Origin: Pseudomonadota bacterium
GTDB taxonomy: Bacteria; UBA10199; 2-02-FULL-44-16; JAAZCA01
Length of the DNA stretch: 50,319 nucleotides
Direction: 5' to 3'
Assembly: GCA_043798915.1 (NCBI GenBank)
Contig: JAZDOG010000012.1
Coordinates: 1-50,319 of the forward strand
In this document: in pieces, positions 1 to 50,319 of the stretch
Position numbering within the stretch: the stretch's first letter is position 1
How the letters are laid out: each line of letters starts with the position of its first letter
Notes under the pieces: generated by a model
Databases searched by the model: none
Told to the model about the DNA's origin: nothing
The model's input: only the letters and a program-made list of their open reading frames with translations
Made by a program: the position numbers and the translations under genes

Positions 1-1
1 A

Positions 2-895
2 GGGCCCGGCGGGAAGGACTGGCTCGTCACGACCGACGCCCTCGTCGAGGGGGTGCACTTCAGGCGCGAATGGGCGGATCCGGCCGTGCTCGGCCGCAAG
101 GCCCTGGCAGTAAACTTGAGCGATATCGCGGCGATGGGGGGAGTGCCCAGATTCTATCTCGTGGCGATCGGCCTGCCGCCCGGCGATGCCGCGGGCGCCG
201 CGCCGCTCATATACGACGGGATGCGCGGGATGGCGAATGAGCACGGAGCTCTCCTCATCGGCGGCGACACGGTCGCCTCCCCATCCGGCATTATGATTTC
301 GATCACCGCGATCGGTGAAGTGGAGCGAGGCCGTGCGATCGTAAGGAGCGGCGCGCATCCCGGCGACGCGATCTTTGTCACGGGGACCTTCGGTTCCTCG
401 GGATTGGGGCTTGGAGTTTTGAAATCGGGACGCAAGGGCGGCAGCGCGGAGGCCTTTGTGCGGCGGCATCTGTACCCGGTTCCCCGCGTCGCGGAGGGGC
501 GCTGGATCGCCGGCACCGGGATGGCCACGGCGATGATCGACGCGAGCGATGGCCTCGTGGCCGATCTCTCGCACGTCGCCGACGAGAGCGGAGTCGGGTT
601 TGAGATAGATGCGCCGTCGGTGCCGCTGGACGATGGCTTCGACGAGGCCGCGCGTGCGTTGGGGCATGACCCCGTAAAGCTTGCGCTCGCTGGCGGCGAG
701 GATTATGAACTCGTCTTCACGGTCGCCGACTCGAGAATCGCCGAATTTGAGAAGGTCGCAAAAGGGTGCCCGATGAGATGCCGCGTCACGCGCATAGGAA
801 CGACCGTCGCCGACCGCCATGCAAGGCTCGTCATTGGTTCCGAGGGCAAGGCGCTTGATCTCCCATCTGGCGGATACGATCATTTTTCACAATAG
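2..895 (+). CDS. thiL: Thiamine-monophosphate kinase (5'-truncated by window edge)
   Basis: Frame open from position 2 (..LVTTDALVEGVHF); motifs NLSDIAAMGG, GGDT, AMIDASDGL, GGEDYEL. Confidence 0.95.
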   Translation, partial: GPGGKDWLVTTDALVEGVHFRREWADPAVLGRKALAVNLSDIAAMGGVPRFYLVAIGLPPGDAAGAAPLIYDGMRGMANEHGALLIGGDTVASPSGIMISITAIGEVERGRAIVRSGAHPGDAIFVTGTFGSSGLGLGVLKSGRKGGSAEAFVRRHLYPVPRVAEGRWIAGTGMATAMIDASDGLVADLSHVADESGVGFEIDAPSVPLDDGFDEAARALGHDPVKLALAGGEDYELVFTVADSRIAEFEKVAKGCPMRCRVTRIGTTVADRHARLVIGSEGKALDLPSGGYDHFSQ

Positions 896-986
896 CGCGA
901 ACCGGCTTGCGAGGAAGATGGGCATTGATTGCAAATTCTATAGCAGTTGAATTACATGTTTTACACATCTTCAGGGGAGTCCGATT

Positions 987-2243
987 ATGGTAAAAATGAC
1001 TGAAACTACGAAACAAACCTATTTGGAAGAGCCGGCCCGCATCGAGTTTCTGGGAGTCGAGAACTACCGTGCCCTCAAGGCGGTTGAATTTGCAAAGATC
1101 ACCCCTTTCACTGTTTTGCTGGGGCCCAACGGGAGTGGTAAATCTACAGTTTTTGATGTATTCAACTTTCTCTCGGAATGCTTCCAATTCGGTCTTAGGC
1201 ATGCATGGGACCGTCGAGGCCGTGCAAAGGAGCTGAAAACTCGCGGGCAAGAAGGACCCATCACTATTGATCTTAAGTATCGCGAGAAACAAGGTGATCC
1301 GTTGATTACCTACCACCTTGCTGTGGATGAAGAGCGGGGAAAAGCCTTTGTTGCCGAGGAATGGCTTGAGTGGAAGCGTGGCAAAAAGGTGGGACGCCCA
1401 TTTCGATTTCTCGACTACAAACGTGGTCAGGGTTCTGCTGTCAGCGGTGAAGATCCGGATGAGGCTGGCAAAAGAGTAGATACTCCGCTGCGTTCGCCGG
1501 ATCTCATCGCCGTAAATACACTTGGCCAGTTTTCCGAGCATCCGCGAGTTGCTGCTTTGCGAGAGTTTATAACAGACTGGTATGTCTCCTACCTCTCGAT
1601 TGACGATACTCGCGGGCAACCGGAGGCTGGCCCACAAGAGCGTCTCAGTAAAACTGGTGACAATCTCCCGAATGTCATACAATATCTGAAAGAACAGCAT
1701 CCCGATCGCCTTGATAATATTTTTGCTATTCTCAAGCACCGTATTCCTCGCCTTGAGAAAGTTCTCGCTGAGTCCATGCCGGATGGGCGACTGTTGTTGC
1801 AGATCAAGGACGCGCCTTTTGACCGGCCCGTGCTCTCAAAATTTACTTCGGATGGGACGCTCAAACTTCTCGCCTATCTCACCGTACTCAACGATCCTTC
1901 GCCTCCGCAGTTTATCGGTATCGAAGAACCTGAAAATTTCCTTCACCCCCGTTTACTGCCAGAACTCGCTCAAGAATGTCAGGCGGCAGCAGATCGTTCT
2001 CAACTCCTGGCTACCACGCATTCACCGTTCTTTCTTAATGCCCTCCGTCCGGAAGACGTTCGCGTATTGTACCGCGATGAGCAAGGTTACACACAGACCA
2101 TCCGGGTTTGTGATGTCCCGGGTATTCCCGAATTCATGAAGGCAGGGGCGTCCCTCGGCCACCTCTGGCTCGAAGGCCACTTTGAAGTGGGTGATCCGCT
2201 TGTTCGTGCTGGTGCACCGACAAATAAAGGAAAGCCGAGATGA
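987..2243 (+). CDS. ABC/AAA_21-type ATPase (OLD/PARIS/AbiL-like ATPase component)
   Basis: ENYRAL, Walker A GPNGSGKS, signature-like SDGT, Walker B/D-loop [11 protein letters not shown]-loop TTHSP; lower GC than flanks. Confidence 0.85.
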
Positions 2244-2875
2244 GTGTTAAGCATGTAGAAGTGCTTGTCGAAGAGCCATCCATGGAAGTTGCGCTACGAT
2301 TGTTACTTCCTCGTATCCTTGGCGAAACCTCGTTCGCGATCTATCAAAATCAGTGTAAGAATGAACTGATCGCTCGACTACCTCAACGACTCGCCGGTTA
2401 TGCGAACCGGCGGAAGAACGATTCTTGGTTTCGCGACCACTGCCGTATTGTCGTGATAGTCGATCGGGATGATGAAGATTGTAAAGATCTCAAGGCTCGG
2501 CTTGAAAAGGCGGCCAAAGAAGCAGGGCTGATTACTCGTTCGACAGCGAACAATAACACCTATACTGTTGTGAACCGAATTGCAGTTGAGGAGCTCGAGG
2601 CGTGGTATTTTGGTGACTGGAAAGCCGTGCAGACAGCTTATCCCAAGGTTGTTGCTTCTGTTCCCTCTAAATCGAAATACCGTAACCCGGATGCCATTAC
2701 TGGTGGCACATGTGAGGCATTGGAACGCGTGCTCCGTAAGTTCGGGTATTTCAAAACGGGTTTTCGAAAGATCGACGCAGCACGGGCAATCGGGGAACAT
2801 ATGGTTCCAAGTCGGAATCGTTCAGGGAGCTTCCAAATTTTGTGTTCAGCGCTCCGCGAGATAGCGTCCGCATGA
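2240..2875 (+). CDS. DUF4276-like TOPRIM-fold protein, partner of upstream ATPase
   Basis: ATGA overlap with ATPase; TOPRIM-like VLVEEPS and IVDRD (DxD); ELEAWYFGD and NRSGSF motifs typical of DUF4276. Confidence 0.7.
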
Positions 2876-3084
2876 CATACGCAACATTAGTATCAAATCC
2901 GTTGGACGTTGCGCTCGCTTGGCTCGAAAACCTAGTCTGGCGGGTCACGCACGGCCTCAAGATCGTGCTCGGCGCGGTTCTTTCGGAAGGAGCTCTAATG
3001 GTAAAGATCGATTCCCGGAAGCTCATGGAACAGGCCATCAAGGTCGTGCGGCGGTTCATCGCGACCCTCGCGCAGAGGGCAGCG

Positions 3085-3183
3085 TGAATCCCGACAGTAA
3101 TCCCGACAAAGTGTCGGGATAGGCGCGCCTTAACCAGGCCCGCCCCTGAATCGCGACACCAATCGCGACATGATGTCGCGATA
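3085..3183. repeat. Two 37-bp units, each with 2 direct + 1 inverted copy of ATC(C/G)CGACA
   Basis: TGAATCCCGACAGTAATCCCGACAAAGTGTCGGGATA (3085-3121) and TGAATCGCGACACCAATCGCGACATGATGTCGCGATA (3147-3183). Confidence 0.85.
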
Positions 3184-3492
3184 CGGCATTTTATGTGGAC
3201 TGTGATGCGAAAAAACGCGATATGGAAGGCAGATATTTGAAAAGGGTGATATAAAAACGAATCAGCCGCTCCCTTGCGGAAACGGCTGGCTAACTCCTTC
3301 TACACATGGCAGATGAGTTGCTATTATTGTGTATGATTTTCATTCTTTATTCAAGGAATCTTTCGAAAGGGTAGTAAATGCCATTTTTTCATTTAGTGGC
3401 GCTCAATGTGAGCGACAGCGCACCTGTTGGGCAACGTCGTGGCGTCTTGCTGGATGTGAAGGATTAAATCGTTCAATGAGGAATAAACCCTG

Positions 3493-4482
3493 ATGTTTTC
3501 GCTCGTCGTGCTTTTCATATTGCTGCTCCTGTGTTCCGCCTTTTTCTCCAGCTCGGAGACGGCGCTCTTCTCGCTTTCGGGCGTCTGGCTCCACCGCTTC
3601 CGCGAGGCGCGGGGGAGCTCCGCCGCCAAGGTCGTCGCGGCGCTCCGCATGCCGCGCAAGATGCTGGTCACCATCCTCCTCGGCAACGAGTTCGCAAACG
3701 TCGCGATATCTATCGTCGGTGCCGCGATAGTCAGCCGCTTGATCCCGACGACCGTCGGGAGGCAGACCGTCCTGGCTATCGCGATCGTCACCCCCATCGT
3801 CCTCGTGGCCGGCGAGATCGTGCCCAAGAATATCGCGCTCCGATTCGCGCCGCAGCTGGCGCCGGTCCTCATATGGCCGCTCACGTTTTTCTACAGGGTC
3901 GTGCGTCCGCTGCGCGCGCTGCTCGCGTGGATCGCCAACCGGGTGATCGCGCTCCTGGGCGGGGAGCCTACGCGCGCCGAGCCGATGATCATGGAGGAGG
4001 AGTTCAGGAGGCTCGTTGATATTGGCCACAAGGAAGGGGCCATCGTGGAGGAGGAGCGGGAGCTCATCCACAACGTCTTCGAGTTCACGGACAAGGTTGT
4101 CTCTGATATCATGACGCCGGCCGAAAAGCTCTTCGCGCTCTCCGTCGATTTTCCGTATGAGAGGGTGATCGAGGAGATAAAGAGCGTCCAGTTCTCGCGC
4201 GTGCCGTTCTACGCCGGGGGCCCGGACAACATAATGGGCGTGCTCCACGTGCGCGACCTCTTCGCTTTTCACCGTCGCAGGCTCTCGGACGGTAATCTCG
4301 ATCTCAAGGAGCTCCTGAAGGAGCCGCTCTTCGTGGATAGGGGGGCGCCGCTCGAGGCGCTCCTCAAGGAGTTCCAGCGGACGCAGATGCACATGGCCAT
4401 CGTTCGGGACGACGGGAAAAAATTGGAAGGCGTGGTCACGATGGACGACGTTCTTGAAGAATTATTCGGAGAAATGGAATGA
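3493..4482 (+). CDS. CNNM (DUF21)/CBS-domain hemolysin-family membrane protein
   Basis: SAFFSSSETALFSL, ILLGNE, GEIVPK, tandem CBS (IMTP, FSRVP, GVVTMDDVLEELFG); no CorC C-terminal domain. Confidence 0.9.
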   Translation: MFSLVVLFILLLLCSAFFSSSETALFSLSGVWLHRFREARGSSAAKVVAALRMPRKMLVTILLGNEFANVAISIVGAAIVSRLIPTTVGRQTVLAIAIVTPIVLVAGEIVPKNIALRFAPQLAPVLIWPLTFFYRVVRPLRALLAWIANRVIALLGGEPTRAEPMIMEEEFRRLVDIGHKEGAIVEEERELIHNVFEFTDKVVSDIMTPAEKLFALSVDFPYERVIEEIKSVQFSRVPFYAGGPDNIMGVLHVRDLFAFHRRRLSDGNLDLKELLKEPLFVDRGAPLEALLKEFQRTQMHMAIVRDDGKKLEGVVTMDDVLEELFGEME

Positions 4483-5726
4483 GCATCGCCGTACTCATCC
4501 TGGTTCTTGCCATCTGCCTGCTGCTCGAGGGGTTTTTCTCGGGGAGCGAGATGGCGCTCGTCACCGCCGACAAGTATCGCCTGGCGTTGGCCACCGACGC
4601 CGGTTCTCGCCGCGCCCTCTCGGCGCTGCACATGGTCAAGCACCCCGCCAAATTCTTTACCACCACGCTCCTCGGCACCAACCTCTGCACCGTCACGGCC
4701 TCCGTGGTCACCGCGTTCTTCATCATCAGGCGGTTTGGGCCGGAATATGCGCCGCTGGCCATTCTATGCTGGCCGTTCACGCTCGTCTTGGGTGAGATCG
4801 TCCCGAAGAGCATCTGCCAGCATTATGCGGACAGGATCGTGCTGCGCGTTGCCCCCGCCCTCTTCGGCGTGTCGGTCGCCCTGTATCCTGTGGTGTGGGC
4901 GCTCTCGAAGATCACCGATTCGCTCCTCGGAGGCATCAGGCGCCACGCCGGTTCAAATCCCCCTCTTTCTCGCGAGGAGCTTGAACTCATGCTCGAGGTG
5001 GGCCGCCCGGAGGGGAGCGACGTGAAGCCGATGGAGCGGACGCTCATATCGCGGATATTCGACCTCGCCGACAAGAGGGTGAAGGGCATCATGACGCCGC
5101 TGGTCGACGTCGTGGCAATACCGATAACCGCAGAGCGCGCCGAGGCAGAGGGTATCCTCGAGAGGCATGGCTTTTCGCGCATACCGGTCTACGAGGGCAG
5201 GGTCTTCAACATGGTGGGATTTCTTTCAGGCGCGGACCTCCTCTTCGGCGAGGAAAAGTGCCCTGTCAAAGATATCCTGAAGCCCGCATACTACGTGCCG
5301 GAGGAGATGCCGCTCGACGAGCTCCTGGTGTCGATGAGGCGCAGGGGCGAGCCGATGGCGGTGGCGGTCGACGAGTACGGCGCGGCGACGGGGATCGTCA
5401 CCGTCGAGGATCTTTTGGAAGAGGTGGTGGGGGAGATACGCGACGAACACGACGACGCGGCCGTGCTATACAGGAGGGTGGGCTGGCATCATTACCTCGT
5501 GAGCGGCCGGATGGAGGTCGCGGAGGCGAACGACAAGCTCAAGCTCGAAATCCCGGAGGGGGAGTACAAGACCATCGCCGGGTTTGTGATACACAGGATG
5601 GAGAAGATTCCAAGGGTTGGCGAGGGATTCAAGCTGGGCCGCTTCAAACTCACCGTGGTCCACGCCACCGAGCGCTCCGTCGTGGAGGTCGAGGTGGCGC
5701 AGGTTTCTGAAGAGGAGCAGGGATGA
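4479..5726 (+). CDS. CNNM/CBS/CorC-domain hemolysin-family protein (Mg/Co efflux-associated)
   Basis: [41 protein letters not shown]-terminal TIAGF (CorC_HlyC). Confidence 0.9.
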
Positions 5727-6886
5727 CGATCGCGTACTTCGACTGTTTCTCGGGCGTCTCCGGCGACATGGTGCTGGGCAGCATGGTCGACGCCGGGTTG
5801 CCGCTTTCGCATCTCAAAAAACAGCTCAGGCTCCTGCCCATCGGGTCGTACGACCTCACGTCGGCGAAGGCGCGGCGAACGATATGCGGCACGGACATCC
5901 GCGTCGCGGTGAAATCGGGGCCGCGCTCCGACGGCTATGCCGGCCTCGACCGGCTGATCGCCCGGAGCCGCCTTGCGAAGCCGGTGAAGGTCCTCGCGCG
6001 CGCGATCTTCGCGAGGCTCGCGAGGGCCGAGGCACACGTCCACGGGATACTTTTGAGCCGCGTGCATTTCCACGAGGTGGGCGCCGTGGATTCGGTCGTC
6101 GATGTTGTCGGCGCGGCGATCGGCTTCGACTATTTTGGCTTCGACGCGGTCTATTCGTCGCCGCTTCCCATGTCGCGCGGTCTTGTCAGGTGCGAGCACG
6201 GCACCTTCCCTGTCCCCGCGCCGGCGACGATCGAGCTGCTCAAAGGCATCCCGCTCGAACCTTCGCATGTGAAGGGCGAGATCGTCACGCCGACGGGCGC
6301 GGCGATCATCGCGACCGTCGCGGAACATTTCGGCGAGTGCCCGATTCAGAAGGTGGAGCGCGTGGGCTACGGATTCGGCGACAGAATAATTCCGGGGACC
6401 CCGAACGCCCTGAGGCTCATGATCGGCGACGGGTTTCCGGTGGTGGTCGTGCAGTGCGACATCGACGACATGAACCCGCAGATATTCGACCATGTCGCGA
6501 AACGCCTCTTCGCAGTGGGCGCGGTTGACGTCGATCTGGCCGCCATCCAGATGAAGAAGGGCAGGCCGGGCGTGAGGCTCACCGCCCTCGTGCCGTGGGA
6601 GAAAAAAGACGCGGTCATCGATATCATTCTGAAGGAGACGACGACATTCGGCGTGCGCTACTGGCCTGCCGAGCGCCGCGTGCTCTCGCGCGAGCTCGTC
6701 CAGAAGAAGACGAGGATCGGAAAGATGCGCTTCAAGATCGGGATGGACGCGTCAGGTTGCGCGGTCAAGGTGATGCCGGAATATGAGGACGTGGTGAAAC
6801 TTGCGAAGAAAAAACGCCGCCCGCTGATCGAGGTCCACATGGAAGCCCTCGCCGCCGCCCAGTCCCTGATCGGGCGCGGCCGATGA
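5723..6886 (+). CDS. larC: Nickel pincer cofactor biosynthesis protein LarC
   Basis: YFDCFSGVSGDM, VHFHEVGAVDS, PAPAT, TPTGAA, MKKGRPG, ETTTFGVR, PEYED. Confidence 0.95.
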   Translation: MTIAYFDCFSGVSGDMVLGSMVDAGLPLSHLKKQLRLLPIGSYDLTSAKARRTICGTDIRVAVKSGPRSDGYAGLDRLIARSRLAKPVKVLARAIFARLARAEAHVHGILLSRVHFHEVGAVDSVVDVVGAAIGFDYFGFDAVYSSPLPMSRGLVRCEHGTFPVPAPATIELLKGIPLEPSHVKGEIVTPTGAAIIATVAEHFGECPIQKVERVGYGFGDRIIPGTPNALRLMIGDGFPVVVVQCDIDDMNPQIFDHVAKRLFAVGAVDVDLAAIQMKKGRPGVRLTALVPWEKKDAVIDIILKETTTFGVRYWPAERRVLSRELVQKKTRIGKMRFKIGMDASGCAVKVMPEYEDVVKLAKKKRRPLIEVHMEALAAAQSLIGRGR

Positions 6887-7968
6887 TCCCCCGAGGTTTT
6901 TGCATGCGCATTGCGATAGAAAAACTCATACATGGCGGAAACGGGATGGGCGAGAGCGAGGGCAAGAAGATCCTCGTGCCCTGTTCGGCCCCCGGCGATA
7001 TCCTCGAAGTGGAGATCGCCGCAGATCACGGCTCATGGGCGGAGGGTGCGGTCGCGAGCGTAGTCGAGCCTGCGCCATGCCGCGTGCTCCCTCCGTGCCC
7101 GGTCTTCGGCGAGTGCGGCGGCTGCCAGTGGCAGCACATATCGTATCCCGCCCAGCTCGAATGGAAGAAGAGGATCCTGATTGAAACCCTGGACAGGGTC
7201 GGCAAGATCTCCAGCCCGAACGTCCTTGAAGCGCTTCCCTCCCCGAAGGAGTGGCACTACAGGAACCGCATCCAGCTGCACGTCGATTCGCGCGGGAAGG
7301 TAGGCTTCTACCGCGCGCGATCGAAAGATGTGGTCGAGTTCAAGGAGTGCGCGATTGCGGACGAGAGATTGAACGCCGAGTTAAACTCAAGGCGGGAGGA
7401 TATCTCCCGGCGCGACAAGGGCATCGCGCTGCGCGTCAAAGATGACGGGGTCTCGTTCGCGCAGATCAATTCCGGCCAGAACGAGCAGCTCAAAAAGATG
7501 CTCGTGGAATGGCTCCGCGAAGTTCCGCACAAAACCGTGTTCGAGCTGTATGCGGGGGCCGGAAATTTCACCTTCGCCTATGCCGGAATCGCCGAGCGCG
7601 TCGTCGCCTCCGACATAGATGGCCGCGCCATTCGAGCCGCAAAAGAGGCGCAGGAAAAGCTTGGGGCCCGCAACATCGAGTTTGTCTGTGCGCCTGAGGC
7701 CCGGGCGGCGCGGCGCCTCCTTGGAGATTGCGACGCCGTCCTCGTCGATCCGCCGAGGAAGGGCTGCGCAGAGGTCCTGGAGGCGGTCGCCGGACTCAAT
7801 CCGCGCTCCATTTTCTACATCTCCTGCGATCCGGCTACCCTCGCGCGGGATGCCCTGGCGCTTTCGGAGCTTGGGTTCAGTCTCGTCCGGTCGCTGCCGG
7901 TCGACATGTTTCCACAGACATTTCACATCGAATCGCTCTCGCTCTTTGCCCCACGCCCAACCGCTTGA
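6883..7968 (+). CDS. rlmD: RlmD/TrmA-family RNA m5U methyltransferase
   Basis: TRAM N-terminus, Fe-S motif [50 protein letters not shown]; start may be 6904. Confidence 0.85.
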
Positions 7969-7998
7969 AACTGCTGTTTATTTTATCGATCTGTCTCC

Positions 7999-8026
7999 TT
8001 GACAAGACGGCCGTATCTGCTAAAAA
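7999..8026 (+). promoter_or_regulatory. Putative sigma70 promoter of rpsU-dnaG-rpoD
   Basis: TTGACA (7999-8004), 16-bp spacer, TGcTAAAAA extended -10. Confidence 0.5.
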
Positions 8027-8084
8027 AGCGCGATTCTGGTTTGGCTCTATCCGTCGGTATTTTCTGGAAGGTGGTGATCCTCAA

Positions 8085-8267
8085 ATGCCTGGAATCAAGG
8101 TGCGTGAAGGCGAGACCTTCGAGCAGGCTCTCCGCCGTTTCAAGAAGCAGTGCGAAAAGGCGGGAATTCTCTCCGAGCTCCGCAAGCGTGAATACTACGA
8201 GAAGCCGTCAATCAAGGAAAAGAAGAAGCGGGCGGCAGCGAAGAAGAAGCGCATAAGGGGCTACTGA
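8085..8267 (+). CDS. rpsU: 30S ribosomal protein S21
   Basis: [42 protein letters not shown]; the ORF-track start at 7728 is over-extended. Confidence 0.97.
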
Positions 8268-8300
8268 TCCTCAGGGCTCCCGACTACGTGAAAGGTCTTC

Positions 8301-10094
8301 ATGTTCAGCAAATCCATCCTGAATGAAATCAGGGATCGGATTTCCATCGTCGCATTCATCGGCGAGCGCGTTCCCCTCAAGCGGGCCGGCAAGACTTTCA
8401 AAGGCGCGTGCCCGTTTCACAACGAAAAGACGCCGTCGTTCAACGTGAGCGACGACAAGGGAATATATCACTGCTTCGGCTGCGGCGAGGGCGGCGACAT
8501 ATTCCAGTTCGTCATGAAGTTCGACGGCATGGGGTTCGCCGAGGCGGTGAAATACCTCGCTGGGCGCGCAGGGGTCGAGCTTCCGCGCATGGAAGACCCC
8601 GCGGCAAGGGCGGCGGAGGACGAATCTGCGCGCCACAAGCGCTGGTGCCTGCGCGTGAACGAGATCGCCCGGGACTACTTCGTGGAGAGGTTTTTAGACG
8701 AGCGCGCGGGGGCCCGGGCGAGGGAGTACCTGCAAGCCCGCGGAATACAAAGAGAATTTTGTACGCAACTTTTTCTGGGTTATGCCGACAATAGTTGGGA
8801 CCAGCTCGTGGGCCATTTGAGGGAGAAGAACGCGCCGCTCGAGATTGCGGCCGAGCTGGGGCTCATCAAGCGGAGGGATGGCGGCGGGTATTATGACTTC
8901 TTCCGCGACCGCATCATGTTTCCGATCATGTCGCCTCGCGGAGAGGTTCTCGGATTCAGCGGCAGGGACGCGGGTCAGGGTGGAGATACGGCGAAATATA
9001 TCAATTCGCCGGACTCCACCGTCTACCACAAGTCCAATTGCGTCTTCGGCCTCGACAGGGCCCATGGCGCGATCAGGAATGAGGATCGCGTATTGCTGGT
9101 CGAGGGAAACCTCGATCTCGTCTCTCTGCACCAGGCCGGCATAACGAACGTCGTGGCGCCGCTCGGCACAGCGCTGACGGCGGGGCATCTGAGACTTTTG
9201 GCGCGATACACGCGCAACATGACGGTCGTATTCGATGGCGATTCGGCTGGTGAGCGCGCGGCGCTTCGGGCGCTCGAGATATTTGTGGCAGAGGAATTGG
9301 CGCCGAGGGTGGTGCCGCTCCCCGAAGGCGAGGATCCCGATTCGCTGGTGCGGAAGGAGGGCGCGGATGCCTTCCGGACAAGGATCGGGAATGCGCCGTC
9401 GCTCTTTGAGCATTTCGTTGAACGGACGCTGGCCGACACCGGCAGGGACGCATCTGGAAAGATCGCGGCGATGGAGAAGATCATCCCCATCTTCAAAGCG
9501 GTTGCGGATGAGGCTCAGCGCGGCGTCTACGGGGCGTATCTGGCCAGGAGGCTCGACATCGACCTGGGGACGATCGAGAAGGCGGCGGCGTCGGGGAAAT
9601 CGAATCTCCCCGCAAAGGTCGCTGTGCATTCCGGCGCTCAAGCTGTCGCACCGCAGACGGATGCGGCCTTTTCTGCCGAGCGGATGCTAGTCGAGACCCT
9701 GGTGAGGAGGCCGGAGCTTGCGCAGGGCGTCTTTTCGGAGATCGGTTCCGCAGCATTCGAGGATGGCTGGTGCAGGACCGTCGCGGAGCTCCTCGAAGCG
9801 CAGTTCAAAAGCGAGGGCGCGGTGAAGGTGGGCGGGCTCGTGGAGGCCCTGGGCGATGCGGAGCTTGCATCGCAGCTGAGGCACATGTCCTTGAGCCCCG
9901 AGAAGTGCGGCGACGATGAGGTCGAGGAGCTGGTGCGGGACTGCGTGGCGCGGATAAAGATGCGCCCCATCTCGCAGAGGATCGAGAAAATCAACGAGGA
10001 CATACGCAGCGCGGAGATTGCCGGAGAGGAGGAGAGGATGTTTGCTCTCCTCACAGAGAAGAAAACGCTCGCCCGCCAGGTTCATGGGCGATAA
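8301..10094 (+). CDS. dnaG: DNA primase
   Basis: CHC2 zinc finger CPFHNEKTPSF..CFGC, FRDRIMFP, KYINSP, TOPRIM VEG..D, FDGD. Confidence 0.97.
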   Translation: MFSKSILNEIRDRISIVAFIGERVPLKRAGKTFKGACPFHNEKTPSFNVSDDKGIYHCFGCGEGGDIFQFVMKFDGMGFAEAVKYLAGRAGVELPRMEDPAARAAEDESARHKRWCLRVNEIARDYFVERFLDERAGARAREYLQARGIQREFCTQLFLGYADNSWDQLVGHLREKNAPLEIAAELGLIKRRDGGGYYDFFRDRIMFPIMSPRGEVLGFSGRDAGQGGDTAKYINSPDSTVYHKSNCVFGLDRAHGAIRNEDRVLLVEGNLDLVSLHQAGITNVVAPLGTALTAGHLRLLARYTRNMTVVFDGDSAGERAALRALEIFVAEELAPRVVPLPEGEDPDSLVRKEGADAFRTRIGNAPSLFEHFVERTLADTGRDASGKIAAMEKIIPIFKAVADEAQRGVYGAYLARRLDIDLGTIEKAAASGKSNLPAKVAVHSGAQAVAPQTDAAFSAERMLVETLVRRPELAQGVFSEIGSAAFEDGWCRTVAELLEAQFKSEGAVKVGGLVEALGDAELASQLRHMSLSPEKCGDDEVEELVRDCVARIKMRPISQRIEKINEDIRSAEIAGEEERMFALLTEKKTLARQVHGR

Positions 10095-10106
10095 CAGGAG
10101 GAAGTT

Positions 10107-11903
<1,797 letters not shown>

Positions 11904-11920
11904 AAAAGGGGGGAGTGAAA

Positions 11921-13141
11921 ATGAGAAGATGGGCCCTGGCTGCCGCGGCTGCGGCAGCGTTGCTTGGCATCGCCGTTTCCGCCGTCTCCATATCACAGCA
12001 CATGCGCATAGACCGCAAGGGTCTCGAAGAGGCCAGCTTCTGCGCCATCAGCTCAAAGATCAACTGCGACATCGTCAACGCCAGCTCATATTCGGAGGCC
12101 CTGGGCGTCCCCGTCGCTGCATGGGGGTTCACCTTCTATCTCCTCGTCGGCGGAATGGCTCTGTTCTCGTTCTTCTCAAAGGGCGACCGTCGCGCCACGG
12201 TCGCTATGGCATGGTTCATGTCGCTGGCCGCGTTCCTCTACAGCGCATATCTCGCATATATCGCCTGGACAGTCCTGGGAGTTGTCTGCCTGGAGTGCGT
12301 CGCCATGTATATTGTCAATATCGCCTTTGTGATATTTCTCTTTGCAGCGCTCAAGGTCCCTCTCGGAGGCATCATGCGTTTTGTGCGGGATTACTTCAAA
12401 GCGGCCCTCGGCCGAGCATCTGGGCTGGATTTCAAACCGCTCATATTGAAGCATGCCGTGGTGATAGCGGTTGTCTTCCTGGCCGGCTTCGGCGCGATGA
12501 GGGGCCTGCAGGCAAAGGGGGACAAGGCGCCCGACAGCGCAGACGTCGACGAGAAGGTGCGCGCATACTACATGGAATCGCTCTACGCGATCGAGCCGGA
12601 CCCGTCATGGGCGATCTGGGGAAACCCAGAGGCCAAGGTGACGGTGGTAGAGTTCAGCGAGTTCCAGTGCCCCTTCTGCAGGGTAGCCGCATTCAATTTG
12701 AAACCGAGGCTTCAGGAATTCAAGAAGGACGTGCGCTTCTACTTCGTCAACTACCCCCTGGACCAGTCATGCAACAAGGAGCTCGACCATCCCATGCACC
12801 AGTGGGCATGCATGGCGGCCAAGGCCGGGATCTGCGCCAAGATGCGCGGCGACTTCTGGGATTTCCACGATGACATCTTCCGCAACCAGAGAAAGTTGAG
12901 CGACAAGCTGATATCGGAGCTTGTGGAGAAGCGCGGCTGGAACCCCGACGAGTTCAAGTCATGCATGGATTCGCCGGAGGTCGAGGAACAGATCCAGAAG
13001 GACCTGGCCGCGGGAAGGAAGAGCTACGTGTCGGGCACCCCGACCGTCATCCTCGACAACCGCAAGCTCAAGTACTGGAGCGATCCGAAATTTCTGCAGT
13101 CGGTGGTGAAGGAAGAGATAAAGAGGTCTAAGAAGAACTGA
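11921..13141 (+). CDS. VKOR-domain membrane protein fused to DsbA/thioredoxin-fold domain
   Basis: VKOR C..C loop ([11 protein letters not shown]), CLEC active site in TM region; C-terminal [10 protein letters not shown] and GTPT. Confidence 0.85.
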
Positions 13142-13153
13142 CATCACCGGCCC

Positions 13154-14569
13154 ATGAAAAAAAGGGTTCTGCTTATAAATCCAGCCAAAGAGGATCTCTT
13201 TGCGAGCAACCGCATCCATATGGGTTTGACTTTACTGGGAGGAATGCTTTCCAGATATGGACATGAGGTCAAGGTGCTGGATTATTCCTTTTTAAAGACG
13301 CGAAAAAAGTTTTTGCGCGTGCCTTCCATCGCTGAGGTAATAAGCCAGTTCGATCCCGAGGTCATAGGCCTTTCCGTGTTCACCTACCTCTATGACGACT
13401 GCAATGATGCCCTGAAGGAAATATCCAGCTCAAGCGGGGCGCCGGTCATTTTAGGCGGGCCGCATATATCGGTCTTTCCCGAGGACTTTGCCGGCGACGA
13501 CCGGGTGAGCTATATCGTGCGCGGCGAAGCTGAAAATGTCATCCTGGATCTGGTAGACAGCGCCATTCGCCAGCCGGCGCCAAAACGAATAAATTGCCCT
13601 CTGCCTGCCGCCCAGGATATCCCGCCCATCGATCTCGACATAGCTTATGGCAGCCGGTGTTTAAAAGAATATCAGATACAGCTCAGCAGGGGTTGTCCGT
13701 TCAACTGCAGTTTCTGCAGCGTTCATTTGATCAACGGCAGGGAGGTGCGCGCTCGAGACATAAAATTGTGCGTCGATCAGATAAGAGAGGCGAAGGAGAG
13801 TTACCCCGACATCAGGCTGGTGTCAATTACGGACGATTGCCCGAATTTTAACAAAGAGAGATTCAAAGAGTTCCTTGTGATGTTTTCTGAATCGAAGATC
13901 TATTGTGAGCTTGCGATCGACAATGTGAGGGCGGATCTGGTCGATGAGGAGATGATCGGCTTATACAAGAAAGCGGGCGGCAGAAACATCTGTCTGGGAG
14001 TCGAAAGCGGAAATCAGGAGGTGTTCAATTCGGCGCACAAGGGAGAGTCGCTGGAGGCGATAATCCAAGCTGCGGAGCTGGTGCACAAATATGAATTGCG
14101 ATTGGGGCTGTGCTTTGTCGTGGGTCTGCCCGGAGATAATATTTCAAGAAACAGGGATTCCATCGAGCTGGCAAAGAAAATGAACCCGGATTATATCTAT
14201 TGGAATATGTGCACCCCGTGGCCAGACACGGAGATGCACGGGTGGTTTAAAAAGAACGGAACGATCCTCGATGTCCGCAATTTCTCCACGCTGGTCGACC
14301 AGCGGTTCAATTTCGGAAATCCGCCGGCCTTCTCCCCGGATTTTACGCAGGATGAGAGAACAAAGGCATGGCTGACCGCAAATCTGGAAACTTGCGCCGT
14401 GCCCGTGTTGTTATGGGGTAACCTGGCATATGTGCCTTTGATATTGCTGAGGATGATTCGATTGGCAATCAGGTATGGAATCTGGAAGCAATTCTATAGA
14501 TATTTCAGAATCCTTTTGTTTCAAAAAATATTCTCAACTAAGGCGTTTGGCGGATGGCTTCGTCAATGA
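13154..14569 (+). CDS. B12-binding-domain radical SAM protein
   Basis: GGPH in N-terminal cobalamin-binding-like domain; SRGCPFNCSFC CxxxCxxC; GVESG; lower GC than neighbours. Confidence 0.85.
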   Translation: MKKRVLLINPAKEDLFASNRIHMGLTLLGGMLSRYGHEVKVLDYSFLKTRKKFLRVPSIAEVISQFDPEVIGLSVFTYLYDDCNDALKEISSSSGAPVILGGPHISVFPEDFAGDDRVSYIVRGEAENVILDLVDSAIRQPAPKRINCPLPAAQDIPPIDLDIAYGSRCLKEYQIQLSRGCPFNCSFCSVHLINGREVRARDIKLCVDQIREAKESYPDIRLVSITDDCPNFNKERFKEFLVMFSESKIYCELAIDNVRADLVDEEMIGLYKKAGGRNICLGVESGNQEVFNSAHKGESLEAIIQAAELVHKYELRLGLCFVVGLPGDNISRNRDSIELAKKMNPDYIYWNMCTPWPDTEMHGWFKKNGTILDVRNFSTLVDQRFNFGNPPAFSPDFTQDERTKAWLTANLETCAVPVLLWGNLAYVPLILLRMIRLAIRYGIWKQFYRYFRILLFQKIFSTKAFGGWLRQ

Positions 14570-15821
14570 TCGAGTAGTAGGGAACCCGCTTGTTGTGCTT
14601 TGCGAGCGTCGCCGGATCATACACCTTGATTTCAGCAACGACCTTCTCAGCGACGGCCCCCTGTTTTTCTTTTGGGACCTTTCTCAGTTCCATCTGGAAT
14701 CGCAGCTCTTCGTGAAATGCGGCATCGAATGTCGCGTAGTGATCGCGATAGAGCGCTTCAAGCTGGATCGTCGCGATCCCATCCCGGAGAGGGCTGTATG
14801 CCTGCGTCATCGTGTCGTACTGCCAGCTCAAGCTATGCAGCTTGAGATACGCCTGGGCGATATCGTCGTCGATGGACAGCAGCACGTCGTCGGCGCCATA
14901 GTTTCCGATGCGCTCCCGGAAGTCTTCGAGGGCCTTCCACATGTTTTCGACGCTCAGGAGGTCCATGCGTTTCTGGCGAAACTCGCTCGCCTGGAGCGCC
15001 GCGGCCTTTTCCATCCGGCGGATGTAATACTGAAAGAGCGGCAGGTGCCAGGACCGGTCCTTGTGGTCGGCCTTCGTGGTGCGCGTCTTCGGAGATGCAA
15101 CCTTCCGGTAGCAGAGTTTCTCGAACGAGGCGTTTGCGACGGGATCCCTTTTTGGCCCTCCGAAGCGATCCGCAGGATCCGGACGCCAGTGAGAGCTCAC
15201 TGCCTTCATCGCCGAATCCAGAAGTGCAACTTCATATGGATAATAGGTCTGCACATCCCCTTTTTGAAAGACCACGCCCCCAAGCAGGTGGATTGCCGCG
15301 TGGTGTCCGGCGCCATACTCGGACGACGGGAGATCGTAGACGACGACAGTGCCAAATGCGTTTAGGTCGTCGCAGGAGCTGGGCGCAAAATCACGCTTGA
15401 GGTAGTAGCGAAACTCGCTCGAGTCAACGTATCTCCCCTTGGCGTCCTCGTATCCGTTGAGGACCAGGGCCGCCTGATAACAGTTGGGGCCAAGGCCGTC
15501 CTCCCGCCCGTTTTTTTCGACCACGAATCGGGGCAGCAGCCCGTTCACACGATACACGCGTGCCTGGGGAGGAACGGTCATCCCTTTCGGGATCGACTTG
15601 ACCTTTTCGGGGAGCTGGCGGCTCCCCTGCAGGAGCGCCTGGATACGGCTGATGTCGGCGGCGGGCGTGGAGGCCGCATCGCCTGTGAGCGCGAGATAAT
15701 AATCGCCAGGGGTTTTTTGAGGGGCACAGAAGGTGTAATCTTCAGCCGTCCCGCACACGAATGCGGGGAGATCGGACTGCACAGGCTTCCTGGGCGATGC
15801 CGTTTTTGGTGGCTCTGGCAT
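14538..15821 (-). CDS. Hypothetical protein, possible papain-like Cys-His hydrolase
   Basis: 427-aa ORF directly downstream of the protease gene; GPNCY and HHAAIH motifs. Confidence 0.55.
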   Translation of the reverse strand: MPEPPKTASPRKPVQSDLPAFVCGTAEDYTFCAPQKTPGDYYLALTGDAASTPAADISRIQALLQGSRQLPEKVKSIPKGMTVPPQARVYRVNGLLPRFVVEKNGREDGLGPNCYQAALVLNGYEDAKGRYVDSSEFRYYLKRDFAPSSCDDLNAFGTVVVYDLPSSEYGAGHHAAIHLLGGVVFQKGDVQTYYPYEVALLDSAMKAVSSHWRPDPADRFGGPKRDPVANASFEKLCYRKVASPKTRTTKADHKDRSWHLPLFQYYIRRMEKAAALQASEFRQKRMDLLSVENMWKALEDFRERIGNYGADDVLLSIDDDIAQAYLKLHSLSWQYDTMTQAYSPLRDGIATIQLEALYRDHYATFDAAFHEELRFQMELRKVPKEKQGAVAEKVVAEIKVYDPATLAKHNKRVPYYSIIDEAIRQTP

Positions 15822-15825
15822 CAGC

Positions 15826-17403
15826 CTATCCGATGATGAGCTTCAGGTGCATGGTCACATCTTCTGTCACGGCATTGACGACGATGCGAACGGGACCGGC
15901 CTCAAAATACCACGAAAGCCGCTTTTCACCCGGCATGACAGCGAGTTTGCCCAGCCCCTGTCCCTTGTTTTCCAGTGAACTGCGGGTCTTTGCGATGATC
16001 CTTTCGGATTCACCCTTTCCCAACCGTTTGACAAGGAGAGACGAGAGTTTGCTATCGATGGACTTGAGGGCGATCCTGTAGGCCGCTTCCTGCGTGACTG
16101 GCGCGTGCTCGTCGATCTCTCCGGGCGCGATGACCCGTGCGCCTTCGGTGTAACGCTTCTCTCCATTGTGATCTGATTTGACGACCATGCCGTGGCCGAA
16201 GACCTCGACATTCCCGTATTTCGTTTTCACGAACTGGGGAAAGTAGCTCGACTTCGAGAGGCCACGGAGCCCATCGGTCTCGCTCTTCGGGGCGGCGGCA
16301 AAATTAAATTTTGAAGGGGGGAGCGCCTGCTTCTTTCGCTGAGGGAATCCCCTTTTGCCAGCTTCTTTTCGGATTTCGCTCTCGACCGCCTCGGGAGAGA
16401 CGTTCCAGTCGGTGAGCTCCTCGAGGAGCGATTCTTTTGAGTTCGGGGGGACGAGGCTCTTGAGTCCGTTCACCATGTTATCCATAAATTCATCGTATTG
16501 CGGTGTCGAGGTCTTGTATTCCTGCAGATGGACGAGGAAGAGCGTCAGCGTGGCCACCCGCGCGCGTTCGTCAAATGCCGCCGGATCCTTGGCGTATTCC
16601 GCCTGATTCTTATTCTTGAGCAGTTCGAGAAGCCTCCCTTTCAGGGACCACAAGAAACCGGAGTAGATGTTGCCCATGACATGGGGATCGCGGCTGAGCG
16701 TGTTAGAAAACGTATTGTTGTTGTCAACATTCCTCAGCCCATCGGGACTCGGGGTGCCCTTATCCCATACCCCAAAATCCTCGGCGAGTTCCGGGTCATT
16801 GAAACGGATGGCCGTCCCGAAATCGGCGCCGCCTTCGTGCAGGGCCGCGGCGACGTCTGACATCCCCTGGGACAGGCGCGGATTCACGCGGTCAATCACC
16901 CAGTGGAAAGCTTCATGGATATCGATGTCGCCATCGGAGCCAAAGTGCCAGAGTCCACCGCCATCGCCGAAGTTGATGGTCATCTCCTCGGGATCAAAAT
17001 AGGCGTTTGAGAGACCAGGGATGTTCATGCGCACCCGCATCGGCATGAATTTTTCCCGGCGCCCTGCTTCAACGACAAGCCGCATGTCGATGCCCAGCTT
17101 GTCATCGAGAAAGCTGACTAAGCCGTTGAGGGTATGATAGGCAAAGACCTGATCGAATTGAGACGAGGTCAAAAAGCGATTGGTCTGTCCTGGAGCGATC
17201 GGCGGATAAGAAAATTTTCCCTTGAGGGTTACGCCATCTGCCCCGTTGACGCAAAAATATGTTCCGCAGGCCTCCTGCGCATTCGGCGGCAATTTCTCGA
17301 GAACGACCGTCTTCGTCTTTCCATCGCTTGAAAAGTTATTTTCGCTGGTCCAGACGATTGCTTCCGGTCCGTCTTTTTTGGTTGGATTCACTGGTGGGGC
17401 CAT
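15826..17403 (-). CDS. Thermolysin/fungalysin-like (M4/M36) zinc metalloprotease
   Basis: NAYF, HEAFH (HExxH), ALHEGGADF third ligand, LRNVDN, DPHVMG; GGAGG RBS. Confidence 0.75.
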   Translation of the reverse strand: MAPPVNPTKKDGPEAIVWTSENNFSSDGKTKTVVLEKLPPNAQEACGTYFCVNGADGVTLKGKFSYPPIAPGQTNRFLTSSQFDQVFAYHTLNGLVSFLDDKLGIDMRLVVEAGRREKFMPMRVRMNIPGLSNAYFDPEEMTINFGDGGGLWHFGSDGDIDIHEAFHWVIDRVNPRLSQGMSDVAAALHEGGADFGTAIRFNDPELAEDFGVWDKGTPSPDGLRNVDNNNTFSNTLSRDPHVMGNIYSGFLWSLKGRLLELLKNKNQAEYAKDPAAFDERARVATLTLFLVHLQEYKTSTPQYDEFMDNMVNGLKSLVPPNSKESLLEELTDWNVSPEAVESEIRKEAGKRGFPQRKKQALPPSKFNFAAAPKSETDGLRGLSKSSYFPQFVKTKYGNVEVFGHGMVVKSDHNGEKRYTEGARVIAPGEIDEHAPVTQEAAYRIALKSIDSKLSSLLVKRLGKGESERIIAKTRSSLENKGQGLGKLAVMPGEKRLSWYFEAGPVRIVVNAVTEDVTMHLKLIIG

Positions 17404-17453
17404 AACACCTCCTGGCCTGCGGGTGCAGGCTCTAGACAGCCCCCATGTGCGGC

Positions 17454-17482
17454 AGCGTAGTAGAGACAGGGGGGACTGTCAA
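17454..17482 (-). promoter_or_regulatory. Putative sigma70 promoter of the protease operon
   Basis: Minus-strand TTGACA (17482-17477), 17 bp, TACGCT (17459-17454). Confidence 0.5.
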
Positions 17483-17509
17483 CGGGAAAAGCCCCCAAAT
17501 AGGGTATTT

Positions 17510-17532
17510 AAGGTGGTTTGATCGGTGGTTTA
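17510..17532. repeat. 23-bp direct repeat, copy 1 (copy 2 at 24507-24529)
   Basis: AAGGTGGTTTGATCGGTGGTTTA; includes the add stop codon. Confidence 0.8.
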
Positions 17533-18744
17533 GACCCCGAACTTCTTCTCCATCTTCTCGTAGTAATCGATCGCCCTTCTTATGTACGCGCGCTTGGCCA
17601 TGTAGTCGCCGGGGTAGAAGCTGCGCTTGAAACCGTAGATGATGATGTCCTTGAGCTTGCGCGGCTCGATGGGGAAATTCCTGACCGCGAGCTCGATCTC
17701 GTCGGTGACGCTCGTGTGCGAGACGAGCCTGTTGTCGGTGCAGAGGGTCAGCGAGAGGCGGTTCTTGAACATATGCGCGAACGGATGTTTTGAGATCTCC
17801 TTGAGGCCCGGCACCGTCTGCATGTTGGAGGTCAGGCAGACCTCGATGCAAGTGCGGCGGTCGGCGATGTACTGCCACAGTTCCCTCACGTAGCGGCTGC
17901 GCTCTATTGCGGTGGGAAGCTCCACCATGTCCTCGTCGAAGAGATTCGTGCCGTGCCCTATGCGGTCGGCGTGGCAGTCGGTGATCGCCTGAAAGATCGA
18001 GACTGGGCCGTAGGCCTCGCCAGCGTGCACGGTCTTCTTGAAAAAATGTTTGACCGCGAGGTCAAAGGCGCGCTTGTAGTCCTCGGCCGGATATCCTCTT
18101 TCGGCCCCGGCGATGTCGAAGCCGGTGACGGGCAGGCCCTTGTCGTTGCGGACGTCGATCATCGTCCGGACGAGATCCAGCGCCGCGAGGCCGTAGAGGT
18201 CCTCCTTGGGCATGTGGGGATGGATCCCCATCAGCTGCCGGTAGTATCCGGAGTATTCCGGCGTGAACATGCGTATGGCGCATCCTATTATGCCGTAGTC
18301 GAAGGGCGGTTCGCTGCCGTCCCTGATCTCGGGGCGCGCGTTTATCTCCTTCTTGGCCCGGGAGAGCCCCAGGTCGACGCTTATGATCGTCTCGTCGAGC
18401 GAGAACGATTTGTGCGCGTGGCGCTGCGGCGCGAACCGCGGCTCGACGTAGCGCACCCCTTCCTCGAAGTTGTCCAGCGCAAGCTCGTAGGCGATTCTCT
18501 CGAGCGCCTCGGGCGTCACCATCACCGCGGCCGTGTACAAAAAGCCCAGCAGGTATTCGTCCAGGTCCGCATATACCTTTTTGAAGACGAGCTTGCTTAA
18601 GCCCTCCTCCGTGTAGGAGGGGAGCTCCACCTTTTGCTCCTTCGCGAGCTCTATGAGCGTTGCGAGGCGAAGGCTTCCGTCGAGATGAACGTGGAGGTCC
18701 GTCTTCGGGATGGCCCTGATGAATTCTCTGGTGAACTTTGTCAT
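17530..18744 (-). CDS. add: Adenosine deaminase family protein
   Basis: PKTDLHVHLDGS, YVEPRFAP, GFDIAGAE, TVHAGE, RIGHG, EVCLTSN, CTDN. Confidence 0.9.
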   Translation of the reverse strand: MTKFTREFIRAIPKTDLHVHLDGSLRLATLIELAKEQKVELPSYTEEGLSKLVFKKVYADLDEYLLGFLYTAAVMVTPEALERIAYELALDNFEEGVRYVEPRFAPQRHAHKSFSLDETIISVDLGLSRAKKEINARPEIRDGSEPPFDYGIIGCAIRMFTPEYSGYYRQLMGIHPHMPKEDLYGLAALDLVRTMIDVRNDKGLPVTGFDIAGAERGYPAEDYKRAFDLAVKHFFKKTVHAGEAYGPVSIFQAITDCHADRIGHGTNLFDEDMVELPTAIERSRYVRELWQYIADRRTCIEVCLTSNMQTVPGLKEISKHPFAHMFKNRLSLTLCTDNRLVSHTSVTDEIELAVRNFPIEPRKLKDIIIYGFKRSFYPGDYMAKRAYIRRAIDYYEKMEKKFGV

Positions 18745-19655
18745 GATGCGGCTGCCTGCCTTTTCAGCCACTGCCAGCTTTTGTCCACGCCTCGCTGAAC
18801 GACCGCTATCTGTTCGTCGTTCATGTGGCGGAAACGGCCCTGCATCATTAGATAGTCTTTGAGCAGGGTGCCCTGCGGCTCCATGTTGATGGTGTACTTC
18901 TCGCCGTCCTCGACTTCGTATATCGGAAAGATCCCGCAGTCCACCGCGGCGCGCATGGCCTCCACGGACCTGGCCGAGTCGATCTTCCAGCCGGCGGTGC
19001 AGGCGGCGAGTATGTGGATGAACCTGAATCCCTTGATCGCCTTCGCCTTGGCGAACTTTGCCATCAGGTCGTGCGGGTGCGCGGAAGTCGTCGTGGCTAG
19101 ATATGGTATCCCGTGCGCCGCGAGTATCCGGTCGATGTTCTTCTTGGCGCCCTCCTTCGGATGGTCCGTGGGCGTGGTGGTGGTCCAGGCGTATTCAGGC
19201 GTCGCGCCGGAGCGCTGGATGCCGGTGTTCATGTACGCCTCGTTGTCATAGCAGACGCATATGACGTTCTCGTTTCGCTCGGCCGCCGCGGAGAGGGATT
19301 GCAGGCCGATGTCGAATGTGCCGCCGTCGCCGGCCCAGCCCATCACCTGGGTGAGAGTCTTCCCCTGGATGTCCAGCGCGGCGCGCACGCCCGAGACCGC
19401 AGCTCCCGTTGTCTCGAACGCGGTGTGCATGAGCGCCGTCTTGAGGCACGAATATGGAAACGGCCCCGGGATCACCGCCCAGCAGCACGCCGGTATGACG
19501 ACCACCGTGTCTGGCCCCATGGCCTTGAGGGCCATGCGCATCGCCATCGTCGCGCCGCAGCCAGGGCAGGCGAAGTGCCCCGAGGTCATGAACTCGCCCT
19601 TTTCATAATTCTGCTGTGCCGTTCCCTGGCCGAAATTTTGCGGTTCAGTTCTCAT
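18741..19655 (-). CDS. porB: Pyruvate/2-oxoacid:ferredoxin oxidoreductase beta subunit (TPP-binding)
   Basis: GHFACPGCG, GDGGTFDIG, YDNEAYMNTGIQRSGATP. Confidence 0.88.
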   Translation of the reverse strand: MRTEPQNFGQGTAQQNYEKGEFMTSGHFACPGCGATMAMRMALKAMGPDTVVVIPACCWAVIPGPFPYSCLKTALMHTAFETTGAAVSGVRAALDIQGKTLTQVMGWAGDGGTFDIGLQSLSAAAERNENVICVCYDNEAYMNTGIQRSGATPEYAWTTTTPTDHPKEGAKKNIDRILAAHGIPYLATTTSAHPHDLMAKFAKAKAIKGFRFIHILAACTAGWKIDSARSVEAMRAAVDCGIFPIYEVEDGEKYTINMEPQGTLLKDYLMMQGRFRHMNDEQIAVVQRGVDKSWQWLKRQAAAS

Positions 19656-20827
19656 TTTTTTAACCCTATCCACACCGGCCGCTCCTGGCGGTCGTGGTCC
19701 TTCGTGTACGCATATGCCTCGGAGATCGACTCCGGCGTGATGTCGCGGCCGCCCAGCCCGATGTGGAAGTCGAAGACCTCCGGCATTGTCGGCACGCCCG
19801 CGAGGGCTGCCCTGATCTCCTGCGCCCAGATTCCGCCGGCGCCGTGGCTGATGTTGCGGTCGAGCACGGCGAGTTTTTGAACTTTCCTGTTGCCGGCCAG
19901 ATTTCCGACGGCCTCGCGAAGCGCCTCGGTCGGGAACGGCCTGAAGAGGCGCAGCTTGCACAGGCCCACCTTCTCGCCCGAGGCCCTCAAGGATTCGACC
20001 GCCACGCGCGCGGTGGATGTGGTCGACCCGCTGGTGACGATGAGCGTTTCGGCGTCCTCGGCGTGGAAGAGCTCGATCATGTCGTAGTGGCGTTTGAATC
20101 GCTTTGAAAAATCGCGCGCCACTTCGCCGAAGGTCCTCTTCGACTTCTGGTGGGCCTCCTCCATGATGTAACGGAATTCCATGTAATGCTCCGGCGCCGT
20201 GAACGGATTGAGCGTGCGGGGATGTTCTGTATCCAGGCGCATCGACGGCTTGAACGAAGGGAGGAAGCGGTCGACGTCCTTCTGGTCGGGAATCTCCACG
20301 GGCTCATATGTGTGCGAGAGGATGAAGGCGTCGTAGACGACCATCACCGGCAGGTTCACGATCTCGGCGAGCCTGTAGGCCATGATGACAGTGTCAAGCA
20401 CTTCCTGGTTCGTCTCGCAGTATATCTGTATCCAGCCCGTGTCGCGCTGTGCGAGCGAGTCGGTCTGGTCGCTCGTGATGTTCCATCCCGGCGCCATGGA
20501 GCGGTTGACGTTGCACAGGACTACGGGCAAGCGCCCGTAGGCCGCCCAGAAGAGGAGTTCGTGCATCAGCGCCAGCCCCTGCGACGACGTGGCGGTGAAG
20601 GCCCGGCAGCCGGCCTGCGCCGCGCCGATGCAGCAGGCCATCGCTGAGTGCTCCGACTCGACCTTGATGAACTTTGCCGCCAGCTCGTTCCTCGCGCACA
20701 TCCCGGAGAGCTCCTCCACGATCTGCGTCTGGGGGGTGATGGGGTAGGCGGCGATGACCTGCGCGCGAGAGAGCCTCACGCCGTGCGACGTCGCATGGTT
20801 GCCCATCAATACTTCTGTAGTAGGCAT
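19652..20827 (-). CDS. porA: Pyruvate/2-oxoacid:ferredoxin oxidoreductase alpha subunit
   Basis: AAYPITPQT, VESEHSA, TATSSQGLALMHE, RLFRPFP, GLGGRD. Confidence 0.9.
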   Translation of the reverse strand: MPTTEVLMGNHATSHGVRLSRAQVIAAYPITPQTQIVEELSGMCARNELAAKFIKVESEHSAMACCIGAAQAGCRAFTATSSQGLALMHELLFWAAYGRLPVVLCNVNRSMAPGWNITSDQTDSLAQRDTGWIQIYCETNQEVLDTVIMAYRLAEIVNLPVMVVYDAFILSHTYEPVEIPDQKDVDRFLPSFKPSMRLDTEHPRTLNPFTAPEHYMEFRYIMEEAHQKSKRTFGEVARDFSKRFKRHYDMIELFHAEDAETLIVTSGSTTSTARVAVESLRASGEKVGLCKLRLFRPFPTEALREAVGNLAGNRKVQKLAVLDRNISHGAGGIWAQEIRAALAGVPTMPEVFDFHIGLGGRDITPESISEAYAYTKDHDRQERPVWIGLKK

Positions 20828-20837
20828 GCCTGACCTC

Positions 20838-22646
20838 TCAAATCGATGTCGGTTCCTCGACCATCTCCATCGCTGCGCGCGGACACTCCTTCGGGCAGAT
20901 GCCGCATCCCTTGCAGTAGAAGTAATCGATCTCGAAGCCGCCCGCTTTTTTGGCGATGGCGACGTCCGGGCAGTAGATGTAGCAGTTGTCGCACTCGGTG
21001 CATCTGCCGCAGTGGAAGCAGCGGGAGAGTTCAGAGGCTTTCGTCTCAGGCGAAGGCGCTATGTGGACCTCCGCGAAACCGTTTCCCAAGAACCTCTTCT
21101 CCACAGAGATCGACGGATATGCGTTCGGCTCCGAGCGGGTGAAATAGGCGGGATTCAAGTCGCTGAATTTGGCCACGCAATTAAGGCGCGTTATCTCGGA
21201 GGTGGTGGCCGTCCGCGGCTCCGCGCCGTTTCTGAGCTTCAGGTAGGCGGATATCAGCACCGCGCCTGTGTCTGCGACGCGGATCTGCTCGAAGATGGTT
21301 TCGAAATTCTTGCCCCTCAAGTGGCAGTCGATCGCGATGGCGCTCTTTTTTCCGCTTCCCAGGGCCTCCACGACAGTGCGCGGCTGCGCTATGAAATCGC
21401 CGCCGGCGAAGACGTTTTGCCATTCGGTCCGGCCGCCCGGCCGCGTCTTGACCGAACCGTTTTCTATCGGAAGCGTGGATGGGATGATGGAGTTGTCTAT
21501 CCGCTCGCCGATGGCGGTGATTATCGTGTCCGCGTCGAACGAGACGAGTTCCCCTTCCACCGGCACGGGCTCCCTCCTCCCGGAGGGATCGGGGTCGCCG
21601 AGCTTCATGCGCTGGCACTCGAGGCCTGTCGCCCGGTTGGCCGCCGCGATGACGCGCTTTGGTCCGAGGAGCATCTCGACCGACACGCCCTCGCTTTCAG
21701 CCTCGCGCACTTCGTCGTCGAACGCCGGCATCTCGACGCGGGTGCGCCGGTAGATGATGCGGACATCGCTCCCAAGCCTCCGCGCCACGCGCGCGGCGTC
21801 GATCGCCGTGTTGCCGCCGCCAACCACCAGGACGCGTTTTCCCAGAGCCGGCGGTTTGCCCTCCGCCGTTTTTCTCAGGAACTCGAGGCCAGGGATGACG
21901 CCAGCCGACTTCTCGTCCGGAACTCCCATCGCCCTCGACTTGTGAGCGCCGGTCGCCATGAAGACGGCCGCGTAGTCCTGGCGCATCGCCTGCATCTCCG
22001 CGGCGTCGCGGACCGCCTTGCCGAGACGGAAATCGATGCCCATGCCTTCAAGCCTCTCGATCTCGCGGTCGAGAATCTCGCGGGGCAGGCGGTATGACGG
22101 TATCCCGTATCGGAGCATTCCGCCCGCGAGCGGCATGCGCTCGAAGACGATGACGCTGTGGCCTAGTCTCTTCAAGTGATATGCGCAGGCGAGTCCGGCC
22201 GGCCCGGCGCCTATCACAGCGACGTTCTTGCCGCTTGCGGGGCAGAAGGGCTTAGCGGCGGGGAGTTCGCCTCCCATAGCATCGCCCAGGGTGCGCTCGA
22301 GGAGCTTTATGTTGACCGACCCGCCCATCTCACGCCGGTTGCAGCCGTCCATGCAGGGATGGAAGCAGACCCGCCCCATTATAGAGGGGAAGGGGTTTTC
22401 GATCGTGGCGGCATCCCACGCCTCGGGGAGCTTGCCAGTCTCCATGAGCCTTATCCATGATTCGATGTCGTTGGATGTGGGGCATGAATGCTGGCACGCC
22501 GGGGTGCGCTCGACATACCGAGCGCGGAGATAGCGCCACGTCCCGGTCTCGTTCCATTCCGTCGTCGCCATGGCTGCGGTTACATACGGCATCTGCGATG
22601 CGCCGGAGATGGTGAGCGGCAGAGGGTGTTTGGTCTGGCGCTTCAT
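20838..22646 (-). CDS. GltD-like FAD/NAD(P) oxidoreductase with Fe-S clusters, fused to a PorD-like 2x[4Fe-4S] domain
   Basis: TGTWR..R, PACQHSCP, GRVCFHPC..GC, IGAGPAG, GGMLRYGIP, GGGNTAID, C-terminal CTECDNCYIYCP and CKGCGICPKECP. Confidence 0.85.
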   Translation of the reverse strand: MKRQTKHPLPLTISGASQMPYVTAAMATTEWNETGTWRYLRARYVERTPACQHSCPTSNDIESWIRLMETGKLPEAWDAATIENPFPSIMGRVCFHPCMDGCNRREMGGSVNIKLLERTLGDAMGGELPAAKPFCPASGKNVAVIGAGPAGLACAYHLKRLGHSVIVFERMPLAGGMLRYGIPSYRLPREILDREIERLEGMGIDFRLGKAVRDAAEMQAMRQDYAAVFMATGAHKSRAMGVPDEKSAGVIPGLEFLRKTAEGKPPALGKRVLVVGGGNTAIDAARVARRLGSDVRIIYRRTRVEMPAFDDEVREAESEGVSVEMLLGPKRVIAAANRATGLECQRMKLGDPDPSGRREPVPVEGELVSFDADTIITAIGERIDNSIIPSTLPIENGSVKTRPGGRTEWQNVFAGGDFIAQPRTVVEALGSGKKSAIAIDCHLRGKNFETIFEQIRVADTGAVLISAYLKLRNGAEPRTATTSEITRLNCVAKFSDLNPAYFTRSEPNAYPSISVEKRFLGNGFAEVHIAPSPETKASELSRCFHCGRCTECDNCYIYCPDVAIAKKAGGFEIDYFYCKGCGICPKECPRAAMEMVEEPTSI

Positions 22647-23206
22647 TCGGAAAATTTTACCTCTTCAAATGCCTCCATGGCGGCCTTCGCATTTGCCTCG
22701 GCCTTTATCGGAACTCCCTTTTTGATGGCCTTTGCAACCGCATCCATCGAACAGATGCCGGTGATGCGGCAGAATGCGCCGATGATCGCGGTGTTGACGA
22801 TCGGGCTCATGGCGGAGCCCAGCCTGTTCCGCACGGCGATGCTGCTGGCGTCGACGGAGGCGAGCTTGAAGTTTGCGAGCTTCTGGATTTGCGAGAGCTC
22901 TTCCGGGGTCTTCTTCGTGTTGATGAGCACCCAGCCTTCGCCCTTGAAGCCGTCGAACGCGGCCTTGTTGCCCAGGAGCGTCGGGTCGAGGATGATCAGG
23001 TGGTCCGGCTGATATATCTGGCTGCGGAGGTTGATCCTCAAGTCATCGATGCGGACGAACGCGGTGACAGGCGCGCCGCGGCGCTCGACGCCAAAGGAGG
23101 GAAATGCCTGAACGAACTTGCCCTCGGCGAATACCGCAGTGGCCAGGATCGTGCCGCCTATGACGGCTCCCTGGCCACCCCTCCCGTGGAAGCGAATCTC
23201 GATCAT
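22643..23206 (-). CDS. porC: Pyruvate/2-oxoacid:ferredoxin oxidoreductase gamma subunit
   Basis: [35 protein letters not shown]. Confidence 0.9.
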
Positions 23207-23275
23207 CGACGCGTACCCCCCGTCGGAGGGCCCCTTCATACCCTATAGGGAGATGTTGTCAAACCAGAATTCCTG

Positions 23276-24127
23276 CTATACCGGGTCGCTGTGGACGGTG
23301 ACGTGGGCCCCGGGGATCTTGCGCTGGATATCCGCGATGATGGCCTCCGTTATGGCGTGGGCCGATTCGAACGTGGTATCGCTGTCCACCTCGAGATGAA
23401 ATTCTATGTACTTCTCGCCGCCCACCCGCCTTGTGCGGAGCCGGTGGTAGCCGCAGACGAGCGGTTTGCCGTTGATGCAGCTGTCTATTGCGGCGAGAGC
23501 CTCGGCGGGGAGCGTCTTGTCCATGAGCTGCGCGATCGAATCGTGCCCTATGCGGATCGCCGAGATGGCGATATAGAGGGAGATGAGGATCGAGATTATG
23601 GGGTCGGCGTTCTTCACCGCCGCGAAGCGCTCGAGCCCCAGGGCGACGAGCACCCCGATGTTCGTCCAGATATCGGCGCCGAAGTTCAAGGCGCTCGCCT
23701 CGATGGCGCTCGATTCGGTCTCGGAGCTCGCCCTCTTGAGCACCCGCACGAGAAAGACGCTCGCTATGATCGCCATGCACATGACCACGACGCCCACCAT
23801 CTCGTCGTTGAGACGATAGCCGTCGATCATCCGGTGGAAGGCCTGGACGATCAGGAATGTTGCGGATGCGGCGATGAATATCGCCTGAAAGAGCCCAGCT
23901 ATCGCCTCGGCCTTGCCGTGGCCGAACTGGTGCGCCTCGTCGGCCGGCTTCTCTGCGGTGTGGACCGCCGCGAGGTTTATCGACATCGAGAAGACATCCA
24001 TCAGGGAGTCGAGCGCGCTCGAGAGAACGGCCATGGACATGGTGAGGAACCCCACCGCCGACTTGATCGCGGCGAGAGAGAGAGCCACAAAAATTGCCGT
24101 CCACACCGCCCTTTTCTTGACCGACAT
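23276..24127 (-). CDS. Cation diffusion facilitator (FieF-like) transporter
   Basis: ALDSLMD, KPADEAHQFGHGKAE, DPII, HRLRTR, VTVHSDP. Confidence 0.9.
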   Translation of the reverse strand: MSVKKRAVWTAIFVALSLAAIKSAVGFLTMSMAVLSSALDSLMDVFSMSINLAAVHTAEKPADEAHQFGHGKAEAIAGLFQAIFIAASATFLIVQAFHRMIDGYRLNDEMVGVVVMCMAIIASVFLVRVLKRASSETESSAIEASALNFGADIWTNIGVLVALGLERFAAVKNADPIISILISLYIAISAIRIGHDSIAQLMDKTLPAEALAAIDSCINGKPLVCGYHRLRTRRVGGEKYIEFHLEVDSDTTFESAHAITEAIIADIQRKIPGAHVTVHSDPV

Positions 24128-24210
24128 GTATCGATTATCGGCGAAGGCTCAGGTAAAAAGCAAGCGGCACGATTAGTAAAATTGGAAAAGTGGCTTTTGG
24201 CGAGCAGGCA

Positions 24211-24426
24211 GGCGCAAATTTCCTCTCGGGGAGAGCCCCCTTGGGCAAGGCGCCTTCCCTTCGGCTACTCGTCGCGAAAAATCGGTTGGTTTCTGTAGCC
24301 TGGTGTCTTCCTGCTTGTCAGGCCCCAGGCTTACGAAACCAATCCGATTTTTCGCTCCTCATACGCCTCCGGTCAAAACGTCGCTTAATATGCCCAAGGG
24401 AGCTCTCCCCTGCGGAACTTTGCGCC
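24211..24426. repeat. ~216-nt nested imperfect foldback (REPIN/MITE-like or structured RNA)
   Basis: 24211-24247 pairs with 24391-24426; inner 24274-24303 pairs with 24325-24355. Confidence 0.8.
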
Positions 24427-24506
24427 AGCTCAAGTCAGCAGGTTAAAATGGTTACGCTCCGATTTAAACAGACTTCGCTGTACCACTGGTTCATGAATGA
24501 GGTGGG

Positions 24507-24529
24507 AAGGTGGTTTGACCGGTGGTTTA
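24507..24529. repeat. 23-bp direct repeat, copy 2
   Basis: AAGGTGGTTTGACCGGTGGTTTA; 22/23 identical to 17510-17532. Confidence 0.8.
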
Positions 24530-24532
24530 TAG

Positions 24533-24609
24533 AATCGTCAGACGGAGCAATTATTTAGCTTATAAATCATAGTATTAGGCCCAATCGTCAGTTGCTCCGT
24601 CTGACGATT
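24533..24609. repeat. Perfect 18-bp inverted repeat with 41-nt AT-rich spacer
   Basis: AATCGTCAGACGGAGCAA (24533-24550) / TTGCTCCGTCTGACGATT (24592-24609). Confidence 0.85.
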
Positions 24610-25129
24610 TTCGAATTGATGCGTCAGGATCGGATCAACATCTCGAACACCTGTTTCATAGGCGATCCCGACTGGGTCAAACAAGAATACGAGATACTTC
24701 GCGAAGAGATGAAGGCGCTGTTTGCAAGAAAAAGCACACAAAGAGAGTTGCTCTCTTCCAGCGACCCACCTTGATGTCGATAACCGTGGCAAAAAAATGA
24801 GCAAGCGGACCATTTGAAGGGATAGGTCTGTGAAAGATTGCAAGATTCGATGACAAATTTTGTCTTGTTCGTTCCTTCCTGAAAATCACCCCAGGGTTTT
24901 GACTCAAGGGCGCAATCAGTTCCAACGAAAATGGTTGATGTGGAGAAAAATCAGCGCCTCACTCTATCTCAACCCAAAATTGCTCCGTCAGGGGGTTTAG
25001 GGGGTTTAAGCCCCAAAAACTCTTGCCCAGCTCCCAACGCTACGCTATACGCCCTTATCATTTTTAAATAAGGCAGTATGGTCCCCGCGTCAGTAAGTTG
25101 CGAAACGCTCGTTCAAAATAATAAAACAA

Positions 25130-26200
25130 ATGGGACAATTTCATCTAAAAGGCTTAGATACTTATCGGGGTATAGCCGCCTTAACTGTTCTGCTTGGCCA
25201 TATTGAATTATTTAAAGGGAATTTCGGATATGACAATTGGTTAGACCTCCCATTCTATAAATACACAGGCGGGCATACAGCGGTTATCTTTTTTTTCGTT
25301 TTAAGCGGGTTTCTGATAACGCTGTTGCTCCTGAATGAGAAGAACAAATATCAAAAGATAAATTTAAAGAATTTTTATCTCCGGAGGATATTCAGGATAT
25401 GGCCATTGTATTATCTTATCATTCTCGTTTCTTATTTACTGACTGATTATTCACCATGCGCCGCGACCATAGTATTGTTTTTGACAATATTCCCCAACAT
25501 AGCCCATTCTATGGGGTCTGGATGGGTCCCAAGCCCGCAAATATGGTCGATAGGAGTTGAAGAACAATTTTACCTGGCCTGGCCGTTTCTGATCAAAAAA
25601 TGCAATGACATTTTTAACGTCGTGATTTTCATAATCATATTCTTCACAATATTGCCCCATGGGTTGCTATTTATATTGAACCGGATCTACCCTGACCCGA
25701 CTTTAATGTCGTTAATAAATAAACTGTTTTTTGGGACCAAATTTAATTGTCTGGCAATTGGCGGGCTGGCTGCAGTGATATATTCTGAAAAAAGACCAAT
25801 ATTGGGGCTGCTGAATCGGAATTTTATCATAAGTCATTTATTGGTCATCCTGCCTTTTATTTTATGGTTTGTCGGGTTTCATATTAAGTATTTTACAGAT
25901 GAATTATATTCATGCCTGTTTGCAATCTCGATTTTGATCATGACTTCCAATCCCAAAATCATCAATATTGATAGTTTTATATCTAAATATTTAGGGAAAA
26001 TATCGTACGGCATCTATATGTATCATTGGATCATTTTGGAGCTATTGTTTAGAAACAAAATATTAACCATAGAAAATAATTTACTATTTAATGTTTGCAT
26101 ATACGTCCTGGCAGTTGGGCTGACAATATTTATTTCCACCTTGTCATATTATTTTATTGAAGGTCCTTTTTTGAAACTAAAGGAAAAATACAGCAGATGA
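25130..26200 (+). CDS. Acyltransferase family 3 (OafA/YrhL-like) membrane O-acyltransferase
   Basis: LDTYRGIAA, FFVLSGFLIT, FYLRRIFRIWPLY, WSIGVEEQFYL, LGKISYGIYMYH, SYYFIE; strongly AT-rich. Confidence 0.9.
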   Translation: MGQFHLKGLDTYRGIAALTVLLGHIELFKGNFGYDNWLDLPFYKYTGGHTAVIFFFVLSGFLITLLLLNEKNKYQKINLKNFYLRRIFRIWPLYYLIILVSYLLTDYSPCAATIVLFLTIFPNIAHSMGSGWVPSPQIWSIGVEEQFYLAWPFLIKKCNDIFNVVIFIIIFFTILPHGLLFILNRIYPDPTLMSLINKLFFGTKFNCLAIGGLAAVIYSEKRPILGLLNRNFIISHLLVILPFILWFVGFHIKYFTDELYSCLFAISILIMTSNPKIINIDSFISKYLGKISYGIYMYHWIILELLFRNKILTIENNLLFNVCIYVLAVGLTIFISTLSYYFIEGPFLKLKEKYSR

Positions 26201-26325
26201 CAATAATAATCCTGGCAATAGAAAGTATCAGCCGAATTTTATCTGTTCAATAATGTCTGACAAATTGGCGAAGGCAAAACAACAATCGCAGATTCATAAT
26301 TCCCCCATGGCATGTCTTGTCGCAT

Positions 26326-27576
26326 TTACAATGCGCCCTCGGCCTTGAGGAGGCGGCCGGCGACGGTTCGCGCGAAGAGGCGGTAGAGCTTGATCTGCGT
26401 CTCGTGGGGCAGGATGTCTATTTTCTGGGGATTGAGCCTCAGCAGGTTGCACTCGCCCACGGCGCGGACTGTCGCCGTTCGCCTTCGGCCGAGGAGAAAA
26501 GAGACCTCGCCGAAGCAGTCGCCGCGCCCAAGGGTTCCGGCCGTCCTCTCTCCGGCGACCACCGCCGCCTCGCCTGAGACGATCACATAGAAGCCCTGCT
26601 CCTGTTCCCTCTCGCGTATGATCGGTTCGCCGTCCTTGTGCGTGAGCCACGCGCCGATGGCGAGCATATCCGCCGTTTCGGCTTCCGAGAACTCCTCGAA
26701 GAAGCGGAGCGTTCGCAGGTGCCGGATCCTCTCGGCCATCTTGCCGCCCAGCGCCTTCTTCGAGCCGTGGAGCACGCCCTCCAGGTCGCGGGCGAAATCG
26801 AATGCGGTCCGGTAGCGGTCGTTTGGATCCTTCGCCATGGCGCGATCGGTGATAGCGAAGAGCTCCGGCGGGAGGTCCGGATTTCGCTCGGCGAGCGGGA
26901 TATGTGGCTCGCGGAGTATCTTGCGGCGCATCTCCAGCGCGTCCGTAGCCTCAAAGGGTTTTTCGCCGCTGAGGAGCCGGTAGAGGATGATGCCCGCCGA
27001 AAATATGTCGCTCTGGGGCGTGGAGCCCTTTCCCTCGATCTGCTCGGGCGGCATGTAGCTCGGCGTTCCCACCACCTTTTTGTCATTCTTCGCAAGCAAG
27101 GCGAAGCAGGCGAGCCCGAAGTCGGCGATCTTGATCTCCCCGTTTGCGCCGAGGAGGATGTTGCCGGGCTTCACGTCGCGATGGATGATCCCGCGCTGGT
27201 GGGCGAAGTCGAGGCCGTGGCAGACCTTGATCATCACGTCTATGGCGTCCGCTACCGGGAGAAGCTCCGCCGGGAGGCAGTTCTTATAGAGCGTGGTCCC
27301 CTCGATGTACTCCATGGCGATGTAGCAGATGGGATCTTCGATGCCTGCGTCGAAGATGGTGACGATGTTCGGATGGATGAGGGCGCCTGCAGCGGCGGCC
27401 TCCTGGAAGAGGCGCGCCAGCGCCGGGTTCTTGGCCGCGCTGCTGCCGGCCGCGCTGACCTTGAGCGCCACGGAGCGGTTGATGTACGGGTCGCGGCCGA
27501 GATAGACCGTTGCAAACCCGCCGACGCCTATCTGGCAGATTATCTCGTATCGTCCTATCGTCTTTGGGTCGTTCAT
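26326..27576 (-). CDS. Hanks-type Ser/Thr kinase with C-terminal cyclic-nucleotide-binding domain
   Basis: GVGGFATV, VALK, HRDVKPGN, DFG, GTPSYMPPE; C-terminal GDCFGEVSF..RTATVRA. Confidence 0.9.
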   Translation of the reverse strand: MNDPKTIGRYEIICQIGVGGFATVYLGRDPYINRSVALKVSAAGSSAAKNPALARLFQEAAAAGALIHPNIVTIFDAGIEDPICYIAMEYIEGTTLYKNCLPAELLPVADAIDVMIKVCHGLDFAHQRGIIHRDVKPGNILLGANGEIKIADFGLACFALLAKNDKKVVGTPSYMPPEQIEGKGSTPQSDIFSAGIILYRLLSGEKPFEATDALEMRRKILREPHIPLAERNPDLPPELFAITDRAMAKDPNDRYRTAFDFARDLEGVLHGSKKALGGKMAERIRHLRTLRFFEEFSEAETADMLAIGAWLTHKDGEPIIREREQEQGFYVIVSGEAAVVAGERTAGTLGRGDCFGEVSFLLGRRRTATVRAVGECNLLRLNPQKIDILPHETQIKLYRLFARTVAGRLLKAEGAL

Positions 27577-27601
27577 GGTTGTCCCTTTGGGTTCCGCTGT
27601 A

Positions 27602-28657
27602 TCAAATTTTAACGAGTTTGTATTCCCTCTTTCCCATCCCCAGCCTCTCTGCGTGCTCAAGCTGCACGGTGCAGTCGATGTCGGGCCAGGCCTTTGCGAA
27701 GACGTCGCCGGCCCTCTCGATCACGAGGGTGAGGCTCGCCTGGTCTATCGCGACCGGGTCGGCCGAGGCGAGTATGCCGATGTCCGGCGCGATCGGTTCC
27801 TCCTTGCTGCTCATGCAGTCGCAGTTAGGTGTGATGTGATTGAGAAAATTGAGATAGAAGGCGCGTTTGCCCCGAGCCCCGCCTGCCGCGTACTCGGCGA
27901 AGCGCTCCTGGACGTCGGCGGTTTCCTTCTGCCACACGACATTGAGCGCCCTGTAGTCGCAGACGACGACGCATTCGCCGCAGCCGGCGCAGCGCGCCAC
28001 GTCCAGGTGAACCTTGCCGTCGACGATCGAGAGGGCGTCCTGACCGCAGGCGGCCACGCATTGACCGCAGGCGGTGCAGAGATCGAGGGCGACCTCAGGG
28101 GCGACCCCGGAGTGCATCTCGAATTTGCCAATCCTGGCGCCGCAGCCCATCCCCATGTTCTTGATCGCGCCGCCGAAGCCGGCGAGGAGATGGCCCTTGA
28201 AGTGCGAGAGGGCGACGATCGCGTCGGCCTTGAGTATCGCCGTGGCGATCTTGACGCTCTTGAAATGTTTGCCCTCGATCTCCACCTCCTCGTAGTCGTC
28301 GCCCTTGAGCCCGTCGGCGATGATCACCGGCGTTTGCAGGCGCGTCTGCGAGAAGCCGTGCTCCGCAGCGACGGCGAGGTGGTCGACCGCATTCGAGCGG
28401 CTGCCACGGTAGATCGTGTTCGTGTCGGTGAGGAAGGGGGAGGCCTTGCAGCGCCGGATCATCCCGATGATGGGGCGAACGAGCTCCGGCCTGATGTAGC
28501 CGTTGTTGTTTTTCTCTCCGAAGTGCATCTTGATCGCCGCAAGGTCGCCGGCCCTGATGACGGAGGAGGCGCCCGATTGCTCGAGGAGATCGGGCAGCCG
28601 ATCGCGCTCCTCCCATGGCAGGAAATAGACTCTGGATTTCGATGCGGCCGCGGACAT
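27602..28657 (-). CDS. DUF362-family Fe-S protein with 2x[4Fe-4S] ferredoxin insert
   Basis: IKMHFGE, TDTNTIYRGSR, SHFKGH..GFGGAIKNMGMG, CTACGQC/CAGCGEC, CDC, DPVAIDQAS. Confidence 0.85.
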   Translation of the reverse strand: MSAAASKSRVYFLPWEERDRLPDLLEQSGASSVIRAGDLAAIKMHFGEKNNNGYIRPELVRPIIGMIRRCKASPFLTDTNTIYRGSRSNAVDHLAVAAEHGFSQTRLQTPVIIADGLKGDDYEEVEIEGKHFKSVKIATAILKADAIVALSHFKGHLLAGFGGAIKNMGMGCGARIGKFEMHSGVAPEVALDLCTACGQCVAACGQDALSIVDGKVHLDVARCAGCGECVVVCDYRALNVVWQKETADVQERFAEYAAGGARGKRAFYLNFLNHITPNCDCMSSKEEPIAPDIGILASADPVAIDQASLTLVIERAGDVFAKAWPDIDCTVQLEHAERLGMGKREYKLVKI

Positions 28658-28679
28658 GCTATCCCTCGTGAGCTATCCT

Positions 28680-30863
28680 CTACGCTGCAGGCAGGCGGAT
28701 GGTGAACTTGCTGCCGCTGCCGGGTGTGGAGACGACGTCGATCCTTCCGCCGAAGTGCTCGATTATGCGCCGGACGAAGGTGAGGCCCAGCCCCATGCCG
28801 CCGGCCCCGCCGACGGAGTATTTTTCAATCTGATAGAACTTGTCGAAAATCCTGTCCAGATATTCCGGCGGGATGCCGACGCCGTCGTCGGCCACGGATA
28901 TGGCGAAGGACTTTCCCTCCCTTGTGCATTCGATAGTCGCGTGCGCAGGGTTGTTCAAGTTGAATTTGAGCGCGTTGTCGAGGAGCTGGCCGATGGCGAG
29001 CCGGAGGTAGCCCCTGTTGAAATCGATCTCCCCCGCGCCGAACGCCGCCTTCGTCTCTATCTCGGGGTGCATATCCGCATATGAGAGCCTCGCTTCGTCC
29101 GCGATCTCCTTGAAGAGCGCTGGCAGGTCGATCCTCTCGCGCGAGGATTCGAGATCCGCGCCCTCGATGGCGACGAAGCCGATGAGCTTCTCGATCAGGC
29201 CCGCGAGCCTTGCCGATTCCTTCCCCATGGCATCGACGTGCCGCTGCTGTTTTTCGGATAAGCTGCCCAGGAGCTTGTCCTTGAGCATCTCGACGCTCGA
29301 CTGAAGCGCGTTAACCGGCACCATCAGCTTGTACGAGATCATCGACAGGAAATTCTTTTTGGACGATTCTTCCGAGCGGAGCTTCGTCACGTCGCGCACG
29401 CTCAAGACGAGCGCCCTCAGGGCGCCGGCTTCGTCGTGCACTGGCGTGATGATCGCTGTGAGGTCCAGCGGCTCCATATCTTCGCTGTCGCGCCGCGATA
29501 GCTCGAAAGGCGGCAGGCGCCTGGAGAAGTCGGATATCCGATCCAGGGGCACCGAGGTGTCGAAATGCTCCATGAGGTACTGCAGGAAGGGCCTCTGCGC
29601 GGGGAGCAGGAGAAGCCGGTCGGCGGCCGTGTTTGATTGCACGACATTCCAGCCGGCGCCGAGAATCACCAGCCCGTCGGACATCTCCGAGAAACAGGTC
29701 CTGAACATCTCCTTCTCATCGCGCAGTTTTTCAAGGCTCGCGACCAGCGACCTCTCCATGTCCGTGAAGGCGCGGGTGAGCACGCCGACCTCGTCGCTTC
29801 CGGACGAGCCCTCCGGTTTCCTCGTGAAATCGCCCTCCGATATCCTCCGCGCGCTCATGGCCAGGCGTCTTATCGGTTCGGCCAGGCGCGACGAGATTAC
29901 GAATATGAGAAGGAATATGACGACCGCCGCCGCCGCCGCCGTGATGATCATGGTGCGGTGGAGCGAGTTGAGTTCTCCCAGGAGCTCGCCCTCAGGAAAG
30001 GCGATGGCCAGGGACCACCCGGTGGAAGGCACGGTGCCGTAGACGAACCAGGTCTTCTCTCCGCTCATCGGATCGATCGTCGAGATGAAGCCCTCTTTCC
30101 CGGCGAGCATCTCCTCCCCGAGCTTCTTGATGTCTTCGCTCTTCCACTCCATCGCGACATCGAAGATGGTGCGCTTCAAGCGCCACTCCTTGCTGCGCAT
30201 CGTGAGAAACTTTCCCTCCTTGGAAAGCAGAAACGCGTACCCGGTCTCTCCGGTCTTTATGTTTTCGATATCCGCGGTGAGGTCCTGGAGGGCGACGTCG
30301 GCGGTCGCCACCCCCCACACCTTTCCGTTGCGGAAGAAGGGGCAGGAGAATGTCGTCATCGCAACCTCGCCGCCGCCCACGTCGATGTAGGGTTCGCTCC
30401 AGCGGGGTTTTCCGCTCTCCCGAGGGATGCGATACCAGTCCCACTTCGGGTAGTCGTATGTGGAGGTCCCGAGGTCGACGAACAGGAGCCCCTCCGGGCC
30501 GCGGCGGTAATATGGTGCGATCAGGGTCTTCGCGCCCGGAAACTCTCCCGGCTCGAAGGCGACGGTTGCGCCGAACGCCCTGCGCTCTGCTTCGAGGGAA
30601 TTTTTGATCAGCCCCTCGAGTTCCTCCTCCGAGGCGGGGACGAGGCTCTGGGAAGCGATGGAGAGCCCCATAGCCACCGCCTGGATCGACTGTAGGTTGG
30701 CATCGAGCTCCCACGTATATGATCTGATCATGCCCTCCGCGCGGCGCTCGATCTCGCCCACCATCGCCTTTCTGCTGTATCTGTAGCTCAAGAGCGACAG
30801 CCCCGCGAAAACCAGGACCACCGAAGCGAATACGGAGAGGAGGAGTTTCTTGCGGATATTCAT
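28680..30863 (-). CDS. Membrane sensor histidine-kinase-like protein (dCache-HAMP-PAS-HisKA-HATPase) lacking the canonical phospho-His
   Basis: Cache WY..P, WSEPYID; HAMP DEVGVL; H-box reads FLSMISYKLMVP; NALKF, DDGVGI, GLGL intact. Confidence 0.85.
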   Translation of the reverse strand: MNIRKKLLLSVFASVVLVFAGLSLLSYRYSRKAMVGEIERRAEGMIRSYTWELDANLQSIQAVAMGLSIASQSLVPASEEELEGLIKNSLEAERRAFGATVAFEPGEFPGAKTLIAPYYRRGPEGLLFVDLGTSTYDYPKWDWYRIPRESGKPRWSEPYIDVGGGEVAMTTFSCPFFRNGKVWGVATADVALQDLTADIENIKTGETGYAFLLSKEGKFLTMRSKEWRLKRTIFDVAMEWKSEDIKKLGEEMLAGKEGFISTIDPMSGEKTWFVYGTVPSTGWSLAIAFPEGELLGELNSLHRTMIITAAAAAVVIFLLIFVISSRLAEPIRRLAMSARRISEGDFTRKPEGSSGSDEVGVLTRAFTDMERSLVASLEKLRDEKEMFRTCFSEMSDGLVILGAGWNVVQSNTAADRLLLLPAQRPFLQYLMEHFDTSVPLDRISDFSRRLPPFELSRRDSEDMEPLDLTAIITPVHDEAGALRALVLSVRDVTKLRSEESSKKNFLSMISYKLMVPVNALQSSVEMLKDKLLGSLSEKQQRHVDAMGKESARLAGLIEKLIGFVAIEGADLESSRERIDLPALFKEIADEARLSYADMHPEIETKAAFGAGEIDFNRGYLRLAIGQLLDNALKFNLNNPAHATIECTREGKSFAISVADDGVGIPPEYLDRIFDKFYQIEKYSVGGAGGMGLGLTFVRRIIEHFGGRIDVVSTPGSGSKFTIRLPAA

Positions 30864-30970
30864 CCCGGCATCATATGAGAAACTTGCGCCCGGGGCAATG
30901 CCCAAAAAACCTTGCCGCGGGGCGCAAAAGCGGCTATTAACTGAGGAAGTGGGGGATGGAGGGTATCGAC

Positions 30971-31585
30971 ATGTCGGCAAGACGCCTGGTTGCCCTGTTT
31001 TCCTGTATGATGTTTTCGCTTTTCTGCCTGTCCGCGCCTCTGGCTGAGGCCCGCGGCCATGACGGGGTGTACATGGGGATGGGCTACACGCAGCTTTTCA
31101 TGTACACGCCGGAGCAGCAGAGCGGCGGGCCGACTCTCGGGCGAGTCAACGTGGGCCCCGGTTTCGGAGGCAACGCCGTAGTCGGCTATGATTTCTGCGG
31201 CACTCGCTGGGGAATCCAGATGCCGTTTGAGATCACGACTCAGAGGCTCAACAGGGCGGAGTGGCCCTTTGAGATCAATCTTGGTGTCGAGGCGGTCCTC
31301 CACCTGGTGGAGTGGCGAAACGAGCTCGACTTTCATCTCGTCGGAGGCGCCGGCTGGAACTACCTGACGGAGGGGGGCATCCAGAACCACAGCCGCAGCC
31401 AGGGCATATCCGCCGACTTAGGGCCCGGCCTGTCCTATTATTTCTTCCGAGGCGAGAAGTCGAGCGCCGCGCTGACCTTTGAAGTCCCCTTCAGGATGGT
31501 CCATTATTTCGGCGACCACCTCTCCGGCAACGGGACGACCTTCATCGCCTTTCCGATGAGAATCTCCGTCCAGGTGGGCTTTTAA
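30971..31585 (+). CDS. Outer-membrane beta-barrel-like protein
   Basis: Signal peptide, alternating amphipathic strands, C-terminal Phe (VQVGF). Confidence 0.65.
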   Translation: MSARRLVALFSCMMFSLFCLSAPLAEARGHDGVYMGMGYTQLFMYTPEQQSGGPTLGRVNVGPGFGGNAVVGYDFCGTRWGIQMPFEITTQRLNRAEWPFEINLGVEAVLHLVEWRNELDFHLVGGAGWNYLTEGGIQNHSRSQGISADLGPGLSYYFFRGEKSSAALTFEVPFRMVHYFGDHLSGNGTTFIAFPMRISVQVGF

Positions 31586-31603
31586 AAATTCTGGGGACGC
31601 CAT

Positions 31604-32470
31604 ATGAAAAAAGCCGCCTTTTTATTGTGTCTATGTGCGCTTCTCTCATCCTCCGCCATATCCCGCGCCTTCAGCACCTCGGGTTTTCAGAATCCCTACG
31701 GCGTCGTGGTGGATGGCAATACCGGGTTCATCTACGTCTCCAACGTGAACGGCGACCCCAATGCGCGTGACGACAACGGCTTCATCTCGCGGCTCAAGGG
31801 GGATGGGACGGTCGACCAGATGAAGTTCATCGACGGCGCTGTGCCGGAGTTCACGCTCCATGCCCCGAAGGGGATGGCCATCGTGGGCACCACGCTCTAT
31901 GTGGCCGATATCGACAAGCTGCACGCGTTTGACATCAGCACGGCCAGGTTCCTCTTCGACATCAACTTCGGCGATTTCTCCATCCAGCATTTCTACGACA
32001 TCGCGCCGGCGCCCGACAACGCGCTCTATGTCACGGACGGCCCGGCGGGCTTCATCTACAGGGTCGACGTGCCGAAGATGCACGAGGTGACGACCTTCGC
32101 ATCGGGCGATCAGCTGGGCCAGCCCCACGGAATCTGCTGGTATCCCGCGAAGCAGGTGTTCATGGTGGCCGGATGGAGTTCGGGGCAGGTGATCGCACTG
32201 GACTTCGCGGGCAAGCGGCAGGCGACACCAGGCATCTTCTTGAGGACCCTCGAAGGCTTGAGGGCTGACAACACGGGCAATCTGTTCGTCGCGAGCACGT
32301 CGCTCACTTCCGTCTACAGGATCTCGCCCACCTATGCGGTGTCCTCGTTTGTGCTCCGCGCCAACCAGCCGTCGGGCATCGCGTTTCAGGGCGCGGGGAA
32401 CCAGATTATCGTCGCGTCATTCGACGCCGGCACGGTGCAGTCGTATCCGATACTGAACCCCAACCAATAA
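31604..32470 (+). CDS. Secreted beta-propeller (SMP-30/gluconolactonase-like) protein
   Basis: Signal peptide; YVSNVNG, DDNGFISRL, APKGMAI, LYVADI, repeated blades. Confidence 0.75.
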   Translation: MKKAAFLLCLCALLSSSAISRAFSTSGFQNPYGVVVDGNTGFIYVSNVNGDPNARDDNGFISRLKGDGTVDQMKFIDGAVPEFTLHAPKGMAIVGTTLYVADIDKLHAFDISTARFLFDINFGDFSIQHFYDIAPAPDNALYVTDGPAGFIYRVDVPKMHEVTTFASGDQLGQPHGICWYPAKQVFMVAGWSSGQVIALDFAGKRQATPGIFLRTLEGLRADNTGNLFVASTSLTSVYRISPTYAVSSFVLRANQPSGIAFQGAGNQIIVASFDAGTVQSYPILNPNQ

Positions 32471-32473
32471 ATT

Positions 32474-33649
32474 TTATGCGCGGTAGTCGAAGGGGATCGC
32501 CTCTGTATTGCAAAGGCGCTTCTCGATGCAGGCGGATGTGGTGACTGAAGGGTCGATCTTTTCCCAGATGGCCGGCGTTTCCATGCACAGATAGAGCTTA
32601 TGCGGTGGAAGCTTTGATCGGAGCTTTTTCCACAGCGGCCGGTAAGCGGCCTCGCGGACGAAGCGCGGATAGCGGACCTTGGCCAAAGAGGGGACGAGCT
32701 CTCCGGAGAATATCTTCGTGTTCGGGAAGCGGCGCGTTGCGATCTCCTGAAGATCGGAAGGATAGCGCAAGAGCCCCAGGCTCACCCACGATATCTGCTT
32801 TGGTTCCAGGGCGCCCAATATCCTCTCGATCACGTCGAGATAGCCGCCGACGTCCTCAGCGCCCCGGGCGAGGATGATGGGATCGAGGTGAAAGCCGACG
32901 CCGTAGCCTGCCGATGCCGCCTTCTGAGCGGCCGCGAGCCTATCGTCCAGGGAGGCCGTGCCGCGCTCCTCAGAGGAGATGATCTCGGGGGTGTTCACGG
33001 ACCATGCGATCACGGTGCGGTTTCTGTGACGGAGCCCCATGAGGTGATCGATGGCAGCGCTTTTGGTCTTGAGCTCGAGCATGGCGTTTCGCCGCGAAGC
33101 GAAGAACGGGATGAGCACGCTCGCGCAGTCGGTGAGCGGGTCGAGCGCCAGACTGTCCGAGAGCTCGCCGGTGCCGATGCGGAAAAATCTGTTCTGGTGC
33201 GCAGAGAGAAACGCCGACACCTCGGCGAGTATCGACTCGATGTTGACGTAGACCGCGGTCACCGGGTTGTTGGCGAGATACGACTGCAGGACGCAGTAGC
33301 TGCAATCCATGGGGCAGCCGGAGGTGAGATCGATCACGCGATAGCCGCAGCAGAGCTGGCCTCCGGAAATTCCCTGGCAGGGCTTGAATGCCTGCCCGCG
33401 GTGCATCGTCAAAAAGAGCTGGCGCTTTGCGGCGCCGATGTCGCGCATGCGCTTGACGCTGTGCTGTTTTTCGACGATGTCGACCGGCACATCGGGAAGT
33501 TTGTTGAGGATGCGGATAGCCTGCGGGTGATCGGCCACCTCTTGGTCGAGCCACACCTGGTCGATCTCGAACGGAAAAGATTTTTTCCCGGCGCGGGGAC
33601 TTGCACGCGGTGAGATACGCTTGAGATTGGAGCTTGCGATTGAGGACAT
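32474..33649 (-). CDS. Spore photoproduct lyase-family radical SAM protein
   Basis: GCPMDCSYCVLQ, RIGTGELSDSLALD, LELKTKS, WSVN, FHLDPI, YLCME. Confidence 0.85.
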   Translation of the reverse strand: MSSIASSNLKRISPRASPRAGKKSFPFEIDQVWLDQEVADHPQAIRILNKLPDVPVDIVEKQHSVKRMRDIGAAKRQLFLTMHRGQAFKPCQGISGGQLCCGYRVIDLTSGCPMDCSYCVLQSYLANNPVTAVYVNIESILAEVSAFLSAHQNRFFRIGTGELSDSLALDPLTDCASVLIPFFASRRNAMLELKTKSAAIDHLMGLRHRNRTVIAWSVNTPEIISSEERGTASLDDRLAAAQKAASAGYGVGFHLDPIILARGAEDVGGYLDVIERILGALEPKQISWVSLGLLRYPSDLQEIATRRFPNTKIFSGELVPSLAKVRYPRFVREAAYRPLWKKLRSKLPPHKLYLCMETPAIWEKIDPSVTTSACIEKRLCNTEAIPFDYRA

Positions 33650-33652
33650 CCT

Positions 33653-34624
33653 TTAAGCCCTGTACCACTCGAAAATCTGCTGCCACTGCTGCTTGTTGAA
33701 GGCTTCCTGGATCTTGCTGACGAGGCTGTTGAGCTCCTCCGGCTGCGAGAACTGATATTCGAGCTTCATCTTCTGGTTCTCGAAGTATGGATCGGTGACG
33801 AGCTTCGCCGCCTCCGGCAGATCCAGGTTGGTGATGAGCTCCGCGAACTGGCGTTGACGCTCAGAGAGCTGCGGCAGACGGATGCCGCGAAGCGCCTGGC
33901 GCAGGGCGCGAACTTTGTCGGACGGTGCGGTGCCTGGATCTGCCACGACCTGCAATAGCTGATAGCGGGCCAGGATCTCTTCGACGGACATGCCGTCGCG
34001 CGCGGAAATCTCGCGGATGAGAGAGAGCAGCTCGTTCAATTTGTTTGTCGAGGGCCGGATGTGCGCCAGCACCGGCAGCAGGACCTGCTGCGTGGAAGGC
34101 GTGAACTCGGCTATGCGCGCGGCCGACGACAGCGCAACGTCGCCCATGACGATGTGGTTCTTGAGCGGTTCGGTGAGCGTTGCCAGCGACAAAAGCTGAT
34201 GCAGTATCTTGTAGCTCGGCTCTTCGTCCAGAAGCGGCAGAAACTGTTTGACCAGATCCTCTTCAGACATCGAGTAGAACTGGCTGAGCTTCACGAGCGC
34301 CGTGCTCTTTTCGATCACATTGAGCGGCCTTGTGAGCGCGTTCTCGTGCAGGTTCCAGAGGAATGCCTGCGTGGTGGAGAGATCGTTCGGTTCATGAACG
34401 ATGGCCGGCAGCGACTGGCGGCCGAGCTCCTGCAGCACTAGCACGCGCTTGTAGCCGGTGACGATCTGATATGTCCCCTCTGGCGTGTGGCGCACGTTGA
34501 TCGGCTGGATGAGCCCCACGGCCTTGATGGACCGCTTGAGCGCGTCCAGCCTGGGCGCGAAGGTGATGCGGTAGCTGTCATCCGCGGTGTTGAGACTTGC
34601 AAGTTGGAGATGTTGTAGTAGCAT
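33653..34624 (-). CDS. ParB/Srx N-terminal domain protein
   Basis: SIKAVGLIQPI, IVTGYKR, EN..RPLNVIEK; no parA adjacent. Confidence 0.75.
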   Translation of the reverse strand: MLLQHLQLASLNTADDSYRITFAPRLDALKRSIKAVGLIQPINVRHTPEGTYQIVTGYKRVLVLQELGRQSLPAIVHEPNDLSTTQAFLWNLHENALTRPLNVIEKSTALVKLSQFYSMSEEDLVKQFLPLLDEEPSYKILHQLLSLATLTEPLKNHIVMGDVALSSAARIAEFTPSTQQVLLPVLAHIRPSTNKLNELLSLIREISARDGMSVEEILARYQLLQVVADPGTAPSDKVRALRQALRGIRLPQLSERQRQFAELITNLDLPEAAKLVTDPYFENQKMKLEYQFSQPEELNSLVSKIQEAFNKQQWQQIFEWYRA

Positions 34625-34726
34625 GGCGGCGGATAATGTAGAAACTCAGAATGGATTGCAAGATTTTTTTGCAGCTGGCACGAATTTTTTCGTTTTCTAT
34701 TATGAATTTTTGGAAGGGAGACCACG

Positions 34727-35191
34727 GTGATGACCGTTGATGTCGATGAACAGTGGATGAGAAGGGCCATCGAAGAGGCGCGAGGAGCGGCAACCGATGG
34801 CGAGGTTCCGATCGGCGCGGTCGCGGTTGCGGACGGGCAAATGGTCGGCGGCGCGAGAAACGCGAGAGAGCGGACGCACAACCCGCTCGGCCACGCCGAA
34901 CTCCTGCTCATCGAATCGCTCGCAAAGATGCGCGGGAGCTGGCGTCTGGAGGATGTCTGCATCTATGTGACCTGCGAGCCATGCCTCATGTGTGCCGGCG
35001 CGATGCTCCAGGCGAGGATTCCCCGCGTCGTTTACGGATGCAGAGATCCAAAAGCGGGGGCCATGGGTTCGCTCTATGACGTTTCGAACGACCCGCGCTT
35101 AAACCACAGGATCGAGGTCGTGCCGAACGTGCTGGGGGAGGAATGCGGCCGGCTTCTCAGCGATTTTTTCAAGGCATTGAGAGGCAAATGA
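34727..35191 (+). CDS. tadA: tRNA adenosine(34) deaminase
   Basis: EVPIGAV, HAE, TCEPCLMCAGAM, DPKAGA, LNHR, LLSDFFK. Confidence 0.93.
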   Translation: MMTVDVDEQWMRRAIEEARGAATDGEVPIGAVAVADGQMVGGARNARERTHNPLGHAELLLIESLAKMRGSWRLEDVCIYVTCEPCLMCAGAMLQARIPRVVYGCRDPKAGAMGSLYDVSNDPRLNHRIEVVPNVLGEECGRLLSDFFKALRGK

Positions 35192-35264
35192 TGTCTCGGC
35201 AGATTTTGGGTTGCGCTGCAGATGGGCGTGTGCTGTATTCCCGCGCCTGAAACCTTCAGTTTCG

Positions 35265-35352
<88 letters not shown>

Positions 35353-35387
35353 AAAAAATGGGCCCGGTTTTTTGGGCCCGTTTTACT
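35353..35387 (+). terminator. Intrinsic terminator after tRNA-Ser(CGA), possibly bidirectional
   Basis: AAAAAAT-GGGCCC-GGTTTTTT-GGGCCC-GTTTTAC hairpin. Confidence 0.65.
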
Positions 35388-35475
35388 TTAACTTGTGATG
35401 TACGAAGAGGGCAAGGGAGTGCCGAGGGATAGTGTCCGGGTATATGCGTTGTTTGACCTCGCCGCAGACGAATGA
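35385..35475 (+). pseudogene. Single Sel1-like repeat remnant
   Basis: YFNL + frameshift + MYEEGKGVPRDSVRVYALFDLAADE*, matching the Sel1 consensus. Confidence 0.55.
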
Positions 35476-35533
35476 TAGAAGGAACAGGCAAGGCCGGCCG
35501 GCTTGGCCAGCGGAGGGTCGGCTGGCCTTCACT

Positions 35534-35575
35534 ACTAAAATATAGTTACTAAAAAATAGTTGCTATTAAATAGTT
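35534..35575. promoter_or_regulatory. Three tandem 14-bp palindromic units (ACTA-N5-TAGT) upstream of ATPase
   Basis: ACTAAAATATAGTT / ACTAAAAAATAGTT / GCTATTAAATAGTT. Confidence 0.65.
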
Positions 35576-35610
35576 ATGACTCTACAATACACCCATAAGC
35601 AAGGGGGTAT

Positions 35611-36753
35611 ATGAGGGCCTTCAAGTTCGGGCAGCTGCTGGCCAAAGAGGACATATGCGACCGGGACGAGGAGATAAGGCTCCTCAAAAGTATTTGCAAG
35701 ACCGGGGGTAGGGCGGTTGTTTATGGATCAAGGCGGTTCGGCAAGACATCCCTCGTCAAAAACGTCATCGTCCATGATTTTCTCCAGTCGGAAAAGAAAT
35801 CCCTGGCTGTATATGCCGATCTCTTTCAGCTCGATTCCATGCAGGATGCCTCCATGAGGTTTCAAACGGCGATCGAGCACGCCCTGAGCGAACAAGCGAA
35901 GGTGAAGAGCTTCTTAAACGCTATACGGAACTACATCAAACACTTCCGCATCGAAATCACCGCTGATCCGCTCTCTGGAGCGCCACAGGTGAACCTGTCC
36001 GGTGGCGTCAGCGGCAAGGAGGATAAAACCATCCACGAGCTGTTCGTTACCTTGAAGGCGATATCAGGCGATTACAAGACCCTCCTTGTCCTTGATGAAT
36101 TCCAGGACGTCGCCTGCATAGGCGGCCTTGAAGCGAAGCTGCGCTCGGAGATTCAGGCGTTATCCGACGCGGCTGTTATAGTGCTCGGTTCGAAGAGACA
36201 TCTGATGAAAACCATCTTTCATGAGGAATCGAGACCGTTTTATGGCTTCGGTGTGGATGTTGAAATTAGGAAAATAGAGCGAGGGCATTGGCTGCAATAC
36301 ATGAAGGAAAGGTTTGATAACTCAAAGCTCGTGATTGATAAACAAGGCGTTGATACGATCTGCAAACAAATGAGAGACGTCCCAAATTCGATCCAGGAAC
36401 TTTGCCAGTGGATATCGCTCAATGACGAACAAAGACATCTGGATACGTCGAGGATTATGAAACACCTCGCGGGCCTGATAGAGAACAAGTCAAGCCGATA
36501 CCTTGAAAGATTTACCTCATTTTCAGCCAAGGAGAAGGCGGTGCTGATTGCAGCCGCACGAATGGAGCCCGTGGCATCCATTGCATCCACGGCCTTCATT
36601 CATACGACCGGCATCAGCGCTACAGCTGCAAAGGCCGCCGTGCTGCGCTTTGCCGACCAGGGAGTTTTGGATCATTCGGAGGAAGGGTACGTGGTCACAG
36701 ATCCGCTATTCAGAATATTCCTGCAGCGACAGTTCATGCACGATACAGAATAG
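35611..36753 (+). CDS. Archaeal-type AAA ATPase with probable C-terminal wHTH
   Basis: ICDRDEE, Walker A GSRRFGKT, Walker B LDEFQ, LGSKRH, C-terminal DPLFRIFL. Confidence 0.8.
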   Translation: MRAFKFGQLLAKEDICDRDEEIRLLKSICKTGGRAVVYGSRRFGKTSLVKNVIVHDFLQSEKKSLAVYADLFQLDSMQDASMRFQTAIEHALSEQAKVKSFLNAIRNYIKHFRIEITADPLSGAPQVNLSGGVSGKEDKTIHELFVTLKAISGDYKTLLVLDEFQDVACIGGLEAKLRSEIQALSDAAVIVLGSKRHLMKTIFHEESRPFYGFGVDVEIRKIERGHWLQYMKERFDNSKLVIDKQGVDTICKQMRDVPNSIQELCQWISLNDEQRHLDTSRIMKHLAGLIENKSSRYLERFTSFSAKEKAVLIAAARMEPVASIASTAFIHTTGISATAAKAAVLRFADQGVLDHSEEGYVVTDPLFRIFLQRQFMHDTE

Positions 36754-36867
36754 CGGAACCCGACATCTAACCCAACTTGCGCAAACTCCGAAAAATTATA
36801 ACCTCGTTTCCCGCGCGATTTTTTTGAGCGGCTTTTTCTCTTCGTCCTTCTCAATTTATATTTCCAA

Positions 36868-38514
36868 TCAAAGAATCGCCTTCAAGTCCGCCTCCGCCGT
36901 TGTGATCGGCATTATATTGAATTTGTCGGCGAGCACCTTGAGCACCGCCGGGGTGATGAAGGCCGGCAGTGATGGGCCGATGCGCATGTTGCGAATGCCG
37001 AGGTGCAGGAGCGTGAGCAGTATGCAGACCGCCTTCTGCTCGTACCATGAGAGGACGAGCGAGAGCGGCAGGTCGTTCACGCCGACGCCGAAGGCCTTCG
37101 AGAGAGCCAGCGCGATCTGGATTGCGGAATAAGCGTCGTTGCACTGGCCGCAGTCGAGGAACCTCGGGATCCCGCCTATGTCGCCGAACTCCTCCTTATT
37201 GAAGCGATACTTCCCGCAGGCGAGCGTCAAGATGACGCAGTCTTCAGGAACCTTCTCCGCAAACTCCGTGTAATAGTTGCGCCCGCTCTTCGCGCCGTCG
37301 CATCCACCGATGAGGAAGAAGCGGCGGATCGCGCCTTTCTTTACCGCATCGACCACCTTGCCGGCCACGCCTATCACCGCGTTGCGCGCGAACCCGACGG
37401 TGGTTGTGCGGTCGGGGCCGTCCGCAGTGAATCCGGGCGCTGCGATGGCCGCCTCAATGACCGGCTCAAAATTGCGGTCGGCTATGTGCATCGTTCCCGG
37501 CCAGCCGACGAGCCCCGAGGTGAAGATTTGCCCTGCATATGAATCCTGAGGCTTCTGCAGGCAGTTGGTCGTCATCAGGATCGCCCCAGGAAAAGCTGCG
37601 AACTCCTTCTGCTGATCCTGCCACGCCCCCCCGTAGTTGCCTGCGAGGTGCCTGTATCTCTTGAGGTTCGGATATCCGTGCGCCGGCAGCATCTCGCCGT
37701 GCGTGTAGACGTTGATCCTGCGCCCCTCGGTCTGCCGAAGGAGCTCTTCGAAATCCTTGAGGTCGTGGCCAGAGACGAGTATCGCCTTGCCCTTCCGCGG
37801 CTCGATGCGCACGCTGGTTGGCACGGGATGGCCGTATGCGCCGGTGTTCGCGGCATCGAGCAGCTCCATGACGCGTAGGTTCACCTCGCCGCATCTCAGG
37901 TTCATCGCCAGGAGCTCGTCGGCCCCGTGATGACCCTCGGCGATGAAATTCAGCCCTTCGTGGAAGAATGCGTAGACCTTGTCATCCTCCTGACCGAGGA
38001 TCATGGCGTGGTCAGCGTATGCAGCCGTTCCCTTGAGGCCATAGGCGAGGAGTTCCTCCAGCCCAGCGATGTCCGGTCCCAGCGCCTCGATCCTTTTCTT
38101 TACGCCGACCTCCAGGCCCTGGCTGATGAGCGCGTCCTTTCCGGATGCAGGGACCCATGCAGCGGGCCCCGCGAGGCGCTCTGGCACATTCCCGGCCTTC
38201 GTGCAGGCACCCTCGTAGAGCTTGCGGGCAAGGGTATGAGCGGCAGCCAAACGGCCAAGCAGCGCCACATAGCGCTCGGGGTCGAAGTTGACGTTGGTCA
38301 TGGTCGTGAACAGGGCCTCCATGACGGCGATGTCGACCTCGCGGTCCAGGGCAGCCAGCTTGCGCGCGCGGTGGGCATACATAGCCACGCCCTTGGCTGC
38401 ATGCATCGTGATGTCGATGAGAGCGCTGACCTCCGGGCTCTTCCCGCACACGCCGTGGACGGTGCAGCCCGTACCCTTTGCCGTCTGCTCGCACTGATAA
38501 CAGAACATGTTCAT
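36868..38514 (-). CDS. hcp: Hybrid cluster protein (hydroxylamine reductase)
   Basis: MFCYQCEQTAKGTGC..GVCGK, SGHDL, YTHGEMLPAHGYP, TTNC, GGCDG, GQCND, SWYEQKAV. Confidence 0.97.
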   Translation of the reverse strand: MNMFCYQCEQTAKGTGCTVHGVCGKSPEVSALIDITMHAAKGVAMYAHRARKLAALDREVDIAVMEALFTTMTNVNFDPERYVALLGRLAAAHTLARKLYEGACTKAGNVPERLAGPAAWVPASGKDALISQGLEVGVKKRIEALGPDIAGLEELLAYGLKGTAAYADHAMILGQEDDKVYAFFHEGLNFIAEGHHGADELLAMNLRCGEVNLRVMELLDAANTGAYGHPVPTSVRIEPRKGKAILVSGHDLKDFEELLRQTEGRRINVYTHGEMLPAHGYPNLKRYRHLAGNYGGAWQDQQKEFAAFPGAILMTTNCLQKPQDSYAGQIFTSGLVGWPGTMHIADRNFEPVIEAAIAAPGFTADGPDRTTTVGFARNAVIGVAGKVVDAVKKGAIRRFFLIGGCDGAKSGRNYYTEFAEKVPEDCVILTLACGKYRFNKEEFGDIGGIPRFLDCGQCNDAYSAIQIALALSKAFGVGVNDLPLSLVLSWYEQKAVCILLTLLHLGIRNMRIGPSLPAFITPAVLKVLADKFNIMPITTAEADLKAIL

Positions 38515-38645
38515 GTGTAGCTCCTTTTTAATATAAAATGTATAAATGTATAATAGTCAGTTGCTGTGTCTTTAGCAATGCCAATTTTTCCTTTATTAGC
38601 GGGATACAGTTGCGTATACTTCTGCGCTAAAGAAAAGGAGGGTGG

Positions 38646-38804
38646 ATGAAGAAATTTCTCCTGGTAGTGCTTTTGCTGGCCGCAGCCTACTATGTTGCCA
38701 ACCAAAGGGTTGCCCTGCAGACCGGGCATACGAAGGATGGGAAGACCAACGTCGTCCTTGTCGATAAGGCAAGCGGCAAGGTCTTCCGCCTGATGGGCAA
38801 ATAA
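38646..38804 (+). CDS. 52-aa small protein with N-terminal hydrophobic anchor/signal (not in the ORF track)
   Basis: AGGAGG RBS; MKKFLLVVLLLAAAYYVANQRVALQTGHTKDGKTNVVLVDKASGKVFRLMGK*. Confidence 0.65.
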   Translation: MKKFLLVVLLLAAAYYVANQRVALQTGHTKDGKTNVVLVDKASGKVFRLMGK

Positions 38805-38874
38805 CACTGGTTCATCCGGCCGCACCGCTTCTCTGTGCCGCAAATTTTCGTTGCAGAGGTGCGCGGTGGTGTGT

Positions 38875-40566
<1,692 letters not shown>

Positions 40567-40588
40567 AACTTGCCTCCAGCATATAATT

Positions 40589-41185
40589 CTATCGCTTGGT
40601 AGTAAAGTCAGATCTGGCCATTACCCTTGCCTGCAACTCTTTGAATTGTTGATACTTCTTCGTTGGTTTGCCCCTGTAATAGGGGGTTTTGATATCTTTC
40701 AGTAATTTTTCCATGGCTTGGTAATCTTTAAGATTTTCCAAGAGTACGTTTTCTGGCCTGCGCCTGTTCTTGTTTCTCGATGCATAGGTCAAGTTGTGGC
40801 AATGACGGCAGGCGAAAATACCATCCTTCATAAAAAGCGAGGCCACACGTCTTCGGCACATGACGCCATCTTTTTGCGCAGGGCAGTGGAACCACCATCG
40901 ACTTCCTCCCTTGCGGCATGGTGTTGTACTAACGGGAATTGCATAACAGTATTTTTTAGCGCCTGTTACCAAGTCCGCCAGTTCGTATTGCAGCCCGCAA
41001 AACAGCTCCCCATTTTTCACAAATATTGAAATATCAACGGCCAGCACTTCTCCTAAAAAATAGTTTCGCCATCGCAATGTGCTGGGGGTTATTCCAACCA
41101 GCCATCCACGACTTGTTAAATCGTAAATTGAAAGTTGGTTTAACTGCTCAACCTCGGTCTTTTTGGGTCTTTCTGTCATGATCAC
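40589..41185 (-). CDS. Hypothetical element protein with Cys-rich Zn-finger-like region
   Basis: GGSRWWFHCP..CRRRV..FACRHCHNLTYAS; co-oriented upstream of the LSR. Confidence 0.7.
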   Translation of the reverse strand: MIMTERPKKTEVEQLNQLSIYDLTSRGWLVGITPSTLRWRNYFLGEVLAVDISIFVKNGELFCGLQYELADLVTGAKKYCYAIPVSTTPCRKGGSRWWFHCPAQKDGVMCRRRVASLFMKDGIFACRHCHNLTYASRNKNRRRPENVLLENLKDYQAMEKLLKDIKTPYYRGKPTKKYQQFKELQARVMARSDFTTKR

Positions 41186-41273
41186 TTTCCTCCTTTGCCG
41201 AAATCATTTGAGATTTTTTTTCGCTGTTTCCAATGTAGCATTGGCGAAAACGCCCATTCTGTTCGTTACCGCT

Positions 41274-42533
41274 TTACCCCACCCCGCTTCTCACTATTGT
41301 TTTAGGTTTTGCGGAGGTGGGGTAGATCAGCATCTTTCTTTTATCGTTCGCGTCCGGCTCTTGCGAGATCAGCCCTGCCGTCTCCAGCATAGGAATTATT
41401 TGCTGGCGAAGTTTGGTCGTATCGACCATTCGGCCATAGGCTTCATAATGTTTTTGTGCGATGTCTTGACGTGCAATTCCTGCCCCGCCGTTATCCTCCC
41501 ATGCGCCAAGAATAACGTCTTTATAGAGTTCGTAGATATATGGAGGGATGTTTAATTCCTGACTGGCCGATATCTTTTCCCAAACATCAAACGCCTCGTC
41601 GATATCGGCTTCATTGGCGGTTATTGTTGATTCGTCTCTTTCACGCCACCAGAGGTTGAGGAGTGCAAAACATTTGATAAGCGCTGTGACCCTCTTGATA
41701 TCCCGTTGATGCCTCGGCTTTAATTTTTCCCGTCCATCAAAAAACCGCCTCTCAACTTTATTGAAGAATCCTATTTTGATTTCCTGAATATCCTCGGCCC
41801 TGATTGCCTTTATTCGGTCTATGAGAAGGTTTCTTTTCTCATCCTTCTGCAAAATGGCGTTGTACTGTTCCCGATCCGATTCCTTTCTCAATGTATTCAA
41901 AATGCCTTCACGAATCTTCTCCTGATTTATTTCAGGGCTGAGTAAGAGAAATCGCGTGGCCTCTTGTTCATCGATGCGAAGTCCAGCCGTGCAAAATATA
42001 ACCGACGGGTATCCCCTGATAAGAATATTCTTTGTCCGAAGCCCCTGTTTCTGAGATTTGTCGGTAATCTTGAGATTGATCTCCTTTTTGTCGTGAGAGA
42101 GGAGCGGCCTAAGCCTTGCCAACAGGTCGTTGTGCGGCTGATCCAGAAAGACAAGAATCTTATGTGAGAGATCTATGCGGTATCCCTTCAGTTCCTTGTT
42201 GTATTCACCAACGTCGTGAAAGAAAGCCGTAGGACTGCAATAGGCAAGTTCGATCACATCCTCTTGCGGAAAGAGTTTTGCGATTTCCGTTGGGATATAG
42301 CTCTTACCGGTGGATGACGGGGCATTGAAGCTAACGTTGAACTGGGCGTTCTCTGTATATGCAGAGAGTTCACACAAAAACGTGACGACCTTGTTTTCCT
42401 CGTCCCTTTTGATCGTGAGCCCCAAGACATCGGTCAAATCCTTGCCGGACATCGGTTTGAGGCGCGAGGTATCGATACGTTCCGAATGTATCCTCAAAAA
42501 CCGTTCAAAGTCTTTAGTCGTTGTCGTTTCCAT
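41274..42533 (-). CDS. P-loop ATPase (helicase/primase-associated-like) with C-terminal wHTH
   Basis: Walker A APSSTGKS, FLDQ, TRFLLL (Arg finger-like), C-terminal LETAGLISQE..DKRKMLI. Confidence 0.7.
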   Translation of the reverse strand: METTTTKDFERFLRIHSERIDTSRLKPMSGKDLTDVLGLTIKRDEENKVVTFLCELSAYTENAQFNVSFNAPSSTGKSYIPTEIAKLFPQEDVIELAYCSPTAFFHDVGEYNKELKGYRIDLSHKILVFLDQPHNDLLARLRPLLSHDKKEINLKITDKSQKQGLRTKNILIRGYPSVIFCTAGLRIDEQEATRFLLLSPEINQEKIREGILNTLRKESDREQYNAILQKDEKRNLLIDRIKAIRAEDIQEIKIGFFNKVERRFFDGREKLKPRHQRDIKRVTALIKCFALLNLWWRERDESTITANEADIDEAFDVWEKISASQELNIPPYIYELYKDVILGAWEDNGGAGIARQDIAQKHYEAYGRMVDTTKLRQQIIPMLETAGLISQEPDANDKRKMLIYPTSAKPKTIVRSGVG

Positions 42534-42711
42534 CTTGAATCCTCCGTTCATTACTTTTTTCCATTACGCTTTTTGACGGCGGCCTGCAGATCGCCTTCAT
42601 CAGGATCACGAGTTTTGAGCCAAGTTCATACGCCTCTTTCTCATCGATCATTTTTCCAAACCGGCGTTCATAGAGAGCCTGAAATTTGGCGACCTGTTCA
42701 CTAGTCAGCAT
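42514..42711 (-). CDS. Small hypothetical protein (MLTSEQVAKFQALYERRFG...)
   Basis: Overlap-coupled to both neighbours; resembles a small protein recalled from CPR-type elements. Confidence 0.65.
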   Translation of the reverse strand: MLTSEQVAKFQALYERRFGKMIDEKEAYELGSKLVILMKAICRPPSKSVMEKSNERRIQDGNDND

Positions 42712-43006
42712 CGGCACCGCCTTTCCGATGCTGCGAACCATGAAGCTTGCTCATGATCTCTGCGATCTTTGACAAAACGGCCTCTTCGATCTTTTGGCCG
42801 ATTTCTTTTTTGATGGGATGAAAGACGTCAAAACTGCGATTGCCTGTTTTCTTGGTTGGATATGTGATCCTGTAACCGGTCCCGTCTAATCTCTGGTGGA
42901 TGCCGATGGAGCTGAGATAAATTTGTCCATCCAATACGACGCTGGCAAACCCCACGAGCCCGTCACAGGGTTTTATCAACTGGATATTGACCTCACTTAC
43001 AATCAT
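42701..43006 (-). CDS. SpoVG-like nucleic-acid-binding protein
   Basis: MIVSEVNI..GLVGFASVVLDG..IGIH..ITYP..DVFHPI..IEEAVL matches the SpoVG pattern. Confidence 0.7.
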   Translation of the reverse strand: MIVSEVNIQLIKPCDGLVGFASVVLDGQIYLSSIGIHQRLDGTGYRITYPTKKTGNRSFDVFHPIKKEIGQKIEEAVLSKIAEIMSKLHGSQHRKGGADAD

Positions 43007-43183
43007 AGCCTCTTTCCATCCGTTAAGTGCGGCGACAATATCCGCACATAGGTATATACAGTTGGAACGAAAACTAAGGCTAAGTTCGAATCTGAAAAAA
43101 GTGGTGATTAAAGAGGTGGACAAGCTAAACTGCTGTTTAATAAGAATATATTGATTGAAGTTTGTGCTGGCCTAATTTGGTCT

Positions 43184-43250
43184 TTGACAAAATGTTCACG
43201 AAAACATAGGATGTTCACGAATCGTGAACGTGAGGTGATTTCGTGAACAA
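43184..43250 (+). promoter_or_regulatory. Sigma70 promoter with four GTTCACGA operator half-sites
   Basis: TTGACA (43184-89), 17 bp, TAGGAT (43207-12); ATGTTCACGAA x2, palindrome GTTCACGA-A-TCGTGAAC, TTCGTGAAC over the start codon. Confidence 0.75.
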
Positions 43251-43890
43251 ATTAGACCCAACAACTCTGTTCCCTACCGAAGATCGCGTCTGGATGGCGA
43301 TCCTCCTCCTGAATTACAAGGACAAGGTCTTCACGGTACGTGACTTTTCCAACTTGAGCGGCCTGAGTCTTGGCTTCATCTCACAATTCAGTAATCTGCT
43401 AAAGGAAGCCGGTTACATGGCCGAAGGTCGAAAGATGAAGCTCAAGGATCCGGGGGCCTTGCTCAATATTCTCCGAGACATCTATTTTTTTGAAAAGCAC
43501 GAGCGTCATTCTTACTACATTGACTTACAACCTGAAGAAACGATCCAAAAGATTTGCAAAACTGGCAACGAGCGAATCTACGCCCTAACCAGAATGGCTG
43601 GTGCGTCCAAAATTGCCCCCTTTGTACGTTTTGAGCTGGTCGATTTTTATATCTCCTCCGTAGAAGAGATTGCGCTGTGGAAAGAGAAACTCGAATTAAT
43701 TGACGTGGAACTGAGCGGCAACATCAACCTGTTTGTTCCAAGTGACAAAAGAATCTTAACGGATGTGCAAACCGTGGATGGAATTAAAATCGTCAACAAC
43801 ATTCAGCTCTATCTCGATCTCTATAAATATCCGGCACGAGGTCGCGAGCAAGCGGAACACTTACGGGAGCAAAAGATTAAGATATGGTGA
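43243..43890 (+). CDS. AbiEi-like type IV TA antitoxin (N-terminal wHTH)
   Basis: HTH-like VRDFSNLSGLSLGFIS; C-terminal IQLYLDLY..PARGREQAEHL; overlaps the NTase gene. Confidence 0.7.
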   Translation: MNKLDPTTLFPTEDRVWMAILLLNYKDKVFTVRDFSNLSGLSLGFISQFSNLLKEAGYMAEGRKMKLKDPGALLNILRDIYFFEKHERHSYYIDLQPEETIQKICKTGNERIYALTRMAGASKIAPFVRFELVDFYISSVEEIALWKEKLELIDVELSGNINLFVPSDKRILTDVQTVDGIKIVNNIQLYLDLYKYPARGREQAEHLREQKIKIW

Positions 43891-44738
43891 GATACGCGAC
43901 TCATTTTGAAGAGAATGAAGCAACCCGTTCTCAAGCAGTATTGCTGGAGATCATGACCATTTTGGGTTCCTATCGGGAATACATCTATCTCGTTGGGGGG
44001 TGGGCTCCATATTTTCTTCTCAAATTATTTCAAAAACCGGAGGATAAATTTGAGCATGTTGGCTCGATTGATATCGATCTTGTCATCGATTTCTCACAAA
44101 TTGAAGAGCCCCAATACCAGACGATTGTGAATCTCCTTTTGAAAAGAGAGTATGAGCAACGCCTAGACAAACTGGGTCGTATCATCCCCTTTGCGTTTCA
44201 GCGACAATACAAAGGAGTGGATATTCAAATTGACTTTCTTGCTGGCGAATACGGCGGCACTGGGAAAAAACATCGACACCAAAGGATTCAAGACGATCTC
44301 TTGGCCCGGAAGGCAAGAGGAACGGACATCTTGCCACAGCACCATATTGCGTTCGACTTAAACGGAACACTTCCCGATGGGGCTCTGAACACCTGTAAGA
44401 TAAAAGTTGCCAACGTCGTTTCTGCGCTGACGATGAAAGGCATCACCATCTCGGAGCGATACAAAGAAAAAGATGCCTATGACATATACTCCCTGATCGC
44501 CCATTACAAAGAAGGCAGTTTGTCCGTTTTGCAAGAAGTCAAAGAACATTTGGCGAATGGTTTGGTTCGTGAAGGAATGCGCGGGCTTGTCCAAAAATTT
44601 GAAGCAGAGAGATCTCCCGGCCCCACATGGGCTGCCAAGTTCATGGAACCCAAAAATGAAAACGAGGCCGCTCTGAGACAGGCAGAGATTTATAACAGCG
44701 TCAGGCTTTTTGTGGAGGGGATTGGAAAGTTGTTGTAA
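43884..44738 (+). CDS. AbiEii/MenT-like nucleotidyltransferase toxin
   Basis: Pol-beta NTase motifs LVGGWA, GSIDIDL, IDFL, MKG..KEKDAYD. Confidence 0.75.
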   Translation: MVRYATHFEENEATRSQAVLLEIMTILGSYREYIYLVGGWAPYFLLKLFQKPEDKFEHVGSIDIDLVIDFSQIEEPQYQTIVNLLLKREYEQRLDKLGRIIPFAFQRQYKGVDIQIDFLAGEYGGTGKKHRHQRIQDDLLARKARGTDILPQHHIAFDLNGTLPDGALNTCKIKVANVVSALTMKGITISERYKEKDAYDIYSLIAHYKEGSLSVLQEVKEHLANGLVREGMRGLVQKFEAERSPGPTWAAKFMEPKNENEAALRQAEIYNSVRLFVEGIGKLL

Positions 44739-44746
44739 AGGAAACT

Positions 44747-45400
44747 ATGAACACCAATGACCTGATCAAGTCAAAACAGCGCATCACCGACCACGGGGAG
44801 GTCTTCACCCCCGCATGGATGGTTGAGGCTATGATTAATCTCGTGAAGGACGAGACCGAGCGCATCGACTCGCGCTTTCTTGAGCCGGCGTGCGGGAGCG
44901 GCAACTTCCTCGTGCGAATTCTTCAGCGCAAACTCGCCGCTGTTGAAATCAAGTTCGGTAAATCCGATTTTGAAAAACGGCACTATGCGCTTCTCGCACT
45001 CATGTGCATTTATGGGATTGAGCTTCTGCCGGACAACATTGCTGAATGCCGCACGAATCTGTTGGAGATCTTTGCCTCGTATCTGAACCTCGATCAATCG
45101 GAAGAGCTGTATCGCGCCGCGTTCTTCGTGCTTTCGCAAAATCTCGTCCGCGGCGATGCATTGACGATGCGCACGCATGACGATCTACCAATCACCTTCG
45201 CCGAGTGGGGGTATCTGGGTAAGGGCAGGTTTCAGCGACGAGACTTCCGCTTCGACAGTCTCGCCCAGTCATCGGCTTTCAGCGCCGAGGGGACACTCTT
45301 CGCTCATCTCGGAAGACACGAGATTTTCAAGCCTGCAAAGACCTATCCACCCATGACGGTGAATGATCTGGCCACAGTTGCAAAGGAGACAGCCCAATGA
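44747..45400 (+). CDS. Short N6-MTase-fold protein (SAM-binding part only)
   Basis: HGEVFTP, FLEPACGSGNFL, IYGIEL, GDAL; no NPPY. Confidence 0.8.
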   Translation: MNTNDLIKSKQRITDHGEVFTPAWMVEAMINLVKDETERIDSRFLEPACGSGNFLVRILQRKLAAVEIKFGKSDFEKRHYALLALMCIYGIELLPDNIAECRTNLLEIFASYLNLDQSEELYRAAFFVLSQNLVRGDALTMRTHDDLPITFAEWGYLGKGRFQRRDFRFDSLAQSSAFSAEGTLFAHLGRHEIFKPAKTYPPMTVNDLATVAKETAQ

Positions 45401-46995
45401 GCGCACAGGCCAACTTTACATTGCGCGGACGCAACCCGGACGTTCTGACGTGTATCGCGAACCTCTCCAACGACGAAGTGTTCACACCTCCCGAGTTCGC
45501 AAACCGGATGCTGGACACGCTGGCCGAGGCGTGGGCCGCCAGCCACGGCGGTGCGAATCTTTGGGCCGACAAGACTGTGAAGTTCCTCGACCCTTGCACA
45601 AAATCCGGCGTGTTCCTTCGTGAGATCACCAGCCGCCTCACCAAGGGACTGGAGAAGGAGATTCCGGAACTTAAGAAGCGCGTGAACCATATCCTGACCC
45701 AGCAGGTTTTCGGCATCGGTATCACGCAGATCACGAGCCTGCTGGCGCGGCGCAGCGTTTATTGCTCCAAGCACGCCAAAGGCGAGCACTCCATCGCCAA
45801 ATCGTTCGCCAGTGATGATGGAAATATCTGGTTCAAACGCATCGAACACACTTGGAATGGCGACAGATGCGAGTATTGTGGCGCTGGAAAATCCGTTTTT
45901 GACCGGGCACCGGGGCTTGAAACTCACGCCTACGCGTTCATTCACACCGATAATGTCAAAGCTCGGCTCGCCGAGATTTTTGGAGGCAACATGCAATTCG
46001 ACGTAATCATTGGCAACCCACCGTATCAGATGGATGACGGCGGCGTCGGCGGCGCTATGCCGTTGTATCAGAAGTTTGTCCAGTCTGCGAAAGCCCTTCA
46101 ACCTCGATTCTTGAGTATGGTTACGCCGTCTCGCTGGTTTGCTGGGGGCCGCGGGCTCGACAAATACCGCGAGGAAATGCTCGGCGACAAGCATCTGCGA
46201 GTACTCGTCGACTGGCCGAAGGCAGACGAAGTTTTTCCTGGCGTACTGATTGGTGGGGGAGTTTCCTATTTCCTTTGGGACTCGAACTACAATGGGCAAT
46301 GCTTAGTAACCGTCGTTCGCAATGGCGAGGAGTCTCAGAGCCTGCGCGACCTCAACCAACATGACATTTTTATTCGCAGCAATGAGGCCCTTCCGATCCT
46401 TGAAAAAGTGCTGGAGAAATCCTCCGGAGAGTATTTCTCCTCCCTGATGAGTGGACCAGACCCATTTGGATTCCGGTCAAACTTCGAAGGGTATCACGAC
46501 AAGCCGCAGAGAGGTGACCTTCTGCTCCATTACAACGCCGGCGGCCGTGGCGCAGTGCGCGCGATTGGCTATGTCTCGAAAGAAGAGGTAACACGCAACT
46601 GTCAAATGGTTGGCAAGTGGAAGCTAATGTTGAACCGTGTCTACAACGTTGCTGAGAAGTACCCGCACCGCATCATTGGTGCCCCCGCTCTGCTTCCACC
46701 CAATGAAATTTGCACCGGCTCCTTTCTCGTAGCTGGCCCATTTTCAACCAAAGCGGAAGCCGAAAGCGCCAAGAGCTATTACGAAACAAAGTTTTTCCGG
46801 TTCTTACTGCATCTTCGGAAGATCAACCAAGATGCCGCGAGGCATTCGTATCAATGGGTTCCAGTTCAAGCGTGGGATCGGCAGTGGACTGATCGAGACC
46901 TTTACAAAAAATACAAGCTCACGAAGGGGGAGATTGATTACATCGAGTTGGTCATTCGCCCAATAGATATCAATGGAGATTCTGAAGATGAGTAA
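45397..46995 (+). CDS. Eco57I-like adenine methyltransferase with C-terminal target-recognition region
   Basis: EVFTPP, degenerate motif I FLDPCTKSGVF, FDVIIGNPPY, TPSRW. Confidence 0.85.
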   Translation: MSAQANFTLRGRNPDVLTCIANLSNDEVFTPPEFANRMLDTLAEAWAASHGGANLWADKTVKFLDPCTKSGVFLREITSRLTKGLEKEIPELKKRVNHILTQQVFGIGITQITSLLARRSVYCSKHAKGEHSIAKSFASDDGNIWFKRIEHTWNGDRCEYCGAGKSVFDRAPGLETHAYAFIHTDNVKARLAEIFGGNMQFDVIIGNPPYQMDDGGVGGAMPLYQKFVQSAKALQPRFLSMVTPSRWFAGGRGLDKYREEMLGDKHLRVLVDWPKADEVFPGVLIGGGVSYFLWDSNYNGQCLVTVVRNGEESQSLRDLNQHDIFIRSNEALPILEKVLEKSSGEYFSSLMSGPDPFGFRSNFEGYHDKPQRGDLLLHYNAGGRGAVRAIGYVSKEEVTRNCQMVGKWKLMLNRVYNVAEKYPHRIIGAPALLPPNEICTGSFLVAGPFSTKAEAESAKSYYETKFFRFLLHLRKINQDAARHSYQWVPVQAWDRQWTDRDLYKKYKLTKGEIDYIELVIRPIDINGDSEDE

Positions 46996-49528
46996 GACCA
47001 TCGAAGAAATCCTTACACCCAAACCGGAGTCCCGACCGCGCATCTACGCCTACTCAATTGATGACAAGGCGCACGCGGGCCTCCTCAAGGTGGGACAGAC
47101 CACGCGTGATGTGAAGCAACGTGTTGCCGAGCAACTTAAGACCGCCAATATCAAGAACTACAGTATTCTGCTGGATGAGGTCGCCGAACGTGACGATGGG
47201 ACAACCTTTACCGATCACGACGTGCGCGCCGCGCTCATTAAAAAGAAATTCGAAAACACGGAATTGGAATGGATGCGCTGCAAGCTCAGGGATGTGAGGA
47301 CCGTTCTCAGCGAGTTGCGCACCGGGCAGCGGTTCATCGGCACGCACTCCGAGACGTTTACGATGCGCCGAGAGCAGGTCGAGGCCGTGAACAAGACCTG
47401 CGACTACTTCCGCTCCATCTGGGCCGAGGGGAAGAGAGTCGTCCCGCGCTTTCTGTGGAACGCAAAGATGCGTTTCGGCAAGACCTTCGCCACGTATCAG
47501 CTCGCCAAGAAACTCGGGGCGAAGCGCGTGCTCGTGGTTACCTTTAAGCCCGCCGTGGAGGATGCCTGGCAGACAGACCTCGAATCACACGTGGACTTCG
47601 ACGGTTGGCAATATCTCTCGCGCAATTCTAGCAGCGATCCAACGAGAGTCTCCACCAAGAAACCACTGGTTTATTTCGGTTCGTTTCAGGACCTGCTGGG
47701 ACGGGACGACGCAGGCAACATCAAGGCCAAGAACGAATGGCTTCACACGGTGAACTGGGATTTGGTCGTCTTCGACGAATATCACTTCGGCGCATGGCGT
47801 GAGACGGCCAAGGAATTGTTCGAGGGCGAGGAAGAGGCGGTTGCCAAGAAGGAGACCAAGCTCGAATACGCTGCCGGCTTGGAGGACGTCAACGAGGACT
47901 TGACCGAACTTTCGGCCAAGGAGAGCGAGTTCCTGCCCATCACTACCAAGGCTTACCTGTATCTCTCCGGCACGCCGTTCCGTGCGCTGGCAACGGGCGA
48001 GTTCATCGAGGAAGCGATCTTCAACTGGACCTACACGGATGAACAACGCGCCAAGGAAGAGTTTGCACAGAAGAATCCATGCAAGTGGAATCCTTACGGC
48101 GCGCTGCCGCAGATGCGGCTGCTCACCTACCAGATGCCCGACGAGTTGGTGGCAATTGCGAGCGCCGGGGAGTTTGATGAGTTTGATCTGAACGCATTTT
48201 TCGAGGCCACCGGCACAGGCGTGCTTGCGCAGTTCAAACACAAAAGCGACGTGCAGAAGTGGCTGGACATCATCCGCGGTGGCTATGCGCCCAAGGCGGC
48301 CGAGTATCTCAAGACCGGCACGCGCCCACCGTTCCCATATTCGGACGTGCGCCTACTGCCCTATCTCCAACACTCGTTCTGGTTTCTGCCCAACGTCGCG
48401 GCGTGTCACGCGATGGCGAATCTGTTGGCCGAGAAGCAAAACGTCTTCTGGCATGACTACGATGCAGTTGTCGCCGCAGGCAGCTCGGCCGGTATCGGGT
48501 TGGACGCGCTACCGCCCGTGCGCGAGGCCATCGGCAGTGGCTTCGACAACAAGACCATCACGCTGTCGTGCGGCAAGCTCACCACCGGCGTTACGGTGCC
48601 GCAGTGGTCTTCGATTTTGATGTTGCGCAATCTAAAATCTCCGGAAACCTATTTTCAGTCGGCGTTTCGCGTGCAATCGCCGTGGTCCATCAAAAATCCC
48701 AACGGCAACGACCCGAACGAGGAGGAAATCCTCAAACCGGTCTGTTTCGTTTTCGATTTTGCACCTACGCGAGCACTGCGACAGCTCTCCGAATACGGGA
48801 TCGGGCTTTCACCCAACGAGAAGAACCCAGAGAACGCTGTTAAGGACCTTGTATCGTTTCTGCCAGTGCTGGCCTACGACGGTGCGAATATGACGCAGAT
48901 TGACGCAGGCGGCATTCTTGACATCGCGATGGCTGGCACCTCGGCCACGTTGCTCGCAAAGAAGTGGCAAAGTGCAATTTTGGTGAACGTGGACAACGAC
49001 ACTCTGCGCCGCATCCTAGAGAACCCAGAGGCGATGGCTGCCGTTGAGCGCATTGAGGGCTGGCGTTCGCTTGGCGACAACATCATTGAGACGATCATCA
49101 ACAAGAGCGAGAAGGTAAAGGAGCTGAAGAACAAGGCTAAGGATCGGGACCTGACGGAGAAGCAGAAAAAGCAGCTCACCGAGGAGGAGAAGGAATTCAA
49201 GTCCAAGCGAAAGCTCGTGCAGGAAAAGCTTATCAAGTTTGCAACCCGCATTCCGGCCTTTATGTATTTGACCGATTTTCGGGAGAACACGCTGCAGGAT
49301 GTGATTACGAAAATTGAGCCGGACTTGTTCGAGACGGTCACAGGTCTGACGGTGAAGGATTTCCACCTGCTCGTGAGGCTCAAGGTCTTCAACACAGAAC
49401 AAATGAATCAGGCCGTCTTCGCCTTCCGCCGCTATGAGGATGCCTCGCTCCGCTACACGGGGATCGAGAGTCACGAGGGTCTGACACACTATGGGCTCTA
49501 CGATACTGTAGTGGCGAGGGAAGAATGA
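46988..49528 (+). CDS. GIY-YIG/T5orf172-like nuclease fused to SF2 helicase (restriction subunit)
   Basis: IYAYS..LKVGQTTR..RVAEQ; NAKMRFGKT, DEYH, LSGTP, QSAFRVQ. Confidence 0.85.
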   Translation: MSKTIEEILTPKPESRPRIYAYSIDDKAHAGLLKVGQTTRDVKQRVAEQLKTANIKNYSILLDEVAERDDGTTFTDHDVRAALIKKKFENTELEWMRCKLRDVRTVLSELRTGQRFIGTHSETFTMRREQVEAVNKTCDYFRSIWAEGKRVVPRFLWNAKMRFGKTFATYQLAKKLGAKRVLVVTFKPAVEDAWQTDLESHVDFDGWQYLSRNSSSDPTRVSTKKPLVYFGSFQDLLGRDDAGNIKAKNEWLHTVNWDLVVFDEYHFGAWRETAKELFEGEEEAVAKKETKLEYAAGLEDVNEDLTELSAKESEFLPITTKAYLYLSGTPFRALATGEFIEEAIFNWTYTDEQRAKEEFAQKNPCKWNPYGALPQMRLLTYQMPDELVAIASAGEFDEFDLNAFFEATGTGVLAQFKHKSDVQKWLDIIRGGYAPKAAEYLKTGTRPPFPYSDVRLLPYLQHSFWFLPNVAACHAMANLLAEKQNVFWHDYDAVVAAGSSAGIGLDALPPVREAIGSGFDNKTITLSCGKLTTGVTVPQWSSILMLRNLKSPETYFQSAFRVQSPWSIKNPNGNDPNEEEILKPVCFVFDFAPTRALRQLSEYGIGLSPNEKNPENAVKDLVSFLPVLAYDGANMTQIDAGGILDIAMAGTSATLLAKKWQSAILVNVDNDTLRRILENPEAMAAVERIEGWRSLGDNIIETIINKSEKVKELKNKAKDRDLTEKQKKQLTEEEKEFKSKRKLVQEKLIKFATRIPAFMYLTDFRENTLQDVITKIEPDLFETVTGLTVKDFHLLVRLKVFNTEQMNQAVFAFRRYEDASLRYTGIESHEGLTHYGLYDTVVAREE

Positions 49529-49595
49529 CAAAATTATTAAGGATACACTTACGTCTGGTCAAATAAGAAATTGAAATTGTGGAGAGGGATAAATC

Positions 49596-50210
49596 ATGAG
49601 TAAGCATCTCTGCCCTGAGAAAGGTCAGAAAAAAATTAAAGTGTTGGGTGATTATAAAAAGGTTGGGTCAAAATTTATTCCGCCGTTTTCTCATCAGCTC
49701 GGGCCAATAAAGGGTTCAAGTTATGGACGCCAAACCTTACCAGAATTGATTTGGTGGGATGTTATCATAGATAAAAAATCACATAAGTTTGCAGTGGATT
49801 TGGCGGCTGCCATAGCAACTCATTTCAAGGAGCGTAATAAAACACATGTGTGGTGGGGGTTCACATCCGAATATTACCAATTAAACAATTCGGAATTTGA
49901 CGATCTTAAAACATATTTGCACGAACGCCGCATGTTATTACCGCTACAAGATGCCGCCGCAGATTTCTTGGAATTGTATCCAGAATGCCCCCTTGCAAGA
50001 ATTCTTGATTCTCATCCATCCGGTGCCATTGATATAGCCTATTTATCCCGATTTGAGAAGCGAATGGCTGAGGCTGAGGACAAACGTTCACGTGCTGGAG
50101 TCCTAATCCAAAGCCAAGTCGTCTATATGGGATTTGTTATAGGGAAATTACATGTCAAAGAAGGGTTGGGCCTAGCTAATTTAGTGCCCGTCGGGAAACT
50201 CAGGCCGTGA
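49596..50210 (+). CDS. Hypothetical AT-rich protein, probably 3'-interrupted
   Basis: 204-aa ORF whose last codons run into an IS-like terminal sequence at 50184. Confidence 0.55.
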   Translation: MSKHLCPEKGQKKIKVLGDYKKVGSKFIPPFSHQLGPIKGSSYGRQTLPELIWWDVIIDKKSHKFAVDLAAAIATHFKERNKTHVWWGFTSEYYQLNNSEFDDLKTYLHERRMLLPLQDAAADFLELYPECPLARILDSHPSGAIDIAYLSRFEKRMAEAEDKRSRAGVLIQSQVVYMGFVIGKLHVKEGLGLANLVPVGKLRP

Positions 50211-50319
50211 AAACCAGCACGTCACGGCGCGTATTTTCATTTCCTGGCACGGTTGCCTCTGGCTTGCATATCTGATTTTCCCGCCTCCACTGTTTCTTTC
50301 TCTGCATTTTCTTCATGTC
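50184..50319. mobile_element. Possible IS5/IS1182-like insertion sequence end
   Basis: TTA|GTGCCCGTCGGGAAACTC resembles IS5/IS1182 terminal IRs; composition shifts here; transposase not in window. Confidence 0.35.

Follow-up and report, generated by a model that had tools for sequence, protein, structure and literature searches.

A probable integration-and-replication core, with a tRNA-targeting large serine recombinase and an MCM-like helicase, in a small bacterial genomic island

Here we describe five intact open reading frames (ORFs), all on the minus strand, co-oriented and tightly packed between positions 38875 and 43006 of the window, by which we mean the whole 50,319-nt stretch of DNA analysed. 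In order from the operon's first gene, they encode a SpoVG-like nucleic-acid-binding protein (42701-43006), a 64-aa helical protein overlapping the ORFs on both sides (42514-42708), an MCM-like AAA+ helicase core with a C-terminal winged helix (41274-42551), a 198-aa Zn-ribbon protein (40589-41185) and, directly downstream of the latter, a large serine recombinase (LSR; 38875-40566), whose integrated-form ORF has 563 aa. The first two junctions are overlaps of 8 and 38 nt and the last two are gaps of 88 and 22 nt. This backbone adjoins a tRNA-Ser(GGA) gene on the plus strand (38895-38982), at which G+C drops from ~0.60 to ~0.46, and is separated by a divergent intergenic region (43007-43242), in which GTTCACG/CGTGAAC words recur and a single sigma-70-like match points towards the cargo, from plus-strand cargo (43243-50210) of restriction-modification and AbiE-like genes pointing the opposite way. 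An earlier note on this DNA had recognised five close, co-oriented genes that diverge from defence cargo and are free of capsid, relaxase and T4SS genes. This description holds throughout: all five ORFs are intact on one strand, the cargo on the other strand has AbiEii, methyltransferase and T5orf172+ResIII genes, and neither the comparison of 11 island ORFs with Pfam nor that of 7 with PHROGs matched a capsid, relaxase or T4SS family. The span it had given, 40589-43006, contains four of the genes, but the LSR lies just outside.

The LSR owes its assignment to a catalytic Resolvase domain (PF00239, E 1.8e-18, residues 10-154) together with C-terminal Recombinase (PF07508, E 7.7e-8) and zinc beta-ribbon (Zn_ribbon_recom, PF13408, E 1.4e-11) domains, and it matches a PHROG integrase at E 2.7e-71. 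R14, K15 and S16, the serine nucleophile, are invariant in the 28 sequences of alignment A6. Its target, located with ARAGORN, is intact after integration, and the genome's 47 tRNAs include no other tRNA-Ser(GGA). Comparison of attL and attR revealed a shared CCGC core, within which crossover occurs, at the extreme 3' end of the tRNA (38977-38980) and again at ~349-352 of contig C104. The core occupies the same tRNA position in G001, L001, L041 and L058, where it is 7-9 nt long; in the five delimited elements attL and attR share only 4-9 nt. The short att sites of LSRs show little identity outside a central crossover dinucleotide, and a dinucleotide of this kind may lie within these shared bases. 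Four elements have both ends on a single contig and span 7.2-14.1 kb. No displaced tRNA fragment that could serve as attR was found within 12 kb at 27 loci; the shared core later turned out to span no more than 4-9 nt. With an nhmmer profile of the block at the far end, that end was detected only in L001, L032, L041 and, weakly, L058, and a motif-guided search convincingly delimited no further element, leaving the far end known in five; L001 additionally has a degenerate second att copy.

The LSR gene spans attP, so that integration swaps its last 24 codons. In the integrated form, residues after ~530 come from the antisense strand of the host tRNA, while the native last 24 codons sit at the other end of the island, on C104, and give an excised form of 554 aa. 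The excised-form tail (…VDDVRT.I….G.IFIP.LAA) is conserved and is intact on C104; 2 of 120 database LSR clusters have a tail of this type. Among 39 assessable LSR loci, the end of the ORF contains an antisense tRNA 3' end in 30, representing 13 anticodon types; a group I intron occupies the tRNA spot in three more, and no tRNA was found at six. Judged by these junctions, recombination by the LSR takes place at the final bases of tRNA genes.

The other end of the island lies on C104, whose positions 140-357 match the far end of the L004 element at 80% identity. In a genome of the same family, G013, the site is empty, with TadA, tRNA-Ser(CGA), tRNA-Ser(GGA) and arfB in a row; arfB there begins 7 nt after the tRNA and is 68% identical to the C104 copy. 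By this comparison the integration is real, with the island seated between tRNA-Ser(GGA) and the host arfB, and the earlier suggestion of an element that integrates at a tRNA is borne out by the uninterrupted locus. The island is itself interrupted by the end of an IS element (50179-50319, plus strand), which is identical to the reverse complement of C104:1-141 and also, over 139 nt, to C80:28199-28337, adjacent to a C80 transposase with Pfam domain DUF772; this insertion accounts for the break in the assembly. Contigs from four runs of other samples cover the backbone genes at 90-99% identity and none of the assembled contigs of those runs bridges the tRNA junction; among the runs listed, none contains more than 27% of the sampled words, which means that the source sample is not one of them.

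The cargo begins with a 215-aa protein and an AbiEii-domain protein (27.6 bits against a Pfam cut-off of 22.5), and continues with a methyltransferase fragment, an Eco57I-type methyltransferase, a T5orf172+ResIII helicase-nuclease and a 204-aa ORF; the methyltransferases are of Eco57I/MmeI type. An AbiEi partner was not recognised, as the 215-aa ORF upstream of AbiEii matches no family in Pfam, NCBIfam or PADLOC, and no PADLOC model matched either of these two proteins. The idea that such elements carry defence genes fits the window cargo, which is of defence type, but not every related element, since cargo elsewhere in the family is not always defensive.

The helicase matched no Pfam or NCBIfam family, neither the Pfam MCM domain nor the N-terminal OB/Zn domain being found, and a phmmer search of PDB sequences returned chance-level rows only. 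Its predicted structure has the AAA+ core of the MCM fold. Foldseek gave 24 matches at E<=1e-3 (best 7.8e-5), all of those listed being MCM chains, and in an independent search of 48,161 chains with VIA-align the top 11 rows were of the MCM family (Z 12.3-15.2 over 246-282 residues); the latter search also matched residues 333-415 to winged-helix domains. The model is of middling quality (pLDDT 66). Because it starts at the AAA+ core and no family matches, we call the protein MCM-like in fold and do not file it as an MCM member. It keeps the Walker A GKS, an invariant position. We regard it as a candidate replication initiator.

Most relatives have this helicase joined to a Zn-finger/Toprim (DnaG-type) primase. 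Of the best 120 relatives, 78 have 705-744 aa; all three long ones scanned (P0001, P0036 and P0067) carry Toprim domains (Toprim_2 and related) N-terminal to the helicase, and a dnaG domain was found in long relatives at E 1.4e-13 (NCBIfam). The window copy has no Toprim domain. Its residues 1-15 align to residues 1-15 of P0001, after which the alignment jumps to residue 299; at the DNA level, a stretch of 50 nt across the start (8 nt upstream and the first 42 of the gene) matches L001 at 84% identity, a gap of ~850 nt follows, and identity over the remainder is 72%. The alignments indicate that the window helicase lost its primase part by an in-frame deletion of ~284 codons, with the start codon kept. 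Primase-less forms are common, the other 42 of the best 120 relatives being shorter than 620 aa. The minimal backbone of the earlier note, in which this protein figured as an ATPase, is accordingly more than an integration module, as the ATPase is an MCM-like replicative helicase that is normally fused to a Toprim primase.

A 23-nt motif, TACCCCAC-N7-CTCACTAT, is a candidate origin iteron. One exact copy (41275-41297, plus strand) overlaps the final 7 codons and the stop codon of the helicase gene, and a second copy lies at C104:142-164. The exact motif occurs in 40 of 106 loci and, allowing up to 2 mismatches, is found at the helicase stop codon in 52 of 80; it is often paired, inverted or direct, with copies 40-42 nt apart. 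In the window alone the single match is not significant, as one or more matches with up to 3 mismatches also turn up in 17 of 100 shuffles, and the weight of the motif comes only from its conservation across loci, which may itself be partly at the protein level because the motif overlaps coding sequence.

The remaining three proteins would act as accessory factors in DNA binding or regulation, and the direction of recombination may be set by one of them. The SpoVG-like protein belongs to the Pfam SpoVG family, whose profile it matches with 39.2 bits (E 7.5e-10; cut-off 29.6) over 79 of 82 positions, while it scores 30.5 bits against the cut-off of 108 for the NCBIfam equivalog NF009749; it is a distant paralogue in a mobile-element setting. 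Carriers of the gene are L001, L004, L009, L070, G055 and G039, and it is confined to one clade. In 53 of 80 loci a DUF5659 gene takes the same position and only 4 have the SpoVG-like gene, so that its placement in a CPR-type backbone, as earlier proposed, was mistaken; profile-profile comparison detected no homology between the two (probability 0.6%). The 64-aa protein is conserved throughout the element family (alignment A5), has no Pfam match and found nothing below E 0.6 in a PDB profile search. The Zn-ribbon protein has five invariant cysteines (C90, C101, C110, C126 and C129; alignment A3) and a confident model (pLDDT 87). It matches no Pfam, PHROG, NCBIfam or PADLOC family and no PDB sequence; Foldseek gave nothing below E 0.1, a wide structural search matched only the C-terminal helical hairpin (Z <=7.6), and a protein atlas returned only 'hypothetical protein' clusters. 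A predicted complex with LSR residues 150-530 scored 0.16 against a mark of 0.32, which counts neither way on binding.

The arrangement recurs far outside the window. Among the best 80 loci, fetched via the ATPase, 49 have a tblastn match to the window's LSR, 40 to its Zn-ribbon protein, 33 to its 64-aa protein and 4 to its SpoVG-like protein, and the order and strand of matching genes never differ; the succession of small protein, primase-helicase, Zn-ribbon protein and LSR thus recurs in other genomes, mostly CPR-labelled, and is not a product of chance. CPR labels are explicit in 43 of these 80 loci, and the ATPase and LSR searches both name CPR-labelled sources, in agreement with the earlier statement that Patescibacteria genomes often carry this LSR type, the small MLTSEQ... 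protein and the APSSTGKS ATPase. The host was rightly taken as non-CPR: its genome measures 2.34 Mb, is 97% complete and encodes a full-length RpoD whose closest counterparts are those of 'Deltaproteobacteria/Pseudomonadota' MAGs. The helicase relatives scored number more than 3,000, which is a lower bound, and in the openly searchable literature no published description of the family was found. The family is very large, apparently undescribed and commonest in ultra-small (CPR) bacteria. In the helicase tree the window groups with L001, L004 and L009 (SH-aLRT 99), of which L001 is genome G092 and L004 is G091, both of the host's GTDB phylum; matches occur in 5 of 93 genomes of that phylum and in 1 of 22 of the host order. 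On this evidence the window copy represents a SpoVG-bearing sublineage of the host's phylum, inside a family known mostly from CPR-labelled genomes.

With the family dominated by CPR, the G+C drop at the tRNA and an estimated contamination of 3.26% could indicate that the contig is an assembly or binning chimera, in which a CPR-derived element was joined to a host contig at a conserved tRNA. Such an artefact is barely credible. The sequences flanking the island on C103 and C104 match the tRNA-Ser-arfB locus that is uninterrupted in G013, three more host-phylum genomes have the SpoVG-type backbone, and contigs of this assembly overlap by 141 nt against a tRNA of 88 nt, which implies that a shared tRNA alone could not have joined two genomes; the contig is accordingly not read as chimeric at the tRNA, the outcome that the earlier note had named as refuting its view. 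A recent acquisition of the element from a CPR episymbiont of the host is very unlikely, too. Taxon labels are indeed scattered on the helicase tree, where the CPR label requires 25 changes (mean after shuffling, 26.7); proteins that are almost identical carry different phylum labels, and presence in the host order is sporadic. Many record labels are, however, of doubtful reliability, 9 genomes labelled 'Gammaproteobacteria' that were checked measuring 0.8-1.4 Mb. The window sits apart in a well-supported clade together with genomes from its own phylum, which have an RpoD of 66-67% identity; this clade has its own gene, the SpoVG-like one replacing DUF5659, and the helicase is only 55-70% identical to CPR-labelled copies. 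Since the host's own GTDB phylum and class supply the nearest relatives, the exchange between CPR bacteria and hosts that had been proposed is not supported as a recent event. Best matches mainly from the host lineage, which were to count against the earlier reading, were found in part, the nearest relatives being in the host phylum and the family mostly CPR-labelled.

Two further readings concern what the element can still do. That the window copy is decaying and immobile, a remnant retained for its defence cargo alone, has perhaps the standing of a serious minority view: the primase domain was lost in frame, an IS has inserted between the cargo and the far end, L001 carries its degenerate att copy, and G039, of the same phylum, is a clearly decayed relative with a helicase fragment joined to an LSR fragment. 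On the other hand, all five backbone ORFs are open, the invariant S16 and Walker A GKS are both retained, the LSR tail on C104 is intact and conserved, and the lack of a primase is shared with many relatives. A phage satellite of the PICI or P4-like kind, packaged by a helper and using primase-helicase and iterons for helper-induced replication, would agree with the small size (7-14 kb), the many unannotated ORFs, repeats at the 3' end of the rep gene, as in SaPIs (PMC7581432), and defence cargo, as in P4-like satellites (PMC9122126). We nevertheless consider it decidedly unlikely, as no terminase small subunit, capsid, portal or capsid-remodelling family was matched by Pfam in the ORFs of six elements, the integrase is the only PHROG family matched by the seven ORFs compared, and the 2.9 million contigs of IMG/VR contain no relatives. 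Helper-packaging genes (terS, capsid-size or head-related) were likewise not found in the elements scanned with Pfam and PHROGs, in which many ORFs are unannotated.

We therefore favour the reading that the five genes are the integration-and-replication core of a small tRNA-integrated element that probably replicates itself, and hold it to be likely. By analogy, the element can be read as kin to the SCC, tycheposon and P4 kind. In the proposed scheme, the integrated LSR reads a different tail from the antisense tRNA, and the excised circle would encode the 554-aa enzyme. After excision, the helicase would bind the 23-nt motif at the 3' end of its own gene and near attP and use it as an origin, much as SaPI Rep and phage P4 alpha use iterons, and firing of this origin would maintain or amplify the circle; for the primase-less window copy, the host would supply priming. 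Its cargo varies, and consists here of the AbiE-like and restriction-modification genes. Excision, replication and transfer stand here as predictions. The scanned ORFs show no packaging or conjugation genes, and since many cargo ORFs are unannotated, such functions may be hidden among them; the window copy, which lacks a primase and carries an IS, may be immobile.

A broader claim, that these are a major unnamed class of self-replicating CPR integrative elements that also move between distant phyla and switch the LSR tail, is doubtful at present. If it were true, LSR made from the circle (with the VDDVRT tail) and from the chromosome would differ, biasing integration against excision, and the tail switch would act without, or alongside, a separate directionality factor; the LSR clades would form a natural enzyme library, each recognising the 3' end of a different tRNA. 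Little is known about the mobile elements of CPR/Patescibacteria, and this abundant backbone would give these organisms, and the little-studied 'Deltaproteobacteria'-labelled phylum, a vehicle for defence and other cargo. Leads for further work are the joining of MCM-like helicases to DnaG-type primases in bacteria, a candidate origin motif whose conservation extends across phyla, serine integrases for the last bases of at least 13 tRNAs, which are relevant to the discovery of genome-engineering enzymes, and a recombinase whose C-terminus depends on the integrated state of the element.

The integration site of SCC elements is the 3' end of rlmH and not a tRNA gene, and no SCC recombinase gene is known to span attSCC. 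The window element is not an SCC: its target is a tRNA and its LSR falls far below the Ccr models, with 82 bits for CcrB (cut-off 900), 68 for CcrC and 35 for CcrA against cut-offs of 700-900. The primase also differs, being CCPol-MP in SCC and, in this family, Toprim-type and helicase-fused. The likeness lies in the combination of an LSR, an MCM-like helicase and an iteron origin (a candidate here) with variable cargo and no conjugation or capsid genes; in SCC/SCCmec, the LSR stands beside an operon for an initiator helicase, of which Cch is MCM-like, the C-terminal domain of the helicase binds an iteron origin, and replication after excision has been proposed (PMC7581432). Tycheposons, found in Prochlorococcus and other marine bacteria, are also small tRNA-integrating elements with a site-specific recombinase, a primase/helicase and cargo that includes defence, each integrase clade targeting its own tRNA; 910 of 937, however, use tyrosine recombinases, with ~40-nt partial-tRNA repeats, and the text passages on them mention no MCM (10.1101/2020.12.28.424599). 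Here, in contrast, we see an LSR, a 4-9 nt core at the very end of the tRNA and other gene families.

In phage P4, the alpha protein unites primase, helicase and C-terminal origin-binding domain, with repeats again at a second, distant site (ori/crr); the helicases of P4 and SaPIs belong to the SF3/D5 type, and both have tyrosine recombinases as integrases. SaPI Rep resembles the family in the same union of primase, helicase and C-terminal origin binding in one protein, with repeats at or after the rep gene (PMC7581432). Both P4 and SaPIs are packaged by helper phages, whereas the window island shows no sign of this in PHROGs or IMG/VR.

The actinomycete ICEs pSAM2 and SLP1 have tyrosine integrases and rolling-circle Rep proteins. 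They measure 10-17 kb, lie in tRNA genes and replicate after excision (PMC2440964), and thus resemble the present element as small tRNA-integrated elements with post-excision replication, which is proposed here; they are conjugative, whereas Pfam found no transfer gene in the window or the scanned elements. The integrases of SSV1-type archaeal viruses share with our LSR an attP inside the recombinase gene, so that integration alters the gene. In SSV1, integration splits a tyrosine recombinase gene into two non-functional parts, whereas here a serine recombinase gene trades no more than its last 24 codons for a tail encoded by the antisense of the tRNA and keeps its catalytic and DNA-binding domains intact.

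The window is one of 105 contigs of its 2.34-Mb genome, and its G+C content drops from ~0.60 to ~0.46 at tRNA-Ser(GGA) (38895-38982), remaining low through to the contig end. From this point run five minus-strand backbone ORFs, overlapping or separated by gaps of at most 88 nt, which encode a large serine recombinase (LSR; 38875-40566) with Resolvase, Recombinase and Zn_ribbon_recom domains, a 198-aa Cys-rich (Zn-ribbon) protein (40589-41185), a 425-aa ATPase (41274-42551), a 64-aa small protein (42514-42708) and a SpoVG-domain protein (42701-43006). The cargo, on the opposite strand, encodes an AbiEii domain, Eco57I/MmeI-type methyltransferases and a T5orf172+ResIII protein. Pfam and PHROG scans of the island ORFs found no match to capsid, relaxase or T4SS families; together with the ORF calls, they confirmed the earlier note's picture of five co-oriented, close-packed genes, devoid of such functions and divergent from the cargo. 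Just 5' of the first cargo gene, GTTCACG/CGTGAAC words occur in inverted and direct copies (43180-43260), which resemble an operator of the AbiE-like pair. Within 44747-46995, a full Eco57I-type methyltransferase gene is preceded by a 217-aa fragment that corresponds to a methyltransferase N-terminus and resembles the N-terminus of the full protein; the two overlap by 4 nt, and the start has been either duplicated or broken.

The last 141 nt of the window (50179-50319) are the reverse complement of positions 1-141 of C104, another contig of the same genome, and also match, over 139 nt, positions 28199-28337 of a third contig, C80, where a DUF772 transposase gene comes after the shared stretch. 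The IS with this transposase has one identical end in three contexts (window 50179-50319; C80:28199-29835; C104:1-141); at least one IS copy therefore lies within the island and caused the assembly to break there. The two IS ends facing each other across the island imply two inverted copies or very long terminal repeats. Positions 140-357 of C104 share 80% identity with the far end of a related element (L004), and beyond the junction this contig encodes ArfB (RF-1 domain). G013, a genome of the same family, has the order TadA, tRNA-Ser(CGA), tRNA-Ser(GGA), ArfB, with an ArfB that begins 7 nt past the tRNA and shares 68% identity with the C104 copy; this locus is the empty site. The concern that the contig is chimeric at the tRNA was checked on these grounds and appears unlikely, since the uninterrupted tRNA-Ser(GGA)-ArfB locus of G013 matches the window and C104 flanks, and contigs here overlap by 141 nt, more than the 88 nt of the tRNA, which would argue against joining through it. 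These comparisons show that the island is genuine and has its other end on C104. Between tRNA-Ser(CGA) and tRNA-Ser(GGA) the window also carries an ATPase_2/AAA_14 gene and hcp (35611-38514); the two tRNAs are only 33-276 nt apart in the relatives G013, G009 and G017, so this pair looks like an older insertion in the same tRNA cluster.

A scan of one genome per species (185,579 species) yielded 150 stretches encoding a relative of the ATPase, of which the best 80 were fetched and compared by tblastn with the window proteins. Among these 80 of 150 loci, those with a match numbered 49 for the LSR, 40 for the Zn-ribbon protein, 33 for the small protein and 4 for the SpoVG-like protein. In the cluster synteny search that the earlier note had proposed, the backbone order recurred and was the same in every one of these loci where matches were found. 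CPR (Patescibacteria)-labelled elements carry a DUF5659 gene in first position instead of the SpoVG-like gene, identified by Pfam in 3 elements and by tblastn in 53 of the best 80 loci; profile-profile comparison detected no relation between the two proteins. Additionally, a gene of ~200 aa lies between the helicase (ATPase) and Zn-ribbon genes in 25 of the 80. The Zn-ribbon gene is missing from a metagenome contig sharing 92% identity with the window and, by tblastn, from L001 and L009, so some copies can do without it. Where both ends lie on a single contig, as in four relatives, the element is 7.2, 9.4, 10.2 and 14.1 kb long. Cargo differs across the family: besides unknowns, it includes an NHL propeller, type I restriction-modification combined with RhuM, a Ser/Thr kinase accompanied by an ECF sigma factor, and a LexA-like protein alongside an Eco57I methyltransferase. 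The cargo region of one CPR-labelled element contains a LOOT RNA (L025:5249-5369, minus strand; Rfam RF03000, 83.8 bits). A search of the accessible literature found no description of this element family, and IMG/VR held no relatives of it.

The core shared by attL and attR is CCGC in the window's genome (38977-38980) and 7-9 nt long in G001, L001, L041 and L058; in every case it forms the very 3' terminus of the tRNA. When the element ends are joined in silico, the LSR frame runs on into a conserved tail: the predicted circle-form LSR has 554 aa in the window's genome, G001 and L001, ending …(A)TVDDVRT.I….G.IFIP.LAA, and related tails, VDDV(R/G)T, are predicted for L041 and L058. In the integrated form the frame enters the antisense tRNA instead, giving 563 aa in the window. 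In this arrangement the LSR gene spans attP. Among the 120 closest database LSR clusters, the circle-type tail occurs in 2 and a pattern search flagged tRNA-antisense tails in 40; on visual inspection, many of the other 76 likewise end inside an antisense-tRNA stretch. Of the 49 LSR loci among the best 80 of 150, 10 were not assessable; in 30 of the 39 counted, an antisense tRNA 3' end, of 13 anticodon types overall, lies within the end of the LSR ORF, 3 have a group I intron at that spot, and 6 have neither. The introns (Rfam RF00028, 51-98 bits) lie on the minus strand directly after the LSR stop (L001:11623-11885, L002:11691-11932, L008:12557-12858). They stand where other elements have the tRNA, and ARAGORN found no tRNA at these sites, so the target there is probably an intron-containing tRNA gene. 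A second, degenerate att core with the start of an LSR tail, 1 kb past the element end (L001:427-460), looks like the vestige of an element that occupied this site earlier.

The window ATPase matched no Pfam family. At E<=1e-3, Foldseek with its AlphaFold model (pLDDT 66) returned MCM chains only, and an independent comparison against 48,161 chains placed MCM entries in the top 11 positions (Z 12.3-15.2 over 246-282 aligned residues), with BchI and RavA ranking next; residues 333-415 gave winged-helix matches. On this modelling we take the ATPase to be a replication helicase and, given the lack of a Pfam match, call it MCM-like in fold and not an MCM family member. A protein database search scored at least 3,015 relatives (64-77% identity); 78 among the best 120 are 705-744 aa long, and all three long forms scanned have N-terminal Toprim domains. 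One 732-aa relative, P0001, matches a dnaG domain; residues 1-15 of the window protein align with its residues 1-15, and the match resumes at P0001 residue 299. At the DNA level, 50 nt over the gene start (8 nt upstream and the first 42 nt of the gene) are 84% identical to L001, after which ~850 nt are absent from the window and the remainder is 72% identical. The window copy has thus lost its Zn-finger/Toprim (primase) part by in-frame deletion. The short forms of L004 and L009 have an N-terminus different from the window's, and therefore primase-less forms arose more than once.

The motif TACCCCAC-N7-CTCACTAT is exact in 40 of 106 loci examined, some being duplicate views of one place, and with at most 2 mismatches sits at the helicase stop codon in 52 of the best 80 of 150 loci; a second copy, inverted or direct, is often 40-42 nt away. 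It recurs near the far end in L001, L032, L041, G001 and C104. The window copy (41275-41297), not significant within the window alone, encodes the last residues of the helicase. We propose this motif as a candidate replication origin. The closest known kinds of element are SCC elements, tycheposons and P4/SaPI-type replicons. The ori/crr of P4 is a comparable origin arrangement, to which we liken the motif. A further analogy is with SaPI Rep and SCC Cch2, whose C-terminal domains bind iterons adjoining their genes (PMC7581432).

By record title, the best 80 of 150 loci comprise 43 CPR, 3 DPANN archaea (short contigs), 10 other named phyla, 14 unlabelled and 10 'uncultured Gammaproteobacteria'; we distrust the last label because the nine such genomes checked are only 0.8-1.4 Mb each. 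On the helicase tree the labels are scattered, the CPR label requiring 25 changes where shuffling gives a mean of 26.7, and the window groups with L001, L004 and L009 in one clade (SH-aLRT 99, quick method). The host is not CPR; its genome is 97% complete at 2.34 Mb, dnaG and rpoD both lie on the window contig, and the nearest matches to its RpoD are 'Pseudomonadota/Deltaproteobacteria bacterium' MAGs. The host RpoD shares 66-67% identity with those encoded by the L001 and L004 genomes; the genomes of L009, L015 and L007 match it over the conserved C-terminal part only. Within the host's order the helicase is found in 1 of 22 genomes, the window's own, and within its GTDB phylum (a single class) in 5 of 93: the window's genome, those of L001 (G092) and L004 (G091), G055, whose SpoVG-type backbone is complete and whose LSR is 82% identical, and G039, which has a decayed remnant. 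From the clade, the RpoD matches and the phylum counts, the nearest relatives therefore lie in the host's own phylum. The earlier note's CPR link is borne out insofar as 43 of the best 80 loci are CPR-labelled, but a recent import from CPR is unsupported; the element is sporadic in the host phylum. What is left in G039 (L104; G039:C64:1-2643) is a SpoVG-like gene, part of the small gene, and helicase residues 31-95 fused to LSR residues 381-557.

Away from the island, a 418-aa ATPase (987-2875) in a stretch of lower G+C (0.51) matches the MADS defence protein MAD3 (E 1.6e-34, falling short of the curated cut-off), which suggests a second defence locus. Between 24000 and 26200, G+C falls to 0.38-0.50 over two ORFs (24538-24843 and 25130-26200) with no family match, and this may be another small insertion.
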